Shown here: one piece after another, positions 1 through 57,556 of the stretch
How positions within the stretch are numbered: the first letter of the stretch is position 1
Layout of the letters: every line of letters starts with the position of its first letter
IMG/VR virus record: IMGVR_UViG_3300042868_002472
Span: 1 to 57,556 of that record
Direction: 5' to 3' (one strand)
DNA: 57,556 nt
Origin: a virus
Lineage: Duplodnaviria; Caudoviricetes
Translations under genes and position numbers: made by a program
Notes under the pieces: generated by a model
What the model was told of the DNA's origin: nothing
Seen by the model: only the letters and a program-made list of their open reading frames with translations
The model's database searches: none

Positions 1-514
1 TAGTTGCTGTAGCTGTTGTGTTTTGCAACATAGCAGCTGGAACGTTTAATAAAGTACCTAACGCTGTAGAGTTAGAGTCAGTTACGCGAATAAACGCAGC
101 TGTACCTGGAACAGTTACGCCAGAAGCGATGTCTGAATCAACTTGGATAGCAGCCAATGTGCCCCCTGGAGTTACGCCAGAAGCAACACCTAAAGTAGCA
201 CGCAATGCGTTAGCTGCACCAGAAATAGTACCGCCAGTGCTAACTGACATAGAGATGTGCGCACCGTTAACTGTGCCAGCTGCAGCTGCGCCTGCGCCAG
301 TTACTACAGAGAATGCACGCAATGTTTCTCCTGAACCTGTAGATGTGAATGTCAACTTGTCATAAACAAGACGAGTATCACCTGTAGTTGCAGATGTTGT
401 TGCGTAAGCTGAATTAATGTTGCCAGCAGTTGTTACCACTACTGGAGCTGAAGAAGTACCAGAGATAAAGCCGTTTAAGCTCGTCACTGGGCCTGTGAAG
501 GTGGTTGATGCCAT
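1..514 (-). CDS. virion structural protein, 3'-truncated by the window edge (not in ORF track)
   Basis: Manual translation from ATG at 514 gives MASTTFTGPVTSLNGFISGTSSAPVVVTTAGNINSAY..., open to position 1. AAGGAAA RBS upstream. T/A/G/S-rich. Lies downstream of the capsid gene. Confidence 0.75.
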   Translation of the reverse strand, partial: MASTTFTGPVTSLNGFISGTSSAPVVVTTAGNINSAYATTSATTGDTRLVYDKLTFTSTGSGETLRAFSVVTGAGAAAAGTVNGAHISMSVSTGGTISGAANALRATLGVASGVTPGGTLAAIQVDSDIASGVTVPGTAAFIRVTDSNSTALGTLLNVPAAMLQNTTATAT

Positions 515-528
515 GATAATTTTCCTTT

Positions 529-599
529 TTGCACAAGTCGCTTATTAGTCTGTGCAACGTCCGCTGGAACGGTCTAATAAGCTAAAATAGTAATTCCAG
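529..599 (-). ncRNA. candidate structured cis-regulatory RNA (double pseudoknot) in a 5' leader
   Basis: Four perfect pairings on the minus strand: CUGGAA/UUCCAG, GCUUAUUAG/CUAAUAAGC, CCG/CGG and UUGCACA/UGUGCAA. Two of them cross. The element ends just before the RBS. Confidence 0.6.
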
Positions 600-602
600 A
601 AT

Positions 603-1064
603 TTAATTAACGATAAAGTGAGTATGCTTCTTACAATTCTCAGAGCCTGCAATCACTTGCAAATTCATTGGGACGTGTAGTCCAGACACCCGTTTACCTT
701 GTAACGGTATTACATGATCAACATGCCATTCGAAATTAAAAAGTTTGCTGCGTATTTGCGCCAAATCGTACGCCTCCTCAATTAACCAAAAGTCGTCAGC
801 ATCCAACCACCCTGGTGTTCTTTGAAGTAGCGTCGCACGACGTTTTGCTTCATACGCAGCTCTCTTTTCAGGATTATTAATAGCCCACTCTCGATTGTAT
901 ACGGAGCGTTGCTCCTTATGCATATCTCGATTGAGTTTCTTTATTTCCTTACGTTTCTCTGGATTAGCTACAGCCCATGCTTTCGCACGGGTTATAGTTA
1001 GCTCGCGATTACGAAGATACCATTCTCTACGTAAGCGTTTAGCATTTTCTGCATCGCGAGCCAT
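603..1064 (-). CDS. free-standing HNH homing-endonuclease-like protein
   Basis: C-terminal WHVDHVIPLQGKRVSGLHVPMNLQVI..SEN motif. Basic N-terminal WAxxNPEKR repeats. Confidence 0.8.
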   Translation of the reverse strand: MARDAENAKRLRREWYLRNRELTITRAKAWAVANPEKRKEIKKLNRDMHKEQRSVYNREWAINNPEKRAAYEAKRRATLLQRTPGWLDADDFWLIEEAYDLAQIRSKLFNFEWHVDHVIPLQGKRVSGLHVPMNLQVIAGSENCKKHTHFIVN

Positions 1065-1070
1065 GTTTGC

Positions 1071-1985
1071 CTAGATTCCGGCGGTGCCGTAAGCGGCTCT
1101 TGGGTCAGTCCAACCTAGGCTGTAACGCTCTGTTGCTTTATAACGCATAGAGTCAGTCTCAAAGTCGCCTTCCATCGATTTTTCCAAACCACGACGCATA
1201 ACGATTTTCAAACCTTCTGGCGCGTCTGTTTTCACCCACCAAGCGGTGTTTGAAGTCAAACGAGACATGTTAGCTTGACCGCCAGATAATAGACCCATTG
1301 ATTTAATCGGGTTCAAGTCGTTGTCTGCTGTACCAGCGCGTAACACACTGTTCAACAATACTTCGCCTTGGAACACGTTAGATGGGCTTAGAACTAGTTT
1401 TTGTGGTACTAAACGGATACGTTTACCGTTGTTGTCCACAGCTTGACGGATTTGAACCAAAATTTGCTCTAATGATGTTTGAGACAAAGCGGCAGCAGTA
1501 GTTAACTGGTTGCTGAATGTACCATTCACGATTGGGTGAGCAGTGTTGATCAATGAAACACCGTCGCCACCTTGATAGGCGTTATTGAATGAGTTATTCA
1601 ATACGTTGGCCGCTAGTGTTTCTTTTGTTTCCACAAGTGATTGTGCTAAGTGTTTAGCGTACGTTTGACCGATACGGATATGATCACCATCTTCTACCAA
1701 GACTTTAGTCAAGGCAAAAGCTAGGCCATATACTTTGTACCAGTAGCGTTGTGCAAACAAGACACCACCAGATTGGTAAGTAACTGCCATACCATCAGGT
1801 AATTCTGGAGCTGCACCAAAGCCGTACAACACTGGCTCTTCATGGTAGTTACGTTTGATACCTTGAACCTCATCAAACACGCCTTTCCACTCATCAGCAC
1901 GTTGGCTATAAATACCGTCAAAACTTTCGTTAAGGATCGGCTCAACAATGGACCTAAAGTCCGTACTTCTCATTGGGGTTGCCAT
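1071..1985 (-). CDS. major capsid protein (HK97 fold, Mu gpT-like family)
   Basis: 304 aa. Motifs GGDGVSL...HP, LVLSPS and RYKATERYSLGWTDPRAAYG. Position after scaffold and decoration genes. Strong AAGGAGG RBS. Confidence 0.85.
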   Translation of the reverse strand: MATPMRSTDFRSIVEPILNESFDGIYSQRADEWKGVFDEVQGIKRNYHEEPVLYGFGAAPELPDGMAVTYQSGGVLFAQRYWYKVYGLAFALTKVLVEDGDHIRIGQTYAKHLAQSLVETKETLAANVLNNSFNNAYQGGDGVSLINTAHPIVNGTFSNQLTTAAALSQTSLEQILVQIRQAVDNNGKRIRLVPQKLVLSPSNVFQGEVLLNSVLRAGTADNDLNPIKSMGLLSGGQANMSRLTSNTAWWVKTDAPEGLKIVMRRGLEKSMEGDFETDSMRYKATERYSLGWTDPRAAYGTAGI

Positions 1986-1998
1986 TTGTCAGACCTCC

Positions 1999-2604
1999 TT
2001 AGATAGACGCTGTTGGATACTTGTAAGCGTGTTCGTTGATACGAACGTACGCAACAACATAAGCATCTGTTAGCGATTGGTTAATGTTAGTGGCAAAACC
2101 AGTGATTTGGAACTGACCAGTACCTGAGCCTTCGATAGCAGCTAATTGCGCTGTTGAAAGACCTGTACGAGTAGAGCCACCTGGAGCAGCAAAGCCAGTA
2201 AAATCACATTGTTCACCTACAGAAGTTTGAACGCTATCAGTACCAGCAGTGCCTGGATTTGTGTATTGTGCTTCAAATAATGTTTCAGGATCATCGTACA
2301 CGTAAGCAGTGATATACGTTGCTGTTGTGCCACCGATCCAGAATGGTGATATTGAAGGTTTACCTGTTGAATCTAAGTATTCAACGCCAGCTAAAGTACC
2401 AAGCAATGTTACGCCTGCGACTGTACCTGTACGTGAACCATCAGATGTACCTAATTGAATTACACCAGTGTCTACTAATTTCACGGGATCATTTGAAAAA
2501 ATGTTCGTGGCGTAGGTGCTGGCAATTGTATAAGCTTTCGGACGAATCTGACCACTGTTGTGGAAAGAAGGACGAAAGCCAAACGGTGCGCTTGTTGAAG
2601 ACAT
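1999..2604 (-). CDS. putative capsid decoration/cement protein
   Basis: APFGFRP N-terminus and VYDDP motif. Immediately upstream of the capsid gene. Confidence 0.55.
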   Translation of the reverse strand: MSSTSAPFGFRPSFHNSGQIRPKAYTIASTYATNIFSNDPVKLVDTGVIQLGTSDGSRTGTVAGVTLLGTLAGVEYLDSTGKPSISPFWIGGTTATYITAYVYDDPETLFEAQYTNPGTAGTDSVQTSVGEQCDFTGFAAPGGSTRTGLSTAQLAAIEGSGTGQFQITGFATNINQSLTDAYVVAYVRINEHAYKYPTASI

Positions 2605-2631
2605 ATTGTCTCTCCTTATTACTAATTGAGA

Positions 2632-3174
2632 TTAGGTCAAGTCAAATTGAGCTCGACCTGCATTTTTCCTCAAATCCTGCGTACCATCACCTTCAAACAC
2701 ACGACTGCCGGTACTTTCTGCTTGCTGCTTAAGGAACTCGGAAGTATCCGTTAGCTTTTCTAGCTCACGCAAAGGTGCATCGTGGTGCGCCTCTTGCATG
2801 TACTTCTCATAAAGAGAAAGTGGTAGCTTGAACGCAAGCATCTCATTAACCCCAATAAAGCCAACCCATTCACCTGTCTTAACAGATGTTGATTCCCAGC
2901 CAGGAATGTCTTCTGGCTTAATGGCTTCGTAACCCAACCTCATACGCATATTTATCGTATCTCGTGGGTTTGTAGTGGTCAACCAGCATACATGGTAACC
3001 AGGTATTTTTGGTAGATCAGGAAGTGAAGATTGGAAGAACTGTTGCCGAAATATATCTAGACGGTCGGAATCAGAGATTTCACGATTTTCTGTGACAGCA
3101 CGATTTTCCATCGTACGATCCCCACGACCATCACCTACAGTTTTCTTTAAACGTTCATCATTTGTATTTGTCAT
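2632..3174 (-). CDS. conserved head-module hypothetical protein
   Basis: ORF track gives 2632..3186. The GGAG RBS favours the ATG at 3174 (MTNTNDERL). Confidence 0.6.
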   Translation of the reverse strand: MTNTNDERLKKTVGDGRGDRTMENRAVTENREISDSDRLDIFRQQFFQSSLPDLPKIPGYHVCWLTTTNPRDTINMRMRLGYEAIKPEDIPGWESTSVKTGEWVGFIGVNEMLAFKLPLSLYEKYMQEAHHDAPLRELEKLTDTSEFLKQQAESTGSRVFEGDGTQDLRKNAGRAQFDLT

Positions 3175-3236
3175 TACTTGCTCCATTCAGCAATTGAAAA
3201 AATTATATTCCACATTTTAAATAAAATAAACATATA

Positions 3237-4190
3237 TTAATTTCTATTTTGTTTATCGTATTCAGCATAACGCTTAACGTAGCGTTGACGTAGTACGGGA
3301 TCATCCCAAACACCGGCCTCTTGCATTGCCGCCTTACGCTCAGGAGAAATATAAATTTCCTTGCGCGTTGATGACGGTGCGTGCTCACGACCAGAGCCTA
3401 CTGCGGGACCGCCAGCTGGCTTTCGTGCCGCTGGCTCCTTAAACTTCTCAGGGAGGCGACGCTTAACACGACTGTGTAGCTCATCCCAATAATCTTCAGT
3501 GCGTGGATCGTATCCCTCTTGTGAAAGACGCGCGTCAATTGCTAACACAATTGCCGAATCCTCGTCCTTACCAGCCGGATCGTACCACTTATTCTCAGCT
3601 AAAAACTCTTTAGCGTAATGCATTACCTCAGTATCAACACCCTGTTGCTTGGCTTGCGGCGGTTGATACGTTGATTGCTGTTGCTTGGTTTGCGCTAGTT
3701 GCTGCGCCTTAGCCATAGCTTGATCACGGTAACGCATTGCCTGTGCAACATCCTCACCGTTACCAGCCTCAACCGCGCGGGCAATGATTTTTTCAGATGT
3801 CTCAACCTCATACACCGCTTGCTGAATTTGCTGATCAATCTGACTAAGACTGCTTTGATGCGCGTGTGTCTCAACTGCACCAACACGACGCTCTAGCTCA
3901 TCGTTGCGAGTGCGTAAGAAGTTAAGCTCTAACTTATCACGATTAATCGCCTTCTCACGACGTTCTTTTCTTTCACGCTTTTCTTCACGGCGACGGGCGC
4001 GGATAGTTTCAATGTCGACCCCATCTTCGTCGTCTTTAGACTTGAGGCTACTGTCTTCCTCATCGTCGTCGTCTTCGTCTTTTATTTCTTCCTTTTCCGC
4101 TGGTTTACTAACAGCAACGTACTCGGTATCCTCTGAATCTTGTTCTAAATCTTCATCGTCCTCAACTATGAGGTTTTTATCTTCTGCCAT
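3237..4190 (-). CDS. putative capsid scaffolding protein
   Basis: Very acidic N-terminus and long coiled coil. Lies between portal and capsid. Confidence 0.65.
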   Translation of the reverse strand: MAEDKNLIVEDDEDLEQDSEDTEYVAVSKPAEKEEIKDEDDDDEEDSSLKSKDDEDGVDIETIRARRREEKRERKERREKAINRDKLELNFLRTRNDELERRVGAVETHAHQSSLSQIDQQIQQAVYEVETSEKIIARAVEAGNGEDVAQAMRYRDQAMAKAQQLAQTKQQQSTYQPPQAKQQGVDTEVMHYAKEFLAENKWYDPAGKDEDSAIVLAIDARLSQEGYDPRTEDYWDELHSRVKRRLPEKFKEPAARKPAGGPAVGSGREHAPSSTRKEIYISPERKAAMQEAGVWDDPVLRQRYVKRYAEYDKQNRN

Positions 4191-4206
4191 TACTAGCTCC
4201 TTTCAG

Positions 4207-4611
4207 CTATAAGAAAGCACGGATTTTTAATGGATCGACTGTTACTTTACCAATTAAGTCCGTATCTTTAAAAATTACAAACATTGCTGTGGTTTCTTTA
4301 TCGATGGGTACTTCCCAACGATCACCACCATACTTTGCTACTCTTACAAAGTCACCCTTTTCACACCAAGCGCCCTCTGGCCATGACTCCATCGTGTTGC
4401 GGTTCTTAAAGGCTAGTGGGCCAACTGTCACTACTCGACCAACCTGCGTGTTCCATTTCTCGGTCTCTGTAGTCTCAGCCTGTAAAATAATACCGCCAGC
4501 TGTTTTAAGTTTTGGTGCTCTAATTTGTACTAAAACATAACTACCAAATGGTGTTATGCCTGGGTCTGCGTTTGGGAACGCGTCATTCAGCGTTTGTTCA
4601 GACATCATCAT
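4207..4611 (-). CDS. groES: GroES/Cpn10-like co-chaperonin
   Basis: PFGSYVLVQ...KTAGGIIL...GRVVTVGP...GDFV...KYGG...IFKDTDLIG matches the Cpn10 pattern. Confidence 0.8.
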   Translation of the reverse strand: MMMSEQTLNDAFPNADPGITPFGSYVLVQIRAPKLKTAGGIILQAETTETEKWNTQVGRVVTVGPLAFKNRNTMESWPEGAWCEKGDFVRVAKYGGDRWEVPIDKETTAMFVIFKDTDLIGKVTVDPLKIRAFL

Positions 4612-4780
4612 CCTCTTTAATTGTTGATAAAATTATTTCTACAGCACGCTCTAATCCAGCGTACATCCCCACCATGCGTCCGTATTCAAACACATCATGT
4701 GAATTGGGTGTACGGATCGCAGTCGTTGCTACTTGTGACTGCGCTTCCGTTAATAAACTTATTACCTTGTCAATGTTCAT
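4598..4780 (-). CDS. hypothetical protein
   Basis: 60-aa helical ORF whose ends overlap both neighbours, suggesting translational coupling. Confidence 0.6.
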   Translation of the reverse strand: MNIDKVISLLTEAQSQVATTAIRTPNSHDVFEYGRMVGMYAGLERAVEIILSTIKEDDDV

Positions 4781-4902
4781 GCTGGGATTGGTTTAGTAAC
4801 CGGTGCCGTCCCAGGTAATGCCTTGCCGTTTAAGTTAGCGCCCATTGCCATGCGTTGGTGCTGTGATACTGCTTGTGAATCTTTTTGATTAGGTGTTGCC
4901 AT
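4777..4902 (-). CDS. small hypothetical protein (41 aa, not in ORF track)
   Basis: MATPNQKDSQAVSQHQRMAMGANLNGKALPGTAPVTKPIPA*. AAGGAGA RBS. ATGA overlap with the next gene. Confidence 0.6.
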   Translation of the reverse strand: MATPNQKDSQAVSQHQRMAMGANLNGKALPGTAPVTKPIPA

Positions 4903-4913
4903 GTTGTTTCTCC

Positions 4914-7412
4914 TTAAGGATTAGGGTTGGGGTTAATACCGGTGCCCGTAGTCATGCCGAACTTCTCGCCACTTAGTACTTCTACTGCTGCCAGTTCTTT
5001 AGCTGTTGCATTATCAGCCTCGTTCATTTGCAACCTAGCTGCCAAGTCGGCTTGCTTGCGTGCGTCTTCACGATCTTGCACCAGCTGCTCACGTTGCAAC
5101 ACAGCCTGCTCTTTACGATCAAGCTCTTGCATACGCTGAGCCAAGTCTTGCGCCTTGAGTGCGTTCTTCTGTTGCGCGTCCTTAGCTCGCTGATCAATCG
5201 CAGCTTGCTGAGTTTGTTGTGCCAACTGAGCCACAGCCATCGTTGGATCTTGTGGGCCAGGGCCTTGCATCTCCATAACTTGTTGCTCAAGCTGCGGCAT
5301 GATTTGACTCAATGATCCTAGTTGTTGCTCAATCACAGCCAATACTTGATTAATCACTTGAACTTGCTGCTCAGAGCTCTTATCAATCATTTTCGTGTCT
5401 TGCGCTGTATTAATGGCAGAGTGCGACTCGGCCAAGTAGTACTGAACAATATGATCGCGCAAGTGCGTGATGATTAGAGGCAAATAAGTACGCGCAATCA
5501 CTGGATTTTGACCAAATAACGGGCTTTGCAGGTAAGCTAAGTGCACATGCAAGTGAGCAACGTGGTCTTGTTGCGGTAAAACCATGATTGGTCTGTTCAT
5601 TGACGCTGCTGCGTTCTCAGACGCAGGGTCCATGTCCTGTGCTTCAGGTTTTTCAACCAATAAGTCCTCAGAATTAGGAATTTTTAGCTGTTTTAGGAAT
5701 AATTCTTCAACTTTGCGGACGTCATACACCATTGGCAACATTGTCGCGCGCTGTTGTACCGCCTGAATCTGCGCAAAACGCTGTGTTTCACTGAAAACAG
5801 CTGGGTCAGAGACAGGAATGACGTCCATCGGACCGTCAAAGTCACTCGGATCGACCATTTTCTCGCCAACCTCGTCCATAACCATGTCTTCGGTGAGGTA
5901 CGCACTGTTTAGACGGTGCACAACCTTCAAGACTTGGTTCATGGAGTTGTGTAGGCGAGCGTGAATTGATGAAAATACCACCATCCCTTGCTCAATTAGC
6001 GCCAAAGTCGTGCCTACTGGTGCGTTCGGGTTCTGATCGTACAGTTTTTCAAAGGACGTTTGAACCACACCCTTACCGGCGTCAACTAAAAAGCCTAGCA
6101 ACTGCATTAAAACAGGGCTTGGTGGATTAAACGGTATCGGCATTGCAATCTTACGCACGTCATCGATGTTAATGCCACCCTCAATCTCTACCACTTCGGT
6201 CGGTTGCGGGTTAAGGTTCTGGCCGTTAGGGCCACCTTTTAGTTTTAACATCGTTGGGATGTTCTGTATGTGCGCAGAATCTAACAGCGCACGCAATGCG
6301 CCTGTCGCTGCGCCACTCAAGCCGCCAATCATTTGCGTCAAGCCGATTGGGTACGCGCCGCGCCAAGGGATGAATGGGAACTCAACCATGTTGGTAAGGT
6401 TGGCGCGCGTATCATCGTCTGGTGCCCAGTTACGGTACACGGCCAAACACTTGCCGGTCGCCTTGTCAATTGTAATCAGGTACGGATCAAACTCGTCACC
6501 CTCAATGTCTGCGTGCGTATCGATCTCAAATATAGTACGCAGGCCGTCCTCGTTGTAAGAGTTCTCCTCACGTCCCTCAATCTTGTCATTAGCCTTAGAT
6601 GCTTTAGAGTACTCAATCTCATCAGGTAGACCTAGATCAACGTCACGGTACATGCCTGTGCTTACACGCTTCTCATACTCATACTCAGTCACATACTGGA
6701 CGTGCGTCTTGCGCTCAGCCGAGTAGTAGTTAGAGGCCGCGAACGGTAGGTACACATCATCGACAGGCACGAACTCACTGGTAATGCGGTTCTTGGAGTG
6801 ATCAAAGTACAGCTTGAGGTACTGCACGCCGCCTAGTGGCAACTGAGTGAACAGCTGCTCAAGGTCAGAGCGGAACTCAGGCATCTGCTCAGTTAGCTGC
6901 CAGTTCATGTAGGTCGCCTTGCGCTCGGCCTTCTCTGACTTCTTAACGTCAGTCTTACCAATAATCTTAGTGCGTACTGGACCGTGCGGTGGGAACAGCT
7001 CCTTCATGGCCCTCGCTGAGAAGTCAACACAGGCCTCGGTCATCATCGGGTGAACGACCTTGTTAGCGCCAGTGAACTGCGCCCCACCTGGTGCATCATC
7101 GCCCAGGCCAGTGCGACGGATACCCTCCTCGTACTGCTCGTCACGCTTCTTACGTGCTTCCTTGTCACGCTCAATCTTATCTAGCAAGTCGTCAACTAAA
7201 GTTTGCAACTCTCTAGGATCAATGTCATCAACAATATTAGCGAAGTGCTCTAACTGCGTCGCGCGGTCTTGCTCGTTCTCAAGCGTAACCATCGCACCAC
7301 CATCATCGGTGTCCGTTACGCCCGTGTCTTCCTCATCGAGCTCAATGTTCTCGCCGTCTTCGGTGTTGCCTTCGTCTAATACTTCTTCGTCAATAAACTT
7401 GTCTTTAGCCAT
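4914..7412 (-). CDS. portal protein (P22-like, long Q-rich C-terminal barrel)
   Basis: 832 aa. VHPMMTEA and YMNWQLTEQMPE motifs, coiled-coil C-terminus. Lies downstream of terL. Confidence 0.85.
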   Translation of the reverse strand: MAKDKFIDEEVLDEGNTEDGENIELDEEDTGVTDTDDGGAMVTLENEQDRATQLEHFANIVDDIDPRELQTLVDDLLDKIERDKEARKKRDEQYEEGIRRTGLGDDAPGGAQFTGANKVVHPMMTEACVDFSARAMKELFPPHGPVRTKIIGKTDVKKSEKAERKATYMNWQLTEQMPEFRSDLEQLFTQLPLGGVQYLKLYFDHSKNRITSEFVPVDDVYLPFAASNYYSAERKTHVQYVTEYEYEKRVSTGMYRDVDLGLPDEIEYSKASKANDKIEGREENSYNEDGLRTIFEIDTHADIEGDEFDPYLITIDKATGKCLAVYRNWAPDDDTRANLTNMVEFPFIPWRGAYPIGLTQMIGGLSGAATGALRALLDSAHIQNIPTMLKLKGGPNGQNLNPQPTEVVEIEGGINIDDVRKIAMPIPFNPPSPVLMQLLGFLVDAGKGVVQTSFEKLYDQNPNAPVGTTLALIEQGMVVFSSIHARLHNSMNQVLKVVHRLNSAYLTEDMVMDEVGEKMVDPSDFDGPMDVIPVSDPAVFSETQRFAQIQAVQQRATMLPMVYDVRKVEELFLKQLKIPNSEDLLVEKPEAQDMDPASENAAASMNRPIMVLPQQDHVAHLHVHLAYLQSPLFGQNPVIARTYLPLIITHLRDHIVQYYLAESHSAINTAQDTKMIDKSSEQQVQVINQVLAVIEQQLGSLSQIMPQLEQQVMEMQGPGPQDPTMAVAQLAQQTQQAAIDQRAKDAQQKNALKAQDLAQRMQELDRKEQAVLQREQLVQDREDARKQADLAARLQMNEADNATAKELAAVEVLSGEKFGMTTGTGINPNPNP

Positions 7413-7421
7413 TTATATTCC

Positions 7422-10400
7422 TTAATTACAGTTCCAACGTTTTAACGATGCTGCCTTACGTGTAGGGTTGCCTTGCTCATCCTTCATTGGCCCAGGCATG
7501 CCTGACATGCGTGCGCAGAATGACTTGCGTCGTCCTGCGTCTGCCTTTGTTTTTGGATTTGGTGCCGGTGCCTTTAAGTTAGAGCCAGTGGCTGCATTGT
7601 ACTTGGCTCTTCCCTTTGCTGTTAGCCCTGCGCCCTTTGACACAGGCAGCTTCTCGCCTCGGCCAACAGACAATACAGGCCCACCCTTAGCGAAGCCTGG
7701 CACTGTTTGTTTAAACTCATACATCGCATCATAGTCCACCTCGCCACCATCTGCAAATGCGGGCGTCTCTTTTTTATTCCAGAACGGTGACTCACCCATC
7801 GCCTCACGCTTGTTAGCGCTGCGGATGGCTGTGGCCACTGCGTCCTCAGGCACGGTGCCCGTCTCACGAATGTAATTGATGTCAGCTGGGTGCATGCCCT
7901 CAACGATGCTCGGCATCTCACGGCCGTCCACGTTGATGGAGTACTCGGTCATCACGTCACGGCCGTTAGGCATGCGGATCTCGCCCAAGGCGCCAGTGTC
8001 CTTAGCCTCGCCAGTCTCACGGTTGCCGTAGTCTTTAAACTCGTACATCTCGTCGTAATCAGTGCCATCAGTCTCTACCGCGCCGCCATCTGCAAAGTTC
8101 TCTTCCTCGTACTGTGGCAGCATCTTAGATGAGCGCTTGCCGTAATCGGCTGATCGTCTTTGTATCTCGTCCTCGGTAGCACGTCTGCCGCGCTCCTTGA
8201 TCCCAGCCTCAACGCCGGCCATGTTCTCGTAGTAGTCACCGACGGCGTCGCTCTTAGGGCCAGTGAACGGTGAGAAGAAGTAGTCGGTGTACTGGTAGGC
8301 CTTGCCCATGTCCCTAGCCACGTCAGCTGGGATGTCTTGTCTGACACCGAAGTCGTAGCCACCGCCGTAGTTGATTGCCACATCAAGCGGCGAGCGGTTC
8401 ACTCGTGAGTTGCCGAGGTCGTCTAGGTACTTTTTCTTTAACGCCGATGAGAGCGCGTCTGGGTACTTGCCGTGCTCAGTAGCTTGCTCGTTGTATTGGA
8501 TGCGGTACTTGGCCGCCTTCGCTAACAGCTTAGCCTTGTCGAGCATCGATAGGTTGGCGAACGGGTCGCTCACCTTACCGCCCTCGTCCATGTGGACTGG
8601 GCCGCCTTCTTTAAATACTTTAGGAAAAATCTTAGCGTCACGAGGGTCACCTTCATGAAGGCTTCTATATATTGGCTCTGGACGAACCAATGGCTGCATC
8701 TCTAGCTCTTTCTTAAGAGCCTCGATGTACTCCTCTTGCGATTGTCTTGGTAGTCCTGAGCGCAAATCACCATAAGGTAGCACCTCAATAAGCGTAGCCT
8801 GATCACCTAGCTTATTCAAAGCTCTAGTGCGATGACGGCCTTCATGGCCAGTCATGTAAGGCTTTAATGGTATACCAACCTCGTCCTTACGCATTTGTAA
8901 GTATGGAACGTCAGAGAATCCGCTGTCTGTGGCAATCTTCGCCAAGTAGTCGATGTATTCATCATGGCTCATGAAGCTCTCTAAATCAGGGCTGTAGTTC
9001 TTATTGCTGGAAAATGATTTGCTTAACGGTTGCGCCCATTCTTCAAACTCCGACGGCCGCATAATAGTCAATGCTTGAGCGGTATCGCCTTTGCCAGTGA
9101 ATGCGTTCTTTAACGCGTTCTTGGTGTACTGCTGCTCAAGGTTAGGTACCTCATCGGCTGCGCGCTCTACGCGTTGTGCTCCGTAACGGCCATTGTACTT
9201 GGCCACTAGGTCCATCAAGTCCTTAATACCAGAGCGAACTATGCCGCCACCAGCGAACGCAGGTAGGCCTTGGTTAATCACGTAGTCACGTATCTCTGGC
9301 GTGATGTCGAAGCCCATCTGCTCAGACACGTTGTTGCCAAGTTGCACGCCGATAGGTTTAACGCGCTCCGTTACACCCATTGATTTCAGTATGTCGTTGG
9401 CCGTGCTGGGTATGATTTGATCGTAGTACGTCCTCATACCTTCGCCGCCGACCTGTAGATCCAAGCCAGATAGCGTCCTTGGTTGTGGTGGGGCGGCAAC
9501 GTCGCCGTATATTGATGGCTCTGCCTCCCATCCTACGCTAGTGCCTACTGGTGCCTCTGCGCCCTCAGTCTTAACAATCTTCTCTGCTATGTCTTTACCT
9601 AATTGATCAGCAAGCTGATCCTGCGTTAGGCCATCTCTTGAAATAACCGTTTGGCCATTTTTTATTGCTGAAAAGCCGTAGGTACCGTCAGGATTCATCC
9701 TATGATTTATGCTATCAATCTGCGTAGCCAGGTTGTAACGATTAGCCTGCTGCGTGCCAGTGGTCCAGGCCAAATGGCTTTGCCCCTCGTCAACCGCGCG
9801 CTCGATGGCTTTCTTCAAGCCCAACGCTGTCCAGTCGCCTGTGTCTTCGACGTATGGTCCGCGAGGTATGCCTTTTTCATTCTCATACATATTTCTAATC
9901 ATGGCTTTTGAGTTGTCGTCTAACTCTTCCCAGGGTGTTGCACCAACATTGGAAGCTTTTTGATTGTAGTACTCTTCTATCGTATTAGGTCTAAACCCTC
10001 TCTTCCTACCCTGCTGCGCCCAGTCTGACTGCAACTCCTCTAGGAAGAGCACGTCCTTGTTGTCAGGTGTAAGCTTAATGTTGGTGCGCAGGTGAGCCAA
10101 GACGTTGGGCTCGTCGAAGTGACCAGACCTAAAGTTAGATGGGTCACGGAGAACATCGCTAAGGTTGGGCTGATCAAACTCACGCACCACCCAGTCAGGG
10201 TTGTTGTTAATCTTCTCAAGCGTGCGCATCGGTATGGGCATTGTGCCACTAGCGAGGACGGTTCCGTTAGCGTCTGTAATCTCAAAGGCCTTATCCATTC
10301 TGATTTTAGGTGAGCTTGTGTTTGCAGGTAGATGGATAAGCGTCTCGGTGTAGTCCTCGCCGCCTGGCAACACGTACTTGCCGTACTGGGTCTCGTCGCT

Positions 10401-10679
10401 ACCATAGCCATCAGCGCGGAGGTTCTTGGTATTGATCTTGGGTGACTTCTCTTGAATGTATTTGACAATCTCAGCCTTGGTGAGCTTAGGCTGCTTCGCT
10501 AATAGCTCGTCTAGTCTGACGGCTAGTGCTTCCTTCTTCGCGCCTTTGGGTGCGTTGGCCTTGATGTACGCTGCCCACTGTGAGCTTGGCATGCTTTCTA
10601 GCTTGTGCGCAATCACCGCCCTCTCCAACGGAGAGTACATGTTCTTGATCTTGGTGAGTGCGCTAATTGGGCTCGGCAT
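7422..10679 (-). CDS. large modular (polyvalent) protein, probably virion-packaged
   Basis: Likely start is ATG 10679 (AGGGA RBS); ORF track start is 10724. N-terminal large-polyvalent-protein-like block (LFLEELQSDWAQQGR), ParB/Srx-like GHEGRHR motif, basic C-terminal module (RRKSFCARM...SLKRWNC). Six FxxGG-type linkers. Confidence 0.6.
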   Translation of the reverse strand: MPSPISALTKIKNMYSPLERAVIAHKLESMPSSQWAAYIKANAPKGAKKEALAVRLDELLAKQPKLTKAEIVKYIQEKSPKINTKNLRADGYGSDETQYGKYVLPGGEDYTETLIHLPANTSSPKIRMDKAFEITDANGTVLASGTMPIPMRTLEKINNNPDWVVREFDQPNLSDVLRDPSNFRSGHFDEPNVLAHLRTNIKLTPDNKDVLFLEELQSDWAQQGRKRGFRPNTIEEYYNQKASNVGATPWEELDDNSKAMIRNMYENEKGIPRGPYVEDTGDWTALGLKKAIERAVDEGQSHLAWTTGTQQANRYNLATQIDSINHRMNPDGTYGFSAIKNGQTVISRDGLTQDQLADQLGKDIAEKIVKTEGAEAPVGTSVGWEAEPSIYGDVAAPPQPRTLSGLDLQVGGEGMRTYYDQIIPSTANDILKSMGVTERVKPIGVQLGNNVSEQMGFDITPEIRDYVINQGLPAFAGGGIVRSGIKDLMDLVAKYNGRYGAQRVERAADEVPNLEQQYTKNALKNAFTGKGDTAQALTIMRPSEFEEWAQPLSKSFSSNKNYSPDLESFMSHDEYIDYLAKIATDSGFSDVPYLQMRKDEVGIPLKPYMTGHEGRHRTRALNKLGDQATLIEVLPYGDLRSGLPRQSQEEYIEALKKELEMQPLVRPEPIYRSLHEGDPRDAKIFPKVFKEGGPVHMDEGGKVSDPFANLSMLDKAKLLAKAAKYRIQYNEQATEHGKYPDALSSALKKKYLDDLGNSRVNRSPLDVAINYGGGYDFGVRQDIPADVARDMGKAYQYTDYFFSPFTGPKSDAVGDYYENMAGVEAGIKERGRRATEDEIQRRSADYGKRSSKMLPQYEEENFADGGAVETDGTDYDEMYEFKDYGNRETGEAKDTGALGEIRMPNGRDVMTEYSINVDGREMPSIVEGMHPADINYIRETGTVPEDAVATAIRSANKREAMGESPFWNKKETPAFADGGEVDYDAMYEFKQTVPGFAKGGPVLSVGRGEKLPVSKGAGLTAKGRAKYNAATGSNLKAPAPNPKTKADAGRRKSFCARMSGMPGPMKDEQGNPTRKAASLKRWNCN

Positions 10680-10710
10680 AGCATTCCCTAAACGGATTGG
10701 CTTTCCCGCG

Positions 10711-10739
10711 ATTGTAAAACACAATCAATTAAATTACAA
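10711..10739 (-). promoter_or_regulatory. sigma70-like promoter
   Basis: TTGTAA-N17-TACAAT on the minus strand, upstream of the modular protein gene. Confidence 0.55.
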
Positions 10740-12281
10740 CTACATCGCGTAAGGATTCGTTCTCTCCTTGCGTGGCGCAACGTCGTACTCGTCCTTGTTG
10801 TTATCGATGCTCAGCATGCGCGTGTCACGCAGGTAGATCAGCGCCTGCGTCATGCTGTCGACCATGTCGTCGTGCTCGCCGTTAGGGAAGATCATCAGCT
10901 CGTGCATCATCGCGTCGGTCCATGCAGGTGCGCGACCTGGCGTCTTCTTAGACTCAGGCAGGTACACCAGACCAGACTCAAGCAAGGGAGCAACCGCATG
11001 CACCCGTGTCACCTTGTCTGCTCGTCCTGGGTTGTACGGATGGCATGGCACGCCGCTGCGCCTCAAGTCTTGCATCAAGCTAATGCCCGATCCCTTCTCC
11101 TCGATCAGCACCACGTCGACCGTCTTGTCCTTGTCGCCGTACTTGGACTTGTACTCCTCGCCCATCTTCTTGCGCAGGTCCGGGTAACTTAGGTGCTCCT
11201 TCCAACAATCAAGCAACACGACGGCCTTACCGTTCGCGTGATTGAATATGCCCCAGGTGCTGCACGCTGTCGGGTCGTTCTGTGTCTTCTCAGTGAAGGC
11301 CGTGTCGTAGGACTGCACAACGTACATGAGCTTAGGCAACGGCTCATCGGCTGGCAGCAGCTTGAACCAGTCACGCTTGATGATACCGCCGGCCGCTGGT
11401 GACGGACGTTGTTGCAGCTGACCAGAGGTGCCGTACTCGCCAAGCTGCACCTTGAGCTCGTCAATCTCTTTGATCCCGAAGCGCCCCTTCCACAGCAGCT
11501 CGCCATCCTCGGTGCGCGGATCGTAGTTGCCCAGCGTGGTCTTGCTGCGTCTGCCCTTCTCGAACTGAGCCGGCAAGCAAAGGTGGTCCCAGCCACCCTG
11601 CTTGAGTACGTGACCAGAGAGGTCGTTCTCGTGCAGCCGCTGCATCACGATCACCTTGCAGCCAGTCTTAGGATTGTTAAGCCGCGTGCTCATCGCCTGG
11701 TCCCACCACTCAAGCGTGGACTCACGCATCGTGTCGGACTGCGCCTCCATCGAGTTGTGCGGGTCATCGACCACTAGCACGTCACCACCATGGCCCGTGG
11801 TCGACGCGCCAACAGAGGTAGCGAACCGGTAGCCTGACTTGTCGTTCTCGAAGAACGTCTTAGCGTTCTGGTCGCCAGTCAGCGCGAACCGATGGCCCCA
11901 GCGTTCTTGGAACCAGGGGCTGTCAATCAGTCGCCGGCACTTGAGTGAGTCACGCACCGACAGGCTGATCGCGTAAGAGGCAAACAGCCATCGGAACTGC
12001 GGCTGCGTCATCCACACCCACACCGGCCACATCACAGCGACCTGTATCGACTTCATGTGCCTGGGCGGTACGTTGATGAGCAGGTTGCGTATCTCGCCCC
12101 TCGTGACGGCCTCCAGGTGCTCGGAGATGGCATCGAGGTGCCAGTTGCCGATGTAAGGCGTGCCAGGCTCGATGACGTGCCACGCCATCTTAGTGAACTC
12201 ACTCAAAGACTTCTCAGCGCGGCGCCTGTCGTGCTCCAGCTGTATGTCCCGCAGTGGGATCACGTTAGACATGTCGATCAT
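10740..12281 (-). CDS. terL: terminase large subunit
   Basis: NVPPRHMKS Walker A, VLVVDDPH Walker B, VMQRLH coupling motif, SYDTA and HDDMVDS nuclease motifs. Confidence 0.95.
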   Translation of the reverse strand: MIDMSNVIPLRDIQLEHDRRRAEKSLSEFTKMAWHVIEPGTPYIGNWHLDAISEHLEAVTRGEIRNLLINVPPRHMKSIQVAVMWPVWVWMTQPQFRWLFASYAISLSVRDSLKCRRLIDSPWFQERWGHRFALTGDQNAKTFFENDKSGYRFATSVGASTTGHGGDVLVVDDPHNSMEAQSDTMRESTLEWWDQAMSTRLNNPKTGCKVIVMQRLHENDLSGHVLKQGGWDHLCLPAQFEKGRRSKTTLGNYDPRTEDGELLWKGRFGIKEIDELKVQLGEYGTSGQLQQRPSPAAGGIIKRDWFKLLPADEPLPKLMYVVQSYDTAFTEKTQNDPTACSTWGIFNHANGKAVVLLDCWKEHLSYPDLRKKMGEEYKSKYGDKDKTVDVVLIEEKGSGISLMQDLRRSGVPCHPYNPGRADKVTRVHAVAPLLESGLVYLPESKKTPGRAPAWTDAMMHELMIFPNGEHDDMVDSMTQALIYLRDTRMLSIDNNKDEYDVAPRKERTNPYAM

Positions 12282-12811
12282 ACGTCAGTCACCACCTTAA
12301 TGCTATCTAGGCTCTCGTCTGAGGCCTTCGCTGTTAGTCTGAGGTACTCAGCTAGCTCGTCGTCAGTTAAGCGGCTCAGCTTGATCTCACTAGCCAGTGA
12401 GCCGTTTATGTTTATGTTCTTGCTCTCGACCTTGTCAACGTACAGGCCACTCACCTTCCCACGCAGCATCTCACCATTGATGGCAGCAGAGTACTGATCC
12501 TTGGCTGCCGCCAGGTCACTCAGCTGGCCCAACTTAATCAGGTGCTCTTCGAGTGTGATCTGCACCTTCTTGATCACAGGAGCGCGTAGCTCAGCAATCC
12601 TTGCAATTAGCTTGGGTTTTGACATGAGCTCATTTGCAGCTCGATAAATGGTTGAATCCTTGTAGCGACTGGTGTCGTAGGCCGCTCTGTAGGCATCTGA
12701 CTGGTTGTTGCCCCTGACAATGTTCTGACAGAAGACCTCCTCTTGCGCGGTCAAGCCGCTAGGCATCAGTGTCGTCGATGCTCTCTTGCGTGACTCACTT
12801 ACTTCACTCAT
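12278..12811 (-). CDS. terS: terminase small subunit
   Basis: LTAQEEVFC...NQSDAYRAAY HTH. Directly upstream of terL, with overlap. Confidence 0.85.
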   Translation of the reverse strand: MSEVSESRKRASTTLMPSGLTAQEEVFCQNIVRGNNQSDAYRAAYDTSRYKDSTIYRAANELMSKPKLIARIAELRAPVIKKVQITLEEHLIKLGQLSDLAAAKDQYSAAINGEMLRGKVSGLYVDKVESKNININGSLASEIKLSRLTDDELAEYLRLTAKASDESLDSIKVVTDV

Positions 12812-13062
12812 GCTTTAAGTCCTGACAAATTTTCAATGGTAAGCGTAAAGCCTTCACGTCTTGCGATGTGCATAATCTCAATCCAATACTTCTGTGGGAT
12901 GTGCCCGTCGGTCCCCTTCATGATCTTCGGGTAGGTCCAGCGAGTGATCGTGCTCGGACTGATACCCAACTTCCTGGCTAGGTCTCGGTTGCTCTTGAAC
13001 TTAGCTAAGACCGTCGATGCGGGCTTCTTGTTCATTAGGTGGCTGTAATCTTCGGTGTCCAT
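12808..13062 (-). CDS. HTH transcriptional regulator (Cro/CI-like)
   Basis: RDLARKLGISPSTITRW helix-turn-helix and GHIPQKYW. ATG 13062 is preferred over TTG 13083. Confidence 0.75.
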   Translation of the reverse strand: MDTEDYSHLMNKKPASTVLAKFKSNRDLARKLGISPSTITRWTYPKIMKGTDGHIPQKYWIEIMHIARREGFTLTIENLSGLKA

Positions 13063-13091
13063 TTGTGTTCCAATAACATTCAATAGCCGGC

Positions 13092-13122
13092 AGTATAAAT
13101 CAATTGTGCGTTTACCTCAACA
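13092..13122 (-). promoter_or_regulatory. leftward promoter overlapped by an operator copy (family 1)
   Basis: TTGAGG-N17-TATACT on the minus strand. It overlaps TGTGCGTTTACCTCAACA at 13105-13122. Confidence 0.6.
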
Positions 13123-13197
13123 TAATAACACAACTTAAATAAAATTACCCTTGAAACCTAATGATATCCTCATTCTTAAAAATAATTAAAAATAATT

Positions 13198-13286
13198 AAA
13201 AATAAGTGTTGCGTTTCTCTCAACACTCTGTATAATGACTTCTGTGGTAGGACAACACAATAAAACTAAAAGGACTAAATAAAATG
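13198..13286 (+). promoter_or_regulatory. early promoter/leader cassette, copy 1
   Basis: TTGCGT(13209)-N16-TATAAT(13231), inverted repeat GTGTTG..CAACAC, AT-rich upstream element. Near-identical copy at 22132-22220. Confidence 0.75.
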
Positions 13287-13568
13287 ACAAATCTAGCTAA
13301 ACTTCAAGCAACAACTCAAATCGATCAACTAGGCATCTTGTTAGCGCAAATCGCTGACCTTGAGGCACAGGCCGAAATCATCAAGAACGAACTCAAATCA
13401 AACGAAGGTGTTATCGAGGGTGACCTCTTCCGTGGTGTTGTAACACTGTCAGAAAGAAAGACAGTCGACAACAAGGCAGTCTTCATTGCTGCCGACGTAC
13501 CAGCCGAACTGATCGCTAAGTACACAAAGACAACGGCTGTTATCACTTTAAAAGTAACTTCAAGATAA
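13284..13568 (+). CDS. hypothetical early protein
   Basis: 94 aa, AAGGA RBS, downstream of a strong promoter. Confidence 0.7.
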   Translation: MTNLAKLQATTQIDQLGILLAQIADLEAQAEIIKNELKSNEGVIEGDLFRGVVTLSERKTVDNKAVFIAADVPAELIAKYTKTTAVITLKVTSR

Positions 13569-13576
13569 AAACCAAT

Positions 13577-13931
13577 CTGCACCCAAAATTGAAATAGGGG
13601 TGCGGTGCTCGGTTCTTCTTATACTACTTAAATGTGTAATGTGTGTGTGTTTTATGTGTATACCAATTCTAAAATACATACACACTCTTCTCATATGAAT
13701 ACTTTTTACCCTTTTACTGATCACCGATATCCTAAATAAAAAATATATAGTAAAAACAAAGAATTAAATAGGGGCGCGGTTAGGGGCGCAGTTGCAAAAA
13801 AGGGCGCGGTCACTGCGCCCTTTTTCATTAAAATTCTACCTTTTCTAAAAATCCACCATTTTTGTTGTTATAAAAATCCCTGACGATGGTTTTCACCTCC
13901 AAAATCCTGTCATCATCGACCGCGCCCCTAA
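13577..13931. repeat. putative replication origin with GC-rich iterons in an AT-rich spacer
   Basis: TAGGGGCGCGGT-like 12-mers at 13595, 13769, 13781 and 13799, with inverted copies at 13812 and 13919. Confidence 0.6.
13796..13825. terminator. bidirectional intrinsic terminator-like hairpin
   Basis: AAAAAAGGGCGCGG-TCA-CTGCGCCCTTTTT between convergent genes. It is built from two iterons. Confidence 0.6.
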
Positions 13932-16287
13932 TCCATACATAATGATGCCCGTCGCCATAGATTTTTATCTTGCGTCCAGGTATCGGGGCGTACCCCATTT
14001 CGGACAAAATAATCGAGGCTGTTCTGTTCTTAGGAAGCTCCCCACCCTGACCAACGATGATCTTATTTAACCAGGTAACATCGATTATCTTATCGTTAAT
14101 AACCTCGCAGGTATTGTTGCTGATAGCGTCATCGATCGCGTCCCACTCAGGCGACACGCTCAAGGCTTTCATCTCGCTCTTGGCGCCGGTGTCTGGCGCA
14201 CGACCGCTAGGGTCAAAGCTCTTAGCGATCTGCCTATTAAGTAAGAACCTAGCGATCGCGTCTGGGCGACGTCGTGTGTTAGCGAACAGCTCATCGAAGT
14301 ACTCGCGAGCCTTCTCACGGCCACCGAAGGCATCGAATAACTCCTCCTCGCTCTGGATCCTAGAGAACATAGCGCAGTAGCGACGCTCACCGTCACCAAG
14401 TGGGACCGCGTCCTTGTGGTTGGTCAGCAACAAGTACGATGTGAAGTTAGGCACGGTCCTGTGGTCGCGGCCCTTCTCCTCGATCTGGATGGTTGAGTTA
14501 GAGATAATAGGCTTAAGCTTGTCCAGGATCTCGTACTTGTTAGTGCCGGCGATGCGGATCTCTTCGACCACAGTCACCAGTGAGCCATGCGCCCAGCCAG
14601 TAAAGCGACCAGAGATGGCCTGCGTGTCGAGCGACCTAACGTTGCTGCCAAGCAGCTCCTCGAAGACGTTGCCGAAGTAACTCTTGCCGGTGCCGGGCGC
14701 ACCTTGCAGCAGCATGGCCCAGCCCACTCGCTTGCCTGGGTTCTGGTAGATGTAAGCCATCCAGTCTAGGAAGAGCTCCTGCTCGGAGGGACGCTCAAGC
14801 GTGAAGGCGACGTGGCTCAGGAACATGTCCACGACCCTCTGGCCGTCAGCGTCAATCGTGTCACACGGGGCGACGCCCTTAGGTGAGTAAGAGTTCATCA
14901 TGCGCTTGTGTTCGTACGTGAAGAACTTACCGGCAGCCGGGAAGAACATCACGTCCACCACGGTCTGAAGGTTGTAGTTAACCAACGCAAGCTGTGAGGC
15001 CTGACGCTCGGCAGCCACGCACTCAGGCTCGCGGTCGAACTTGGCGTTGAAGGCCTCGCGCTTGATCATGTAGTCGGCCACCTCGGCGTTGGCGAACGAG
15101 CATGTGTTCTCAACGTAGACCCAAGGGTCGAGCCAGTCCGGCTGCACAACGGAGTGAGCCCTGGCGACGCGACTGGCCTGCATCTCTTTGGTGATGGCGC
15201 CCTTGGCGACCTTGTTAATCTTGCCGAAGTGATCAGCGAGCTCGCTCACGACACCGGACCGGTAGACGGGAGGCAAGACGTGATCGCTCATGGCGGTGAT
15301 CTTGTCCTTGAAGAGCTGGTACTCGTCGAAGGTGGTGACACGCGACGCCTCAAGCAGCAGCGTGTCGAACATGTTGTCCACAGCGACGACGCCGCCGGCC
15401 TCCTTGACCCAGTGCATGATAGAGGCGAACGTGATGGGTGACTCGGCGCCACCAAACGAGCGCCACTTGGTGGGCATCTCTGAGTCGTTGAAGCGTTCAC
15501 TGTCGGCACTGGACCAGCCAACCCAACGCTCGAAGCCAACAGCCGAGCCCTCGAACTGATGAAAGAGCGCCATCCCTACCTTGAGCCAGGTGTCGTACGT
15601 GGCGGCAGTGGGATCAAGCGCGGACAGGTAGGCGTCGACCATCTCAGGCGTGATGTCGAGCGGCTGGTTGGCGAGCACACTGCTGAGCTCATCGAGCTCG
15701 TCGGACGAGTCGCTGATGACGTGGCCGCGCACGCCGTGAGGCTCGACACCGTGGATGACCTCAGGCACCTGAAGCTCACCGCCAGCCTGGGTCATGGTCC
15801 AGAACTCACCGCCCTCTGGGTGCTGAGGCAAGAACATTGCCTGGTTGGGCACGGAGGAGCACTTGTCGAAGGCCTCGAAGGGGATGGAGGTGCTCAGCAT
15901 GAAGCTGATCGCGAAGGCGCGGTACTCGTCCGGCGTGAGCTCACGGCTCAGAGGCGCGACGACACGCACGCGAGGCTTGGTGTTGCTGTGACGGTAGCTA
16001 GAGTAAGCGACGAACGAGCAGGGCACGCTCATCTCAAGATCAAACGCCAGGTCATCGACCGTGCCAACGTAGCCGTCGATGTCTAACACCAGCAGCGTAC
16101 GGGCGAGCATGAACTCTTCCTTGCGCACGTCACCACTGTAGTAACCACCGACCAGGTACTTGCCGCCCTTCTTAGGTGTAACAACATGCGTCGACAGTAC
16201 GGTCATGATGTGTTGCCAATCACGAACGACGCCGGCTACCTTATTACTCGATTCGGTCTTACCAATCGAGAGCTTGTATGTTTTCAT
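13828..16287 (-). CDS. primase-helicase (AEP/RepB-like primase, PriCT-2, SF3/D5-like helicase)
   Basis: LVLDIDG and YSSYRH...PRVRVVAPL primase motifs, YDTWLKVGMAL PriCT-2, GAPGTGKS Walker A, VVEEI Walker B, LLTNH motif C. Alternative start at 16332. Confidence 0.85.
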   Translation of the reverse strand: MKTYKLSIGKTESSNKVAGVVRDWQHIMTVLSTHVVTPKKGGKYLVGGYYSGDVRKEEFMLARTLLVLDIDGYVGTVDDLAFDLEMSVPCSFVAYSSYRHSNTKPRVRVVAPLSRELTPDEYRAFAISFMLSTSIPFEAFDKCSSVPNQAMFLPQHPEGGEFWTMTQAGGELQVPEVIHGVEPHGVRGHVISDSSDELDELSSVLANQPLDITPEMVDAYLSALDPTAATYDTWLKVGMALFHQFEGSAVGFERWVGWSSADSERFNDSEMPTKWRSFGGAESPITFASIMHWVKEAGGVVAVDNMFDTLLLEASRVTTFDEYQLFKDKITAMSDHVLPPVYRSGVVSELADHFGKINKVAKGAITKEMQASRVARAHSVVQPDWLDPWVYVENTCSFANAEVADYMIKREAFNAKFDREPECVAAERQASQLALVNYNLQTVVDVMFFPAAGKFFTYEHKRMMNSYSPKGVAPCDTIDADGQRVVDMFLSHVAFTLERPSEQELFLDWMAYIYQNPGKRVGWAMLLQGAPGTGKSYFGNVFEELLGSNVRSLDTQAISGRFTGWAHGSLVTVVEEIRIAGTNKYEILDKLKPIISNSTIQIEEKGRDHRTVPNFTSYLLLTNHKDAVPLGDGERRYCAMFSRIQSEEELFDAFGGREKAREYFDELFANTRRRPDAIARFLLNRQIAKSFDPSGRAPDTGAKSEMKALSVSPEWDAIDDAISNNTCEVINDKIIDVTWLNKIIVGQGGELPKNRTASIILSEMGYAPIPGRKIKIYGDGHHYVWIRGAVDDDRILEVKTIVRDFYNNKNGGFLEKVEF

Positions 16288-16312
16288 TGGAGTATCCAAA
16301 CAGTTGTTATTA

Positions 16313-16516
16313 TTAAAGGTCAGCTGACTCACTCGGCGCTACAATATCCAGCGCCTTGAAGCGGCCCTTGGTGATACGCTCAACCTCAATCGCCCGACGA
16401 GCAGGCAACCCTCCCGTGGCGAGCCACTGACTGACCGCCCCCTGCGTGACCTCTAACGCGTCGGCCATCTTGTCCTGCGTCCCGAAGTACGCAACCAGCT
16501 CTACTAACTTACTCAT
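16313..16516 (-). CDS. Cro/YdaS-like HTH regulator
   Basis: YFGTQDKMADALEVTQGAVSQW...LPARRAIEVERIT. Confidence 0.85.
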   Translation of the reverse strand: MSKLVELVAYFGTQDKMADALEVTQGAVSQWLATGGLPARRAIEVERITKGRFKALDIVAPSESADL

Positions 16517-16547
16517 TATGTTTTACCCTTTAGTTAAATACAGAAAT

Positions 16548-16581
16548 ATATTAGCACAAGTAATATTAGCTGTGGTAATAT
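16548..16581. promoter_or_regulatory. tandem palindromic operators (family 2) in a divergent promoter region
   Basis: ATATTAGCacaAGTAATAT at 16548-16566 and ATATTAGCtgtGGTAATAT at 16563-16581. Extended -10 TGgTAATAT. Confidence 0.65.
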
Positions 16582-16623
16582 TATTTCGCAACACATCATT
16601 TAAAACTTAAAAGGAAAACTAAA

Positions 16624-16995
16624 ATGGCACTAGAAGATAACATCAAAGAACTAACACTGGCCGTCCACAAGCTGATCGCTGCGCTAGACGTTACAACCGC
16701 GAGCGTAACGCCGGCACAGACCGAGACAGTCTACGAGGTTGAGCTAGAGGCGCCGGCACCTAAGAAGGCCAAGCCTGAACTCAAGGCCGTGCCCACTAAA
16801 GAGGTAGCGGCCGACACACCTGAGCAGACGCACGAGAAGCTGAAGGCGCTGTGTCTAGACTTGGTACGCAAGGACCCGGCCAACCGTGATAAGGTCAAGG
16901 CCGTGATCTCTGGGTTCGGTGCGACCTTAGTTAGCGACGTCACCGAAGACAAGCTGCCGGAGCTCGCTAAACAACTAATGGCGCTGGCATCATGA
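16624..16995 (+). CDS. hypothetical protein (replication module)
   Basis: AAGGA RBS, P/A/K-rich linker and a helical C-terminal domain. Precedes the DUF2800-like gene. Confidence 0.7.
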   Translation: MALEDNIKELTLAVHKLIAALDVTTASVTPAQTETVYEVELEAPAPKKAKPELKAVPTKEVAADTPEQTHEKLKALCLDLVRKDPANRDKVKAVISGFGATLVSDVTEDKLPELAKQLMALAS

Positions 16996-18128
16996 GCACC
17001 GCGCACGCTAAGCTGAGCGCCAGCGGAAGCGCCAAGTGGTCCCTCTGCCCTGGCAGCGTGTTCGCCGAGAAGGACTTTCCCAACACGACCTCAGTCTTCG
17101 CCGAAGAGGGCACAGCGGCGCACGAGCTGGCTGAGCTGTTGCTGCGAGGCGATGACGAGCTAACGTTGGTGGGCGACGTGATAGGCGTGACGCTACCAGA
17201 TAGCGGCGTGGTCGTCACGCAGGACATGTACGACTACGTGCAGACGTACGTTAGCTACGTCAACTCGATAAGCGGCGAGCTGTTCGTTGAGCAGCGGGTG
17301 GACTTTAGTCACATCGCGCCAGACGGGTTCGGGACCAGTGACGCCATCGTGATCAACGACAACACCATGACCATCATCGACCTTAAGTACGGCAAAGGCG
17401 TGCGCGTTGACGCCGAGAACAACACGCAGGGCATCCTGTACGCGTTGGGCGCCGTGAACGACTACGGCATGCTGTTCCACATCAAGACTATTAATATAGT
17501 TATTGTGCAGCCGCGCCTCGATCACATCTCCGAGTGGACCATCGGCATCGACGAGCTTAACCGTTGGGGTGAGCGCCTCAAGCAAGCGGCCGAGCTGGCG
17601 CTGAGCGAGAACGCACCGAGGTCACCAGGCGAGAAGCAGTGTCAGTGGTGCCGAGCCAAGGCCACCTGCCCGGCGTTGGCTAAGCTGACCGAGAGCACGC
17701 TGATGACGTCGTTCGACAACCTAGACACCAGCAAGCCAGAGCAGCTGACCGACGAGCAGCTGAAGATTGCGCTAGATAACAAGAAGCTGATTGTCTCATG
17801 GTTCGATGCCGTCGAGACGCTGGTGACCGACCGCCTAAGCGCGGGCCAAGGGTTCAACGGTTACAAGCTGGTAGCCGGTAGGGCCAACCGCGCCTGGCGT
17901 GATGAGGCAGCGACAGCGGCCGCACTGCGTGACGTGCTAGGCGAGGAGACGCTCTACACGCGCAAGATCATATCGCCGGCGCAGGCCGAGAAGGAGCTGG
18001 GCAAGTCACGCGCTGAGCTGCTTGACGACCTGGTCACCAAGCCAGAGGGCGCGCCAACGCTAGTGCCTGAGTCAGACAAGCGACCACCGGTCAACGTCAG
18101 TAAAAATGACTTTGACTTAATTAATTAG
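16992..18128 (+). CDS. DUF2800 / Cas4-like PD-(D/E)xK exonuclease
   Basis: HAKLSAS...W..CPGS, EGTAAH, GTSD, IIDLKYGKG and CQWCRAKATC (Fe-S cysteines). Confidence 0.85.
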   Translation: MSTAHAKLSASGSAKWSLCPGSVFAEKDFPNTTSVFAEEGTAAHELAELLLRGDDELTLVGDVIGVTLPDSGVVVTQDMYDYVQTYVSYVNSISGELFVEQRVDFSHIAPDGFGTSDAIVINDNTMTIIDLKYGKGVRVDAENNTQGILYALGAVNDYGMLFHIKTINIVIVQPRLDHISEWTIGIDELNRWGERLKQAAELALSENAPRSPGEKQCQWCRAKATCPALAKLTESTLMTSFDNLDTSKPEQLTDEQLKIALDNKKLIVSWFDAVETLVTDRLSAGQGFNGYKLVAGRANRAWRDEAATAAALRDVLGEETLYTRKIISPAQAEKELGKSRAELLDDLVTKPEGAPTLVPESDKRPPVNVSKNDFDLIN

Positions 18129-18140
18129 CTGTGCTAATAT
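18112..18140 (+). promoter_or_regulatory. promoter with overlapping family-2 operator
   Basis: TTGACT-N17-TAATAT with TGn extension. Operator TAATTAGCtgtGCTAATAT at 18122-18140. Confidence 0.7.
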
Positions 18141-18196
18141 TCTTTTGTGCGCTGTCTAGGCACAATAAACTTTAAATGTAAAAGGAAAAAAGTAAA

Positions 18197-18712
18197 ATGG
18201 CTCAAATTAAACTTAAAAATGTACGACTATCATTTCCCTCACTGTTTCATAAGGCGTCGTTCCAAGGCAACGAAACTAAGTACGAGGCTACCTTCCTACT
18301 AAACAAGAAGACACACGCGGACACAATCGCTGAGATCCAATCTGCAATCGCTGATAAAGTTAAGAACGATCTAAAAGGTGCCAAGCTTGGTGCTGACAAG
18401 ATCTGTCTTAAAGATGGCGACGAGATTGACTACGACGGTTACGCCGGTCACTTTAGTATCAAGGGCGCTAACGGCAAACGTCCGTTGGTTATCGGTAAGG
18501 ACAAGTCACCAATAACAGAGGACGATAATGTCATCTACGCTGGTTGCTACGTCAACGCGATAATCGAGCTTTGGGCACAGGACAACGGCTTCGGTAAGCG
18601 TATCAACGCTAACCTGTTGGCTGTTCAATTTGCCGGTGACGGTGAACCGTTCGGTGACGGCGGTACGAGTGTCGGAGTTGATGACTTCGATGTGATTGAC
18701 GACGACTTTTAA
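18197..18712 (+). CDS. ssb: single-stranded DNA-binding protein (DUF2815 / T7 gp2.5-like)
   Basis: VRLSFPSLF, LKDGD, YAGCYVNA and DGEPFG motifs. Acidic C-terminus ending in F. Confidence 0.85.
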   Translation: MAQIKLKNVRLSFPSLFHKASFQGNETKYEATFLLNKKTHADTIAEIQSAIADKVKNDLKGAKLGADKICLKDGDEIDYDGYAGHFSIKGANGKRPLVIGKDKSPITEDDNVIYAGCYVNAIIELWAQDNGFGKRINANLLAVQFAGDGEPFGDGGTSVGVDDFDVIDDDF

Positions 18713-18731
18713 TACGCGTTACATGTAACAC

Positions 18732-18754
18732 CGCCCCTCGATGTCTGAGGGGCG
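18732..18754 (+). terminator. GC-rich hairpin between ssb and polymerase (attenuator or stabiliser)
   Basis: CGCCCCTC-GATGTCT-GAGGGGCG. No clear U-tract follows. Confidence 0.45.
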
Positions 18755-18778
18755 CATTAACTAAAAGGCCACCCCTTA

Positions 18779-20548
18779 ATGTTTATAATCGATACCGAGG
18801 TCTACTCGGATTATTTCCTACTCTCCATGATGCGCCTAGATGATGGCAAGATCCGTCACTTTGAGATGCACGCCACCGCTGAGCTAGACGTCAAGAAAAT
18901 ACAAAGCCTGTTTAAAAATGAGACAGTCATTAGCTTCAACGGCAACAGCTATGACATACCAATTATCAGCGCAGCCATCGCTGGCTACAGCAATAAAAAA
19001 ATCAAAGACCTGTCTGACAGTATCATCAAGAGCAATCAGCCCAGCTGGACAATATTGCGGGCTCATAGTTTTTCGTTGATTGAGACCAATCATATTGACT
19101 TGATTGAGGTCGCCCCTGGACGGTCCAGCCTTAAGATTTACGGCGGTCGCATGAACGCCCCCAAGATGCAAGACCTACCGATTGATCCAAACAGCACCAT
19201 CTCGCCTAAACAGCGAGCCGAGCTTCGAGAGTATTGTGAGAACGACTTACACACGACCGCCTTACTGTACAAGGCACTGAAACCACAGATTGACTTGCGT
19301 GTTGCCTTGAGTGCGCAGTATGGCATGGACCTACGCAGTAAGAGCGATGCGCAGATTGCCGAGACCGTAATCATCAGCGAGATGACTAAGATCACTAAGC
19401 AAAGTTACGGCAAGGTGGCCGTCAAGGACAACATGACCTTTAGCTACATTGATCCTGGCATCGTAAACTTTACCGACACGAAGCTTAACCTACTGATCAA
19501 CAGCCTGTGCGAGCATAAGTTCACGCTTGGGCTAAACGGTGCCGTGCAGATGCCTGACTGGTTGCGTGACACTAAGATCAACATCGGCAAGAGCGAGTAT
19601 CAGATGGGCATAGGTGGCCTGCACAGTTGCGAGAAGTCGCAGCACATCAAGGCCAACGACGAGCACATGCTGATCGAGCTTGACGTGGCCAGCTACTACC
19701 CTAACATTATATTGCAGCAGCGCCTCGCACCTAAGAACATGGGCGCGACGTTCTTAAAGGTTTACCAAGGCATCGTCACTCGCCGGCTGAAGGCCAAACG
19801 AGATGGCGACAAGGTAACGGCTGACGTGCTTAAGATTGCCGTCAACGGCAGCTTCGGTAAGCTTGGCAGCAAGTACAGCGCGCTGTTCGCGCCTGAGCTA
19901 CTTATACAGACGACCATCACTGGCCAACTTGCGTTGCTGATGCTGATCGAGGCGGTCGAGCTGGCTGGCGCTAAGGTCGTCAGCGCTAACACCGACGGCG
20001 TTGTAATCCTGTGCCCACGCAAGCTAGAGAAGCGCATCGAGGAGGTGGCCTTCGATTGGATGCTGCGCACCTCGTTTGACCTTGAGCGCACAGACTACCG
20101 AGCACTAGCCAGCCGTGACGTGAACAGTTACGTGGCCGTGAAGCTAGACGGCAAGGTGAAGGGGAAGGGCGTCTTTGCTGGTGCCGGCCTAGCCAAGAAC
20201 CCAGACGACCCGATCATCGCGCAGGCGGTGGCCCAGTACGTTGCTAACGGGATCCCGCTAGAGATTACCATACGCAACTGCCGTGACATTACGCAGTTCG
20301 TCACCATACGACGCGTGCAGGGCGGTGCAACGTGGCAAGGTGAGTACCTAGGTAAGGCCGTGCGGTTCTATCACAGCAACGCTGTACCGAGCTCGCAGTG
20401 CATTCATTACGCTAGTAACAGTAATCGCGTGCCTAACTCAGCGGGCGCGAGACCATTGATGCAGTTGCCGTTCACGTTTCCAGAGGACGTTGACTACAAC
20501 TACTACCTGGTTGAGGCTGAGAAACTTTTATGTGAGGTAGGGCTATGA
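18779..20548 (+). CDS. DNA polymerase, family B-like, with 3'-5' exonuclease
   Basis: Exo I DTE, Exo II FNGNSYD, Exo III YCENDL. Polymerase motifs DVASYYP, KIAVNGSFGK and NTDG. Confidence 0.85.
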   Translation: MFIIDTEVYSDYFLLSMMRLDDGKIRHFEMHATAELDVKKIQSLFKNETVISFNGNSYDIPIISAAIAGYSNKKIKDLSDSIIKSNQPSWTILRAHSFSLIETNHIDLIEVAPGRSSLKIYGGRMNAPKMQDLPIDPNSTISPKQRAELREYCENDLHTTALLYKALKPQIDLRVALSAQYGMDLRSKSDAQIAETVIISEMTKITKQSYGKVAVKDNMTFSYIDPGIVNFTDTKLNLLINSLCEHKFTLGLNGAVQMPDWLRDTKINIGKSEYQMGIGGLHSCEKSQHIKANDEHMLIELDVASYYPNIILQQRLAPKNMGATFLKVYQGIVTRRLKAKRDGDKVTADVLKIAVNGSFGKLGSKYSALFAPELLIQTTITGQLALLMLIEAVELAGAKVVSANTDGVVILCPRKLEKRIEEVAFDWMLRTSFDLERTDYRALASRDVNSYVAVKLDGKVKGKGVFAGAGLAKNPDDPIIAQAVAQYVANGIPLEITIRNCRDITQFVTIRRVQGGATWQGEYLGKAVRFYHSNAVPSSQCIHYASNSNRVPNSAGARPLMQLPFTFPEDVDYNYYLVEAEKLLCEVGL

Positions 20549-20814
20549 TATTAGAGCGTGACGTAGAGAAGAAGCTGGTGGCCAGGGTAAAGGCGCTGGG
20601 CGGGATGTGTGAGAAGTTTACCAGCCCAAACAAGCGCAGCGTCCCTGATCGGATTGTCACGCTACCCGGCGGCAGGATTATCTTTGTTGAGTGTAAACGC
20701 CCAGGCGCCAAGCCAACTGAGCTGCAGCTGCGCGATCATGCTGCCAGACGTGAGCTTGGCTGCGACGTGAGGGTCGTCTCTACTGTGGAGGAAGCAAATG
20801 CGTTTCCTGATTGA
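20545..20814 (+). CDS. VRR-NUC domain nuclease (Holliday junction resolvase-like)
   Basis: LERDVE...VPDRIV...FVECKRPG...Q. Confidence 0.85.
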   Translation: MILERDVEKKLVARVKALGGMCEKFTSPNKRSVPDRIVTLPGGRIIFVECKRPGAKPTELQLRDHAARRELGCDVRVVSTVEEANAFPD

Positions 20815-22138
20815 TTTACACCAGTATCAGCTGCACGCGATTGAGTTTATCAAGAAGCAGAAGCGCTGCCTGCTAGCTATCTCGATGGGCCTAGGCAAGA
20901 CCATCTCAACACTGACGGCCATCAACGACTTGATAGACTCGTTCACCATACGCAAGACTCTGATTGTTGCGCCCTTAAGGGTTGCTAACAGTGTCTGGGC
21001 ACAAGAGGCCGAGCTGTGGGACCACACTAAGCATTTAAAGGTTAGTGTCTGCACGGGCAGCGAGAGGCAACGCCTGACGGCGCTTATGCAAGACGCAGAC
21101 ATCTTTGTCATTAACCGTGAGAACATCCATTGGCTAGTGAAGGTACAAAAAAAATGGCGCTTTGATTGTGTCGTGATTGATGAGTCTGACTCGTTCAAGA
21201 ATGCAAGCTCTAAGCGTTTTCGTGCCTTGCGTAAAATACTACCGGAGACCACGCACATGATCCTGCTATCAGGTACGCCTTCGCCAAATGGGCTACTAGA
21301 CATCTGGGCACAGATGTACCTGATTGACTTCGGTGAGCGCTTAGGTAGGACGATGACTTCGTACAAGGATCGCTTCTTCGAGCAGGATTACATGGGCTAC
21401 AACTACACGCCAAGAGAAGGCAGCGCCGATAAGATTCATAATTTACTCAGAGACAAGGTGCTTAGCATGAGCAGCGAGGACTACCTTGAGCTGCCGGATC
21501 GGATCGATTTAACAATGTCGGTGGAGTTGCCATCAAAAACGTTGCTTGATTATAAAGAGTTTGAGACCACACTGCTGGCGACACTGCCAGACGGCGAGGA
21601 GATCGAGGCCATGAACGCGGCGGTGTTGGCCGGTAAGCTGTTGCAGTACGCCAACGGCGCGATGTACACGGACGAGCTGCACAACTGGACACACATCCAT
21701 GAGGTTAAGCTGGACGCGTTGGCCGAGGTTATTGAGAACAACGAGGGTGAGAACATCCTGGTGGCGTACAACTTTAAGCACGACCTGATGAGATTGCAGC
21801 AGCGCTTCCCTGGCGGCGTTGTGTTAGACAAGGACCCAGACACAATCACAAGGTGGCAGCAGGGTAAGATCAAGCTATTGTTTGCCCATCCGCAGAGCGC
21901 TGGCCACGGTATCAATCTACAGGCTGGTGGGTGTGTGGCCGTTTGGTTTGGCCTGACGTGGTCATTAGGCCACTATCAACAGTTTAACGCGAGGCTGCAC
22001 AGGCAAGGACAAGGTCGCCCGGTGCGTATTATTCACATCATTGCTGCCGACACAATCGATGAGCGAGTGGTGTCAGTACTGAGTTTGAAGGGTGCCGTGC
22101 AAAATAATTTACTGAATGCGTTAAAAAGACCAAAATAA
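20798..22138 (+). CDS. SNF2-family SF2 helicase
   Basis: MGLGKT, IDES, LSGTP, GHGINLQ and QFNARLHRQGQ. Confidence 0.9.
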   Translation: MRFLIDLHQYQLHAIEFIKKQKRCLLAISMGLGKTISTLTAINDLIDSFTIRKTLIVAPLRVANSVWAQEAELWDHTKHLKVSVCTGSERQRLTALMQDADIFVINRENIHWLVKVQKKWRFDCVVIDESDSFKNASSKRFRALRKILPETTHMILLSGTPSPNGLLDIWAQMYLIDFGERLGRTMTSYKDRFFEQDYMGYNYTPREGSADKIHNLLRDKVLSMSSEDYLELPDRIDLTMSVELPSKTLLDYKEFETTLLATLPDGEEIEAMNAAVLAGKLLQYANGAMYTDELHNWTHIHEVKLDALAEVIENNEGENILVAYNFKHDLMRLQQRFPGGVVLDKDPDTITRWQQGKIKLLFAHPQSAGHGINLQAGGCVAVWFGLTWSLGHYQQFNARLHRQGQGRPVRIIHIIAADTIDERVVSVLSLKGAVQNNLLNALKRPK

Positions 22139-22220
22139 GTGTTGCGTTTATCTCAACAGTCTGTATAATCGTTTTTGTGGTTGGACAACACAATAAAAGG
22201 TTAAAAGGAGAAATAAAATG
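22132..22220 (+). promoter_or_regulatory. early promoter/leader cassette, copy 2
   Basis: TTGCGT(22142)-N16-TATAAT(22164). Near-duplicate of 13198-13286. Confidence 0.75.
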
Positions 22221-22649
22221 GCTTATGTATCAAACGAAAAGAAATCACAAATTCAAGCGGCATTAAAACCCGTATTTAAAAAGTACGGCATTAAAGCTAC
22301 TGTCGGTCGTAATTCTTATAAATCAACGTTAGTTGTAAACTTGTCTGCCGGCGACATTGATTTTGGTACTGAGTACCAACAGGTCAATACTTATTGGGTA
22401 GATGATCACTACAGCGGTGTCGCCAAAGACTTCTTAAATGAAGTGCTAGACACCATTAAGCAAGCCGGTGAGTGGTATGACGAATCTAACGCACAGATCG
22501 ATTACTTCAACACCGCATTTTATATTGATATCAATGTTGGCCGTTGGGACAAACCATACAAGTACAACAACGCTAACTTGTTGGACGATGTTTTACAGTT
22601 CAAGGCATTAAAAGAGCTCGGCAAACTTCAATTAATTTATGTAAGATAA
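22218..22649 (+). CDS. early hypothetical protein (LPD29-like)
   Basis: WYDESNAQIDYFNTAFYIDINVG motif and AAGGAG RBS. The family call is from memory of the DYF motif only. Confidence 0.55.
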   Translation: MAYVSNEKKSQIQAALKPVFKKYGIKATVGRNSYKSTLVVNLSAGDIDFGTEYQQVNTYWVDDHYSGVAKDFLNEVLDTIKQAGEWYDESNAQIDYFNTAFYIDINVGRWDKPYKYNNANLLDDVLQFKALKELGKLQLIYVR

Positions 22650-22659
22650 GGGAGCTATC

Positions 22660-22773
22660 ATGACTGACATCAATGAACAGCTAGCTAAAATTATTCGTCA
22701 AATACAAGCGGCTCGTAAAGAGTTTGAGGAACTAGAAACGCGCATGGCGCAAAGGGAGAAAGATCATGAGTGA
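22660..22773 (+). CDS. small coiled-coil protein (37 aa, not in ORF track)
   Basis: MTDINEQLAKIIRQIQAARKEFEELETRMAQREKDHE*. GGGAG RBS. Confidence 0.55.
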   Translation: MTDINEQLAKIIRQIQAARKEFEELETRMAQREKDHE

Positions 22774-22939
22774 TGTTGATTACGCAAAACAAATTGAGCA
22801 CCTAGGCAAGAACATGACCGAAGCTGAACGACAATCAGCAATCATCAACGGTCTTCAAAACAACATTGCTGTTTTGATAGACTGGGTTCAACGCTTAGAT
22901 TTACGTTTACAACACCTTGAGGAGAAAAAAGATGAGTAA
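22766..22939 (+). CDS. small hypothetical protein (57 aa, not in ORF track)
   Basis: MSDVDYAKQIEHLGKN...LEEKKDE*. GGGAG RBS, overlaps neighbours. Confidence 0.55.
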   Translation: MSDVDYAKQIEHLGKNMTEAERQSAIINGLQNNIAVLIDWVQRLDLRLQHLEEKKDE

Positions 22940-23111
22940 CTATCGTCAACCTTGGGATAAGAGCAATTACCAATTTAATCGCCAGGACGAATGGACCGGC
23001 GCTACATTTGCAGAAGAAGACCATTGGGACGCAGATCATGTGCGTCTCTATACTGGCCGCTGGATTATGGTTTGCTTAGTAGCTTTGGGTGCGTTGTTAT
23101 GGATAATGTAG
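22932..23111 (+). CDS. small protein with C-terminal transmembrane helix
   Basis: MSNYRQPW... ending WIMVCLVALGALLWIM. GAGGAG RBS before ATG 22932. Confidence 0.6.
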   Translation: MSNYRQPWDKSNYQFNRQDEWTGATFAEEDHWDADHVRLYTGRWIMVCLVALGALLWIM

Positions 23112-23485
23112 CGACGTTTATTAAGTCGGCAACTAAGACTGATGCTATCGCTAAGGTGCGCATGGAGCTGTACACAGAGATCCTTATAGCTGACCGTACA
23201 GGCAAGAGTTTGATGGCCCAAGGCTTTAGTCGGTCTGACATTCAATACAGCATGCAGGTGCTTGTTAAAGAGGGGCTTGTTTTTAAGTATGGCGTAGGTG
23301 TAAATACATATTATTCTGTGACCAAAAACGAAAGCCAAGAGCGATCTAAAAGATTAGATCCGGTTGTTATTCCAGAGCAATACGTTGGCAATTTAAAGTT
23401 AGGGTTTAGGATGGGTTACACTGACATCCCACCAGGTAAAGGCAAAGTATTTAAAGGAGCACTAAGTGTCTACGAAAAATCGTAA
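23099..23485 (+). CDS. hypothetical protein, possible winged-HTH
   Basis: Likely start MDNVATF. SRSDIQYSMQVLVKEGLVFKYG...YYS resembles a wHTH. Confidence 0.5.
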   Translation: MDNVATFIKSATKTDAIAKVRMELYTEILIADRTGKSLMAQGFSRSDIQYSMQVLVKEGLVFKYGVGVNTYYSVTKNESQERSKRLDPVVIPEQYVGNLKLGFRMGYTDIPPGKGKVFKGALSVYEKS

Positions 23486-23657
23486 TCCAATCACTGGGGA
23501 TAAAATTATTACAAAACCTAAGTCAAATGCGTTTGACGACAATTTTGATTTAATTTTTCGTAGCTCTAAACCAGACTTTACGCCAGAGGAAAGGGCTACG
23601 TTTAAATGGTCTAACGAAGAACAACTTAGGAAAAAACAAAATGCAGATAAGGCGTAG
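23466..23657 (+). CDS. hypothetical protein
   Basis: GTG start after AAGGAG. NPITGDKIITK...FDDNFDLIF. Confidence 0.55.
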   Translation: MSTKNRNPITGDKIITKPKSNAFDDNFDLIFRSSKPDFTPEERATFKWSNEEQLRKKQNADKA

Positions 23658-23811
23658 GTATGCCAAGACTATTATGGCTAGCATGCGTCGAGATCATTTG
23701 CCACACAATGTTAGATTTTTAGCGCATGCGGCTTTTACAACACGCATGAAATACGGTCGCTACGCTTGCACATACAGGTGGCACTTTAAAGGAAAAATAC
23801 ATGAACAATAA
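23641..23811 (+). CDS. small basic protein (56 aa, not in ORF track)
   Basis: MQIRRRYAKTIMASMRRDHLP...GKIHEQ*. AGGA RBS. Confidence 0.5.
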   Translation: MQIRRRYAKTIMASMRRDHLPHNVRFLAHAAFTTRMKYGRYACTYRWHFKGKIHEQ

Positions 23812-23977
23812 ACACAGCAGAGCAACAGTAGTGGTAGCGGTGTTGATGATAATTTGTATGCTGTCATTATGCTACGGATTTTATAGGTTACTATTGTCGC
23901 CAATAAAAGGTCAAGAGTGTGCAATCGAAGTGCAATTTAAAGACAGCCGAGCAACTTACATAGGAACCACGGTATGA
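23801..23977 (+). CDS. small membrane protein (58 aa, not in ORF track)
   Basis: MNNKHSRATVVVAVLMIICMLSLCYGFYRLLL...YIGTTV*. AAGGA RBS, ATGA overlap. Confidence 0.55.
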   Translation: MNNKHSRATVVVAVLMIICMLSLCYGFYRLLLSPIKGQECAIEVQFKDSRATYIGTTV

Positions 23978-24180
23978 CAGAGCCATGCGAAATATGCGGA
24001 GCCAAGGATGCTCAGATTTTTCAACTCACTGCGCACATTGCACGGTTGACGCAAATGATGGCGCAAGATCATGAGCTTATTATGATTTTAAAATATGAAT
24101 TAACTTTAGAAAGAGAAAAAAATGACAGACGAACAAATGAAAGAGCTGCGCGACTTACTACTGAAAGCGCAACAACATAA
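23974..24180 (+). CDS. hypothetical protein (CxxC plus coiled coil)
   Basis: ORF track. Coupled start. Confidence 0.5.
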   Translation: MTEPCEICGAKDAQIFQLTAHIARLTQMMAQDHELIMILKYELTLEREKNDRRTNERAARLTTESATT

Positions 24181-24195
24181 AAAAGGAGAAACAAA

Positions 24196-24426
24196 ATGAG
24201 CGGATACATAACGGCATCAACTTTAATTTCTAACGCGTTGCACCAAGCATATCAAGAAGGCGCAAACCTTGACGAGGTGTACGCAGCCTTGTCAGTACAA
24301 AAGGAAGTAACGTCTGTGCATTTAGCACAAGCGGCGTTGCATCAACAGTCAGTGCTAGCGCAACAAGCGCAAGAGCAAGCTGACCTTAAAAAAGACACAG
24401 ATGGAGAAAACAATGGCACCCACTAG
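24196..24426 (+). CDS. hypothetical protein
   Basis: AAGGAG RBS. ORF track. Confidence 0.6.
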   Translation: MSGYITASTLISNALHQAYQEGANLDEVYAALSVQKEVTSVHLAQAALHQQSVLAQQAQEQADLKKDTDGENNGTH

Positions 24427-24565
24427 ACAAGAATTAATTTTAAGTTTTATGCATTCACTAGCAAGCAATCCTGAATTATTAAACCCAGGCACATCAAGGG
24501 CACCGGAACGTATTATTAACATGGCTATGGCATTAGCCGATGAGTACCTAAAAAGCTTGGAATGA
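24413..24565 (+). CDS. small hypothetical protein (50 aa, not in ORF track)
   Basis: MAPTRQELILSFMHSLASNP...ALADEYLKSLE*. GGAG RBS. Confidence 0.55.
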   Translation: MAPTRQELILSFMHSLASNPELLNPGTSRAPERIINMAMALADEYLKSLE

Positions 24566-24753
24566 ATAATTTAAAGCAACTGATTGAAGACTGCCGATCA
24601 GTTGGAATAGAAATACCTGAAAAATTAAGTGAAAGCGATTACGAAGTGCTTTTTGCAATTCAGGCGATAGTGTTCCTACAAATCGGCAGAATTCAGCCAC
24701 CTACAACAAATAATTTTTCTATGGTCAATGCTAGGACATTAGAAATAACATAA
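24562..24753 (+). CDS. hypothetical protein
   Basis: ATGA overlap with the previous ORF. Confidence 0.5.
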   Translation: MNNLKQLIEDCRSVGIEIPEKLSESDYEVLFAIQAIVFLQIGRIQPPTTNNFSMVNARTLEIT

Positions 24754-24796
24754 AACCAGCCAATGGCCCTAAAAATGACCAGTACGGGCATTTGGG

Positions 24797-24994
24797 GTGA
24801 AAAAGGAGAAAGATATGACAATATTTAATAAAAAAATACCAACACCAGCAGAAATTCAATGGCATAAGGACCGTCAAGATGAGCGCTGGGAGAAACGCGT
24901 TGAATACCTTGAATGGCAGTTTAGTAAACGCAGCGTTATTCTTCCAAGGCAAATTGCTTATTTAAACGCTCTTGCTTCATGTAAAGCCGTTTAA
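24797..24994 (+). CDS. hypothetical protein
   Basis: ORF track. The internal AAGGAG suggests the true start is MTIFNKK. Confidence 0.5.
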   Translation: MKKEKDMTIFNKKIPTPAEIQWHKDRQDERWEKRVEYLEWQFSKRSVILPRQIAYLNALASCKAV

Positions 24995-27900
24995 CGCCAA
25001 TCTTCCGGTACGGCATTAGGTGATAAGAAAACGGCTGGCACTATTCCGGCCTCAGCTGCTTTTCTTAATCCAGCCCAGCCGTCTTTAGCAAATATTTCCC
25101 TTGCTCTAACCATATCTTCTCTAACTTTACCTAAACCTGCTTCTTCAGCAGTTAAATCGCGAGCAGTTCTTGCTTTAACTGTATCACGATAAAGTTGACT
25201 TCCTTCTAATTTAGATCCAGTTACTGGAGCAGCGTCTATATATTTTAATAATTCTTTTGTTACTGACCCTGGAACACCAGAACTCCAAGCATCACCGTAA
25301 TCAATATACTTAGATTTTAATGCACCAAAATCTGTTTTTGTATTAGAAAAAATATTTTTGTTGTTTTTTAATATTTGTCGAATATCATTAGAAAAATCTT
25401 TACCAACTGGCGTATTAGAATTTGTCATAACCGTTACCCCATCAGGTGCGCTAGCTATGTAGTAGCCTTTGCTTTCAAACAATGGTGCTACTTTTTCCAT
25501 ATCTGCTTTTGTAAAGTCCCTGCCAAAATCAATAGTTACACCAGTATAAGCATCGGCATTTTTAGCAGGCATAAGTTTATGCCATGCCGCAGCTTCTTGT
25601 GCATCAAAGTACGCTCTAGATGCTTCTACTGCATTTAAAGCGCCTTCTGATCCCGGCGTCATAGCTCGTTCACCAGCGGCTGTTGTTTCAGTACCAATCA
25701 CAGGACGTGCAACAAATGCTGGATTAGCTGAATCTTTAAATCTACCGACAGTATAAGAAGACTCACCTGGCAATAAACCAGATACAGTATATCCAATGTC
25801 TCTACCAGAAGCCGATGTATCCCATGATCCGCTAGGATCAAATGTATATTTTAAACGCTCTTCAAAAGGAGCATCAAGTAGTCCTTGCAAATGTCCTGTT
25901 ACTGGCGAGCTTACTGATTCGTATGTTGCATTTGCTTCGTGCAACGGCAAATAATCAGCATACGATTTTGCAGCATCTCCAGCAGAGATGTCGCCTCGTC
26001 TAATTTTATTTCCAGACCATGCTGCTGCTTGTGCATTACCAGTACCCCAGTCATTAAACCCACCAAGATTTGTTTGATTTGCTTTATCAATAGCACGAGC
26101 TCGTATTTCATCCATAAATGAATGTTGCGTTGCCCCAGCAACTTTACCTGTTGGATACCCCATTAATTCGGCTTCATGCATATCGTTAACACCACGACCA
26201 ATTCTTTCTGGAGCATAAGCAACGCCCAATTGTGTTGCAAACGGATCGCGTTTATGCCCAAGGTATTCTGCTTGCCCTGCGTCATACATTGCTTGTAATG
26301 GTGGCGAATCTTTACTTGGGAATCGACCTGTTTTAATAGGATCGCCGGTTGCTGCTTGAATATGCGCTTTAGCGGACATTGATGTATTGCCACCAACATT
26401 ATTTGCTCTACTTAAAATAGCAATGTTTTGAGCTAACAAATCAGCTTCTGTCATATTGTGACCAGTTCGATCCCAAATATCTTTACTTGAATCGGTATAA
26501 AAATTTCTACCTGGTAAGCCTTGCTCCATACCTTTAACATAATCATTTACTAAAGCACCAAGTGCCTGTGGCGAATCAATACCTGGAGGTGCGCCAACAT
26601 ACTGACCTGTTTTTTTGTTTGTTCTACTAGCGCGAGTAACTTCTGCGCCTCTGTCGTTTGTTCTTATTGTTTTACCTTTATCTTTTTCAACAATATTCAT
26701 TCTAGGTTCAACCATGTACTTACCAATACCAGTACCCGCTTCATATTGTGACGCTAGTTCGTTAAATAATTTTTTGCCGCCAGCTTTAACTAAAGGTAGC
26801 CCTGCTTTTGCAGCAGATACTATTGGCACTTCAATACCAGCCAGGTTAAGAAAATCTAACGCTCTAATATCACCGTATGGATCTGTATGCATCATCCCAC
26901 CAGTGGCTGGGTTAGGTACCCACTTATTACCAAGCACTGGTCCAGGCATGCCGGCAGTAGTATAGTCATACAGTGCCTCTGGCATTTGACCAATTAAAAA
27001 ATCACCTACATCTAATTTGCTGCTTTTTGGATAGAGCACACTTTCATCAAACGCCGGGCTACTATTTAATGCATCTCTTAACTTTTCTAAACCCTTAGAT
27101 GCCAAACGACCTGCACCACCAATATATTTGTCAGCCAGTCTGTCTCTTTGTGCAACCATGTTACGAACCACGTTGCCCTCGTCTGAAATAACGGGTGACC
27201 GCATGTCGCTGTTGCTGTCATCTAATCTATGGCCATAATACTCAACTAGCTCATCGATGTCTTTGCCCTTGTTGCCACCTTCGGCGTATCCTTTTACGGC
27301 ACCACCTAATCCAAATTTAGCAGGTGATTTTTCTTCTTCATTAGAGTCACGGTAGTAGTTAATGGCTGGCGCAGCAAGTGAAGTCAAACCACCGATAACT
27401 TTAAGACCCGCACCAACTGGACCAATAGGCGGCACCATAGACAATGCACCACCAAGGGCACCAACACCACTGATTGCTGCGCCTGGGTAGTCGCCTTGTT
27501 TAAAGCGCTCACCGGCCTCAACTAAATCTAAACCCGCACCAGCGCCCGGCAACATAGACATGCCAGGTATTCTGCTTAAGTAACGAGCGACGTTTGTACC
27601 AAGGCCTGGTAACTTCTTAGCTTTTGCATTGGCGTAGTCTTGTTTGGCCACATCTAAGTTTGCTTGCGCCGTTGTTTTACCAGTCGGGCCTTTTTCTGTT
27701 AAGTTGCGTAAGCGCTCGGCTTCTTTTTGAGCAGCGGTTTCAGCATTTTCGGCAGCCTTAGCTAAACGTTGGTACTCTGCATCAGCAGCGGCCAATTGTT
27801 TTTGCGCAGCAATTTGTTCAGGATTATAGACAGACGCACCTGCGTACTTATCAGGAACAATCAAACGTGATTTTTGTGAGTAGCCAGAGCCAGCCGCCTC

Positions 27901-28884
27901 TGTACCTTTGCGTACAACGTTGGCCTCATGAACTTCGCCCATAACGTTAGAGTGACGCATTGCGCCGGAGCCTAAGCCACCTTGCTGCGTTACGCCACCT
28001 GGCGTGGTCTTAACAGTCTCTTCTAGTACGCCGTATCGACGAGCGTTTTCTGTAGCCTTGGCCAATCGTTCCTCTGCCGCTAGTTGCGCCTCGCGTAAAC
28101 GAGCAGCCTCTTTAGCAGCGTTCTCTACGGTCGCTGTTTGTATTTTAATACGGCCTGTGTGCTCGCCCTCTTTGGCAGACAAACGAGTTTCACCGGCAGC
28201 AATACGTTTTTCTGCTGACGTAACTTGACGTTGAGTGGCCTTTTCAGCAGCCTCAGCTTGTTTAAGTTTTGTTTCACCGTACGCACCACCAAGCACACCG
28301 GCTGTTGCACCTAATGTTGCACCAGTGGCTTCGGCTAAGGCGTTACGCTCAAAGGGAGCTTTTTGTTCTTTGGGAATGGTAATGATTGGTGTTTCGCCGG
28401 TATCAATCTCGGCTTCTTTTGGCTTGTATAGTTTGTCTAGTTGATCTACATAGTCAAGCGTCTCGGTTGGGATAACACTAAGATCATCTGTCTCTAAGAA
28501 CTTATCAGCCACACCAGGGCCAGCGTTGTAAGCAATCCCAGCAATGTATGGGTCGCCCTTATACTTATCGAGCATACGCTTGTAATAAGTAATGCCGCCA
28601 GAAATGTTTTGATCAATGTCGTTTGGATCAACTTTTAATTCTTCAGCTGTACCAGGCATTAATTGCATAGGGCCTAACGCGCCCTTTGGTGACGACCCAG
28701 TTTTAAAACGATTTTCAATGTGAGCAATGCCAAGCATAAGCTCAGGATCAACACCTTGCTTTTCAGCCTCGGCGACAATTTTTTCAGCAATAATTAATTG
28801 CTCATCAGACAGTTTAGAAAAATCAATCCCATTTGTTTCTTTACCCACCTCAATAGGAGGGAGAACAATAGTAGTTTCTGCCAT
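24991..28884 (-). CDS. internal virion (ejection) protein with N-terminal lytic transglycosylase (SLT) domain
   Basis: IAHIEN...SPKGALGPMQLMPGTA...NISGGITYY...AYNAGPG SLT motifs. Followed by coiled coils, a Gly-rich hydrophobic segment and a large C-terminal extension. Confidence 0.8.
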   Translation of the reverse strand: MAETTIVLPPIEVGKETNGIDFSKLSDEQLIIAEKIVAEAEKQGVDPELMLGIAHIENRFKTGSSPKGALGPMQLMPGTAEELKVDPNDIDQNISGGITYYKRMLDKYKGDPYIAGIAYNAGPGVADKFLETDDLSVIPTETLDYVDQLDKLYKPKEAEIDTGETPIITIPKEQKAPFERNALAEATGATLGATAGVLGGAYGETKLKQAEAAEKATQRQVTSAEKRIAAGETRLSAKEGEHTGRIKIQTATVENAAKEAARLREAQLAAEERLAKATENARRYGVLEETVKTTPGGVTQQGGLGSGAMRHSNVMGEVHEANVVRKGTEAAGSGYSQKSRLIVPDKYAGASVYNPEQIAAQKQLAAADAEYQRLAKAAENAETAAQKEAERLRNLTEKGPTGKTTAQANLDVAKQDYANAKAKKLPGLGTNVARYLSRIPGMSMLPGAGAGLDLVEAGERFKQGDYPGAAISGVGALGGALSMVPPIGPVGAGLKVIGGLTSLAAPAINYYRDSNEEEKSPAKFGLGGAVKGYAEGGNKGKDIDELVEYYGHRLDDSNSDMRSPVISDEGNVVRNMVAQRDRLADKYIGGAGRLASKGLEKLRDALNSSPAFDESVLYPKSSKLDVGDFLIGQMPEALYDYTTAGMPGPVLGNKWVPNPATGGMMHTDPYGDIRALDFLNLAGIEVPIVSAAKAGLPLVKAGGKKLFNELASQYEAGTGIGKYMVEPRMNIVEKDKGKTIRTNDRGAEVTRASRTNKKTGQYVGAPPGIDSPQALGALVNDYVKGMEQGLPGRNFYTDSSKDIWDRTGHNMTEADLLAQNIAILSRANNVGGNTSMSAKAHIQAATGDPIKTGRFPSKDSPPLQAMYDAGQAEYLGHKRDPFATQLGVAYAPERIGRGVNDMHEAELMGYPTGKVAGATQHSFMDEIRARAIDKANQTNLGGFNDWGTGNAQAAAWSGNKIRRGDISAGDAAKSYADYLPLHEANATYESVSSPVTGHLQGLLDAPFEERLKYTFDPSGSWDTSASGRDIGYTVSGLLPGESSYTVGRFKDSANPAFVARPVIGTETTAAGERAMTPGSEGALNAVEASRAYFDAQEAAAWHKLMPAKNADAYTGVTIDFGRDFTKADMEKVAPLFESKGYYIASAPDGVTVMTNSNTPVGKDFSNDIRQILKNNKNIFSNTKTDFGALKSKYIDYGDAWSSGVPGSVTKELLKYIDAAPVTGSKLEGSQLYRDTVKARTARDLTAEEAGLGKVREDMVRAREIFAKDGWAGLRKAAEAGIVPAVFLSPNAVPEDWR

Positions 28885-28886
28885 GT

Positions 28887-31475
28887 TTATCTTCCTTGAC
28901 GGTTAGCGCGTTCTTGTCTTAAACGTTCTACTATACTGCCGCCAGTGCTTGCCGGGCCTTTATATTCAAACGGAATATTATTTTTTTGCACAAAGTCCAT
29001 GTACTTCTTATCATACGCTGCTTCAATATTTTTGAATTCAGGCGTTTGATAAAAAGATTGTGGTCCAGCTTCAGGGTGCTTAGATTTATACGCTTGGTAA
29101 GCATCAATCACTCTAGCTTGTTTGGCCGCACCGATTTCAATCATGCCAGCCTTACGTTGAACAGTCACAGGGTCGTCAGACAATTGCGGACCAATGAACT
29201 TAGCCAATTCACCCTCTACGTTAGACACGGGGCCTTCACCTTTAAGGTATAACTTACGGAAGCCAATTTCCATCTCAATCAATGGTTGTAAGACTTGACG
29301 ACGTGCTTGTAAGTCTGTTTTGCTTAATTTTAACTTAGCTAAAGGCTCTTCAACGTCAACGCTGATTGCGCCCCACGGTGTGCTTACGCCCTTATCAATA
29401 ATAGTAGCAACCGCGTTACTTAAACCAGGGTCGGCAATTATACCGAAGGATTTAGGGTTAGTTTTAGCCATACCTGAGATAGTCTTAGCAAGCTGTACTT
29501 GTTTTTGAGCAAATGGTTTAGACGCAACCAATGTTTTGCCCTCTTCAATGTCTGCCTTTGCTTGCTCAGTAAGCGCTACTTTTTTAGCTTCCATTTGTTC
29601 TTGTGACAAAGGTGCTTGTTGTTGAGCTGCACCAGGAGTTGGGCTTGCTTGAGCACCCTTAGGAGCTAAACGAGTAGGCAATATGCTAGACTCATAGTAC
29701 TTGCGAGCCTCAGGGCCAGTAAGTTTAAACGTGCCGCCTAACTCAGGAACAGACACATCTATTTGCTCAACCTTGCCTTGTAGGTTGTCTTGAATAATTT
29801 CATTACCTTTCTCCGGAGAAATAGCGTTATTGGCAACTAAATACTTAACGCCTCTGATTAAGTCAGAAGGCTTGTTGTTTTCTTTAGCGAAGTCAATCAA
29901 TGTTGCAATGGCTTTCTCTGGCGGCTGTGTCAAAATAAGCGCTCTCATGTCATCTGGCAAACCGTCGCTATCACTAGCTGATTTTCCTGAAACGTCATCA
30001 ATAACGTTTTTGCCTTTGTTCATGTACTTGTAGACCATTTTTTGTAAGTTTTCTTCTTTGCCCAACTCACGTTGCTCTTTTAATAAACCCATGCGAGCTT
30101 GAATGTTAGCAATTTGTTGTGCCGCACCAAGGCGCTCTGATTCTTTACGTGAGGCCATTGTGTCTGCCAATGACTCAGCAACTGGGCCTAGGCTTTCACC
30201 AAAACTACCAAACCTTGTAGGCCTGCCTAACGCAGCCGCTATTCTAAAGTAAGCCTCTGCGTCAGATGCGCCTGTATTTTTAGGTTGTTGTTTGCCAAGC
30301 GCAGTTTGCAATTGTGCTAACAAAGCGCGTTGTTCTTCGTAAGATTTAGCCTGGGCAGGATCAATGTCATAACGTTGAGCCATTTGATTGATAGGCTCAT
30401 CTTGTCGCGTAGGAAATTGTTGTTGCCCCGCTGCAAAAGCATCAGCAAACGCTTGGCCGTTATCATCAGTTACTAAATCGCCATCTGCATAACCACGTAC
30501 GGCACCGCCGTTGTAAAATTGTTTAGGTTGCATTGCTGGCGGCTGACCCATAGGCATTTGGCCCATAGGCATTTGGCCCATAGGTGGTTGGCCCATAGGT
30601 ATTTGGCCCATAGGTGGTTGACCCATAGGCGGTTGGCTCATAGGAGCTTGACCTAGTGGTCGGATTGGTTGACGCTGAATGTTATAACGTTGCATCATGT
30701 CTTGCACCATTGGTTTCTGTGGTTGAACTGCGCCGCCGTCAGCGTACTTACGCATAAGGCCACCACATGCGGCAGCCGTCACTGTTTGTTCTTGTTGCGC
30801 TTGTTTAGGCGCAAACTTATTGTAGTATGCGTTTTGTACTACCGGCGTTTCGTACATTTGAACAGGTTTATAATACTCTTGTGGATTAGCTTTAACGGCA
30901 GCAGCGCGAGTATTGTAATCAGCTAAACTGGCATCGTACGCACTTTGATTGGCCGTGCGACTGGCGTTGTACTCATCAACGATTTTTTGTTGTTCTTGGG
31001 CTGCAGTTAAGTCATTACCCTTGTTATAGTCAGCGATGTAAGAATTGTACATTTTGTCTGTCAATGCGGTTTTACCACCACCGTACTGCGCCAGTATTTG
31101 CGCTTGCTGCTCTGGCGTTACTGTCTGTTTAAAAGAAGACAAATTAATATTATTGGCAGTGTTGTAATTCTTAATATAATCATTTAACGCAGTCTCATTA
31201 AAGGCTGAGGCTGTTTTGGTTGGATTGCGAGTGTTGTAATCTTGCAACACCCTGTTAGCATAAGTAGACAATGCACTGGTTGGATTAGCTACATCGTATC
31301 TAAGCGCAGGCGCAGAGCCTTGTTGTGCCATTAGCTGTTGTAACTCATAACCATAGCTAGGCGTATAGGGAGCAGGAGTAATATTGTATTGTGTATTAAT
31401 ACTTGCCGGCGTTGCGTAATTAGCCAACAACGATTTCCAATCATATGGATTTGGATTGTATGTAGTATTCGCCAT
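28887..31475 (-). CDS. putative internal virion/ejection protein
   Basis: 862 aa, Q/A-rich and helical. Position among ejection genes. Confidence 0.6.
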   Translation of the reverse strand: MANTTYNPNPYDWKSLLANYATPASINTQYNITPAPYTPSYGYELQQLMAQQGSAPALRYDVANPTSALSTYANRVLQDYNTRNPTKTASAFNETALNDYIKNYNTANNINLSSFKQTVTPEQQAQILAQYGGGKTALTDKMYNSYIADYNKGNDLTAAQEQQKIVDEYNASRTANQSAYDASLADYNTRAAAVKANPQEYYKPVQMYETPVVQNAYYNKFAPKQAQQEQTVTAAACGGLMRKYADGGAVQPQKPMVQDMMQRYNIQRQPIRPLGQAPMSQPPMGQPPMGQIPMGQPPMGQMPMGQMPMGQPPAMQPKQFYNGGAVRGYADGDLVTDDNGQAFADAFAAGQQQFPTRQDEPINQMAQRYDIDPAQAKSYEEQRALLAQLQTALGKQQPKNTGASDAEAYFRIAAALGRPTRFGSFGESLGPVAESLADTMASRKESERLGAAQQIANIQARMGLLKEQRELGKEENLQKMVYKYMNKGKNVIDDVSGKSASDSDGLPDDMRALILTQPPEKAIATLIDFAKENNKPSDLIRGVKYLVANNAISPEKGNEIIQDNLQGKVEQIDVSVPELGGTFKLTGPEARKYYESSILPTRLAPKGAQASPTPGAAQQQAPLSQEQMEAKKVALTEQAKADIEEGKTLVASKPFAQKQVQLAKTISGMAKTNPKSFGIIADPGLSNAVATIIDKGVSTPWGAISVDVEEPLAKLKLSKTDLQARRQVLQPLIEMEIGFRKLYLKGEGPVSNVEGELAKFIGPQLSDDPVTVQRKAGMIEIGAAKQARVIDAYQAYKSKHPEAGPQSFYQTPEFKNIEAAYDKKYMDFVQKNNIPFEYKGPASTGGSIVERLRQERANRQGR
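30544..30660 (-). repeat. 15-nt tandem repeat encoding (x-P-M-G-Q) x8
   Basis: TTGGCCCATAGGCAT-like units. Protein reads RPLGQ APMSQ PPMGQ PPMGQ IPMGQ PPMGQ MPMGQ MPMGQ. Confidence 0.9.
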
Positions 31476-31485
31476 AATTTATTCC

Positions 31486-32823
31486 TTAAGGATTGGCTAA
31501 TTTATAAATACCGGCAAGAGCGGCTAATCCTTGTGCACCTTGAGTAGCGATGCTAGGACCATAACCAGTGCCTGTTTGAGTTTGTGATGTAGCCACATTA
31601 GGCGCCATACCACGAATTTGCGTGTTAAGCCAATCAGCTTGTGTTTTAGGATAGTCTTGTTGCTCTTTCCAGGAAGCATAAGCAGCGTCTAACTCTTGTT
31701 GTTTTTGAGCTTGTTGCGCAGAACCAATTGATTGCAGTGCTGCGGCATCACCAGTCATCAGACCTTGCTGTTGTTGCGCTTGATTAGCCAACTGTTGTAA
31801 CGCTGACTGCTGACGCTGCGCCTCACTGATTGAGGTGCCTGCGTATTGATTACCAATGTTGGCTAAATTCTGTTGTTGCTGACCAGTTAGTGTGCCGTAA
31901 CTTTGACCAATATTTTGAGCTTGTTGTGCCGCTTGTAACTGAGAGGCAATATCTTGAGCACCAACTGCGCCATATTGTTGACCAGCTTGCAGTAACGCTT
32001 GTTGTTGCTGACCAGTCAATGTACCGGCAGCTTGACCAACTTGAAGTTGTTTTTGTGCCTCAGCTTGAGCAGCAGACATAGCTTGGCCATAACCTTGTTG
32101 CAGCGCCTGAGCTTGTTGATTTAGAACAGACTCTTGTGTATCGCGCAATGCACGTTGACCAAACTCACCCATGCGAGTACCACCAAACGTACCAGACCGA
32201 ATAAACGCATCGGACACACCAGGCAATAAGTTTTCAGACAGATTACGCGCACCAAGATTAGCAATCTGGCTTGTAACAGCCTGGTTGTAAGGGTTCATGT
32301 AATCTTGAATGTAATTAGCAGAAGACTGACCAGCTCTGCCTAAATACGGTTGCGCAGCATTAATGCCGCTTGTTTGTTGCGCCTGATTTAGATAGCCTGT
32401 TACGCCAGGTAACATCTTTTGACCAGCGGCGTTGGTAACTAAATTTGATGATTGTTTTAAATAAGGATCAGCTGATGCAACTGCATCCATTCCGGCAGCT
32501 TTTTGCATGTAACCTAAACCAGTATCAACACCTGCGTTTTGACCAGTTAAAGCCTCAGTGCCAGTCATGGCGGTCGTCATGCCAGGTTGCCAAGCACCAA
32601 CATTCTCACGAGTCATTTGATACGCGGTTTGCGTATCAGGTGTTGCTGTTGATACACGAGGGATTGCCTTACCAGAGGGGTCCGTATACGCTTGATACGG
32701 CATGTTAGCAATAGTAGTGGCAGTGTTTATTTGATTATAAATGGCATCCTGTAACCATTTCGGTTGGTCAGTGGTTGTTTTAACGTACGTTGGTGCGGGT
32801 GTACCGCTAAATAAATCAGCCAT
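31486..32823 (-). CDS. putative ejection/DNA pilot protein
   Basis: Q/A/G-rich helical repeats, YMNPY and GTFGGTR motifs. Confidence 0.6.
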   Translation of the reverse strand: MADLFSGTPAPTYVKTTTDQPKWLQDAIYNQINTATTIANMPYQAYTDPSGKAIPRVSTATPDTQTAYQMTRENVGAWQPGMTTAMTGTEALTGQNAGVDTGLGYMQKAAGMDAVASADPYLKQSSNLVTNAAGQKMLPGVTGYLNQAQQTSGINAAQPYLGRAGQSSANYIQDYMNPYNQAVTSQIANLGARNLSENLLPGVSDAFIRSGTFGGTRMGEFGQRALRDTQESVLNQQAQALQQGYGQAMSAAQAEAQKQLQVGQAAGTLTGQQQQALLQAGQQYGAVGAQDIASQLQAAQQAQNIGQSYGTLTGQQQQNLANIGNQYAGTSISEAQRQQSALQQLANQAQQQQGLMTGDAAALQSIGSAQQAQKQQELDAAYASWKEQQDYPKTQADWLNTQIRGMAPNVATSQTQTGTGYGPSIATQGAQGLAALAGIYKLANP

Positions 32824-32824
32824 C

Positions 32825-34804
32825 TTATTTCCCTCCTAAATATGCCAACGGGCTTTTAGCGTTTGGGCTTATTTTACCCTTAGCTAAATTTCTACCCTTG
32901 TGCATTCTAATTTGTTCTCTCATTCGATCAAGACGACTTGCGCCCTCATCAGTACTGCCGTCACCCAACATGGCAACTGTCTCGGCGTCTATCACGTACT
33001 CACCGTCACTTAATCTAGCCTCTATTGTATCATCACGACCTGATCCACCACCACGAGCTAACATAGATAATATTCCGCCCTCAGCCTTACCAACAGGAAC
33101 ATTAGCTGGCGTAGCATACGCACCCCCTGCCACGTTCCCCCAGTTTTGTGCTAACCATGTACCGAGTTGATTTGTGCTCTCAAGGTATTGACGTTGTTGC
33201 GGATCCATAGCACCAACCATGTTCATTAACTTGCGTTGATCAGGGTGACCTTCTTGTTGTACTGTTTGTGGTAATTTTTTAGGGCCCATTAAACTAAGGG
33301 CACCCATACCAAGCGCACCATACTTAAGCATATCCATACCACCCATGCCGCCTGGAGCGGTACCAGCTGGTGTGGCTGGCGTGGCTGGTGTAGCTGGTGT
33401 TGCACCTTGACCAATACCCGTAGCACTTTGTAAATGCTGTAAGAAGCTTTGGCTTGTATCGGGTTGCGATGTAAAGCCATAGTTTCCAACAGCCTGTGCG
33501 CCAGTTTGAGTAGGATTAAAATTAGGTACAGCAGGTTGTAAGCTGTATGGGTTTGTTGTACCAGGCGCAGTCGCTGGAACATCACCCATGTTAGTTTGCC
33601 CCATGTTAGGACCAATTGGTTGTTGCCCCATGTTGGCTAAGGTACTTGCATTATAAGCGTCAGTACTAGTTGGCTCAGGAATACCGCTTTGTGGTTGAAT
33701 TAATTGGTTGTTAATAGCTTCTTGCGCGGTAGGCTGAATAATTTCTTGCAGGGCTGGGCTAGAGAAGTTCATGCCTTGCAATGCAATGTTACCTGCACCG
33801 CCCATCGCTCCCATTGTTGCGCCAGCCAATGGACTGCCGCCAAGGTTTGCACCAGTTTTTGCACCCTCTACGGCAGAGCTTGCAATCTTATTAAGTGCAC
33901 CTTCACCTTTAAGGAAGTCACCGGTTGGCTTGTAACCTTGTAATAAATTGCCAGCTATATTAGTGGCACCAGCAGTTAGTGCCCCCTTAAGAGCACCTTG
34001 CCCTGTGACAGTACCTGCTAAGGCGCCAGAAATTCCTGAGTTTAGTAGACCCTTAGTTGTAGAACTAAGTCCTGAGGTAACACTGCTTGGTAAAATGTCA
34101 CCAAATCCACCGGCACCAGCGTAACCACCAATACCACCTAGCGCAGCACCTTGAAGGATGTTGCCACCACTTAAGGCGGCCATGCCGCCACCGATAACGG
34201 CTTGTCCAGCAGCTGCTGCCATAGCGCCAGTTAACCCAAATGATTGACCAATCATTGGTGCAAGTTGTGGGAACGCAATCATTAAACCAACTTGGAATAT
34301 TGGGCTTGTTACAATACCCTTTGCTACTTTTACAACACCTTTAACTATCTTCTTAAGAAACTTGCCAAACTTAAACTCTGGTAGTCCAGTAGATGGATTA
34401 ATCGTACCAGAGCCACCCATTCTCTTTAATGCGCGCGCTTCCATTGGATTAATGTGTGCAAGAATGGTGTCCCCACCACGGCCCTTAGCCGCTAACTCCT
34501 TTGCTGCGCTAGCTAGGCCACCTCGCTTATAACCAGTCTCGCTATTACGCGCTTCCATCTCTTTAAGTACGCCTAAGATGGCTGCAATTAATTGTGCGTC
34601 ATACTCTTCTGGTAAGTCGCCCTCATCAAGCACATCACTTTCAATAGCTTGTTGTAATACTTGAGCATACTGATCTGGATGCTGAATAATGTATGTAAAC
34701 ATCTCAACAAGTTGTTGAATCTCTTCATTAGACAAGTCTAAGCCTTCGATGCCTTTGCGGATCTCTGCTTTGTATTGTGCTAGTTGTTGATTATTTTGGT
34801 CCAT
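32825..34804 (-). CDS. putative ejection protein with Gly-rich membrane-active segment
   Basis: GRGGDTILAHINP...TINPSTGLPEF and GSGRDDTIEARLSDGEYV modules flank a Gly/Ala-rich hydrophobic region. Confidence 0.6.
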   Translation of the reverse strand: MDQNNQQLAQYKAEIRKGIEGLDLSNEEIQQLVEMFTYIIQHPDQYAQVLQQAIESDVLDEGDLPEEYDAQLIAAILGVLKEMEARNSETGYKRGGLASAAKELAAKGRGGDTILAHINPMEARALKRMGGSGTINPSTGLPEFKFGKFLKKIVKGVVKVAKGIVTSPIFQVGLMIAFPQLAPMIGQSFGLTGAMAAAAGQAVIGGGMAALSGGNILQGAALGGIGGYAGAGGFGDILPSSVTSGLSSTTKGLLNSGISGALAGTVTGQGALKGALTAGATNIAGNLLQGYKPTGDFLKGEGALNKIASSAVEGAKTGANLGGSPLAGATMGAMGGAGNIALQGMNFSSPALQEIIQPTAQEAINNQLIQPQSGIPEPTSTDAYNASTLANMGQQPIGPNMGQTNMGDVPATAPGTTNPYSLQPAVPNFNPTQTGAQAVGNYGFTSQPDTSQSFLQHLQSATGIGQGATPATPATPATPAGTAPGGMGGMDMLKYGALGMGALSLMGPKKLPQTVQQEGHPDQRKLMNMVGAMDPQQRQYLESTNQLGTWLAQNWGNVAGGAYATPANVPVGKAEGGILSMLARGGGSGRDDTIEARLSDGEYVIDAETVAMLGDGSTDEGASRLDRMREQIRMHKGRNLAKGKISPNAKSPLAYLGGK

Positions 34805-34825
34805 AATTAATTCCTAATCTTAATT

Positions 34826-35062
34826 CTATGATAGTGTATCCACAAATCGTTCTGCCCAATCTTGCCAATTATTAAACTGGTAAGGATTAGGTGGTGAGTA
34901 AGTACTCAACCCGGTGTTTGCCACCCATTGCACCGCCCAATCTTTCCATTCTTCATCGTTCATCAACTTAGAAAAGCTACCAAAGCTATCTAAATCTAAA
35001 ATAATTTGATCTGCCCAATCTCTTAATTCTAATCCGTAAGGGAGAGTTAAGTTGATGCTCAT
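34826..35062 (-). CDS. small Trp-rich hypothetical virion protein
   Basis: WKDWA...PNPYQFNNWQDWAERF. Coupled to the upstream gene. Confidence 0.6.
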   Translation of the reverse strand: MSINLTLPYGLELRDWADQIILDLDSFGSFSKLMNDEEWKDWAVQWVANTGLSTYSPPNPYQFNNWQDWAERFVDTLS

Positions 35063-36684
35063 TATACGCCGCCCAACACCGTACCGTCAGCTGGCTCAAT
35101 GTGCGCAATAACTTGGCCCATCTGGTAATCTCCACCAACGGTATTGCTTTCAAATTTAAAACGCATCTCACGGCGAATGTCTTTAAAGTACACGACTTGC
35201 TCTGGCACAGTCGCCGCTGAATCAGTAAATACTTTAGGCTCGCCTGTCACTTCTTTAGACCTGGCGTTAGCACGGCCAGTTACTTGAACGGTCATATCGC
35301 CAGCCTGTACAAAGTCTGGCTCAATCAAGTCGATCCTAATTGACTTGTTCATGGCGCCCTGTGGGTTAGCCAACAATGACATGTCTGCCAGTTCAAAGTA
35401 AGACTGAATTGGAAAGATGTTAGCGCCATCAATCTCATCAACACCTATCTCATGGCGCCATACTTTATAGCCATTATTTGTTTCTGTTCCACGAGTACGG
35501 CCGTCTTGCGTAATACGAATATCGCCTTCTTGAGTAATGCGTGTGTTAGAAGTATCAATATTAACTACGCCAGTTAAAAGCGGACCGTTAAATGCTGGTG
35601 AATATTGTCCAGCGCTACGTCCATCATTAGGCAATTCAGTATCGTACCAAGTGTTCTCACGAACGTTATAAACAACAGCGTGCGTGCATTCAGTCGCATC
35701 GCCTCTTGGATAACACCACCAAATCTCACCAAACCTTGGCACCTTAACGGCAAATACTTTCATTAAATAATTGCGGTTTACGTTATCGTAGAACCAGTTA
35801 AAGTTGAGCGAGTTAGGCAACTCTCTAACCACACCGTTGAACATATAAAAACGATCAACGCCAGCCCAGTAGTAAATACCATCGTACTCAATAATGCCGT
35901 TTGGCGACATAACTGTAATGCCGTCTGACACAGTGTCAAACTGAAACACCGTTGCTCCACCAGTGAAGGTACAACGAATTAATGAATCATACGCCCAAAA
36001 TAAACCAGCAGGTGCTGATCCAGAACCCGCTCTTAGCGTTAAGCCTTTGACAATCTTTTGACCTGCTACACGAGCAGTTCCAGAGCCCGATCCTGTTAAG
36101 TCTGTTGGATCACCGGCAACTGACCAGCCAATGATGCCAGCTGTGCCGTAATAAAATAAGTAAGGATGCAGAGCAACAATACCACCTGACACAGTTATAC
36201 CTGGCGGCAACGTTATTTCAGTTAACGGTGCTGTCCCAAGTAAATCACCTATAAATATGGCGCCTTGCGTGTCAGAACAAATACAACTTATATTTTCTGT
36301 GACATACGCTATCAACGAGTTATCCGTTGATGATGAGTCGTACATAACGTCAAACATCCAGGTGTTTTGTTCACTACCGGTAAAGCCAGATAGTGGCGTT
36401 CTGTTAGTAATAACTGAGCTATTACCATTGCCGTCTAGCGTAAAACGCTGTAAATACCTAGCTGAACCAGAGTGGCAGTACACCGTTCTTTGTTGAACAA
36501 AGTTTGTAAAGCCCCTGCTAATCTCAGTCAGGTACTTATTAATTGCTCGATAGCCCCACATCTTACGAGGAAGCCCACGTTGAAAACGAACCCACTGGCC
36601 GTCAACGTAAAAGTCACCTTCGTATTTAGTCCCATCCCGCTTAATGCCAGGGAGGGATTTCAAGACCATAGGGGTTGAAGGCAT
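35062..36684 (-). CDS. tail nozzle / packaged-DNA stabilisation protein (P22 gp10 / T7 gp12-like)
   Basis: 540 aa, beta-rich. PGIKRDGT...WVRF N-terminus and FGEIWWCYP. Position downstream of the adaptor. Confidence 0.6.
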   Translation of the reverse strand: MPSTPMVLKSLPGIKRDGTKYEGDFYVDGQWVRFQRGLPRKMWGYRAINKYLTEISRGFTNFVQQRTVYCHSGSARYLQRFTLDGNGNSSVITNRTPLSGFTGSEQNTWMFDVMYDSSSTDNSLIAYVTENISCICSDTQGAIFIGDLLGTAPLTEITLPPGITVSGGIVALHPYLFYYGTAGIIGWSVAGDPTDLTGSGSGTARVAGQKIVKGLTLRAGSGSAPAGLFWAYDSLIRCTFTGGATVFQFDTVSDGITVMSPNGIIEYDGIYYWAGVDRFYMFNGVVRELPNSLNFNWFYDNVNRNYLMKVFAVKVPRFGEIWWCYPRGDATECTHAVVYNVRENTWYDTELPNDGRSAGQYSPAFNGPLLTGVVNIDTSNTRITQEGDIRITQDGRTRGTETNNGYKVWRHEIGVDEIDGANIFPIQSYFELADMSLLANPQGAMNKSIRIDLIEPDFVQAGDMTVQVTGRANARSKEVTGEPKVFTDSAATVPEQVVYFKDIRREMRFKFESNTVGGDYQMGQVIAHIEPADGTVLGGV

Positions 36685-37808
36685 TAGAAGGATCCACCGT
36701 CAACTGGGTCAAGCCCTAAATTAATTCTAGCGCCAGCTGCTGTCGTTGCCCCTGTGCCACCCTCAGCGATCGAAATAGGACTAGATAATCCACCGGTATC
36801 GGCAGCAATAACGTCAGAACCATCACAATAAGTAATAGCACGGGCACCTTGTGCGATGGTTACGCCAACACCACCTGATGTTTTAATAGTAAAGGTATAC
36901 GCGCCTGTTGTATTATTGTCCACCCAATACTGTTGGATTGTTGGTGGAACAATAACACTGCGGTTGCCAGTTAAAATACCGGTAAAGCTATATGCCACGC
37001 GGTTTAGTTCGGTAGACGTCAGTGTGTAGTTACCAGAACCAGGTATGTTGACCACGGTATAATCAAAACCAAAGTCGGGGCTTCTGCCCAAACCAATGGT
37101 GTACCAGTCTGAACCGTCCGTTAAGATTAATGCTGAATCGTTAGGTTGAAACGCAACGCTAAGCCCAGCGTCAATTAAATTAACGCCTGATGGAGCAACC
37201 GTTAAGGTTCCTGAACCAATGTTTTTAACTTGAATAAAGAAGTTATCGCCCATTAGCGCAGCAGAGGGTAGCGTTAATGTACCGGCACCGCCATTCCAAA
37301 TAAAGGTATAGGCTCGATCGGTAATAAGAACAGTGTAGTTTACTGACAACGTAATTGTAGGTTGTGCCGTTTGCAGCGTTGAGCTAATAGCAATTAAACC
37401 GTTGCCGGCTAGAGTTGCAGCGTTAGCTGAAGATACAGCAGCGCCAAATTGATACGCTCGCCATGTGCCTGACTGAGTTGTGTTGTTTGTTAAGTATAGT
37501 TGCCACGTTGTACCAGCTGCTGCCGATAATAAAGTCACGCCTGTTGTAGACTTAACAATAATTGGATAAGAGCCTACGTTATTAAACAAGGTCGTGACAC
37601 CGTTACTTGCCTGCATGGCGTCCGGCATGTAGATAACTCGGTTAGCCTGGTCAGAGGTAACGTCAATAATACTTGAAACAACAGGCACTCCTGCGTCTGC
37701 TTCAAGAGGCCAAAATAGTATCTCGTCGCCGGTTAACGCTAACGCGCTGTATGAAACATCTGATGGGTAGATATTTGTTCCACCAAATACTTGGGTGTAG
37801 TTTGCCAT
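36684..37808 (-). CDS. tail structural protein
   Basis: Beta-rich, TLTLPSAA module, ISIAEGGTGATTAAGARINLG fibre motif, C-terminal DGGSF. Confidence 0.6.
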   Translation of the reverse strand: MANYTQVFGGTNIYPSDVSYSALALTGDEILFWPLEADAGVPVVSSIIDVTSDQANRVIYMPDAMQASNGVTTLFNNVGSYPIIVKSTTGVTLLSAAAGTTWQLYLTNNTTQSGTWRAYQFGAAVSSANAATLAGNGLIAISSTLQTAQPTITLSVNYTVLITDRAYTFIWNGGAGTLTLPSAALMGDNFFIQVKNIGSGTLTVAPSGVNLIDAGLSVAFQPNDSALILTDGSDWYTIGLGRSPDFGFDYTVVNIPGSGNYTLTSTELNRVAYSFTGILTGNRSVIVPPTIQQYWVDNNTTGAYTFTIKTSGGVGVTIAQGARAITYCDGSDVIAADTGGLSSPISIAEGGTGATTAAGARINLGLDPVDGGSF

Positions 37809-37811
37809 TTA

Positions 37812-38453
37812 TTAAGCCTCCATCCTTTGAGCATTACGGTCAAGGATTTTAGATAGGTCTTCGCCGTTAAGAGTTTGAGCAGCGCGGTCATAAAAACCTT
37901 GCCACATTTGAATGCGTTCGTCTTGTTTTAAGAAAGGCGTTGCCTCAAGTAAGGCGCCATACGTCAATAAGTTTGGCGCAAAGTCGGTAATCCAATTTTG
38001 TTGATTTTCATCATCTAACAATGGGGGTAGTTCGTAGTATAGGATTTCAATGTTTTCTGCTGTAGCTGGAGTGGGCACAATTAGCCAGTGTTTATAGTCG
38101 TAGTCACAATAAAATTGAGGCGTACCAGTTTCACCCTCGTCTGGCCAATACGAGCGGCAATACTCGTAAGAACGAGTAAACAGTGGCGTACGCTCCGTTG
38201 TGCCGTAATTCATGGAAACGGTATCGCGCCAGCGATCTGGTTTAGGATAAACAGAGACCCCTGCTTGAAGGGTTGAGGTTACTACAGTTTGGAGTATTTG
38301 GACTTTTAGCTCGCGCGCGATACGTCGCTCAGCCATGTTAATTAGGCGAGGAATTTGCTCATAAACAAGCGGATCATCTTGTTCAGTGAAACCACGTTCG
38401 AGATAACGTCGAAGGTCTTGTTTCAATGAATCGAAAGTCATAACGTATGCCAT
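37812..38453 (-). CDS. head-tail adaptor (tail tubular A / gp4-like)
   Basis: IPRLINMAERRIARELK...PTP...YY...NWIT...LLTYGALLEA pattern. Confidence 0.65.
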   Translation of the reverse strand: MAYVMTFDSLKQDLRRYLERGFTEQDDPLVYEQIPRLINMAERRIARELKVQILQTVVTSTLQAGVSVYPKPDRWRDTVSMNYGTTERTPLFTRSYEYCRSYWPDEGETGTPQFYCDYDYKHWLIVPTPATAENIEILYYELPPLLDDENQQNWITDFAPNLLTYGALLEATPFLKQDERIQMWQGFYDRAAQTLNGEDLSKILDRNAQRMEA

Positions 38454-38524
38454 GTAAAATCCTTAGTTACATGACTACTTATACAGCAGTCGATTTTTTT
38501 GATAATTATAACCTAAAAACGCAA

Positions 38525-38974
38525 TTAGTAAATACTGTTAAATAATTGTGCCTCTGCTTTACGGCGTAGGTCTAGCCCTTTAAGCACCTTACCAGCGGCT
38601 TTATTATACTTGAGGAGACTTTGAATAGCACCGTCCTTATCTCCCCTATTAATCTTTTGACGCAAGGTTGATCGCTGAAGTGTACCAAGACCAAGATTAA
38701 AGCTAAAACTAACAAGAGCATCAAACTGACCCTGTGTAAGTCTTGCAGATATATAACGTGCAACCCCACGCTCAAATCGTGCGACATCCTTAGCCAATAG
38801 TGCGTCAATCTCTGCGGCCTCTAAATTCCTATTCCAGCTATCAGGTAAGCTAAGCCCATCACCGATAAGGTGCCCAACACCCACAGTCCAAAGACCAGCA
38901 GGGCAACGATACGGTTTACGTCTGACTCCCTCATACCGCTTGATTAAATCCAAACCTGCCTGAGACGTCTTCAT
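38525..38974 (-). CDS. endolysin, GH24 (T4 lysozyme-like)
   Basis: E-x8-C-x5-T catalytic triad (YEG...YRCPAGLWTVGVGH), QGQFDALVSFSFNLG and GLDLRRKAE. Confidence 0.9.
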   Translation of the reverse strand: MKTSQAGLDLIKRYEGVRRKPYRCPAGLWTVGVGHLIGDGLSLPDSWNRNLEAAEIDALLAKDVARFERGVARYISARLTQGQFDALVSFSFNLGLGTLQRSTLRQKINRGDKDGAIQSLLKYNKAAGKVLKGLDLRRKAEAQLFNSIY

Positions 38975-39456
38975 TTTTTACCAAATGCTTGAGTTCCAAA
39001 CCAAAATGAGACAACCGACGCCCAGATAATCTGAGTGTCGTCGTCCCATAGTAGATTAATTACCGTTGAATACTCTGCGCCTGTCTTTACTGCGTAATAA
39101 CAGCCAAATAAATCAATAAACACAAGAAGACCAAACAGCCCGTAAGTGATAACCGGACGAACCATCGCTCTTGCATTAATAACCCATGTGCTCGCGCCTT
39201 TACCGATTTCAATGTCGTGCGCATATAAGGCAGTACGCTCTTGAGCTTGTGTAGTAAGTTGAATTTCATCATACTTGATCTCCTCTAGTTCTTTTTTTAA
39301 TGTGAAGCCTGCTTTTTGTAACTCCAACTGCTGCGTAAACTGCAATTGCGCCATTTGAATTTCATGCTTGTTGTCTGAGCGGTTTTGAAAGAAGTCTAAT
39401 AGTTTAGGCATACCACCAGACAAGAAGCTAACAACTGTGGTTAATAGAGTAAACAT
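38971..39456 (-). CDS. putative holin
   Basis: Hydrophobic helices, VRPVITY and SFWFG motifs. Adjacent to the endolysin. Confidence 0.65.
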   Translation of the reverse strand: MFTLLTTVVSFLSGGMPKLLDFFQNRSDNKHEIQMAQLQFTQQLELQKAGFTLKKELEEIKYDEIQLTTQAQERTALYAHDIEIGKGASTWVINARAMVRPVITYGLFGLLVFIDLFGCYYAVKTGAEYSTVINLLWDDDTQIIWASVVSFWFGTQAFGKK

Positions 39457-39725
39457 TATTTGCTCCTTTGTTTTTCACGTTCTTCGATTAGCTTAACTTG
39501 TACCTGTAGCTCGCTAATTTTTTCCATTAAGTCTTCTTTCATATTAGCTCTACGTTCAGCGCTAATGGGGCTATCAGTAGGAACGCCTTGCTCTGTAATG
39601 AGAATAGGCATCTTAGACTTGATGTTGATAAGGTCTGCTTGCATAGCGTTTACGCTGCTAATCATCCAGCCTATGGCGGCCACGATGACTGGAAATGCCA
39701 TCTGAATTAATTTTTCAAAATTCAT
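39456..39725 (-). CDS. membrane-anchored coiled-coil protein (lysis cassette)
   Basis: N-terminal hydrophobic helix followed by a coiled coil. Confidence 0.55.
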   Translation of the reverse strand: MNFEKLIQMAFPVIVAAIGWMISSVNAMQADLINIKSKMPILITEQGVPTDSPISAERRANMKEDLMEKISELQVQVKLIEEREKQRSK

Positions 39726-39958
39726 GTTGGCCTACGTTTTTCTAGTATGTCAAAGACGCGCTCGATGGCATTCTTTAAATCTTTCACATCCTGGCGGTAA
39801 TCGTCTTTAGAGACGTAATCCTTGGGTAACTCTTCGCGTAGCTTTGCTAGATCGGCTTTTAATTCTTGCGACGCTGTCCATAGCATCCGCAGCACCCATC
39901 CAAAGACTGAGCCAGTCCCCATGATGACGATATTTACTAGTCCTTGTTCCATGTTCAA
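39722..39958 (-). CDS. membrane-anchored coiled-coil protein (lysis cassette)
   Basis: N-terminal TM helix and LPKDYVSKDDY motif. Confidence 0.55.
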   Translation of the reverse strand: MNMEQGLVNIVIMGTGSVFGWVLRMLWTASQELKADLAKLREELPKDYVSKDDYRQDVKDLKNAIERVFDILEKRRPT

Positions 39959-40722
39959 CCCTTCAGCGTCTTATTTAATTTTGTCAAGTCTGCTTTTGTA
40001 TAAGCTTGATAACCGCCGCGTAAATTTGCTGGCATTGGTATCTCTACTATTTCAGCCCCTGATTCAGACGCTATCTGTTTTGCAACATCTTCAAATGACG
40101 TTGCCTCGCCAGTGCCAACATTCCATACACCTGACTCAGCAATATCAAAAAACTTCTTATGCACATCTATAACAGTCTCGACCGGCACAAAGTCACGCTT
40201 AAAGTTAGCGCTACCTTCAAACAACCGGATCTCACCCTGCTCAGCCTGCTTTCTAAATTTGCTATACGGTGAAGCTTGATCGCCCTTATGGTCCTCGTGC
40301 TTACCGTACACATTAAAATACCTAAAAAATTGTACCGTACTGGGCAGCTGTTGTAAATTATACTTTGTTTCTACCAGCAACTTGCTGTAAGCATACAGAG
40401 TATTGGGCACTGCTAAGTCTGTCTCTTTAAAGGTTGTGTTGTCTTTACCGTATACGCTAGCGCTAGAGGCCATCTGTATTGGTATGCGACGCTCTATGCA
40501 CTGATCAATTAAGTCATAGCTAAACATTATGTTCTGCGCCCTAAGCGCCTCTATGTCAGTGCACGATGTGCTGCTAATAGCGCCAAGGTGAATCACACGA
40601 TCTATGTTATCTAAACTGTATGGCTTATCGCCCCACTCGTACCCGGTCAAATCATGATCGGCCAATGCCTCCATCATGTTCTGCCCTATAAAGCCTTTAT
40701 GTCCCGTGACTAGGATACGCAT
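39955..40722 (-). CDS. hldD: ADP-L-glycero-D-manno-heptose 6-epimerase
   Basis: GHKGFIG NAD site, ASSASVYG and YAYSK. HldD-specific motifs FRYFNVYG.HEDHKG.QAS, LFEGS.NFKRDFV and YQAYTKADLTKL. Confidence 0.85.
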   Translation of the reverse strand: MRILVTGHKGFIGQNMMEALADHDLTGYEWGDKPYSLDNIDRVIHLGAISSTSCTDIEALRAQNIMFSYDLIDQCIERRIPIQMASSASVYGKDNTTFKETDLAVPNTLYAYSKLLVETKYNLQQLPSTVQFFRYFNVYGKHEDHKGDQASPYSKFRKQAEQGEIRLFEGSANFKRDFVPVETVIDVHKKFFDIAESGVWNVGTGEATSFEDVAKQIASESGAEIVEIPMPANLRGGYQAYTKADLTKLNKTLKG

Positions 40723-41414
40723 ACGGCGCCTAGCTTAGTGCAAGACTCTGCTGCCTTCTTATTAGCGTAAGTCAAAGCTTTTCCCATAGTGTCGGTTCTT
40801 AAGTGCTCTGCTACCATCGCGGCTAGGAATACATCCCCAGCACCACACACGTCCACTACATCAATCTGCTCTACTGGGTACTCTATGCCTGTATAGATGC
40901 ATCCCCTAGCCCCTCTAGTCACCACGTAGTTGTCGTTGAGTGACTGTGCATTGTGGTACTCTATTTCATTAATTTTAAGCATGATCCCGTTAAACTTCGC
41001 TAAGTCTGTCTTTTTGGTGTCCATGTACATTGAACCGCCGAAGGTATTGCGTATTGCCCTCACCGCTTCCGTTGTAATGAACCCCTTGTTATAATCTGAT
41101 ATTACTATCGCATCGTAATCGTATTTCTCTTGTGGCACATAAGGCGCACAGATTACGTCTTCATCTACTCTAAGTAAGTGGTCGCCTGTTCGCATGTCTA
41201 TAAATCTAACCTTGCGCGAAATCTTATCTGGTACCACTAAATCCACTTCTATGCCAAATGAACGTAGGTTGTCAGCCACATTATAGGCCATCCCTAGGCG
41301 TTCGTCTTTCTTCACAAAACTCAGTAGCTGGGCAGTAGACTCAGGATTAATCCTGTTTATCACGCCATAACGGTACTCGTCTATACACGCATCACCAATT
41401 ACCAAGACTCGCAT
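40710..41414 (-). CDS. hldA: D-glycero-D-manno-heptose-7-phosphate kinase (PfkB family, HldE N-domain-like)
   Basis: [12 protein letters not shown]...RINPE, ISDYNKG and DVCGAGDVF. Confidence 0.8.
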   Translation of the reverse strand: MRVLVIGDACIDEYRYGVINRINPESTAQLLSFVKKDERLGMAYNVADNLRSFGIEVDLVVPDKISRKVRFIDMRTGDHLLRVDEDVICAPYVPQEKYDYDAIVISDYNKGFITTEAVRAIRNTFGGSMYMDTKKTDLAKFNGIMLKINEIEYHNAQSLNDNYVVTRGARGCIYTGIEYPVEQIDVVDVCGAGDVFLAAMVAEHLRTDTMGKALTYANKKAAESCTKLGAVCVS

Positions 41415-41764
41415 TGACTGTCTCCAGGCTCTACTCTGTAGTTGTCTTCTACGCTATCAGGGGTTGAGACCTCTATAATTGTCCCAGCTTCTAAACAAAT
41501 CAGTTGGTGTGGCACTAACGGTGGGTTATGCCAAGTGTCACTTGGATTAAGCGTAAACTCACTCCGACTTGCATCCCTAGTGTTAATTATCACTACCTTA
41601 AACTTGCCAGACTGGACATACCATGTCTCGTCCTTGGCTGAATGAAAGTGCATCGAGAACTTAGCGCCAGCATTAAAGTGCATCAGCTTGCCACAATACT
41701 TGTCATTCGTAGCCCAGATTAGCTCTGAACCCCAGCCCTTCTTTACAATTCCATCAAGTCGCAT
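41399..41764 (-). CDS. cupin-fold sugar isomerase-like protein
   Basis: KGWGSE, SMHFH..KDETWYV and PPLVPHQL metal-binding cupin motifs. Confidence 0.75.
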
Positions 41765-42126
41765 ATCATCTTCGTCGTTGAGTAACCCTTTAACATAGGC
41801 ATAATAATGACAGGCTTGCCACCACTCACCACCTGGTCCGGCTTATAATCGCCGCCCTTAACTACTACGTCTGGATCAATCCGCTTAATCAACTCTAGCG
41901 GTGTATCTTCATCAAAGATAATTACTTCATCTACATAGCGCAACGCTAGCAGCATTGCCTTCCTGTCTTCCTGATTGTTAATAGGCCTTGTTTCGCCTTT
42001 TAAACGCTTGACCGATGCGTCAGAATTCAACCCTACCACTAGACTGCCAATCTTGGCGGCTTCTTTTAAGTACTCTATGTGGCCTCTATGCAGGATGTCA
42101 AAGCACCCGTTAGTAAATACTATCAT
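41743..42126 (-). CDS. hldC: heptose-1-phosphate adenylyltransferase (HldE C-domain-like)
   Basis: [43 protein letters not shown] and GYSTT. Confidence 0.88.
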
Positions 42127-42530
42127 CTTTTGTTGATCTCGTGCATAATCAATGAGACCTCTTCGTCCACTAACATGCCCTCTGGCACAACCACATCAAC
42201 AATCGTTGGCGGCTCAAATAACTTGTTCGTATCAGCAAAGCGACCTTCGTCTATGCGGTCAACCCATATAATAAAGGCTTCCCCAAAGGCTCTGCGTGTC
42301 TCGCTAGTAGGGCAAACAAAGTCTGCAATCACATGCTCTGTCTCAGCTGCATCACATAACTCACCTAGTCTCGTTGCTTGACGTATCCTGCCCTCTACCG
42401 AGAAGTCCCAGTCATCGTGCAGCCGTCTTGCGTCATCGGCATTGTAGTGCGTAGCCTTTAACCGCTTCGCTAATGCTTTAGCTAGCGTTGTTTTACCAGC
42501 GCCAGGTAGTCCCATAATCAGTATTTTCAT
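42123..42530 (-). CDS. adenylylsulfate (APS) kinase-like P-loop protein
   Basis: [31 protein letters not shown] and FEPP. Shorter than cellular CysC. Confidence 0.65.
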
Positions 42531-43105
42531 AGCTTGCGTATTGCTATCTGATATCCATTACCTAGTTGTTCTACAGCTACCTTATCCCAGTAGCAGTTTA
42601 AGAAGCTGTCCACCGCTAGCTTAGGGTTATCCTGTAACCGTTCTTGGCGCCAAGCAATGCAGTCATCGCATAGTAGGATGCCACCGTCGTTGAGTAGATT
42701 GAACCCCATAACGAGGTCTTCTAGCACGGCTGCAGCTCTATGGTCGCCATCAATGTAAATCAAGTCAGCCTTCACGCCACGAGTGTATAACTCCAGTAGC
42801 GCGTCCTTAGAGGTCATCTGCATAAACTCGATGTTGCCTTTATGCTCGAACTCTTCTAGGTTAGCTTTAAATATTACTTCAGCTTCGTTGACCACCTCGT
42901 TAGGTAAGTCGGCTGATGCACCAAACGGATCAATCGCATAGTGCTTATACTCTGGGTAACGCTTAACCATCTCTTGAGTTAGGTTGAAGGTCGTGTTGCC
43001 CTCAAACAATCCTATCTCTATAACTACTTTCGGAACTCCAAATCTACTTACCAAACTTGTAATACTTTGCTGCGCGTACTCGTGAAACAGCACGGTGAAT
43101 TTCAT
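42527..43105 (-). CDS. class I SAM-dependent methyltransferase (Methyltransf_24-like)
   Basis: VIEIGLFEG, AIDPF, DLIYIDGDH and GGILLCDD. Confidence 0.85.
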   Translation of the reverse strand: MKFTVLFHEYAQQSITSLVSRFGVPKVVIEIGLFEGNTTFNLTQEMVKRYPEYKHYAIDPFGASADLPNEVVNEAEVIFKANLEEFEHKGNIEFMQMTSKDALLELYTRGVKADLIYIDGDHRAAAVLEDLVMGFNLLNDGGILLCDDCIAWRQERLQDNPKLAVDSFLNCYWDKVAVEQLGNGYQIAIRKL

Positions 43106-43798
43106 TTATTTCTCCAAGTTGTCGTTACGTTCCGTTGTGCGTCCAGCTTTCGGACGGTTTAATATTGTTGTCTCTGCACCCTTTTCATCGTAAGCATAGA
43201 TGCCCATTTGATGGATAGGAAAAATGTCAGCCCTCAATAATATATCAAGTGGAGCGCAGATACCATACTTTAAGACATGCGCTAACATGTTCTTGGCTAC
43301 CGCAGGGTCGATTGCATAAGCGTGTGCGCGACAGATAAAGTGGTAGTTAGGACCTTCTGATGCGTGTGGTGGCGTAGGAAAGACTCCCCAGCCTTGTTTT
43401 ACTTGTTCGTGTGAGCCTAGGAAGCAGATGGAGTTATAAACGCCATGTTGGGTAAAGGCTTGGGTCATTACGGAGTCATGCTCTAGAACGATAAGAGGCT
43501 TGTCTTGTTCTACGCACTTAGCCCATAGACTGATATGTGAAAGAGCGCAGGCAACCTCTCCACGGGTTAGGTAGTGGTCTGTCACCTTAATCATCTTCAT
43601 CACGCTATTGTGATGGGCTGGTGGCTGTATTTCACCAGAGAGACCGTTGTAGGCTTCCCAGTATTCCCAAGGCTGACCCACGGTATCGCATGAGTCTGAA
43701 CATCTTTTTGCTTGTGTCTCAGAGTTTTGATTGCCAGCGACTCTGATGATGTACGCCTTGTCTACGACAGTGTCGTAGCTAAAAAATAGGGATTTCAC
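43106..43798 (-). CDS. glycosyltransferase family 25-like
   Basis: GEVACALSHISLW, IVLEHD, AHAYAIDP..AK and PLD. Confidence 0.8.
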   Translation of the reverse strand: MKSLFFSYDTVVDKAYIIRVAGNQNSETQAKRCSDSCDTVGQPWEYWEAYNGLSGEIQPPAHHNSVMKMIKVTDHYLTRGEVACALSHISLWAKCVEQDKPLIVLEHDSVMTQAFTQHGVYNSICFLGSHEQVKQGWGVFPTPPHASEGPNYHFICRAHAYAIDPAVAKNMLAHVLKYGICAPLDILLRADIFPIHQMGIYAYDEKGAETTILNRPKAGRTTERNDNLEK

Positions 43799-43808
43799 CC
43801 TTTTCTCC

Positions 43809-46085
43809 TTAAGTTGTTAGTGCCCCACATTGATAATAGCTAGATCCTTGAGTAACGGCTGACCAGTTAGTATTGCTTCCTAATTGTACAGGTGATGAGC
43901 GTTTTACTAAGTCATCAAATCCGCTGGTTCCACTTATTCCACCGCCCCATGACCATAATGTACCGTCAGTTTTTATGGCTATTGACTGTGATAAATTCCC
44001 AGAAACCTTAGACCATGTAGTTAAAGCCCCCACCTGCACAGGAGATGAACGAGCAATAGTATCATTTTGCCCTAACTGCCCATAGTTGTTTCTACCCCAT
44101 GACCATAACGTACCATCTGTTTTAATTGCAAGAACCCCAGCATACGCCGCTTCTACAGTTAACCATGTGGTTAATGCGCCAACTTGTACGGGTGATGAGC
44201 GATTTACTGTATCATTTTTGCCTAACTGACCATTTCCATTAATTCCCCATGTCCAAAGTGTTCCATCGGTTTTTGTAGCGATGGTAAAATAATCGCCAGC
44301 GCTAACTGACAACCAAGTAGTTCCAGCACCAATCTGCGTTGGAGATGAACGATTAACTACATCATTTTGACCTGTTTGACCGTTATTTGCAGATCCCCAA
44401 GACCAAAGCGTACCATCAGTTTTAATCGCAGCGCCATGAAGATAACCATTAGATATTTTTAACCATGTAGTTAAAGCGCCAATTTGAACTGGAGACGACC
44501 TATTAATTACAGTGCCATCACCTACTTGACCAGAAATATTGTGTCCCCACGCCCAAAGTGTGCCATTTGTTTTTACAGCTGTTACGAATGCATATCCAGA
44601 ATATACGTTTGACCAATTAGTATCTGTACCAACTTGAGCTATTGCAGACCTATATACAATATTATTTTGAGCTAGTTGGCCTGTACCATTTCGACCAGCA
44701 GTCCATAAAGTTCCATTAGATTTAATTCCCGCCATGAAATTTGTACCGTAAGAAACAATACTCCATGAAGTTTGACTACTAACTTGTACTGGTGAGGAGC
44801 GATTGATAAGATCACCTTGAGCTAATTGTCCATTTTCATTAGATCCCCAAGCAAACAAGTTAGACGCTTCTAGGGATGGGACGTTGAAAGCGCCCAAATT
44901 ATCACCGCCGCCATAAGGTGTTGTCCATGTAGCAAGCGGTCCTACTTGAACTGGGGACGATACATTTACAGCAACAGCTATATTTTGAGCTAATTGTCCC
45001 CAATCATTCCTGCCCCATGACCACAAAGCGCCACTCGAATTAACCGCAAATAAAGAATAGTCAGAGGCGCCCATCTGCGACCATGTATTTAATGTTCCTA
45101 TTTGAATAGGAGAAGAGCGATTAACTATATCATTTTGACCTAATTGACCATACGCATTACTTCCCCACGCCCATATAGTTCCATTTGTTTGTATAGCCGC
45201 AGCGAAAGCCCCTCCGTTATAAACTTTAGACCACGTAGTTAATGCACCTACTTGAACAGGTGATGAACGATTAACTCTATCGTTTTGACCTAACTCACCA
45301 CTAGCATTACTTCCCCAAGACCAAAGAGTACCATTTGTTTTAACAGCAAATGAACTATTGCTAGCGGCTAAACTAGCCCAGTTTGTATCAGATCCTACTT
45401 GTACTGGAGAGGAGCGATGAACCGTGCTGGCTATATTTTGGCCTAACTGCCCGTTATTATTTCTACCCCAAGACCACAATGTCCCATCTGTTTTTATGGC
45501 TAGCGCGTGATTTGATCCTACAGCAGGGATTGACCAATTAGTTAGGGCGCCAATTTGTACGGGTGATGAACGATTAACTCTATCGTTTTGACCTAACTCA
45601 CCGCTATTGTTATAACCCCATGACCATATTGTTCCATCTGTTTTAGTTGATATAGATGCAAGTGATGCTGAGATATTAGCCCAATTAGTCAATGCTCCAA
45701 CTTGTACTGGTGATGAACGATTAATTGTCGTGTTGTCACCTAGTTGGCCATAAGCATTATATCCCCATGCCCATAGTGCCCCACTAGAATTTATGGCAAA
45801 CGTTGTATAGTATACCGACAGTTTTTTCCAATTTGTTGACGATCCTACTTGAACAGGTGACGAGCGGCTTACTAAGTCATTTTGAGCCAAGGAACCAAAT
45901 TGATTTCCACCAGCAACATATATTGCTCTAGGGATAATAGGCTTAGGCCACGTACCCTGCTTGACGTATCCGCTAGCTTGTTCTAATGTCCAAACGCCAG
46001 GCGCACTACCACCTTCCCCATCCGTTGGGCCAACCACTACAGGTGCTGAACGGTTTATTAGACCGCCTGGATAACGTTGTGACAT
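43809..46085 (-). CDS. RCC1/BLIP-II repeat protein, 14 blades (two propellers)
   Basis: 14 repeats of AIKTDGTLWSWGxNxxGQLGQNDxVNRSSPVQVG. Confidence 0.9.
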   Translation of the reverse strand: MSQRYPGGLINRSAPVVVGPTDGEGGSAPGVWTLEQASGYVKQGTWPKPIIPRAIYVAGGNQFGSLAQNDLVSRSSPVQVGSSTNWKKLSVYYTTFAINSSGALWAWGYNAYGQLGDNTTINRSSPVQVGALTNWANISASLASISTKTDGTIWSWGYNNSGELGQNDRVNRSSPVQIGALTNWSIPAVGSNHALAIKTDGTLWSWGRNNNGQLGQNIASTVHRSSPVQVGSDTNWASLAASNSSFAVKTNGTLWSWGSNASGELGQNDRVNRSSPVQVGALTTWSKVYNGGAFAAAIQTNGTIWAWGSNAYGQLGQNDIVNRSSPIQIGTLNTWSQMGASDYSLFAVNSSGALWSWGRNDWGQLAQNIAVAVNVSSPVQVGPLATWTTPYGGGDNLGAFNVPSLEASNLFAWGSNENGQLAQGDLINRSSPVQVSSQTSWSIVSYGTNFMAGIKSNGTLWTAGRNGTGQLAQNNIVYRSAIAQVGTDTNWSNVYSGYAFVTAVKTNGTLWAWGHNISGQVGDGTVINRSSPVQIGALTTWLKISNGYLHGAAIKTDGTLWSWGSANNGQTGQNDVVNRSSPTQIGAGTTWLSVSAGDYFTIATKTDGTLWTWGINGNGQLGKNDTVNRSSPVQVGALTTWLTVEAAYAGVLAIKTDGTLWSWGRNNYGQLGQNDTIARSSPVQVGALTTWSKVSGNLSQSIAIKTDGTLWSWGGGISGTSGFDDLVKRSSPVQLGSNTNWSAVTQGSSYYQCGALTT

Positions 46086-46099
46086 AAGAACTCCCTAAC

Positions 46100-46519
46100 T
46101 TATAGTACGTCTAAATCTTCGTGTGTTGTTGCGCCTGCAATGTCAGCTAACTTAGCATCCAATGTAGCTTTAGCTGTTGCCACACGAGCAGCGTCATATG
46201 TTTCTGCTGGGTTGTCATTGATTTGCTTTTGTGTCTCTTCGTTAACAACACGTTGGAACTCGCCTTTAGCGGCGCCAACTAAACCACCTTTGCGGTCATC
46301 CACGGTCAATGCAACCTTGTGCCAGATGATTTCGGCTGGTGTTTTGTCTGCATCGATAGTGTGGTGTGAGATGTACTCACGGTTAGGAACTAGGTCTGGA
46401 TGAATCTCAATGGCTGCTTTCCAACCAGCTTCTGTCTCTACTGGTGGTTGTGTGTCCCATACTTGTGTTACGTTGCCATCTTGGACGCGAATCCAGTAGC
46501 CTTGTTTTACTGTTGACAT
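46100..46519 (-). CDS. putative tail-fibre assembly/chaperone-like protein
   Basis: 139 aa ending IAGATTHEDLDVL, typical of fibre-associated small proteins. Strong AGGAG RBS. Confidence 0.45.
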   Translation of the reverse strand: MSTVKQGYWIRVQDGNVTQVWDTQPPVETEAGWKAAIEIHPDLVPNREYISHHTIDADKTPAEIIWHKVALTVDDRKGGLVGAAKGEFQRVVNEETQKQINDNPAETYDAARVATAKATLDAKLADIAGATTHEDLDVL

Positions 46520-46528
46520 AATAATCTC

Positions 46529-48298
46529 CTATGCGGTTAATTTCTTAAGTTCTCGAAGTTGTGCACCGATTTTCTTGAAGGGATCGGTCCAGTCCCCAAA
46601 ACTCGTCTGTCTAAACAATGTTACGCTATTATACCAAACTGAGGTATTCGTTGGAGGTGCCCATAAATAATAAGGTAACACCGGCACCACAATCCATGTC
46701 TCTACACCCATCGCCGCAGCCAAGTGCGCTACAGACGTACAAGAGGTAATCACTAGGTCACACGATGCAATCGCTTCAGCAGTCTGCTCCCAATGGTCTA
46801 GCGATACTTGTCCAACCCAGTTTGGGCGATACTGTGAACCTTCATCGCGCTGTAGGCTGATAACTTCAGCGTCAACACCCTTTACAGCGTCAAACAATAG
46901 TTGACTTGGGAATACGCGGTGCTGTTCATGCTCAAACTGTGGATTACCTTGCCAGCGTAACCCAATACGGTATTTAGACGATTTCGGTACATTCGGACGC
47001 GGAATGTATGCCTCTCCGCTAACATCCTTGTATTCTAACTCTAAAACCATAGCCGCTGACATAGATGGTAGCCAGAAGTCGTGTACAACGCCGAATAAGG
47101 CTTCATGTTGGATTACTGCGGTGATACCATCAACGTGACGTAGAAGTCCAGCTAGAGGGCCACTACACGCGACGATTACCTTGCATCCACGCTCTAAAAT
47201 GTATTTGACGTACCTTACCCCGTGAATTTGATCTCCAAGACCGCCTTCGAGGTTTAACATGACTACGCCTTGAGATTTTCCATCCCATATAGGCATCGGT
47301 GAGCTAGGAACTGGGTTACCAAATACGCCTTCAATACGACCACGATAAAGTAGTTTTTCGCCATCTAATAAGTTGCCTTTCCACATTTGGTACCAGCCAC
47401 GATTAAACGCAGCCCTGTGGTTCCAAGGCTCGTCCTTCTCAATCTTCTGCGCTAGTCGCCAGCCTTCGTTAAAGTTTCCCATCAAGCCTGCAGACAGTTG
47501 TAAGTCTAGGTCATGGATAGGGCGGTGGCCTGGGCCTTCGTTTAACCAGAAGCGTGGTTGTTGGTAGTCGCGATAGAACACACCAAGCACGTCTTCCGCT
47601 GTGGTTGAGTGTTGGCGTTTAAGCTCTGGCTTAACATCGTGAAGACCTTTAACCTGCCATACCTCTTCGTCGTTCTCTTTTAGGTGATCCGCGTTAATCA
47701 TCGCCAAGTTATAGTCAAACGCTGGGATGTCTAAGAAGGCATGAATGCGGTCTAGCTCTTTCTGTGGGTTATTAAGTAGGTCGTCGTAGTCCACGAATAG
47801 AATGCACTCAGGAGCGAAGCGGTAGCCTGACTCTAGTGTTTGGTATGACTCTTTAACGTGTGAGACTAGCTCACTTGTCCTTAAGAACTCTTCTAGGTTG
47901 TCAGGCTTGGCTACACGCACCATAGACGCTACGCAGTCAGGGATGTTACGAACCGTCGCTATAATCTTAGGCTTGTGACCTAAAACCTTTGCCATCGTTG
48001 GGATGTTGACGTCAGATGCCCAGCCACGCGCTTTGTCTAGGATGATAGACTTGCCTACGTCCTCGTACTTAGATTCGCAGATGTTTCGTAAGATACGCTG
48101 TATCTCAGCTTCCGACTTAGCCTTGTCTGGCGTAGCTTGAACTGACATTGAGTCCGCCCAAGCTCGTAAGGTACCCACTAACATATCTAATAGTCCAGAT
48201 GTCGCAGTCGTGTGAACCTCTGGGTTTTGACTCAAGATTGCAGCTAAGACGGTTGAGCCAGAGCGTGGAAGTCCTGATAAAAAGTATATGTTTTTCAT
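46529..48298 (-). CDS. sulfotransferase fused via a TPR-like linker to a GT9 (heptosyltransferase-like) domain
   Basis: SGLPRSGST 5'-PSB, VRNIPDCVAS 3'-PB and VDYDDL. C-terminal half has GLGDQI, GLRWQGNP and DLVITSCTSVAHLAAAMG. Start MKNIYF at 48298. Confidence 0.8.
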   Translation of the reverse strand: MKNIYFLSGLPRSGSTVLAAILSQNPEVHTTATSGLLDMLVGTLRAWADSMSVQATPDKAKSEAEIQRILRNICESKYEDVGKSIILDKARGWASDVNIPTMAKVLGHKPKIIATVRNIPDCVASMVRVAKPDNLEEFLRTSELVSHVKESYQTLESGYRFAPECILFVDYDDLLNNPQKELDRIHAFLDIPAFDYNLAMINADHLKENDEEVWQVKGLHDVKPELKRQHSTTAEDVLGVFYRDYQQPRFWLNEGPGHRPIHDLDLQLSAGLMGNFNEGWRLAQKIEKDEPWNHRAAFNRGWYQMWKGNLLDGEKLLYRGRIEGVFGNPVPSSPMPIWDGKSQGVVMLNLEGGLGDQIHGVRYVKYILERGCKVIVACSGPLAGLLRHVDGITAVIQHEALFGVVHDFWLPSMSAAMVLELEYKDVSGEAYIPRPNVPKSSKYRIGLRWQGNPQFEHEQHRVFPSQLLFDAVKGVDAEVISLQRDEGSQYRPNWVGQVSLDHWEQTAEAIASCDLVITSCTSVAHLAAAMGVETWIVVPVLPYYLWAPPTNTSVWYNSVTLFRQTSFGDWTDPFKKIGAQLRELKKLTA

Positions 48299-48308
48299 TT
48301 CTCTCTCG

Positions 48309-49445
48309 TTATGATGCAATGCCTATTGTTGCGTAAAAATTATTGTATACTTTACTCCAATTTAAACTACTGCCTATTTGCACGGGAGATGAACGATAAA
48401 CTAAGTCATTCTGACCTAATTGGCCACCGACGCTGTAACCCCAACTCCATAATGAACCATCTGATTTAATAGCATATGAAGCGTTATACCCAGCATTAAT
48501 GGTAGCCCAATTAACTAAAGTTCCTACTTGTACTGGTGAAGAACGATTAACTCTATCATTCAGGCCTAATTGGCCCCCAAGATTTTGCCCCCAAGTCCAT
48601 AATGAACCATCTGTTTTAGTAGCTAATGTAAAATAACCGCCACAAGAAACTTTAGCCCAATTTGTTAACGCACCAACTTGAGTAGGTGAAGAACGATACG
48701 CTATATCGTTTAGGCCTAATTGGCCGCTATCATTCAGACCCCAGCTCCATAGGGTACCATCAGTTTTAATGGCAAATAAATAATAACCACCAAATGATAT
48801 TGAGCTCCAATTAGTTAACGCCCCTACTTGAACAGGAGATGAACGTCTGATTGTATTGCTTTGTCCTAATTGGCCATACGTGTTTTGCCCCCATGCCCAT
48901 AAGGTTCCGTCTGTTTTAATGGCTGCTGATGAATATGCGCCGCATGCCACATTTAACCATGTAGATAATGAACCTATTTGAACAGGCGATGAACGATATC
49001 CCCCTGATACATTCAGACCTAATTGACCCTGATTATTTTTACCCCATGACCATAATGTGCCATCTGTTTTAACGGATAATGCATGATAGTCTCCTAAAGA
49101 AACTAAGCTCCAATTGGTCAATGCACCCACTTGTACTGGAGACGAGCGACTAACTTCATCGTTTTGACCTAATTGGCCATTGCTATTATTACCCCATGAC
49201 CAAATTGTATTATTTTGTTTTGTAGCTATTTCATATGAATTACCAATAGCAGCATTTCGCCATGTTGTATCGGTGCCTACTTGTACTGGTGAAGAACGAT
49301 TAACTCTATCATTCAGGCCTAATTGGCCTAAATTATTTGCACCCCAAGACCATAATCCTACTGGCATTGGTGGGTATGACCATAATCCCTGACCAGCCGC
49401 CTGCATCTGCGCTTGTAGTGTCCACATTCCGCTGTAGTTTGGCAT
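48309..49445 (-). CDS. RCC1/BLIP-II repeat protein, 7 blades
   Basis: 7 RSSP-containing repeats. N-terminal SGMWTL...GLW. Confidence 0.9.
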   Translation of the reverse strand: MPNYSGMWTLQAQMQAAGQGLWSYPPMPVGLWSWGANNLGQLGLNDRVNRSSPVQVGTDTTWRNAAIGNSYEIATKQNNTIWSWGNNSNGQLGQNDEVSRSSPVQVGALTNWSLVSLGDYHALSVKTDGTLWSWGKNNQGQLGLNVSGGYRSSPVQIGSLSTWLNVACGAYSSAAIKTDGTLWAWGQNTYGQLGQSNTIRRSSPVQVGALTNWSSISFGGYYLFAIKTDGTLWSWGLNDSGQLGLNDIAYRSSPTQVGALTNWAKVSCGGYFTLATKTDGSLWTWGQNLGGQLGLNDRVNRSSPVQVGTLVNWATINAGYNASYAIKSDGSLWSWGYSVGGQLGQNDLVYRSSPVQIGSSLNWSKVYNNFYATIGIAS

Positions 49446-49457
49446 TCTTTTGTTTCC

Positions 49458-50840
49458 TTAAGACGAGATGGCTATGGAAAAAATATTATTAGTATCAACA
49501 AGAATCCAAGTAGTAGCGCTCCCAACTTGTACTGGTGATGAACGACTTACTTTATCGTTTTGACCTGTTTGACCATAAATATTATACCCCCAAGACCATA
49601 GCGTTCCATCTGTTTTTATGGCAAGCATTGGGCCTGAAGCTGCTGACTTTGCCCAATTAGTTAAAGCCCCTACTTGTACTGGAGAAGAGCGGTCTACCCT
49701 ATCATTTTGACCTAAAGTACCGTAACTATTTTCTCCCCACGTCCATAATGTTCCGTCTGTTTTAATGGCGGCAATAGAATTACTGCCAGAAACATTTGAC
49801 CAATTAGTTAAAGCTCCAATCTGCACTGGAGAAGAACGATACACCCTATCATTTTGACCTAATTGGCCATTTTGATTTTGGCTCCAACTCCATATAGTTC
49901 CGTCTGTTTTAATAGCAATATTCATTTTTGGAGATATCTTAGACCAATTAGTTAAAGCCCCAACTTGGACTGGAGAGGAGCGATTAACTCTATCATTTTG
50001 CCCTAATTGACCATCATTATTGCTACCCCAAGACCAAAGAGTTCCGTCTGTTTTAGTAGCTACTGTATGATTATAACTAACTGATATATTAGAAGTCCAG
50101 TTTGTTAAGCCACCAACTTGTACTGGGGATGAGCGATTAGCATATGAACCTGCTTGATTTAATCCCAGTTGACCATAACTTCCATTCCCCCATGCCCATA
50201 ATGTACCGTTGGTTTTTACGGCAAGCATAAATTCACCTGAACATATAACGCTAGACCAATTAGTTAATGCTCCTATTTGTACAGGAGATGAACGATTAAC
50301 TAAATCATTTTGACCTAACTGTCCAAAATTATTTCTACCCCAAGCCCAAAGTTTTCCATCTGTTCCCGTAGCAGCTGATTGTTGTGTTCCAGATGATATA
50401 CTTGACCATGTAGTGTCCGCACCAACTTGAGTTGGAGAAGAGCGGTCTACCCTATCATTTTGTCCTAATTGACCATAAGAGTTTTGTCCCCATGTATACA
50501 GCAGTCTAGGCTGAACGGGTGTTCCTGAAGTACCTGTGCTGTAAGGGCCTGGACCGTACGCATTTACCGCACATACTTGAACTGTATATGCCGTTCCATT
50601 AGTCAATCCTGTAATCGTGATTGGAGAAGCAGAGTCTGTTGCTGAAAACAAAACACCAGCGGCTGACTGAGCAATTGCTATATAAGAGGTAATAACTCCA
50701 CCCCCCACATTAGATGGGGCAGTAAAGGCAACAGATACTTGTGCGTTGCCTGCAGTTACAGTTCCTATTGTTGGCGCATTAGGCACCTTCAAAGGGTTAT
50801 ACGAGGCTGTGATGAACCCACCTAAATAGCGCATTGACAT
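49458..50840 (-). CDS. fibronectin-III plus RCC1/BLIP-II repeat protein, 7 blades
   Basis: PNAPTIG...FTAP...ITGLTNGTAYTVQVCAVNAYG FN3 domain, then 7 RSSP repeats. Confidence 0.9.
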   Translation of the reverse strand: MSMRYLGGFITASYNPLKVPNAPTIGTVTAGNAQVSVAFTAPSNVGGGVITSYIAIAQSAAGVLFSATDSASPITITGLTNGTAYTVQVCAVNAYGPGPYSTGTSGTPVQPRLLYTWGQNSYGQLGQNDRVDRSSPTQVGADTTWSSISSGTQQSAATGTDGKLWAWGRNNFGQLGQNDLVNRSSPVQIGALTNWSSVICSGEFMLAVKTNGTLWAWGNGSYGQLGLNQAGSYANRSSPVQVGGLTNWTSNISVSYNHTVATKTDGTLWSWGSNNDGQLGQNDRVNRSSPVQVGALTNWSKISPKMNIAIKTDGTIWSWSQNQNGQLGQNDRVYRSSPVQIGALTNWSNVSGSNSIAAIKTDGTLWTWGENSYGTLGQNDRVDRSSPVQVGALTNWAKSAASGPMLAIKTDGTLWSWGYNIYGQTGQNDKVSRSSPVQVGSATTWILVDTNNIFSIAISS

Positions 50841-50844
50841 ACGA

Positions 50845-51243
50845 TTAACTCGCTATGAGTTCATAACTTATTGAGTATGTAATGCCGCTAGCAGTACCTG
50901 AAGTTACCGTGATTGATGAGCCTTCTTCTAAATAGATAGCCGTTGTTTTATCCGCAACAATTAATGATGCATTAGCAGGCACGGAAATTGTACTTGTAAC
51001 TGGATACGCTGTACCGCCAGAAGGAGCAGAGCCTTGAGCTACCGCGCCGTTAGTGTAGATAGACACCGTTGCGTTTACCGCTGATGAGCCATTCACGTTA
51101 GCAGCCACAATCTGATTAATCTTCATGACTGTACCAGAAGCCGCTGCGTTAGGTAAAAGCACCACAGCAGTCGTTCCACTAGGTGTAAGGTATGTTGTTT
51201 TGCCGTATATACTCGTTACGGCGACGATGTTCGGGGATGCCAT
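50845..51243 (-). CDS. virion structural protein (fibre-associated)
   Basis: MASPNIVAVTSIYG...ISVPANASL...YLEEG...ISYE, beta-sandwich-like. Confidence 0.6.
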   Translation of the reverse strand: MASPNIVAVTSIYGKTTYLTPSGTTAVVLLPNAAASGTVMKINQIVAANVNGSSAVNATVSIYTNGAVAQGSAPSGGTAYPVTSTISVPANASLIVADKTTAIYLEEGSSITVTSGTASGITYSISYELIAS

Positions 51244-51256
51244 GAGTTATTTCTCC

Positions 51257-51763
51257 TTAAAAATGATTGGCGTAAATGCCATGATACTTATTTCTGGCCT
51301 CTACAGCCACCAATTCAGCAAAGTCTAAGTCATTGAAATAACCTATATTTTTGCGTTTTTTATTCTCATCCACGTACACAAACCATTTGTTACTGGCCTT
51401 ATGCCAAGAGACACCTTTTACTCCAGATGTATTGGATGAAAATAATTTTCTATTGCTAGCATTTTGAGCCGTGGTAGCCTCGCGTAAATTTTCAATGCGG
51501 TTATCTATTGTGTCTATGTTTATATGATCTAACTGTTCAGGCCATTTGCCCGTATGCCATAAGTATATAAGCTTATGTACGCAATAATGTTGACCTTTAA
51601 TCTTTGTTGTCACATACCTACGACTTCTAGTTATTTCTTTTGGCTTAGACCCAACAACACGACCAGCATAATTACCATTACCGCCACATGCGTTTTTTCG
51701 CACAAGGTTGCCGTCTTCTCGATAATCGAAAAGCTCTTTAAGCATTTCTTGTGTAATTGTCAT
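51257..51763 (-). CDS. HNH-AP2 homing endonuclease
   Basis: Start MTITQEMLKELFDY. VHKLIY...LDHIN...DNRIENLR HNH domain, then NTSGVKGVSW...IGYF...AR AP2 domain. Confidence 0.88.
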   Translation of the reverse strand: MTITQEMLKELFDYREDGNLVRKNACGGNGNYAGRVVGSKPKEITRSRRYVTTKIKGQHYCVHKLIYLWHTGKWPEQLDHINIDTIDNRIENLREATTAQNASNRKLFSSNTSGVKGVSWHKASNKWFVYVDENKKRKNIGYFNDLDFAELVAVEARNKYHGIYANHF

Positions 51764-51768
51764 ATTTC

Positions 51769-52137
51769 CTATAAACCAAAAATAAGGGAGAAAGCAATAG
51801 CCTGTCCCTTTGATGCACCTGAGGCAGCAGGGGTAGTTGATGCCCAAGTAGTGCCGTCACTCGTTAGAACATTACCAGCGGTACCAGGGGCTACGCCAGC
51901 AGCTAATAACTTACCAGTAGTACCATTATATAACGGTACGGCGTTAGCTGTAGATGAGGCAGGGCCAACAACATCCCCTGATGTACCGCTAGCGATTACA
52001 ACAACGTTTCCGCCAGCGTCCTTAGTATACAGTTTTTTGTCGGTTACGTTAACCGCCAGCTCACCTTGAGTTAACGACCCAGCACCTGGTACTGAACTAG
52101 CGGTGGATGAATTTTTAGTAATAATTGTGACGGCCAT
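51769..52137 (-). CDS. short fibre-associated protein (Mtd-N-like N-terminus)
   Basis: VP...SLTQGELAVNVTDKKLY, GDVVGPASST and GTAGNVLTSDGTTW. Confidence 0.6.
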   Translation of the reverse strand: MAVTIITKNSSTASSVPGAGSLTQGELAVNVTDKKLYTKDAGGNVVVIASGTSGDVVGPASSTANAVPLYNGTTGKLLAAGVAPGTAGNVLTSDGTTWASTTPAASGASKGQAIAFSLIFGL

Positions 52138-54683
52138 TAATAGGTCCCTCCGTTAAGTGTACCCGTACAGTTTGAAATATCACCAGACGAAGGGGTACCT
52201 AGTGCTGGTGTAATAAATGTTGGACTAGTATCATAAACCAATTTGCCCGTACCTGTCGCGCCAGTGCTAGTCACACCTTCAAAAGTAGTATGCCCTGAAG
52301 CAGAAAGTGTAACAGTGCTAACAGATGACAGCCCTGCAAGAGTCGTTGATGTTGCACCTAAGCTAATAGATGTTGAACCAATCGTTACTGCAGAGTTATC
52401 AAGGTTAGTATTAGGGATAGATGCTACATTTTCCCAAGCGGTGTTACCCGCGTTTCTGCGTATTAAGTTACCTGCGGCGGTACTTGTAAAACCTACGTCA
52501 CCTTCATATTGGCCTAGTATACCGCCAAACGATGGTCGAATAAACAATGAACCGTTAGCCGCAGCATGAACTACCGCGCATACTTGTACCTTGGCATTAG
52601 GCGCAGATGGCAGTGTCTTTGTTAATCCACCAGCAACAGTAGGATCATAATAAAGTATTTGACCATCAATCCAAGCCTCTGCCCCACCAGTGGTGTCAAT
52701 ACCACGAACCAAGCCAAAACCAGTTACATATATCCAATCATTTAGCGCACCGCTTTCAGTAGCTACGCCCATGACATATGACGCAGTAGAAGCCGTTAAT
52801 CCTGTAGCTGGAGCGCCTGTCAATCCACCGCTAGAACCAACTGTGCCAGTAAACATAACCACTTGGCCTTCAGTTACTGCGGAAGAGCATTTAATTCTAA
52901 AGTAAGTTTCTTCACCTATTTGCTGAACAGCGTTACCGCCTTCCATAACCAAGCTTAATGTTTGGATGGAATCAGCGTTATCCCAATACAATGTGCCTTG
53001 GGCTGTTGGCAAGGTTGTTGGTGTAATGTCAAACTCAACAGAATTTACGTTACCAACATCACCGTTGTCACTAACAGTAACGGTTGAGTTTTGTAATAGC
53101 TTGCCGGTAGTTAAATTATAACGGGCAATAGCGTTGTCTGTAGCACTTGCTGGACCAACAACATCGCCGCCACCTTTGCTATTAAACGTATTCCAATCGG
53201 TAGAGGTCAAGTAACCATCAACGGATGTTGATGCCGCAGCCATTGAAATAGCTGGTGTAGATCCACCAGATGATACAACGGGCGCGGTGCCTGTGACACT
53301 AGTAACACCACCAGGTGCCGGTGTTTGCCAAGTAGCCGCCGTACCGCTAGTGGCCGTCAACACCTGACCTACTGTAGGGGCCGAAGAGGATGACACGTTA
53401 ACCACGGTCGTGGCTGAGTTTAAGGCGTTTGCCTTAGCTGCCGTACCGGTCGTGTCTTGATTCCAAGTCGGTATCGCACCTGCTAAGTCAGCGTAGGCAA
53501 TACTTACAACACCAGTCTGGCCGTTAACGCTAGTAACCGTATTAGACTGGTCAATCTTCTGCCAAGCTGTGCCATTAAAGATAGCCCAGTCACCCACTTG
53601 CCAATCGGTAATGCCGTTAAGGTTAGTCGTACCTGCCACAGAGACAGCGTAGTAGTAACCGTTAGTGCCGACGCTAGAAGTAAGTGTTGGCGTGTTTGTT
53701 GATGCGTTCCAGGTACCTTGGTACGCCAAGGCGCCAGTGATGGCTGCCGTCGTTGCGCTAGTGATAACACCCTTGGCGTTAACCGTTAAGATAGGTATCG
53801 CTGTAGTTGAACCGTATGTGTTAGCCGACACGCCTGATGCAGGCAAGTCAGCGTTAACCAATGCTCGGTAAGTTGGATCCGCGTCAGCGCCTGAAGTAGG
53901 ACCAGCCCTGACTGTATTAGCAGGGACAGGAGCAACAACCTCAACCGTCGCCCATGATGGCGCACCGCTACCTTGAGAGGCAAGCACCTGGCCAACTGAA
54001 CCCACTGTTGAAATTTGAATGCTTGAACCGTCTGAGTAGGCAATCCCACCAGCAGCCGGGGCAGTTAATGGTGTACCTGTACCACCACGGGTAATATCAA
54101 GGACGCCCTCTGTTTGAGCTAGGTCTGCTAAGTTAATGGCAGGGTGAACGTGATCTTCGCGAGAGCTTACGTTAGCCACACCAGCCGTCGCTAAGCCAAC
54201 AGCTAGTGGCGTTGCACTTGAGAACACGGCATACAGCGTAACGTCGTTGTTTAACGCACCGCCACCTGTTAAACCAGTGCCCGCAATCACTTGACGACTA
54301 GTTGGCACGTAACCAGTAACAGTCACAGAGGCCGTAGTCATCGCTGTTACGCGGCCGTTTGCGTCAACGGTAACAACTGGAATCTCTGTCGTCGTGCCGT
54401 ATGTGCCAGCTGCCACGCCAGTGTTATCTAGCTGAGTAGTACCAATGCCACCAGGTGCTACAGAAATGGTTCTGTTAACGCTTAAGTCGCCGCCGCCTGT
54501 CAAGCCCGTGCCGGCATTAACTTGGCGCGTTGATGGTACACCGGTTACGTTTAATACTGCGTTAACTTGTACCTTGTAGGTTACGCCGTTATTAACATAC
54601 ATCATCCAGCCCGTATTAGACGGAGACGGATCTTCTGGTAACTGCGTAATCGAGGTTGGGACTAAATTACTTGGAATTGTCAT
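52137..54683 (-). CDS. tail fibre protein
   Basis: T/G/S/A-rich. Repeated AGTGLTGGG and GTYG...TVDANGRVT modules, YQGTWNASTNTPTL module, VTSVNGQTG. Confidence 0.8.
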   Translation of the reverse strand: MTIPSNLVPTSITQLPEDPSPSNTGWMMYVNNGVTYKVQVNAVLNVTGVPSTRQVNAGTGLTGGGDLSVNRTISVAPGGIGTTQLDNTGVAAGTYGTTTEIPVVTVDANGRVTAMTTASVTVTGYVPTSRQVIAGTGLTGGGALNNDVTLYAVFSSATPLAVGLATAGVANVSSREDHVHPAINLADLAQTEGVLDITRGGTGTPLTAPAAGGIAYSDGSSIQISTVGSVGQVLASQGSGAPSWATVEVVAPVPANTVRAGPTSGADADPTYRALVNADLPASGVSANTYGSTTAIPILTVNAKGVITSATTAAITGALAYQGTWNASTNTPTLTSSVGTNGYYYAVSVAGTTNLNGITDWQVGDWAIFNGTAWQKIDQSNTVTSVNGQTGVVSIAYADLAGAIPTWNQDTTGTAAKANALNSATTVVNVSSSSAPTVGQVLTATSGTAATWQTPAPGGVTSVTGTAPVVSSGGSTPAISMAAASTSVDGYLTSTDWNTFNSKGGGDVVGPASATDNAIARYNLTTGKLLQNSTVTVSDNGDVGNVNSVEFDITPTTLPTAQGTLYWDNADSIQTLSLVMEGGNAVQQIGEETYFRIKCSSAVTEGQVVMFTGTVGSSGGLTGAPATGLTASTASYVMGVATESGALNDWIYVTGFGLVRGIDTTGGAEAWIDGQILYYDPTVAGGLTKTLPSAPNAKVQVCAVVHAAANGSLFIRPSFGGILGQYEGDVGFTSTAAGNLIRRNAGNTAWENVASIPNTNLDNSAVTIGSTSISLGATSTTLAGLSSVSTVTLSASGHTTFEGVTSTGATGTGKLVYDTSPTFITPALGTPSSGDISNCTGTLNGGTY

Positions 54684-54982
54684 GGGACTAAATACCCCTC
54701 ATTATTTTGTGTAATAATAAACAGATTATCTAGCTCGTTAACTACACCTGCCGGGGATGTATTAAGCGGCAAATCTGGTCGCACAAACGGCAACACAATC
54801 TTATCAGCCGGTCTTGGCGCCAATCTGTATGGATCGTATTGATCCACGTCTTCTTTACAAACCATTAGATTTGGATAGTTAGGATCAGGCATCAACTCCC
54901 CTAGTGGGAACTTGCGGCTACACCTGGCACAGATTGCAATGCCTAGTGTTGAGTTGCCAGAGGTGTCTAAAAACTTAGCCAT
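54680..54982 (-). CDS. conserved hypothetical virion protein (CxxC...C)
   Basis: AICARCSRKF...LMVC...DQYDP...RPD. Confidence 0.6.
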   Translation of the reverse strand: MAKFLDTSGNSTLGIAICARCSRKFPLGELMPDPNYPNLMVCKEDVDQYDPYRLAPRPADKIVLPFVRPDLPLNTSPAGVVNELDNLFIITQNNEGYLVP

Positions 54983-55968
54983 TATCTAGTATAAGGTGCA
55001 ATCCACGGCTGGATAGTGGTAGGGCTACCATCGTTGTCCCCATTCCATGCTGTGTTCATATTAAGTGCTGCCGCTTGGCTTAATGGCACCAATAAATTAG
55101 CGTCAACAACATCAATCTCTTGCGCCAATTTAAACGCCAGTTGTGACACAATCGCTTCGTACCAACGCTGTGGTATGTCTAGCTCTTGTTGTAACGTACC
55201 CACGTCCATGATCTGACGGTGACGCCACACAATCAACTGCGCACCCTCAGCTGCCAAGTTAGGCGCTGGCCATAGATGCAAGATAGGTTGATTGATGTCG
55301 CGTTGAAACCAGTACGTCGTAGGGCGACCGGCAAATATTTGATTGCTCTGTGCCACGTAAGAGTCACGATTTAATACACCAAACGGAATCTCACTTGGCG
55401 TGTTACCAAGGGTAATCACACTATAAGACAGCGTGCCAGAGGTCGCGGTGATTTTAAAGTACTGATACGCAATCGCAGGGTAGATATCAAACCAAGTGAT
55501 TTGCCCAGCTGTAGCGCTAGGCGTTACAGTATCAACCACTGTCCATGTTAAATTGTCATTGGACACAGAAAAGGTAAGTGGAACGGCAGCAGCGCTCCAT
55601 TCAATACCTACTGTACTAACAACCGTGCTTGACGTGAAATTGACCTGATACACTGTTGATGTAGATACGACTGCACCAGTAACTGGTTGCAAGTAACGGT
55701 AGTTAACGTTTAGCACTTCTTCAGTACCTAAAGGCAAAGTGACGTTAGGCTGACCTTCGTAGAACGGCAATATTAATTTTTCAATACACCAAGAGGGAGT
55801 TCTGACTGAGGCCATCTCTGACAAAAGAAGATACAGAACATCAGTTGCGATGCTCTGCATTTCAGCGGTAACACGCTGCGCGGTAATTTTACAGCGACGA
55901 AACGCATGGTCAATCACCTTGTTGGTGTTGAATGTTGTTGCGCTTATTGTCCCAGATACAGCCATCAA
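54982..55968 (-). CDS. head-tail connector/adaptor with an inserted beta-domain
   Basis: IDHAFRRC N-terminus and GRPTTYWFQR...LWPAP...DIPQRWYEAI C-terminus, with a central T/S-rich insert. Confidence 0.6.
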   Translation of the reverse strand: MMAVSGTISATTFNTNKVIDHAFRRCKITAQRVTAEMQSIATDVLYLLLSEMASVRTPSWCIEKLILPFYEGQPNVTLPLGTEEVLNVNYRYLQPVTGAVVSTSTVYQVNFTSSTVVSTVGIEWSAAAVPLTFSVSNDNLTWTVVDTVTPSATAGQITWFDIYPAIAYQYFKITATSGTLSYSVITLGNTPSEIPFGVLNRDSYVAQSNQIFAGRPTTYWFQRDINQPILHLWPAPNLAAEGAQLIVWRHRQIMDVGTLQQELDIPQRWYEAIVSQLAFKLAQEIDVVDANLLVPLSQAAALNMNTAWNGDNDGSPTTIQPWIAPYTR

Positions 55969-56050
55969 GTAGTCCTCACGGTTGATGGCAGCTGTTACAG
56001 CGTGCCCAATTTTTTAATATTATGCCCTATAATCAGCACAAATAAAACTA

Positions 56051-56392
56051 CTATTTTTTAGCTTTGCCACCACACATAAGCATAGGGACACGAGGATCAC
56101 GACCGGCTACCATAGCTGGGCCACGAACAACGCGCTTTTGAACCATCTCCTCGCGCTGCATGCGAGGTGTCTCCATAGACTCGTGCTTTACCATTGCCTT
56201 GCGACTAGCATAACGTTCGCCAGTGGCTTTCTCAAGCACCTTGCCGCCCTTTTTAAGTTTGGTCAAAGGCTCACCCTTGTGCATGGCCTTTTCATGCTTG
56301 TGAACAGCAGACTTAACCATAGCCTTGTCTTGTTTTAAATCAATCTTGCCACCTTCAGCAAACTTAAACTCTTTAACGTATGTACATGCCAT
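56051..56392 (-). CDS. small basic protein with three xxxGG motifs
   Basis: KFAEGGKI, KLKKGGKV and MLMCGGKA. Also VHKHEKAMH. Confidence 0.65.
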   Translation of the reverse strand: MACTYVKEFKFAEGGKIDLKQDKAMVKSAVHKHEKAMHKGEPLTKLKKGGKVLEKATGERYASRKAMVKHESMETPRMQREEMVQKRVVRGPAMVAGRDPRVPMLMCGGKAKK

Positions 56393-56403
56393 GATGTTTT
56401 TCC

Positions 56404-57036
56404 TTAATAAGTGTAAGCAATAGGGCCTTGGTTAGCAACAAAAGTGCTACCAGGGATAATTGCGCCTAATGTACCGAATGTTCCTGCAGAAGAGTTAGTG
56501 ACTGATAGATATGCACTGCCTTCACCCCCAGGGATTGTTCTGAACTTAGCTGTAGTACCGTTAAATTGAACAGCAACGTAGCAATAATTAGGGCCTAGTA
56601 CACTTTCAGGTGCAGTAAATGCGACCTGCTGTATGTTGTTAGTGCCTGTCACTGTAGCGCCAGCTAGTGCTGAATTAGCTAACAATGCACCAGCATTGTC
56701 ATATAGCGCAACAATAACTTTGTCTGTGCCTGCAACAGACCCTGTTAAATAGCCAATGCCTGTTAATGTTATGCTGTGTGGTATATAAACACTTGCCCAG
56801 TAAATGTCACCATTTGAGCATGCACTATCAGTCCCACCAGCAAGTGCGCCTAATAGAGGGTATGTAGCAAAGAACGGGAGTGCATTCGTCACACTCACGC
56901 TCGGCGTTACATTCGTATAGGCTTTAATCTGGTCAGCCGTTACTTGTACTGACACCCCTGATTGAACTGACTCAAACGGGTCGGAAGCCGAGACTGCCGA
57001 TCCCGCTGTTAGATCCGTGATATTAACGTTAGCCAT
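56404..57036 (-). CDS. virion structural protein
   Basis: MANVNITDL N-terminus. Beta-rich C-terminal domain (VALYDNAG). Confidence 0.6.
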   Translation of the reverse strand: MANVNITDLTAGSAVSASDPFESVQSGVSVQVTADQIKAYTNVTPSVSVTNALPFFATYPLLGALAGGTDSACSNGDIYWASVYIPHSITLTGIGYLTGSVAGTDKVIVALYDNAGALLANSALAGATVTGTNNIQQVAFTAPESVLGPNYCYVAVQFNGTTAKFRTIPGGEGSAYLSVTNSSAGTFGTLGAIIPGSTFVANQGPIAYTY

Positions 57037-57045
57037 GATAACCCC

Positions 57046-57465
57046 TTACCAAGTAGACGGATTAGCGTACGTTTTAATGCACTCTAAGATGATTGTGTAT
57101 CGATCACCAGCTGTAGCACCAGTAGTTGTGAATAACACATCGCCTGTTTTGCCTGTGCTAGAATTATTTGGAATGCCTCCAAAGTCAGAGAAGCACATCT
57201 TGTACATCACATCTGCCGGAACAGTATCAGCGATAACGTTAGTGTCTGCATCCCAAAGGATGTCAACCGCCATGCCATAAGTTTGTGCCCAGATTTTATT
57301 AATCTTTACACCATTGCACGCGTGGCCGTAAGTGTCAGGGTTAAGTGTTGAAACATCTACCTTAACAACAGCAGTTTCGCCTGTGCCATCAGAGATGTTT
57401 GTGAATTTTTGAATGACAAGTCTCTCGCCATCAAGGATTGTTTGTGTTGTTACTGCATCTGCCAT
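57046..57465 (-). CDS. conserved virion hypothetical protein
   Basis: MADAVTTQT...KFTNISDGTGE..V.KVDVS...FGGIPNN...TGD...YTIILE. AGGAG RBS. Confidence 0.65.
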   Translation of the reverse strand: MADAVTTQTILDGERLVIQKFTNISDGTGETAVVKVDVSTLNPDTYGHACNGVKINKIWAQTYGMAVDILWDADTNVIADTVPADVMYKMCFSDFGGIPNNSSTGKTGDVLFTTTGATAGDRYTIILECIKTYANPSTW

Positions 57466-57466
57466 G

Positions 57467-57556
57467 CTATTCTCCTAAATCAGTAGAGGGTGTTTCAAGT
57501 CGGTTGATCAACATTTGATAAGCCACGATAGTCGCTTGGGCTTGAATAACGAAAGT
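57467..57556 (-). CDS. 3' end of a small helical protein, 5'-truncated
   Basis: Open frame ...TFVIQAQATIVAYQMLINRLETPSTDLGE*, with its stop just before the next ATG. Confidence 0.5.
   Translation of the reverse strand, partial: TFVIQAQATIVAYQMLINRLETPSTDLGE

Follow-up and report, generated by a model that had tools for sequence, protein, structure and literature searches.

A conserved folded RNA with four covarying helices and two interlocked pseudoknots is made from the minus strand of this viral DNA, immediately ahead of the start codon of a small gene. The stretch of DNA analyzed (the window) is 57,556 nucleotides long and the element lies in an 88-nt spacer within it. It is an RNA motif new to Rfam 15. 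The data are fitted best by a role in cis on the downstream gene, and the element would then be a leader controlling translation and/or mRNA stability. The initial annotation had described two crossing pairings abutting a ribosome-binding site, and these proved to belong to a genuine structured RNA whose helices covary in relatives. The features of the region are as follows, with the four helices, the 3' strand of H4, the Shine-Dalgarno sequence and the start codon read directly from the sequence.

1985..1071, minus strand: major capsid gene, 304 aa, Mu-gpT-like / Phage_capsid_4 (PF25209, 3.3e-12; PF10124, 3e-06)
1064..603, minus strand: ORF for an HNH/EndoVII-like free-standing endonuclease, 153 aa (phrog_1035 endonuclease VII, 8.6e-13)
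2..514, minus strand: downstream gene, 171 aa seen, cut by the contig end, N-terminus MASTTFTGPVTSLNGF
602..515, minus strand: 88-nt spacer with the RNA element, between the HNH ORF and the downstream ORF
512..621, minus strand: whole element plus start codon as matched by covariance model R1 (cmsearch, 69.3 bits, E 2.9e-26)
599-594 with 569-564, minus strand: H1, 6 bp
582-574 with 548-540, minus strand: H2, 9 bp
572-570 with 563-561, minus strand: H3, 3 bp
557-551 with 535-529, minus strand: H4, 7 bp
594..599, minus strand: H1 5' strand CUGGAA, whose partner is the H3 hairpin loop (columns covary: CG/UA, GC/AU/UA and others)
583..593, minus strand: H1-H2 linker, variable and A/U-rich (3-22 nt in relatives, mode 5-7)
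574..582, minus strand: H2 5' strand GCUUAUUAG (8 of 9 pairs with double changes)
570..573, minus strand: invariant junction A573 and H3 5' strand CCG (GAC in 43/43 protein-retrieved rows)
564..569, minus strand: H1 3' strand UUCCAG, which is the 6-nt H3 loop (sequence and covariation)
558..563, minus strand: H3 3' strand CGG and conserved junction ACG (GAC invariant, next G at least 90% in the protein-retrieved set)
551..557, minus strand: H4 5' strand UUGCACA (all 6 pairs covary)
549..550, minus strand: conserved H4-H2 junction GA (AGAC at least 90% conserved in the protein-retrieved set)
540..548, minus strand: H2 3' strand CUAAUAAGC (sequence and covariation)
536..539, minus strand: loop L3 GACU with conserved CU at its end (CU at least 90% conserved; 2-8 nt in most copies)
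529..535, minus strand: H4 3' strand UGUGCAA, ending 2 nt ahead of AGGA
526-523, minus strand: Shine-Dalgarno sequence AGGA
514-512, minus strand: start codon ATG of the downstream gene

All four pairings proposed in the initial annotation are literally present on the minus strand. On that strand H1 crosses both H2 and H3, and H2 crosses H4. The annotation had also judged the pairings unlikely by chance. When the 88-nt RNA was shuffled with its dinucleotides preserved, one of 3000 shuffles contained perfect, mutually non-overlapping stems of 6 bp or longer that summed to at least 22 bp. The nested-only fold of the window RNA was unremarkable (MFE -16.2 kcal/mol, z = 0.06) because the program cannot model pseudoknots. 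A cmsearch of the 57.6-kb window with model R1 gave a single match, making the element single copy there.

Relatives were collected through the downstream protein, which gave 67 loci in viral contigs. The same element was found ahead of start codons in these protein-retrieved loci, with differences that visibly compensate. A 27-nt pattern of the conserved core was matched at at least 120 loci in the viral-contig scan, and the same element is present in well over 100 viral contigs. Among the 120 matches listed, 112 meet the thresholds for all four helices in ungapped register, seven further fail solely by a bulge in H2 or one weak H1, and L169 is an apparent chance match. An ORF starting M-x-x-[TS]-x-[FYL]-x-G-[PA] follows the element in 115 of the 120 listed. 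The five without this start are L077, which has a variant start, L090, L170 and L187, which are cut by contig ends, and L169. Bacterial and archaeal genomes yielded two loci in 185,579 species genomes, each on a MAG contig and each carrying the element, and this is no trustworthy clue to the host.

One copy per genome was found in four of five whole related records. The fifth (G001, the record behind L024) had two matches, slightly different copies at 2441-2544 and 59412-59524 scoring 45.1 and 47.1 bits. The two are separated by 56,971 nt, and the 68-kb contig carrying them probably represents a concatemer-like assembly of a genome of about 57 kb and not a two-copy genome. A weak 15.3-bit model match was also seen in L019 at 5170-5272 on the minus strand. 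It lies on the opposite strand and away from the matched gene, contains GACG and AGAC-like strings, and may be a remote variant or chance.

A comparative set of 143 distinct sequences was assembled from all loci. Helix tests on these copies were anchored on the core and allowed no alignment freedom. For H2, 92.9% of cells pair in the fixed register, a figure that falls to 24-40% on a shift of 1-3. In H3 the middle pair forms in all 143 copies, as AU in 79, UA in 37, CG in 26 and UG in one. A downstream 6/6 complement for H4 was present in 139 of the 143, compared to 14% with partners swapped. H1 pairs at 6/6 in 72 copies and at 5/6 in 70, the figures with swapped partners being 20% and 54%, respectively. 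It is the weakest helix, with effectively 5 bp in most copies.

A sequence-only MAFFT alignment of the 143 copies had 88.8% of cells paired, compared to 27.5-37.2% with slid partners. Shuffles of this alignment gave 69.4% paired and none of 500 reached 88.8%. The covariation score was 0.550, compared to 0.064-0.125 when slid. As these sequences had been chosen by the RNA pattern, the count was repeated on the protein-retrieved loci alone. Their 44 distinct rows were 90.6% paired compared to 29.8-37.1% when slid, in an alignment to a covariance model encoding H1 and H4, not H2 or H3, which favours H1 and H4 by construction and positions H2 and H3 by sequence anchors. Covariation in homologues had been proposed as a check on the fold, and it was strong for all four helices, with changes on both sides in 20 of 24 pairs of the MAFFT alignment and in 21 of 24 pairs of the protein-retrieved set.

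The junctions GAC, GACG and AGAC are near-invariant across relatives. Among the protein-retrieved rows, GAC before H3 and GAC after H3 are present in 43 of 43, and conservation is at least 90% for the next G, for AGAC and for the CU ahead of the H4 3' strand. Most of the 143 copies have an H2 of 9-10 bp, and L3, the loop from H2 to H4, has a mode of 4 nt. The G+C content of the copies ranges from 0.32 to 0.62. Within H2, G-U outnumbers A-C by 84 to 11, and by 52 to 8 over 86 distinct duplexes, which indicates a constraint on RNA made from this strand and not on DNA.

The element precedes a small gene with the N-terminus MxxTTFxGP and is downstream of a Mu-gpT-like capsid gene. Gene order was constant in 17 loci, comprising an ORF of about 180 aa, one of about 200 aa, one of about 300-309 aa, the element and the small ORF (74-198 aa), after which come further head-module genes. 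The element follows the ORF of about 300-309 aa, in the capsid position, in all 17 loci, although a capsid annotation is present in L024 only. The placement downstream of the capsid gene in the initial annotation therefore holds for the family, directly so in relatives without an insert, but in the window the HNH ORF intervenes. The relatives L001 and L002, 98% identical, lack this endonuclease ORF and carry a GC hairpin in its place. Related bodies with another N-terminus (MANNKPIGVAY...) occur in a separate phage lineage, where they lie behind a different capsid gene and are without the element (L012-L018, L023). Judged by capsid DNA, the nearest cultured relatives are Caulobacter phage RW and a Manatee Spring phage, and these have neither the element nor the small gene. 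The downstream ORF has no in-frame continuation at the other end of the window (1-2 compared to 57467-57556), so the record is no simple circular permutation at that point.

The gap between capsid gene and element is an insertion hot spot, taken up in several loci by one of two kinds of free-standing homing endonuclease gene. HNH/EndoVII-like genes occupy it in the window (603-1064, minus strand), L025 (2261-2911), L032 (2298-2942) and L053 (2221-2898), and GIY-YIG-like genes in L045 (2141-2893) and L047 (1954-2916). Conserved sequence in the element, or in the end of the capsid gene, may serve as the homing target. In L004 the N-terminus of the small protein is kept and the element is lost. 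A GIY-YIG-like homing endonuclease gene (2412-3001) lies inside it and the 3' half has been removed. What remains, downstream of the capsid hairpin, is the 5' half, and the small gene starts at an overlapping TAATG that keeps AAGGAG. The presence of two endonuclease kinds beside or inside the element (window, L004, L025, L032, L045, L047, L053) would suit a role at the DNA level alone, as a homing-endonuclease target or as a recombination arm for swapping the variable gene. Such a role is extremely unlikely, as neither compensatory changes in 20-21 of 24 pairs nor a bias of G-U over A-C of 84 to 11 is expected of a DNA site. The element may be both an RNA and a homing target; the RNA constraint is real.

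No relevant Rfam 15 family was found in window positions 1-2500 at E values up to 10. There was no Rfam 15 match to the element in 20 relatives at the gathering score or in 12 relatives at E values up to 5. The match to a characterized family that, according to the initial annotation, would have removed the novelty was thus not obtained in these scans. The sole Rfam match in the window was CRISPR-DR44 at 1784-1811 (E 3.8), which was judged to be chance. Matches to STnc320, L13-Bacteroidia and ctRNA_p42d in relatives were located elsewhere and below threshold. Mu-gpT-DE (RF03012) is a structured RNA found downstream of the Mu-gpT-like major head gene in uncultured phages. The genomic niche is alike, the capsid here matching PF10124 at 3e-06, but the Rfam model fails on the element. 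This 53-position model had no match in the window at E values up to 10, and in five related records it scored 8.8-12 bits at other places compared to a gathering score of 49 bits. A full-text search of the published literature found no description of the element. It may be present unnamed in the catalogue of 10,006 candidate RNAs from IMG/VR published in PMC10690425.

Small size, crossing helices and invariant unpaired bases are features that the element shares with the double-pseudoknot ribozymes (HDV-like, twister, pistol). Its helix order differs from theirs. The layout had been described as matching none of HDV, twister, pistol or hammerhead, and the Rfam 15 models agreed. Those for hammerhead, HDV, twister, twister-sister, pistol, hatchet and glmS gave no match, although permuted forms would escape them. 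A hammerhead-like CUGANGA (CUGACGA) was rejected because its U belongs to a covarying pair and varies among copies (AU 79, UA 37, CG 26).

To our knowledge there is no bacterial or phage xrRNA. Flavivirus-type xrRNA is described as a three-way junction with a double pseudoknot that holds the 5' end inside the fold (PMC12397905). The element resembles it in having a three-helix core and two pseudoknots that use the 5' and 3' tails. The arrangement is reversed, with the 5' tail pairing to the hairpin loop and the 3' tail to the junction strand, and there is no sequence or model match.

In T4 gene 32 one simple pseudoknot lies ahead of an unstructured stretch, to which the single-strand-binding protein encoded by the gene itself binds. 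This operator controls translation and, like the element, is a 5'-proximal pseudoknot in a phage gene leader. It differs in that the fold described here reaches the Shine-Dalgarno sequence and the product has no sign of nucleic-acid binding. The T4 operator is noted in PMC10690425 as having no Rfam model.

The position of the element on the message is tightly defined. In 101 of the 143 copies the Shine-Dalgarno sequence starts 0 nt after H4; an overlap of 1-3 nt with H4 is seen in 28 and a gap of 1-5 nt in 14. The distance from the end of H4 to the ATG is 9-15 nt in 141 of the 143. In the L005 type the H4 3' strand is the Shine-Dalgarno sequence itself (UGAGG), which is thus fully inside H4, and in phage HTVC027P it overlaps AGGAG; both arrangements look repressive and switch-like. 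An AUG with an immediate stop (AUGUGA or AUGUAA) was observed in the H4 3' strand of 76 of the 143 copies, e.g., L081 and L027. Its last bases belong to the Shine-Dalgarno sequence, placing a minimal start-stop directly ahead of the real ribosome-binding site. This may follow simply from the commonest H4 sequence.

The preQ1-II/III, SAM-II/V, guanidine-III and NAD+-II riboswitches also have a pseudoknot 3' strand that abuts or overlaps the Shine-Dalgarno sequence and a hairpin embedded in a pseudoknot loop. The element is unlike them in that no model matches, a second pseudoknot ties the 5' end, and it is linked to one phage structural gene while they are linked to metabolism. A factor-responsive translational switch, in which a small molecule or a phage or host protein stabilizes the double pseudoknot and alters initiation, is possible though doubtful. 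The near-invariant junction bases and invariant closing pairs resemble a binding pocket. A pseudoknot with many highly conserved bases is given as a mark of sophisticated function in a passage of Weinberg et al. 2017 (PMC5737381), and the element has both. The overlap of the Shine-Dalgarno sequence with H4 in 28 of 143 copies, and its full inclusion in the L005 type, point the same way. In 45% of copies, compared to 13% in the control, the H1 5' strand could instead pair locally in a hairpin of at least 5 bp. This hairpin was rejected as a general feature as it occurs in only 3 of 27 copies of the CCUAG class, which speaks against a switch. An alternative pairing of the 5' end with the Shine-Dalgarno sequence, suggested by the nested MFE of the window, was also rejected. 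No conserved pairing of this kind that hides the Shine-Dalgarno sequence was enriched, at least 5 bp being found in 28% compared to 33-35% in two controls. Also against a switch are the occurrence of the element once per genome, always with the one structural gene and without a metabolic regulon, the lack of a match to any known riboswitch model, and the common N-terminus of the product, which has no basic residues and makes autoregulation unlikely.

A match to TATAAT of at least 5/6 was found upstream in 55 of 147 distinct copies, a further 24 match at 4/6 and 68 have none. The -10 hexamer ends 9 nt ahead of H1 in 38 of the 55, and 34 of the 55 have an upstream TG. A GC-rich hairpin of at least 6 bp lies within 60 nt upstream in 87 of 147 copies. 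In many relatives a very stable GC hairpin without a U-run, e.g., GGGGGCUUCGGCCCCC, was observed just 3' of the capsid gene (L001 at about 2010-2030; L003, L020-L022, L026-L028 and L050 upstream of the element). Its appearance suggests a role in 3' stabilization or processing more than in intrinsic termination. Upstream of the element in the window neither a sigma-70-like promoter nor a terminator was predicted, suggesting that here the element is probably internal to a longer capsid-HNH transcript, in which case the 5' end of the element would have to be generated by processing.

This internal position would suit a self-cleaving ribozyme or an RNase processing signal, cutting the polycistronic head-gene transcript after the capsid or endonuclease gene and ahead of the accessory gene. 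The upstream GC-rich hairpin without a U-tract (at least 6 bp in 87 of 147) would suit cleavage between two stabilized RNAs, and a compact double pseudoknot with invariant unpaired bases is typical of small ribozymes. Cleavage of this kind is nevertheless improbable. No Rfam ribozyme model matched the window at E values up to 10 or 12 relatives at E values up to 5, and the hammerhead-like CUGACGA is not conserved. In copies whose -10 box is positioned 9 nt upstream (38 of the 55 good-hexamer copies out of 147), cleavage would remove few bases.

The element is also carried by cultured pelagiphages. Pelagibacter phage HTVC023P has a canonical copy ahead of gp41 (56.3 bits). The order is capsid gene, terminator with a U-run, TGTATAAT, 7 nt, H1 to H4, AGGAG and the ATG of gp41. 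This is a true terminator with a U-run, unlike the GC hairpins of many relatives. Phages of the HTVC023P type are described in PMC9599517 as widespread and among the most abundant pelagiphages. In HTVC027P the copy ahead of gp62 is divergent (13.5 bits). Table S3 of PMC12753301 classes gp62 as "Late". The last three mean values in that table, on our reading of what the columns mean, are 12786 / 22241 / 28568 for gp62, 10371 / 33390 / 74585 for gp59 (capsid), 3456 / 8343 / 11866 for gp60 and 3198 / 6216 / 9428 for gp63. These values fit, as indirect evidence, a gp62 message that is separately made or separately stable. Cells without detectable ribosomes are reported for HTVC027P infection in PMC11066056.

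Because the element directly follows a promoter-like -10 box in part of the family and heads structural genes on the same strand, an action on RNA polymerase was considered. The put RNAs of phage HK022 are nascent-RNA elements of this kind. A put-like element giving read-through of late-operon terminators is very improbable here. The tight, conserved spacing to the Shine-Dalgarno sequence and ATG would be needless for such a role, and many copies have no nearby promoter. RNA also falls about three-fold after gp62 in the HTVC027P table (PMC12753301).

The first 16-17 aa are the only part common to the small proteins. They are conserved at the protein level, with synonymous codon differences. 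Past this N-terminus the bodies are unrelated or highly variable, with lengths of 41-198 aa in the ORFs after the element (L001-L067), and (I/V)TGN repeats were seen in some. The downstream protein matched no Pfam or PHROG family and no nucleic-acid-binding family. Its predicted fold had a pLDDT of 44, too low for use. The shared N-terminus is neutral and without basic residues and, as the sole common part, it makes autoregulation by the gene's own product unlikely. From its sequence it looks like a conserved adaptor, with the body as exchangeable cargo. Leader, N-terminal adaptor of 16-17 aa and freely swapped body would form a modular cassette, which may explain the variation of the capsid-associated protein in these phages.

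A translational switch, a nuclease-blocking element, a ligand-binding RNA and a ribozyme had been suggested as functions in the initial annotation, and the data single out none of the four. A cis role on the downstream gene is favoured by the fixed Shine-Dalgarno distance, the single copy per genome and the loss of the element in L004 under translational coupling. Within such a role, we tentatively prefer a compact leader, shielding the 5' end and presenting the Shine-Dalgarno sequence, for a small, variable virion-accessory protein encoded beside the major capsid gene. Arguments for this protective leader are the promoter spacing, the lack of an alternative that hides the Shine-Dalgarno sequence and the dispensability of the element when translation is coupled. 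Its four helices are arranged as two interlocked pseudoknots about a three-helix core that is almost invariant (A / ACG / GA). This structure would span from the putative first transcribed bases to the base just ahead of the Shine-Dalgarno sequence. The result would be an "armoured" leader acting in cis on its own message, with the 5' end buried in H1. Holding the Shine-Dalgarno sequence at the end of H4 would fix the initiation rate, and the net effect would be to set the amount of accessory protein relative to capsid protein. Any effect on stability or translation is predicted from these features.

Some observations count against the protective leader. A good -10 hexamer is present in only 55 of 147 copies, 68 have none, and no promoter is predicted upstream of the element in the window. 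The repressive-looking overlap of H4 with the Shine-Dalgarno sequence in the L005 type and HTVC027P, and the divergence of the HTVC027P copy, weigh the same way. A plain stabilizer has no obvious need for about 14 near-invariant junction bases across a G+C content of 0.32-0.62. L3 is short (mode 4 nt) for an H2 of 9-10 bp, and the steric coexistence of H2 and H4 is putative.

An RNA of about 70 nt with two pseudoknots and a near-invariant core is a type of motif behind which a riboswitch, ribozyme or nuclease-resistant fold has repeatedly been found. The element is common in aquatic viral contigs, with at least 120 loci matching the strict 27-nt pattern, and is directly testable as it is carried by cultured HTVC023P-type Pelagibacter phages. 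If it is a portable leader that stabilizes the message or sets its translation, it would be a useful expression part. There is a modest chance that it represents a new phage-specific class of functional RNA, either a riboswitch or ribosome-capturing leader or the first xrRNA-like nuclease-proof cap from the bacterial world. If so, one late virion message would keep being translated while the RNA and ribosomes of the cell are consumed.

Follow-up and report, generated by a model that had tools for sequence, protein, structure and literature searches.

Gene structure and genomic context

Between terL (10740-12281) and the portal gene (4914-7412) of a 57.5 kb phage of the podovirus type lies, on the minus strand, a gene for a multi-module protein whose features are collected in Table 1. 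The window, i.e. the whole stretch of DNA analysed, comprises 57,556 nucleotides; the phage also carries Phage_capsid_4, SU10-adaptor and GroES-like genes (Pfam/PHROG), and the matches listed for it include no Pfam or PHROG annotation specific to crAss-like phages. A longer form of the reading frame (7422..10724, minus strand), starting from a TTG at 10724, encodes 1100 aa, and residues are numbered throughout according to this form. The ATG at 10679 (residue 16) is likely the true start, for close homologues begin there, their VLPGG being at residue 103 against 118 here; the Atlas record of the protein likewise begins at residue 16. Among 14 related loci (L001-L014), the slot between terL and portal is kept in 12, seven with both neighbours and five with one, the remaining two being too short to display the flanks.

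Table 1. Features of the polyvalent protein gene and of the other genes bearing the seam motif (residues of the polyvalent protein follow the 1100-aa form)
Feature	Residues	Position in window	Strand	Remarks
Polyvalent (multi-module) protein gene		7422..10679	-	1085 aa from ATG at 10679
N-terminal conserved block	23-489	9258..10658	-	Helical lead-in and GNAT-like acyltransferase fold, large inserts
Seam motif 1, FAGGGIV	490-496	9237..9257	-	FAGGG 9257-9243; 27 HSP starts and 31 ends at aa 491-500; pLDDT <50 at 491-498
ParB/Srx-like module	497-703	8616..9236	-	G-H-E-G-R-H-R invariant or almost so
Double seam motif 2+3, FKEGGPVHMDEGGKV	704-718	8571..8615	-	FKEGG at aa 704 (8615-8601), MDEGG at aa 712 (8591-8577); 14 HSP starts and 54 ends at aa 701-720
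Module 3	719-876	8097..8570	-	Mainly helical
Seam motif 4, FADGGAV, with DYDEMYEFK peptide	877-897	8034..8096	-	FADGG 8096-8082
Module 4	898-989	7758..8033	-	Small domain, no family name
Seam motif 5, FADGGEV, with DYDAMYEFK peptide	990-1005	7710..7757	-	FADGG 7757-7743
Seam motif 6, FAKGGPV	1011-1017	7674..7694	-	FAKGG 7694-7680
DUF6321 (PF19846)	1018-1100	7425..7673	-	Basic, two Cys; Pfam 2.3e-23
Putative ejection/internal protein, 1297 aa		24991..28884	-	N-terminal SLT transglycosylase; FGLGGAV at aa 524 (27295-27315), then YAEGG at aa 533
Putative internal virion protein, 862 aa		28887..31475	-	YADGGAV at aa 244 (30726-30746), FYNGGAV at aa 320 (30498-30518)
Small basic protein, 113 aa		56051..56392	-	FAEGGKI at aa 11 (56342-56362); more KKGG and CGG sites

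Modules and their predicted folds

The N-terminal block is modelled by AlphaFold2 with 10-residue means mostly between 70 and 91, dipping to 37-68 near aa 101-120 and 381-430. When it is compared with known structures (VIA-align), all 50 matches listed are acetyltransferases, with Z 9.9 (rmsd 3.2, 131-132 residues aligned) for 6edw and 8g8k, 8.9 for TacT3 and 8.4 for AtaT; these matches, at Z 7.1-9.9, cover only about 110-145 of some 400 residues, and the block is without a Pfam match. The sequence Q-V-G-G-E-G at aa 424-429, of the Q-x-x-G-x-G form, lies at a strand-to-helix turn in the model, GNAT acyltransferases having a Q/R-x-x-G-x-G/A turn that binds pyrophosphate, and two giant homologues are labelled GNAT by a source. 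A Foldseek search with the whole-protein model gave no match.

The ParB/Srx-like module, modelled as a separate domain (pLDDT 82, pTM 0.81), retrieves with Foldseek mostly ParB, Noc, PadC, KorB and sulfiredoxin in the top rows, at weak E values of 0.025-0.6; in the wide VIA search just 15 chains reach a Z of at least 2, sulfiredoxin scoring a weak 6.0 and 5.4, and the top 10 are mostly ParB or sulfiredoxin entries. No Pfam or PDB sequence match was obtained for it, PF02195 and PF18763 included. Its G-H-E-G-R-H-R, invariant or almost so across 15 sequences, fits the [DE]-G-x-H-R-x-x-A pattern; the ParB/Srx superfamily has a G-x-x-R motif, with a conserved Arg, where a strand meets a helix.

Module 3 belongs to no family in Pfam or PHROGs. 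Module 4 is widespread (257 representatives at E <=0.001), both as a solo protein of about 100-140 aa and within proteins of up to 3034 aa. The DUF6321 match (aa 1030-1097) scores 83 bits, above the gathering threshold of 28.5; this domain is C-terminal in five PHROGs (141-928 aa) and takes up almost the entire length of two more (99 and 156 aa), and solo DUF6321 genes adjoin head genes in other phages. For MuF, the portal-binding domain of MuF/SPP1 gp7 head proteins, no Pfam or PHROG match at E <=1 was found in the protein, profile searches being liable to miss a distant relative.

A reading of the DNA made from the sequence alone (hereafter the sequence-only reading) had listed a polyvalent-protein-like block, a ParB/Srx-like block with GHEGRHR, two unknown blocks and a basic CARM...RWNC module. 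The second item agrees with the fold searches, albeit at weak scores, and the unknown blocks, modules 3 and 4, are indeed without a family name, while the first item now receives a GNAT-like fold and the last proves to be DUF6321.

By its domains and gene setting, the protein ranks among the polyvalent proteins described by Iyer et al. 2017 (PMC5512222). It joins at least two unrelated effector-type domains (GNAT-like, ParB/Srx-like and DUF6321, with two more homology blocks), it is encoded in the terL-portal slot of a portal-terminase phage, in a virion-gene setting, and its homologues bear domains of recognised members, namely PF18760 (ART-PolyVal), PF18763 (ddrB-ParB), PF18857, PF18823 and PF04002, including LPD38 and RadC domains (one PF18857 homologue is named 'LPD38 domain-containing' by a source).

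A peptide recurring at the module seams

Six [F/M]xxGG motifs lie in the protein, exactly where the sequence-only reading had placed them. F or M stands three residues ahead of the Gly pair at six of its nine GG sites, the other three (VLPGG at 118, LQVGG at 423 and INYGG at 784) falling within modules. Scored in the strict form [FYM]xxGGx[VI] (the extended form is also written [FYM]-A-x-G-G-x-[VI]), the motif is found at six places, where shuffled sequences average 0.085 (never more than 3; none of 20,000 shuffles reaches 6), and in the loose form [FYM]xxGG it is found six times against 0.86 expected (4 of 20,000 shuffles).

BLAST segment ends against 119 homologues cluster at the motifs: in addition to the first two seams (Table 1), aa 871-900 collect 10 starts and 16 ends, and aa 991-1020 collect 27 ends; seam motif 5 is the protein end in many relatives. 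Each of the six motifs is placed by AlphaFold2 in or at the edge of stretches with pLDDT <50 (491-498, 676-720, 859-898 and 983-1053), a test that discriminates only for the first motif, the C-terminal half being modelled poorly overall. With this limit, the earlier claim that the motifs fall at module joins stands, as do the duplicated DYD[EA]MYEFK peptide said to follow two of them (found at aa 889 and aa 997) and the notion of a reusable linker, in that the motif is a conserved joint between unrelated modules.

Codons vary among the copies, TTC/TTT, GCT/GCA/GCG-type, GGT/GGC/GGG and GTT/GTC/GTG/GTA being used interchangeably; therefore, selection acts on the peptide and not on the DNA. Across the phage, the strict motif is present in 10 copies in four of 63 ORFs and in none of the other 59 (proteome shuffles: mean 1.44, maximum 6), and three related complete phages are likewise restricted (4 of 64, 2 of 71 and 3 of 75 ORFs). 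The seam motif of the 1297-aa protein is kept in the relative G001; the two of the 862-aa protein bracket a Pro/Gln/Met-rich stretch, and its G001 counterpart also has two. The small basic protein has a 136-aa counterpart in G001 by BLAST match, and counterparts by position only in G003 (301 aa) and G004 (499 aa), which are Lys/His/Gly-rich.

Phe 490 is the final ordered residue of the N-terminal block in the model, and this, together with the location of the motifs in predicted linkers, would suit a passive joint, i.e. a structural cap or tight turn giving flexibility for storage and for threading through the tail channel, with neither partner nor cut, and retained because it is copied along with each module. 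A Gly-Gly flanked by hydrophobic residues would fit a tight turn, and in 13 of 14 aligned homologues the motif stays with the ParB-like module, at its C-terminal end. Yet a hinge would be useless at the C-terminus of a solo protein, where the motif is retained with a conserved tail (see below), and the tandem copies without domains would go unexplained, as would the restriction to four of 63 ORFs (the other multi-domain proteins of the phage are without the motif) and the strong conservation of Phe/Tyr/Met, Ala and Val alongside free codon choice; I therefore regard a purely passive role as unlikely.

The peptide in homologues and on stand-alone modules

Across 120 long proteins, which supply 358 distinct contexts, the first residue is F (44%), M (32%) or Y (23%), followed by A (68%), x, G, G, x and V (67%), the V two residues past the Gly pair being as conserved as the A ahead of it. 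The residue three before GG is F at 227 of 1350 GG sites, against 3.1% in composition. Doubled motifs account for 61 of 268 distinct strict contexts, tandem tags without an intervening domain are present, and Pro follows the Gly pair directly in 20 of 255 motif contexts, including two of the six in the protein described here.

The motif is also a feature of protein ends. It lies, as [FYM]xxGG, at most 30 aa from the C-terminus in 60 of 119 long homologues, and another 32 end in KKKGG plus six residues (as read from the ends listed). The sequence-only reading had suggested checking whether modules recur as stand-alone genes beginning or ending at the motif, and for three of them (ParB/Srx-like, the 898-989 module and DUF6321) the gene ends do coincide with motif positions, but for module 3 no stand-alone form was found among 80 short matches. 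The solo DUF6321 gene of MW202483 begins at the position of the Phe of seam motif 6, and solo module-4 forms begin at the equivalent of aa 898; ParB-like solo proteins, from contigs of 7.9-16 kb, have as their C-terminus the motif plus a Lys-rich tail of 10-11 residues, and xxxGG with a basic tail of 11-17 residues ends 21 of 23 solo module-4 proteins among the matches listed.

On the sequences compared, the motif is nevertheless not general to the protein family. The strict form is absent from 93 of 120 giant homologues (1926-5000 aa), with 0.116 copies per 1000 aa against 0.065 expected, and in the wider module-4 family a motif lies at most 35 aa downstream in 31 of 118 cases against 92 of 1880 control windows; with so sparse a motif, a universal partner such as the portal or a capsid protein is not implied.

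Several viral proteases cut hydrophobic motifs ending in GG. The sequence-only reading had left open whether the linker is a cleavage site or a loading tag. In the former case, the protein would be a polyprotein cut at or beside Gly-Gly by a protease of either phage or host origin, while still inside the head or once ejected, freeing the GNAT-like, ParB-like, unnamed and DUF6321 modules and stripping the short tails, on the model of T4 internal proteins, which lose a targeting peptide, and of adenovirus core precursors. The hydrophobic-x-x-G-G arrangement resembles what viral proteases of the adenain, C39 and papain-like types cleave; the modules act as independent units, permuted in order in the distant homologues P0031-P0035, where the GNAT-like block is C-terminal; solo genes begin at motif sites, and the short conserved tails past the final motif might serve as targeting peptides to be removed later. 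In the proposal of Iyer et al. 2017 (PMC5512222), processing splits polyvalent proteins into units, with an MPTase domain as the agent; P1 DdrB undergoes processing prior to packaging. The MPTase domain is, however, missing here, and no peptidase family was detected in 63 ORFs (Pfam) or 51 ORFs (PHROGs), a prohead protease and a Gly-Gly-specific protease of the adenain, ASFV pS273R or C39 type, encoded or fused, included, nor in the Pfam lists of 120 near-length homologues among the matches listed; the many ORFs without assigned function could conceal one. If cleavage followed GG, the hydrophobic residue would be at P5, where the protease consensus has it at P4; Pro after GG, the Val conserved equally with the upstream Ala, tandem motifs that would yield peptides of 8-20 residues, and solo modules that keep motif and tail instead of ending at GG all speak against simple cutting, which is thus somewhat unlikely. 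The loading-tag side of the earlier proposal fares better, given the confinement of the motif to four ORFs for likely internal proteins, and the tag is ranked above the cut.

Turnover of modules

Relatives in the same slot range from 681 to 1430 aa, a range that is due to gain and loss of modules within fixed flanks. Compared with G001, the ParB-like core is swapped, both flanks being 67-84% identical. In G003, terL directly adjoins the portal gene and the GNAT-like domain is found in a 1168-aa protein ending the ejection-protein cluster, while the MW202675 homologue is encoded two genes past the portal, amid large genes annotated as peptidase M15 and type I restriction enzyme.

Such turnover might point to a recombination signal acting at the DNA level, the motif providing short homology for the exchange of module cassettes, as proposed for the junction motifs of polymorphic toxins; polymorphic toxin systems use conserved junctions (PMC3482391). 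But the six copies are alike in peptide and not in codons, seven residues offer too little identical DNA, and the motif is retained at true protein ends. A part in recombination could be a by-product of any other reading, and as the reason for the motif it is very improbable.

A proposed tag for proteins inside the head

I infer that the gene product, a polyvalent effector protein made of a GNAT-like acyltransferase, a ParB/Srx-like module, two unnamed modules and a basic DUF6321, probably travels inside the head and reaches the host by ejection. The best, if still tentative, explanation of the peptide is that of an uncut docking or packing tag which also marks module seams. Every module closes with a [F/Y/M]-A-x-G-G-x-V peptide, after which there often comes either a short stretch, acidic and amphipathic, of the D-Y-D-x-M-Y-E-F type or the helix opening the next module; the peptide may be a module-end tag under selection at the protein level, common to other likely head-internal proteins. 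I infer further that it docks without being cut, and would be a repeated handle drawing proteins into the procapsid or an internal core. Because every module bears it, it would at the same time be a register of module gain, loss and exchange.

Tag and cut may also be combined. The peptide and its short acidic helix would then be shared by every head-internal protein in this group of phages and by crAss-like phages; they might dock cargo in the procapsid and afterwards be cleaved by a protease outside current family models, so as to free GNAT-like and ParB-like enzymes, basic DNA-binding proteins and small peptides; this, too, I consider unlikely.

Comparison with known systems

The internal proteins of phage T4 bear their capsid targeting sequence once, as an N-terminal leader that the prohead protease takes off. 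The diverse anti-defence proteins injected by T4 have just one feature in common, a portable short peptide, which carries them into the scaffolding core (PMC3012670). The likeness to the protein described here, presumed to be packaged, lies in a short portable peptide on diverse internal proteins; a T4-type capsid targeting sequence was nonetheless rejected, there being six copies, internal and C-terminal, and no recognisable prohead protease.

In adenovirus, the protease cuts core and capsid precursors at (M/I/L)-X-G-G↓X and (M/I/L)-X-G-X↓G. Both cases share a hydrophobic residue ahead of Gly-Gly, closely spaced sites, and carriers that are internal virion proteins (putative ones in the phage), some of them basic and DNA-associated; they differ in the hydrophobic spacing, off by one, and in that the phage has no recognisable cysteine protease gene and a conserved V after GG. 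The peptides of encapsulins and microcompartments, each a short terminal tag or amphipathic helix on a flexible Gly-rich linker, direct enzymes inside a shell, which in encapsulins is of the HK97 fold, and shell binding of such tags is demonstrated. They resemble the seam peptide in being short and borne by unrelated cargo, but they are single and terminal, with demonstrated binding.

The polyvalent proteins themselves are alike in having unrelated effector domains in one chain, portal and terminase neighbours, extensive mosaicism, and domains of GNAT-like and ParB/Srx-like type; the differences are the proposed MPTase, absent here, and the lack of the motif in most giant homologues. In phage polyvalent proteins, Iyer et al. 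2017 (PMC5512222) report a GNAT family beside ART, and they make the case for packaging in the capsid; the main text of that paper contains no description of a conserved joint peptide. No description of the seam peptide was found.

Implications

Polyvalent proteins are regarded as the weapons that a phage delivers first, and the peptide bears on the construction of such chains, their routing to the capsid and their separation into working parts. If it is indeed a tag, it would offer a handle for spotting the cargo proteins of uncultured phages, reveal the sites of natural module exchange, and be a candidate for a portable tag with which foreign proteins could be brought into capsids; should docking be followed by cleavage, it would point to an adenovirus-like core maturation in tailed phages.

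The seam motif and the joins between modules

The 1100-aa protein encoded between terL and portal carries six FxxGG-type motifs (aa 490, 704, 712, 877, 990 and 1011) and two DYD[EA]MYEFK peptides, all of them where the sequence-only reading had located them. The motif is, however, longer than the FxxGG of that reading, being F-[A/K]-x-G-G-x-V in five copies and M-D-E-G-G-K-V in the sixth. Across 358 distinct contexts, taken from 120 long proteins, it opens with F (44%), M (32%) or Y (23%) and goes on with A (68%), x, G, G, x and V (67%). In its strict form, [FYM]xxGGx[VI] (the loose form being [FYM]xxGG), the motif occurs six times in the protein against 0.085 expected, and 0 of 20,000 shuffles reach six. 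The remaining three GG sites lie within modules; one of these, Q-V-G-G-E-G (424-429), is likely the cofactor-binding turn of the GNAT-like fold, to judge from the structural model. A DNA repeat was rejected as the nature of the motif, for the copies vary freely at synonymous sites.

The same reading had set the motifs at the joins between unrelated-looking modules, and this is borne out by local alignments to 119 homologues, which begin or end at aa 491-500, 701-720, 871-900 and 991-1020. In the AlphaFold2 model (mean pLDDT 61.5) the N-terminal block is well folded as far as residue 489, and 6/6 motifs lie within or border on stretches of pLDDT <50. As modelling of the C-terminal half is poor throughout, this comparison tests only the first motif sharply.

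What follows the motif recurs as well: in 268 distinct contexts, a second motif stands within 12 aa in 61, a D-Y-D-x-M-Y-E-F type peptide in 37, an x-V-K..A..L helix start in 34 and the protein end in 32. The Met form at residue 712 (M-D-E-G-G) is the second copy of an overlapping double, G-G-x-V-H-M-x-x-G-G (window 8571-8615), and in all six examples listed of the 61 double contexts the second copy has Met or Leu. Met forms also stand alone elsewhere, e.g. as a terminal M-K-R-G-G, so that there may be two subtypes of seam. The ATG at aa 712 is preceded by no convincing ribosome-binding sequence that would mark an internal translation start.

Genomic setting and family

Features of the head-gene region (window coordinates)
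Feature	Position	Strand	Remarks
terS	12278-12811	-	
terL	10740-12281	-	
Polyvalent-protein ORF	7422-10724	-	1100 aa; between terL and portal
portal	4914-7412	-	
GroES-like protein	4207-4611	-	Pfam Cpn10, 36 bits
Scaffold-like protein	3237-4190	-	acidic/basic
Two small ORFs of no known function	between scaffold-like and capsid genes	-	184 aa, 201 aa
HK97-type capsid protein	1071-1985	-	

The window, 57,556 bases, is an entire virus record. Agreement with close homologues and the Atlas record makes the ATG at 10679 (residue 16) the most likely true start of the polyvalent gene; residues are numbered throughout on the 1100-aa version. Past the head genes lie an SU10-type adaptor and a series of putative ejection proteins of large size, among them one that carries an SLT transglycosylase domain. 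The GroES-like co-chaperonin gene, kept in the related complete phages G001 and G004, occupies the slot that in many phages is taken by a prohead protease. The presumed mobile loop of its product reads T-A-G-G-I-I-L; a likeness of the seam motif to the GroES mobile loop, an idea only, was dropped because the hydrophobic pattern differs.

Elsewhere in the genome, sugar or nucleotide-sugar enzymes are clustered at window 39955-43798 and 46529-48319 (minus strand), comprising an epimerase, a PfkB-type kinase, a cupin, a cytidylyltransferase-like protein, a kinase, a methyltransferase and a family-25 glycosyltransferase, as well as a sulfotransferase. Interspersed among them are three RCC1-repeat proteins of tail-fibre-like appearance (43809-46085, 48309-49445, 49458-50840). 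An HNH endonuclease with an AP2 domain (51257-51847, minus strand), within the tail-fibre gene block and overlapping the next ORF, is probably a homing endonuclease.

The carrier protein belongs to the polyvalent class described in the text of Iyer et al. 2017 (PMC5512222). A search for near-length homologues returned 423, with ART-PolyVal, ParB, DUF6973 and PF18838 among the Pfam families of the 120 listed, and a search for longer proteins a further 1170 (1926-5000 aa), which carry ART-PolyVal, ddrB-ParB, LPD38, RadC, GGDEF, SLT and others. The gene lies beside the same terL and/or portal in 12 of 14 related viral contigs, the 12 being those that show a flank, and its length across related loci ranges from 681 to 1430 aa. 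Viral contigs yielded at least 600 matching stretches, of which 596 were confirmed as relatives. In the related 57-kb phage G003 (loci L108-L110; 41041-45069, 15873-19379) no gene separates terL from portal, which adjoin directly, and the GNAT-like domain is found instead after the ejection-protein genes, at the end of their cluster, within a 1168-aa protein that terminates in K-K-K-G-G and a short tail. G004 encodes DUF6321 on its own, in a gene of 134 aa.

The modules

In a structure search independent of Foldseek, all 50 rows for residues ~95-489 are GNAT-fold acetyltransferases (best Z 9.9, rmsd 3.2, 131 aligned; tRNA-acetylating toxins at Z 8.2-8.9), and the block is termed GNAT-like because these scores are middling. 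The ESM Atlas, queried with aa 16-495, returned unnamed viral clusters only (scores 0.85-0.88). A Foldseek search of the PDB with the whole model gave no match at E 0.001 or below, phmmer of the whole protein against PDB sequences gave no meaningful match, and no NCBIfam family was found in the protein.

Modelled alone, residues 497-703 adopt a confident fold (pLDDT 82). For this ParB/Srx-like module, ParB, Noc, PadC, KorB and sulfiredoxin make up most top rows in both fold searches. The scores are weak, Foldseek E being 0.025 at best and VIA giving Z 6.0 and 5.4, with just 15 chains at a Z of at least 2; no supporting Pfam or PDB sequence match was found, and the profile of the block likewise gave no meaningful match to PDB sequences. 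Its G-H-E-G-R-H-R is invariant or almost so, and spells H-E-x-x-H at aa 644-648 (module at window 8616-9236, minus strand). A zincin peptidase is nevertheless not supported, as the modelled motif runs from the end of a strand into the start of a helix rather than along a single helix, and both fold searches lead to ParB/Srx; the coincidence still bears on the question of cutting.

No family was found for residues 719-876. Module 4 (898-989) is a small domain with 257 representatives, occurring alone or in proteins of up to 3034 aa, and residues 1018-1100 correspond to DUF6321, for which no literature was found under the family name.

Distribution of the motif

In the whole phage, ten strict motifs are confined to 4 of 63 ORFs, the other 59 having none, whereas shuffled proteomes hold 1.44 on average and six at most. 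The carriers are the polyvalent gene, the 1297-aa SLT protein, an adjoining 862-aa protein and a 113-aa basic protein. The same restriction holds in three related complete phages (4/64, 2/71 and 3/75 ORFs), whose carriers include one 914-aa protein in G004. The motif is neither a general trait of the polyvalent family, 93 of 120 giant homologues being devoid of it, nor intrinsic to module 4, near which it occurs in only 31 of 118 wider relatives; this is still five times the control rate (92/1880).

The small basic motif protein (window 56051-56392) may have much longer counterparts, matched by position only, in G003 (51468-52373) and G004 (L113 region, 51582-53081), one being a 499-aa array of His/Lys/Gly-rich repeats (Y-K-H-G-G-K, A-T-G-G-A-I). 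A 659-aa putative internal protein (32825-34804, minus strand) has at aa ~92-150 Y-K-R-G-G and then A-H-I-N-P-M-E-A...G-G-S-G-T-I-N-P..G-L-P-E-F; the A-H-I-N-P-M-E-A... element is a second conserved short motif, kept in the G001 counterpart.

The motif also sits at protein ends. Many short homologue matches are contig-end fragments and were left out of the end counts; among 119 long homologues, 60 end within 30 aa after the motif, and 32 further long homologues end in KKKGG plus six residues, as read by eye from printed ends. Stand-alone homologues of the modules are bounded by it: solo DUF6321 genes have their start precisely where motif 6 lies, and solo ParB-like proteins on long contigs finish with the motif and a Lys-rich tail. 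Of the 23 solo module-4 proteins whose ends were read, again by eye, 21 terminate in xxxGG and a basic tail. Solo DUF6321 adjoins head genes. In MW202483 its place is between terL and portal; in Venkman it stands two genes upstream of the terminase, whose gene abuts portal; and in T7-like cyanophages it is flanked by the scaffold and capsid genes. In one such cyanophage, S-TIP37, seven loose matches, one of them strict (FIQGGPV), are patternless and uninformative.

Cleavage site, tag or passive joint

The linker was proposed to be either a cleavage site or a capsid-loading tag. Cutting at the motifs is a serious if rather doubtful rival: the sites of Gly-Gly-directed proteases look like the seam motif, many ORFs of the phage have no assigned function, and processing of polyvalent proteins is expected in the text of Iyer et al. 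(PMC5512222). Against it, neither a peptidase family nor an MPTase domain was found in any ORF of the phage (Pfam, 63 ORFs; PHROGs, 51); 20 of 255 contexts have Pro directly after GG; tandem motifs would yield very small peptides; and the motif is retained at protein ends. For these reasons an uncut docking or packing tag is ranked first, albeit tentatively. The 184-aa and 201-aa ORFs are candidates for hidden proteases; neither has a PDB sequence, Pfam or known-function PHROG match. A predicted complex of the capsid protein, the scaffold-like protein and aa 870-1100 (score 0.01, mark 0.32) is evidence neither way.

The joint peptide was found in the literature neither by topic nor, among the papers listed, by its pentapeptide sequences, and it is undescribed in the text of Iyer et al. 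(PMC5512222), where the words 'linker' and 'glycine' are absent, though the supplementary alignments might show it. The polyvalent class is known and gains a new member in this carrier; the joint peptide was not found in print.

A purely passive joint is unlikely, as it is hard to square with the capped protein ends and with the motif's confinement to a few ORFs. The restricted distribution, the retention at protein ends, the solo DUF6321 genes and the conserved elements downstream point to a function of the motif's own.
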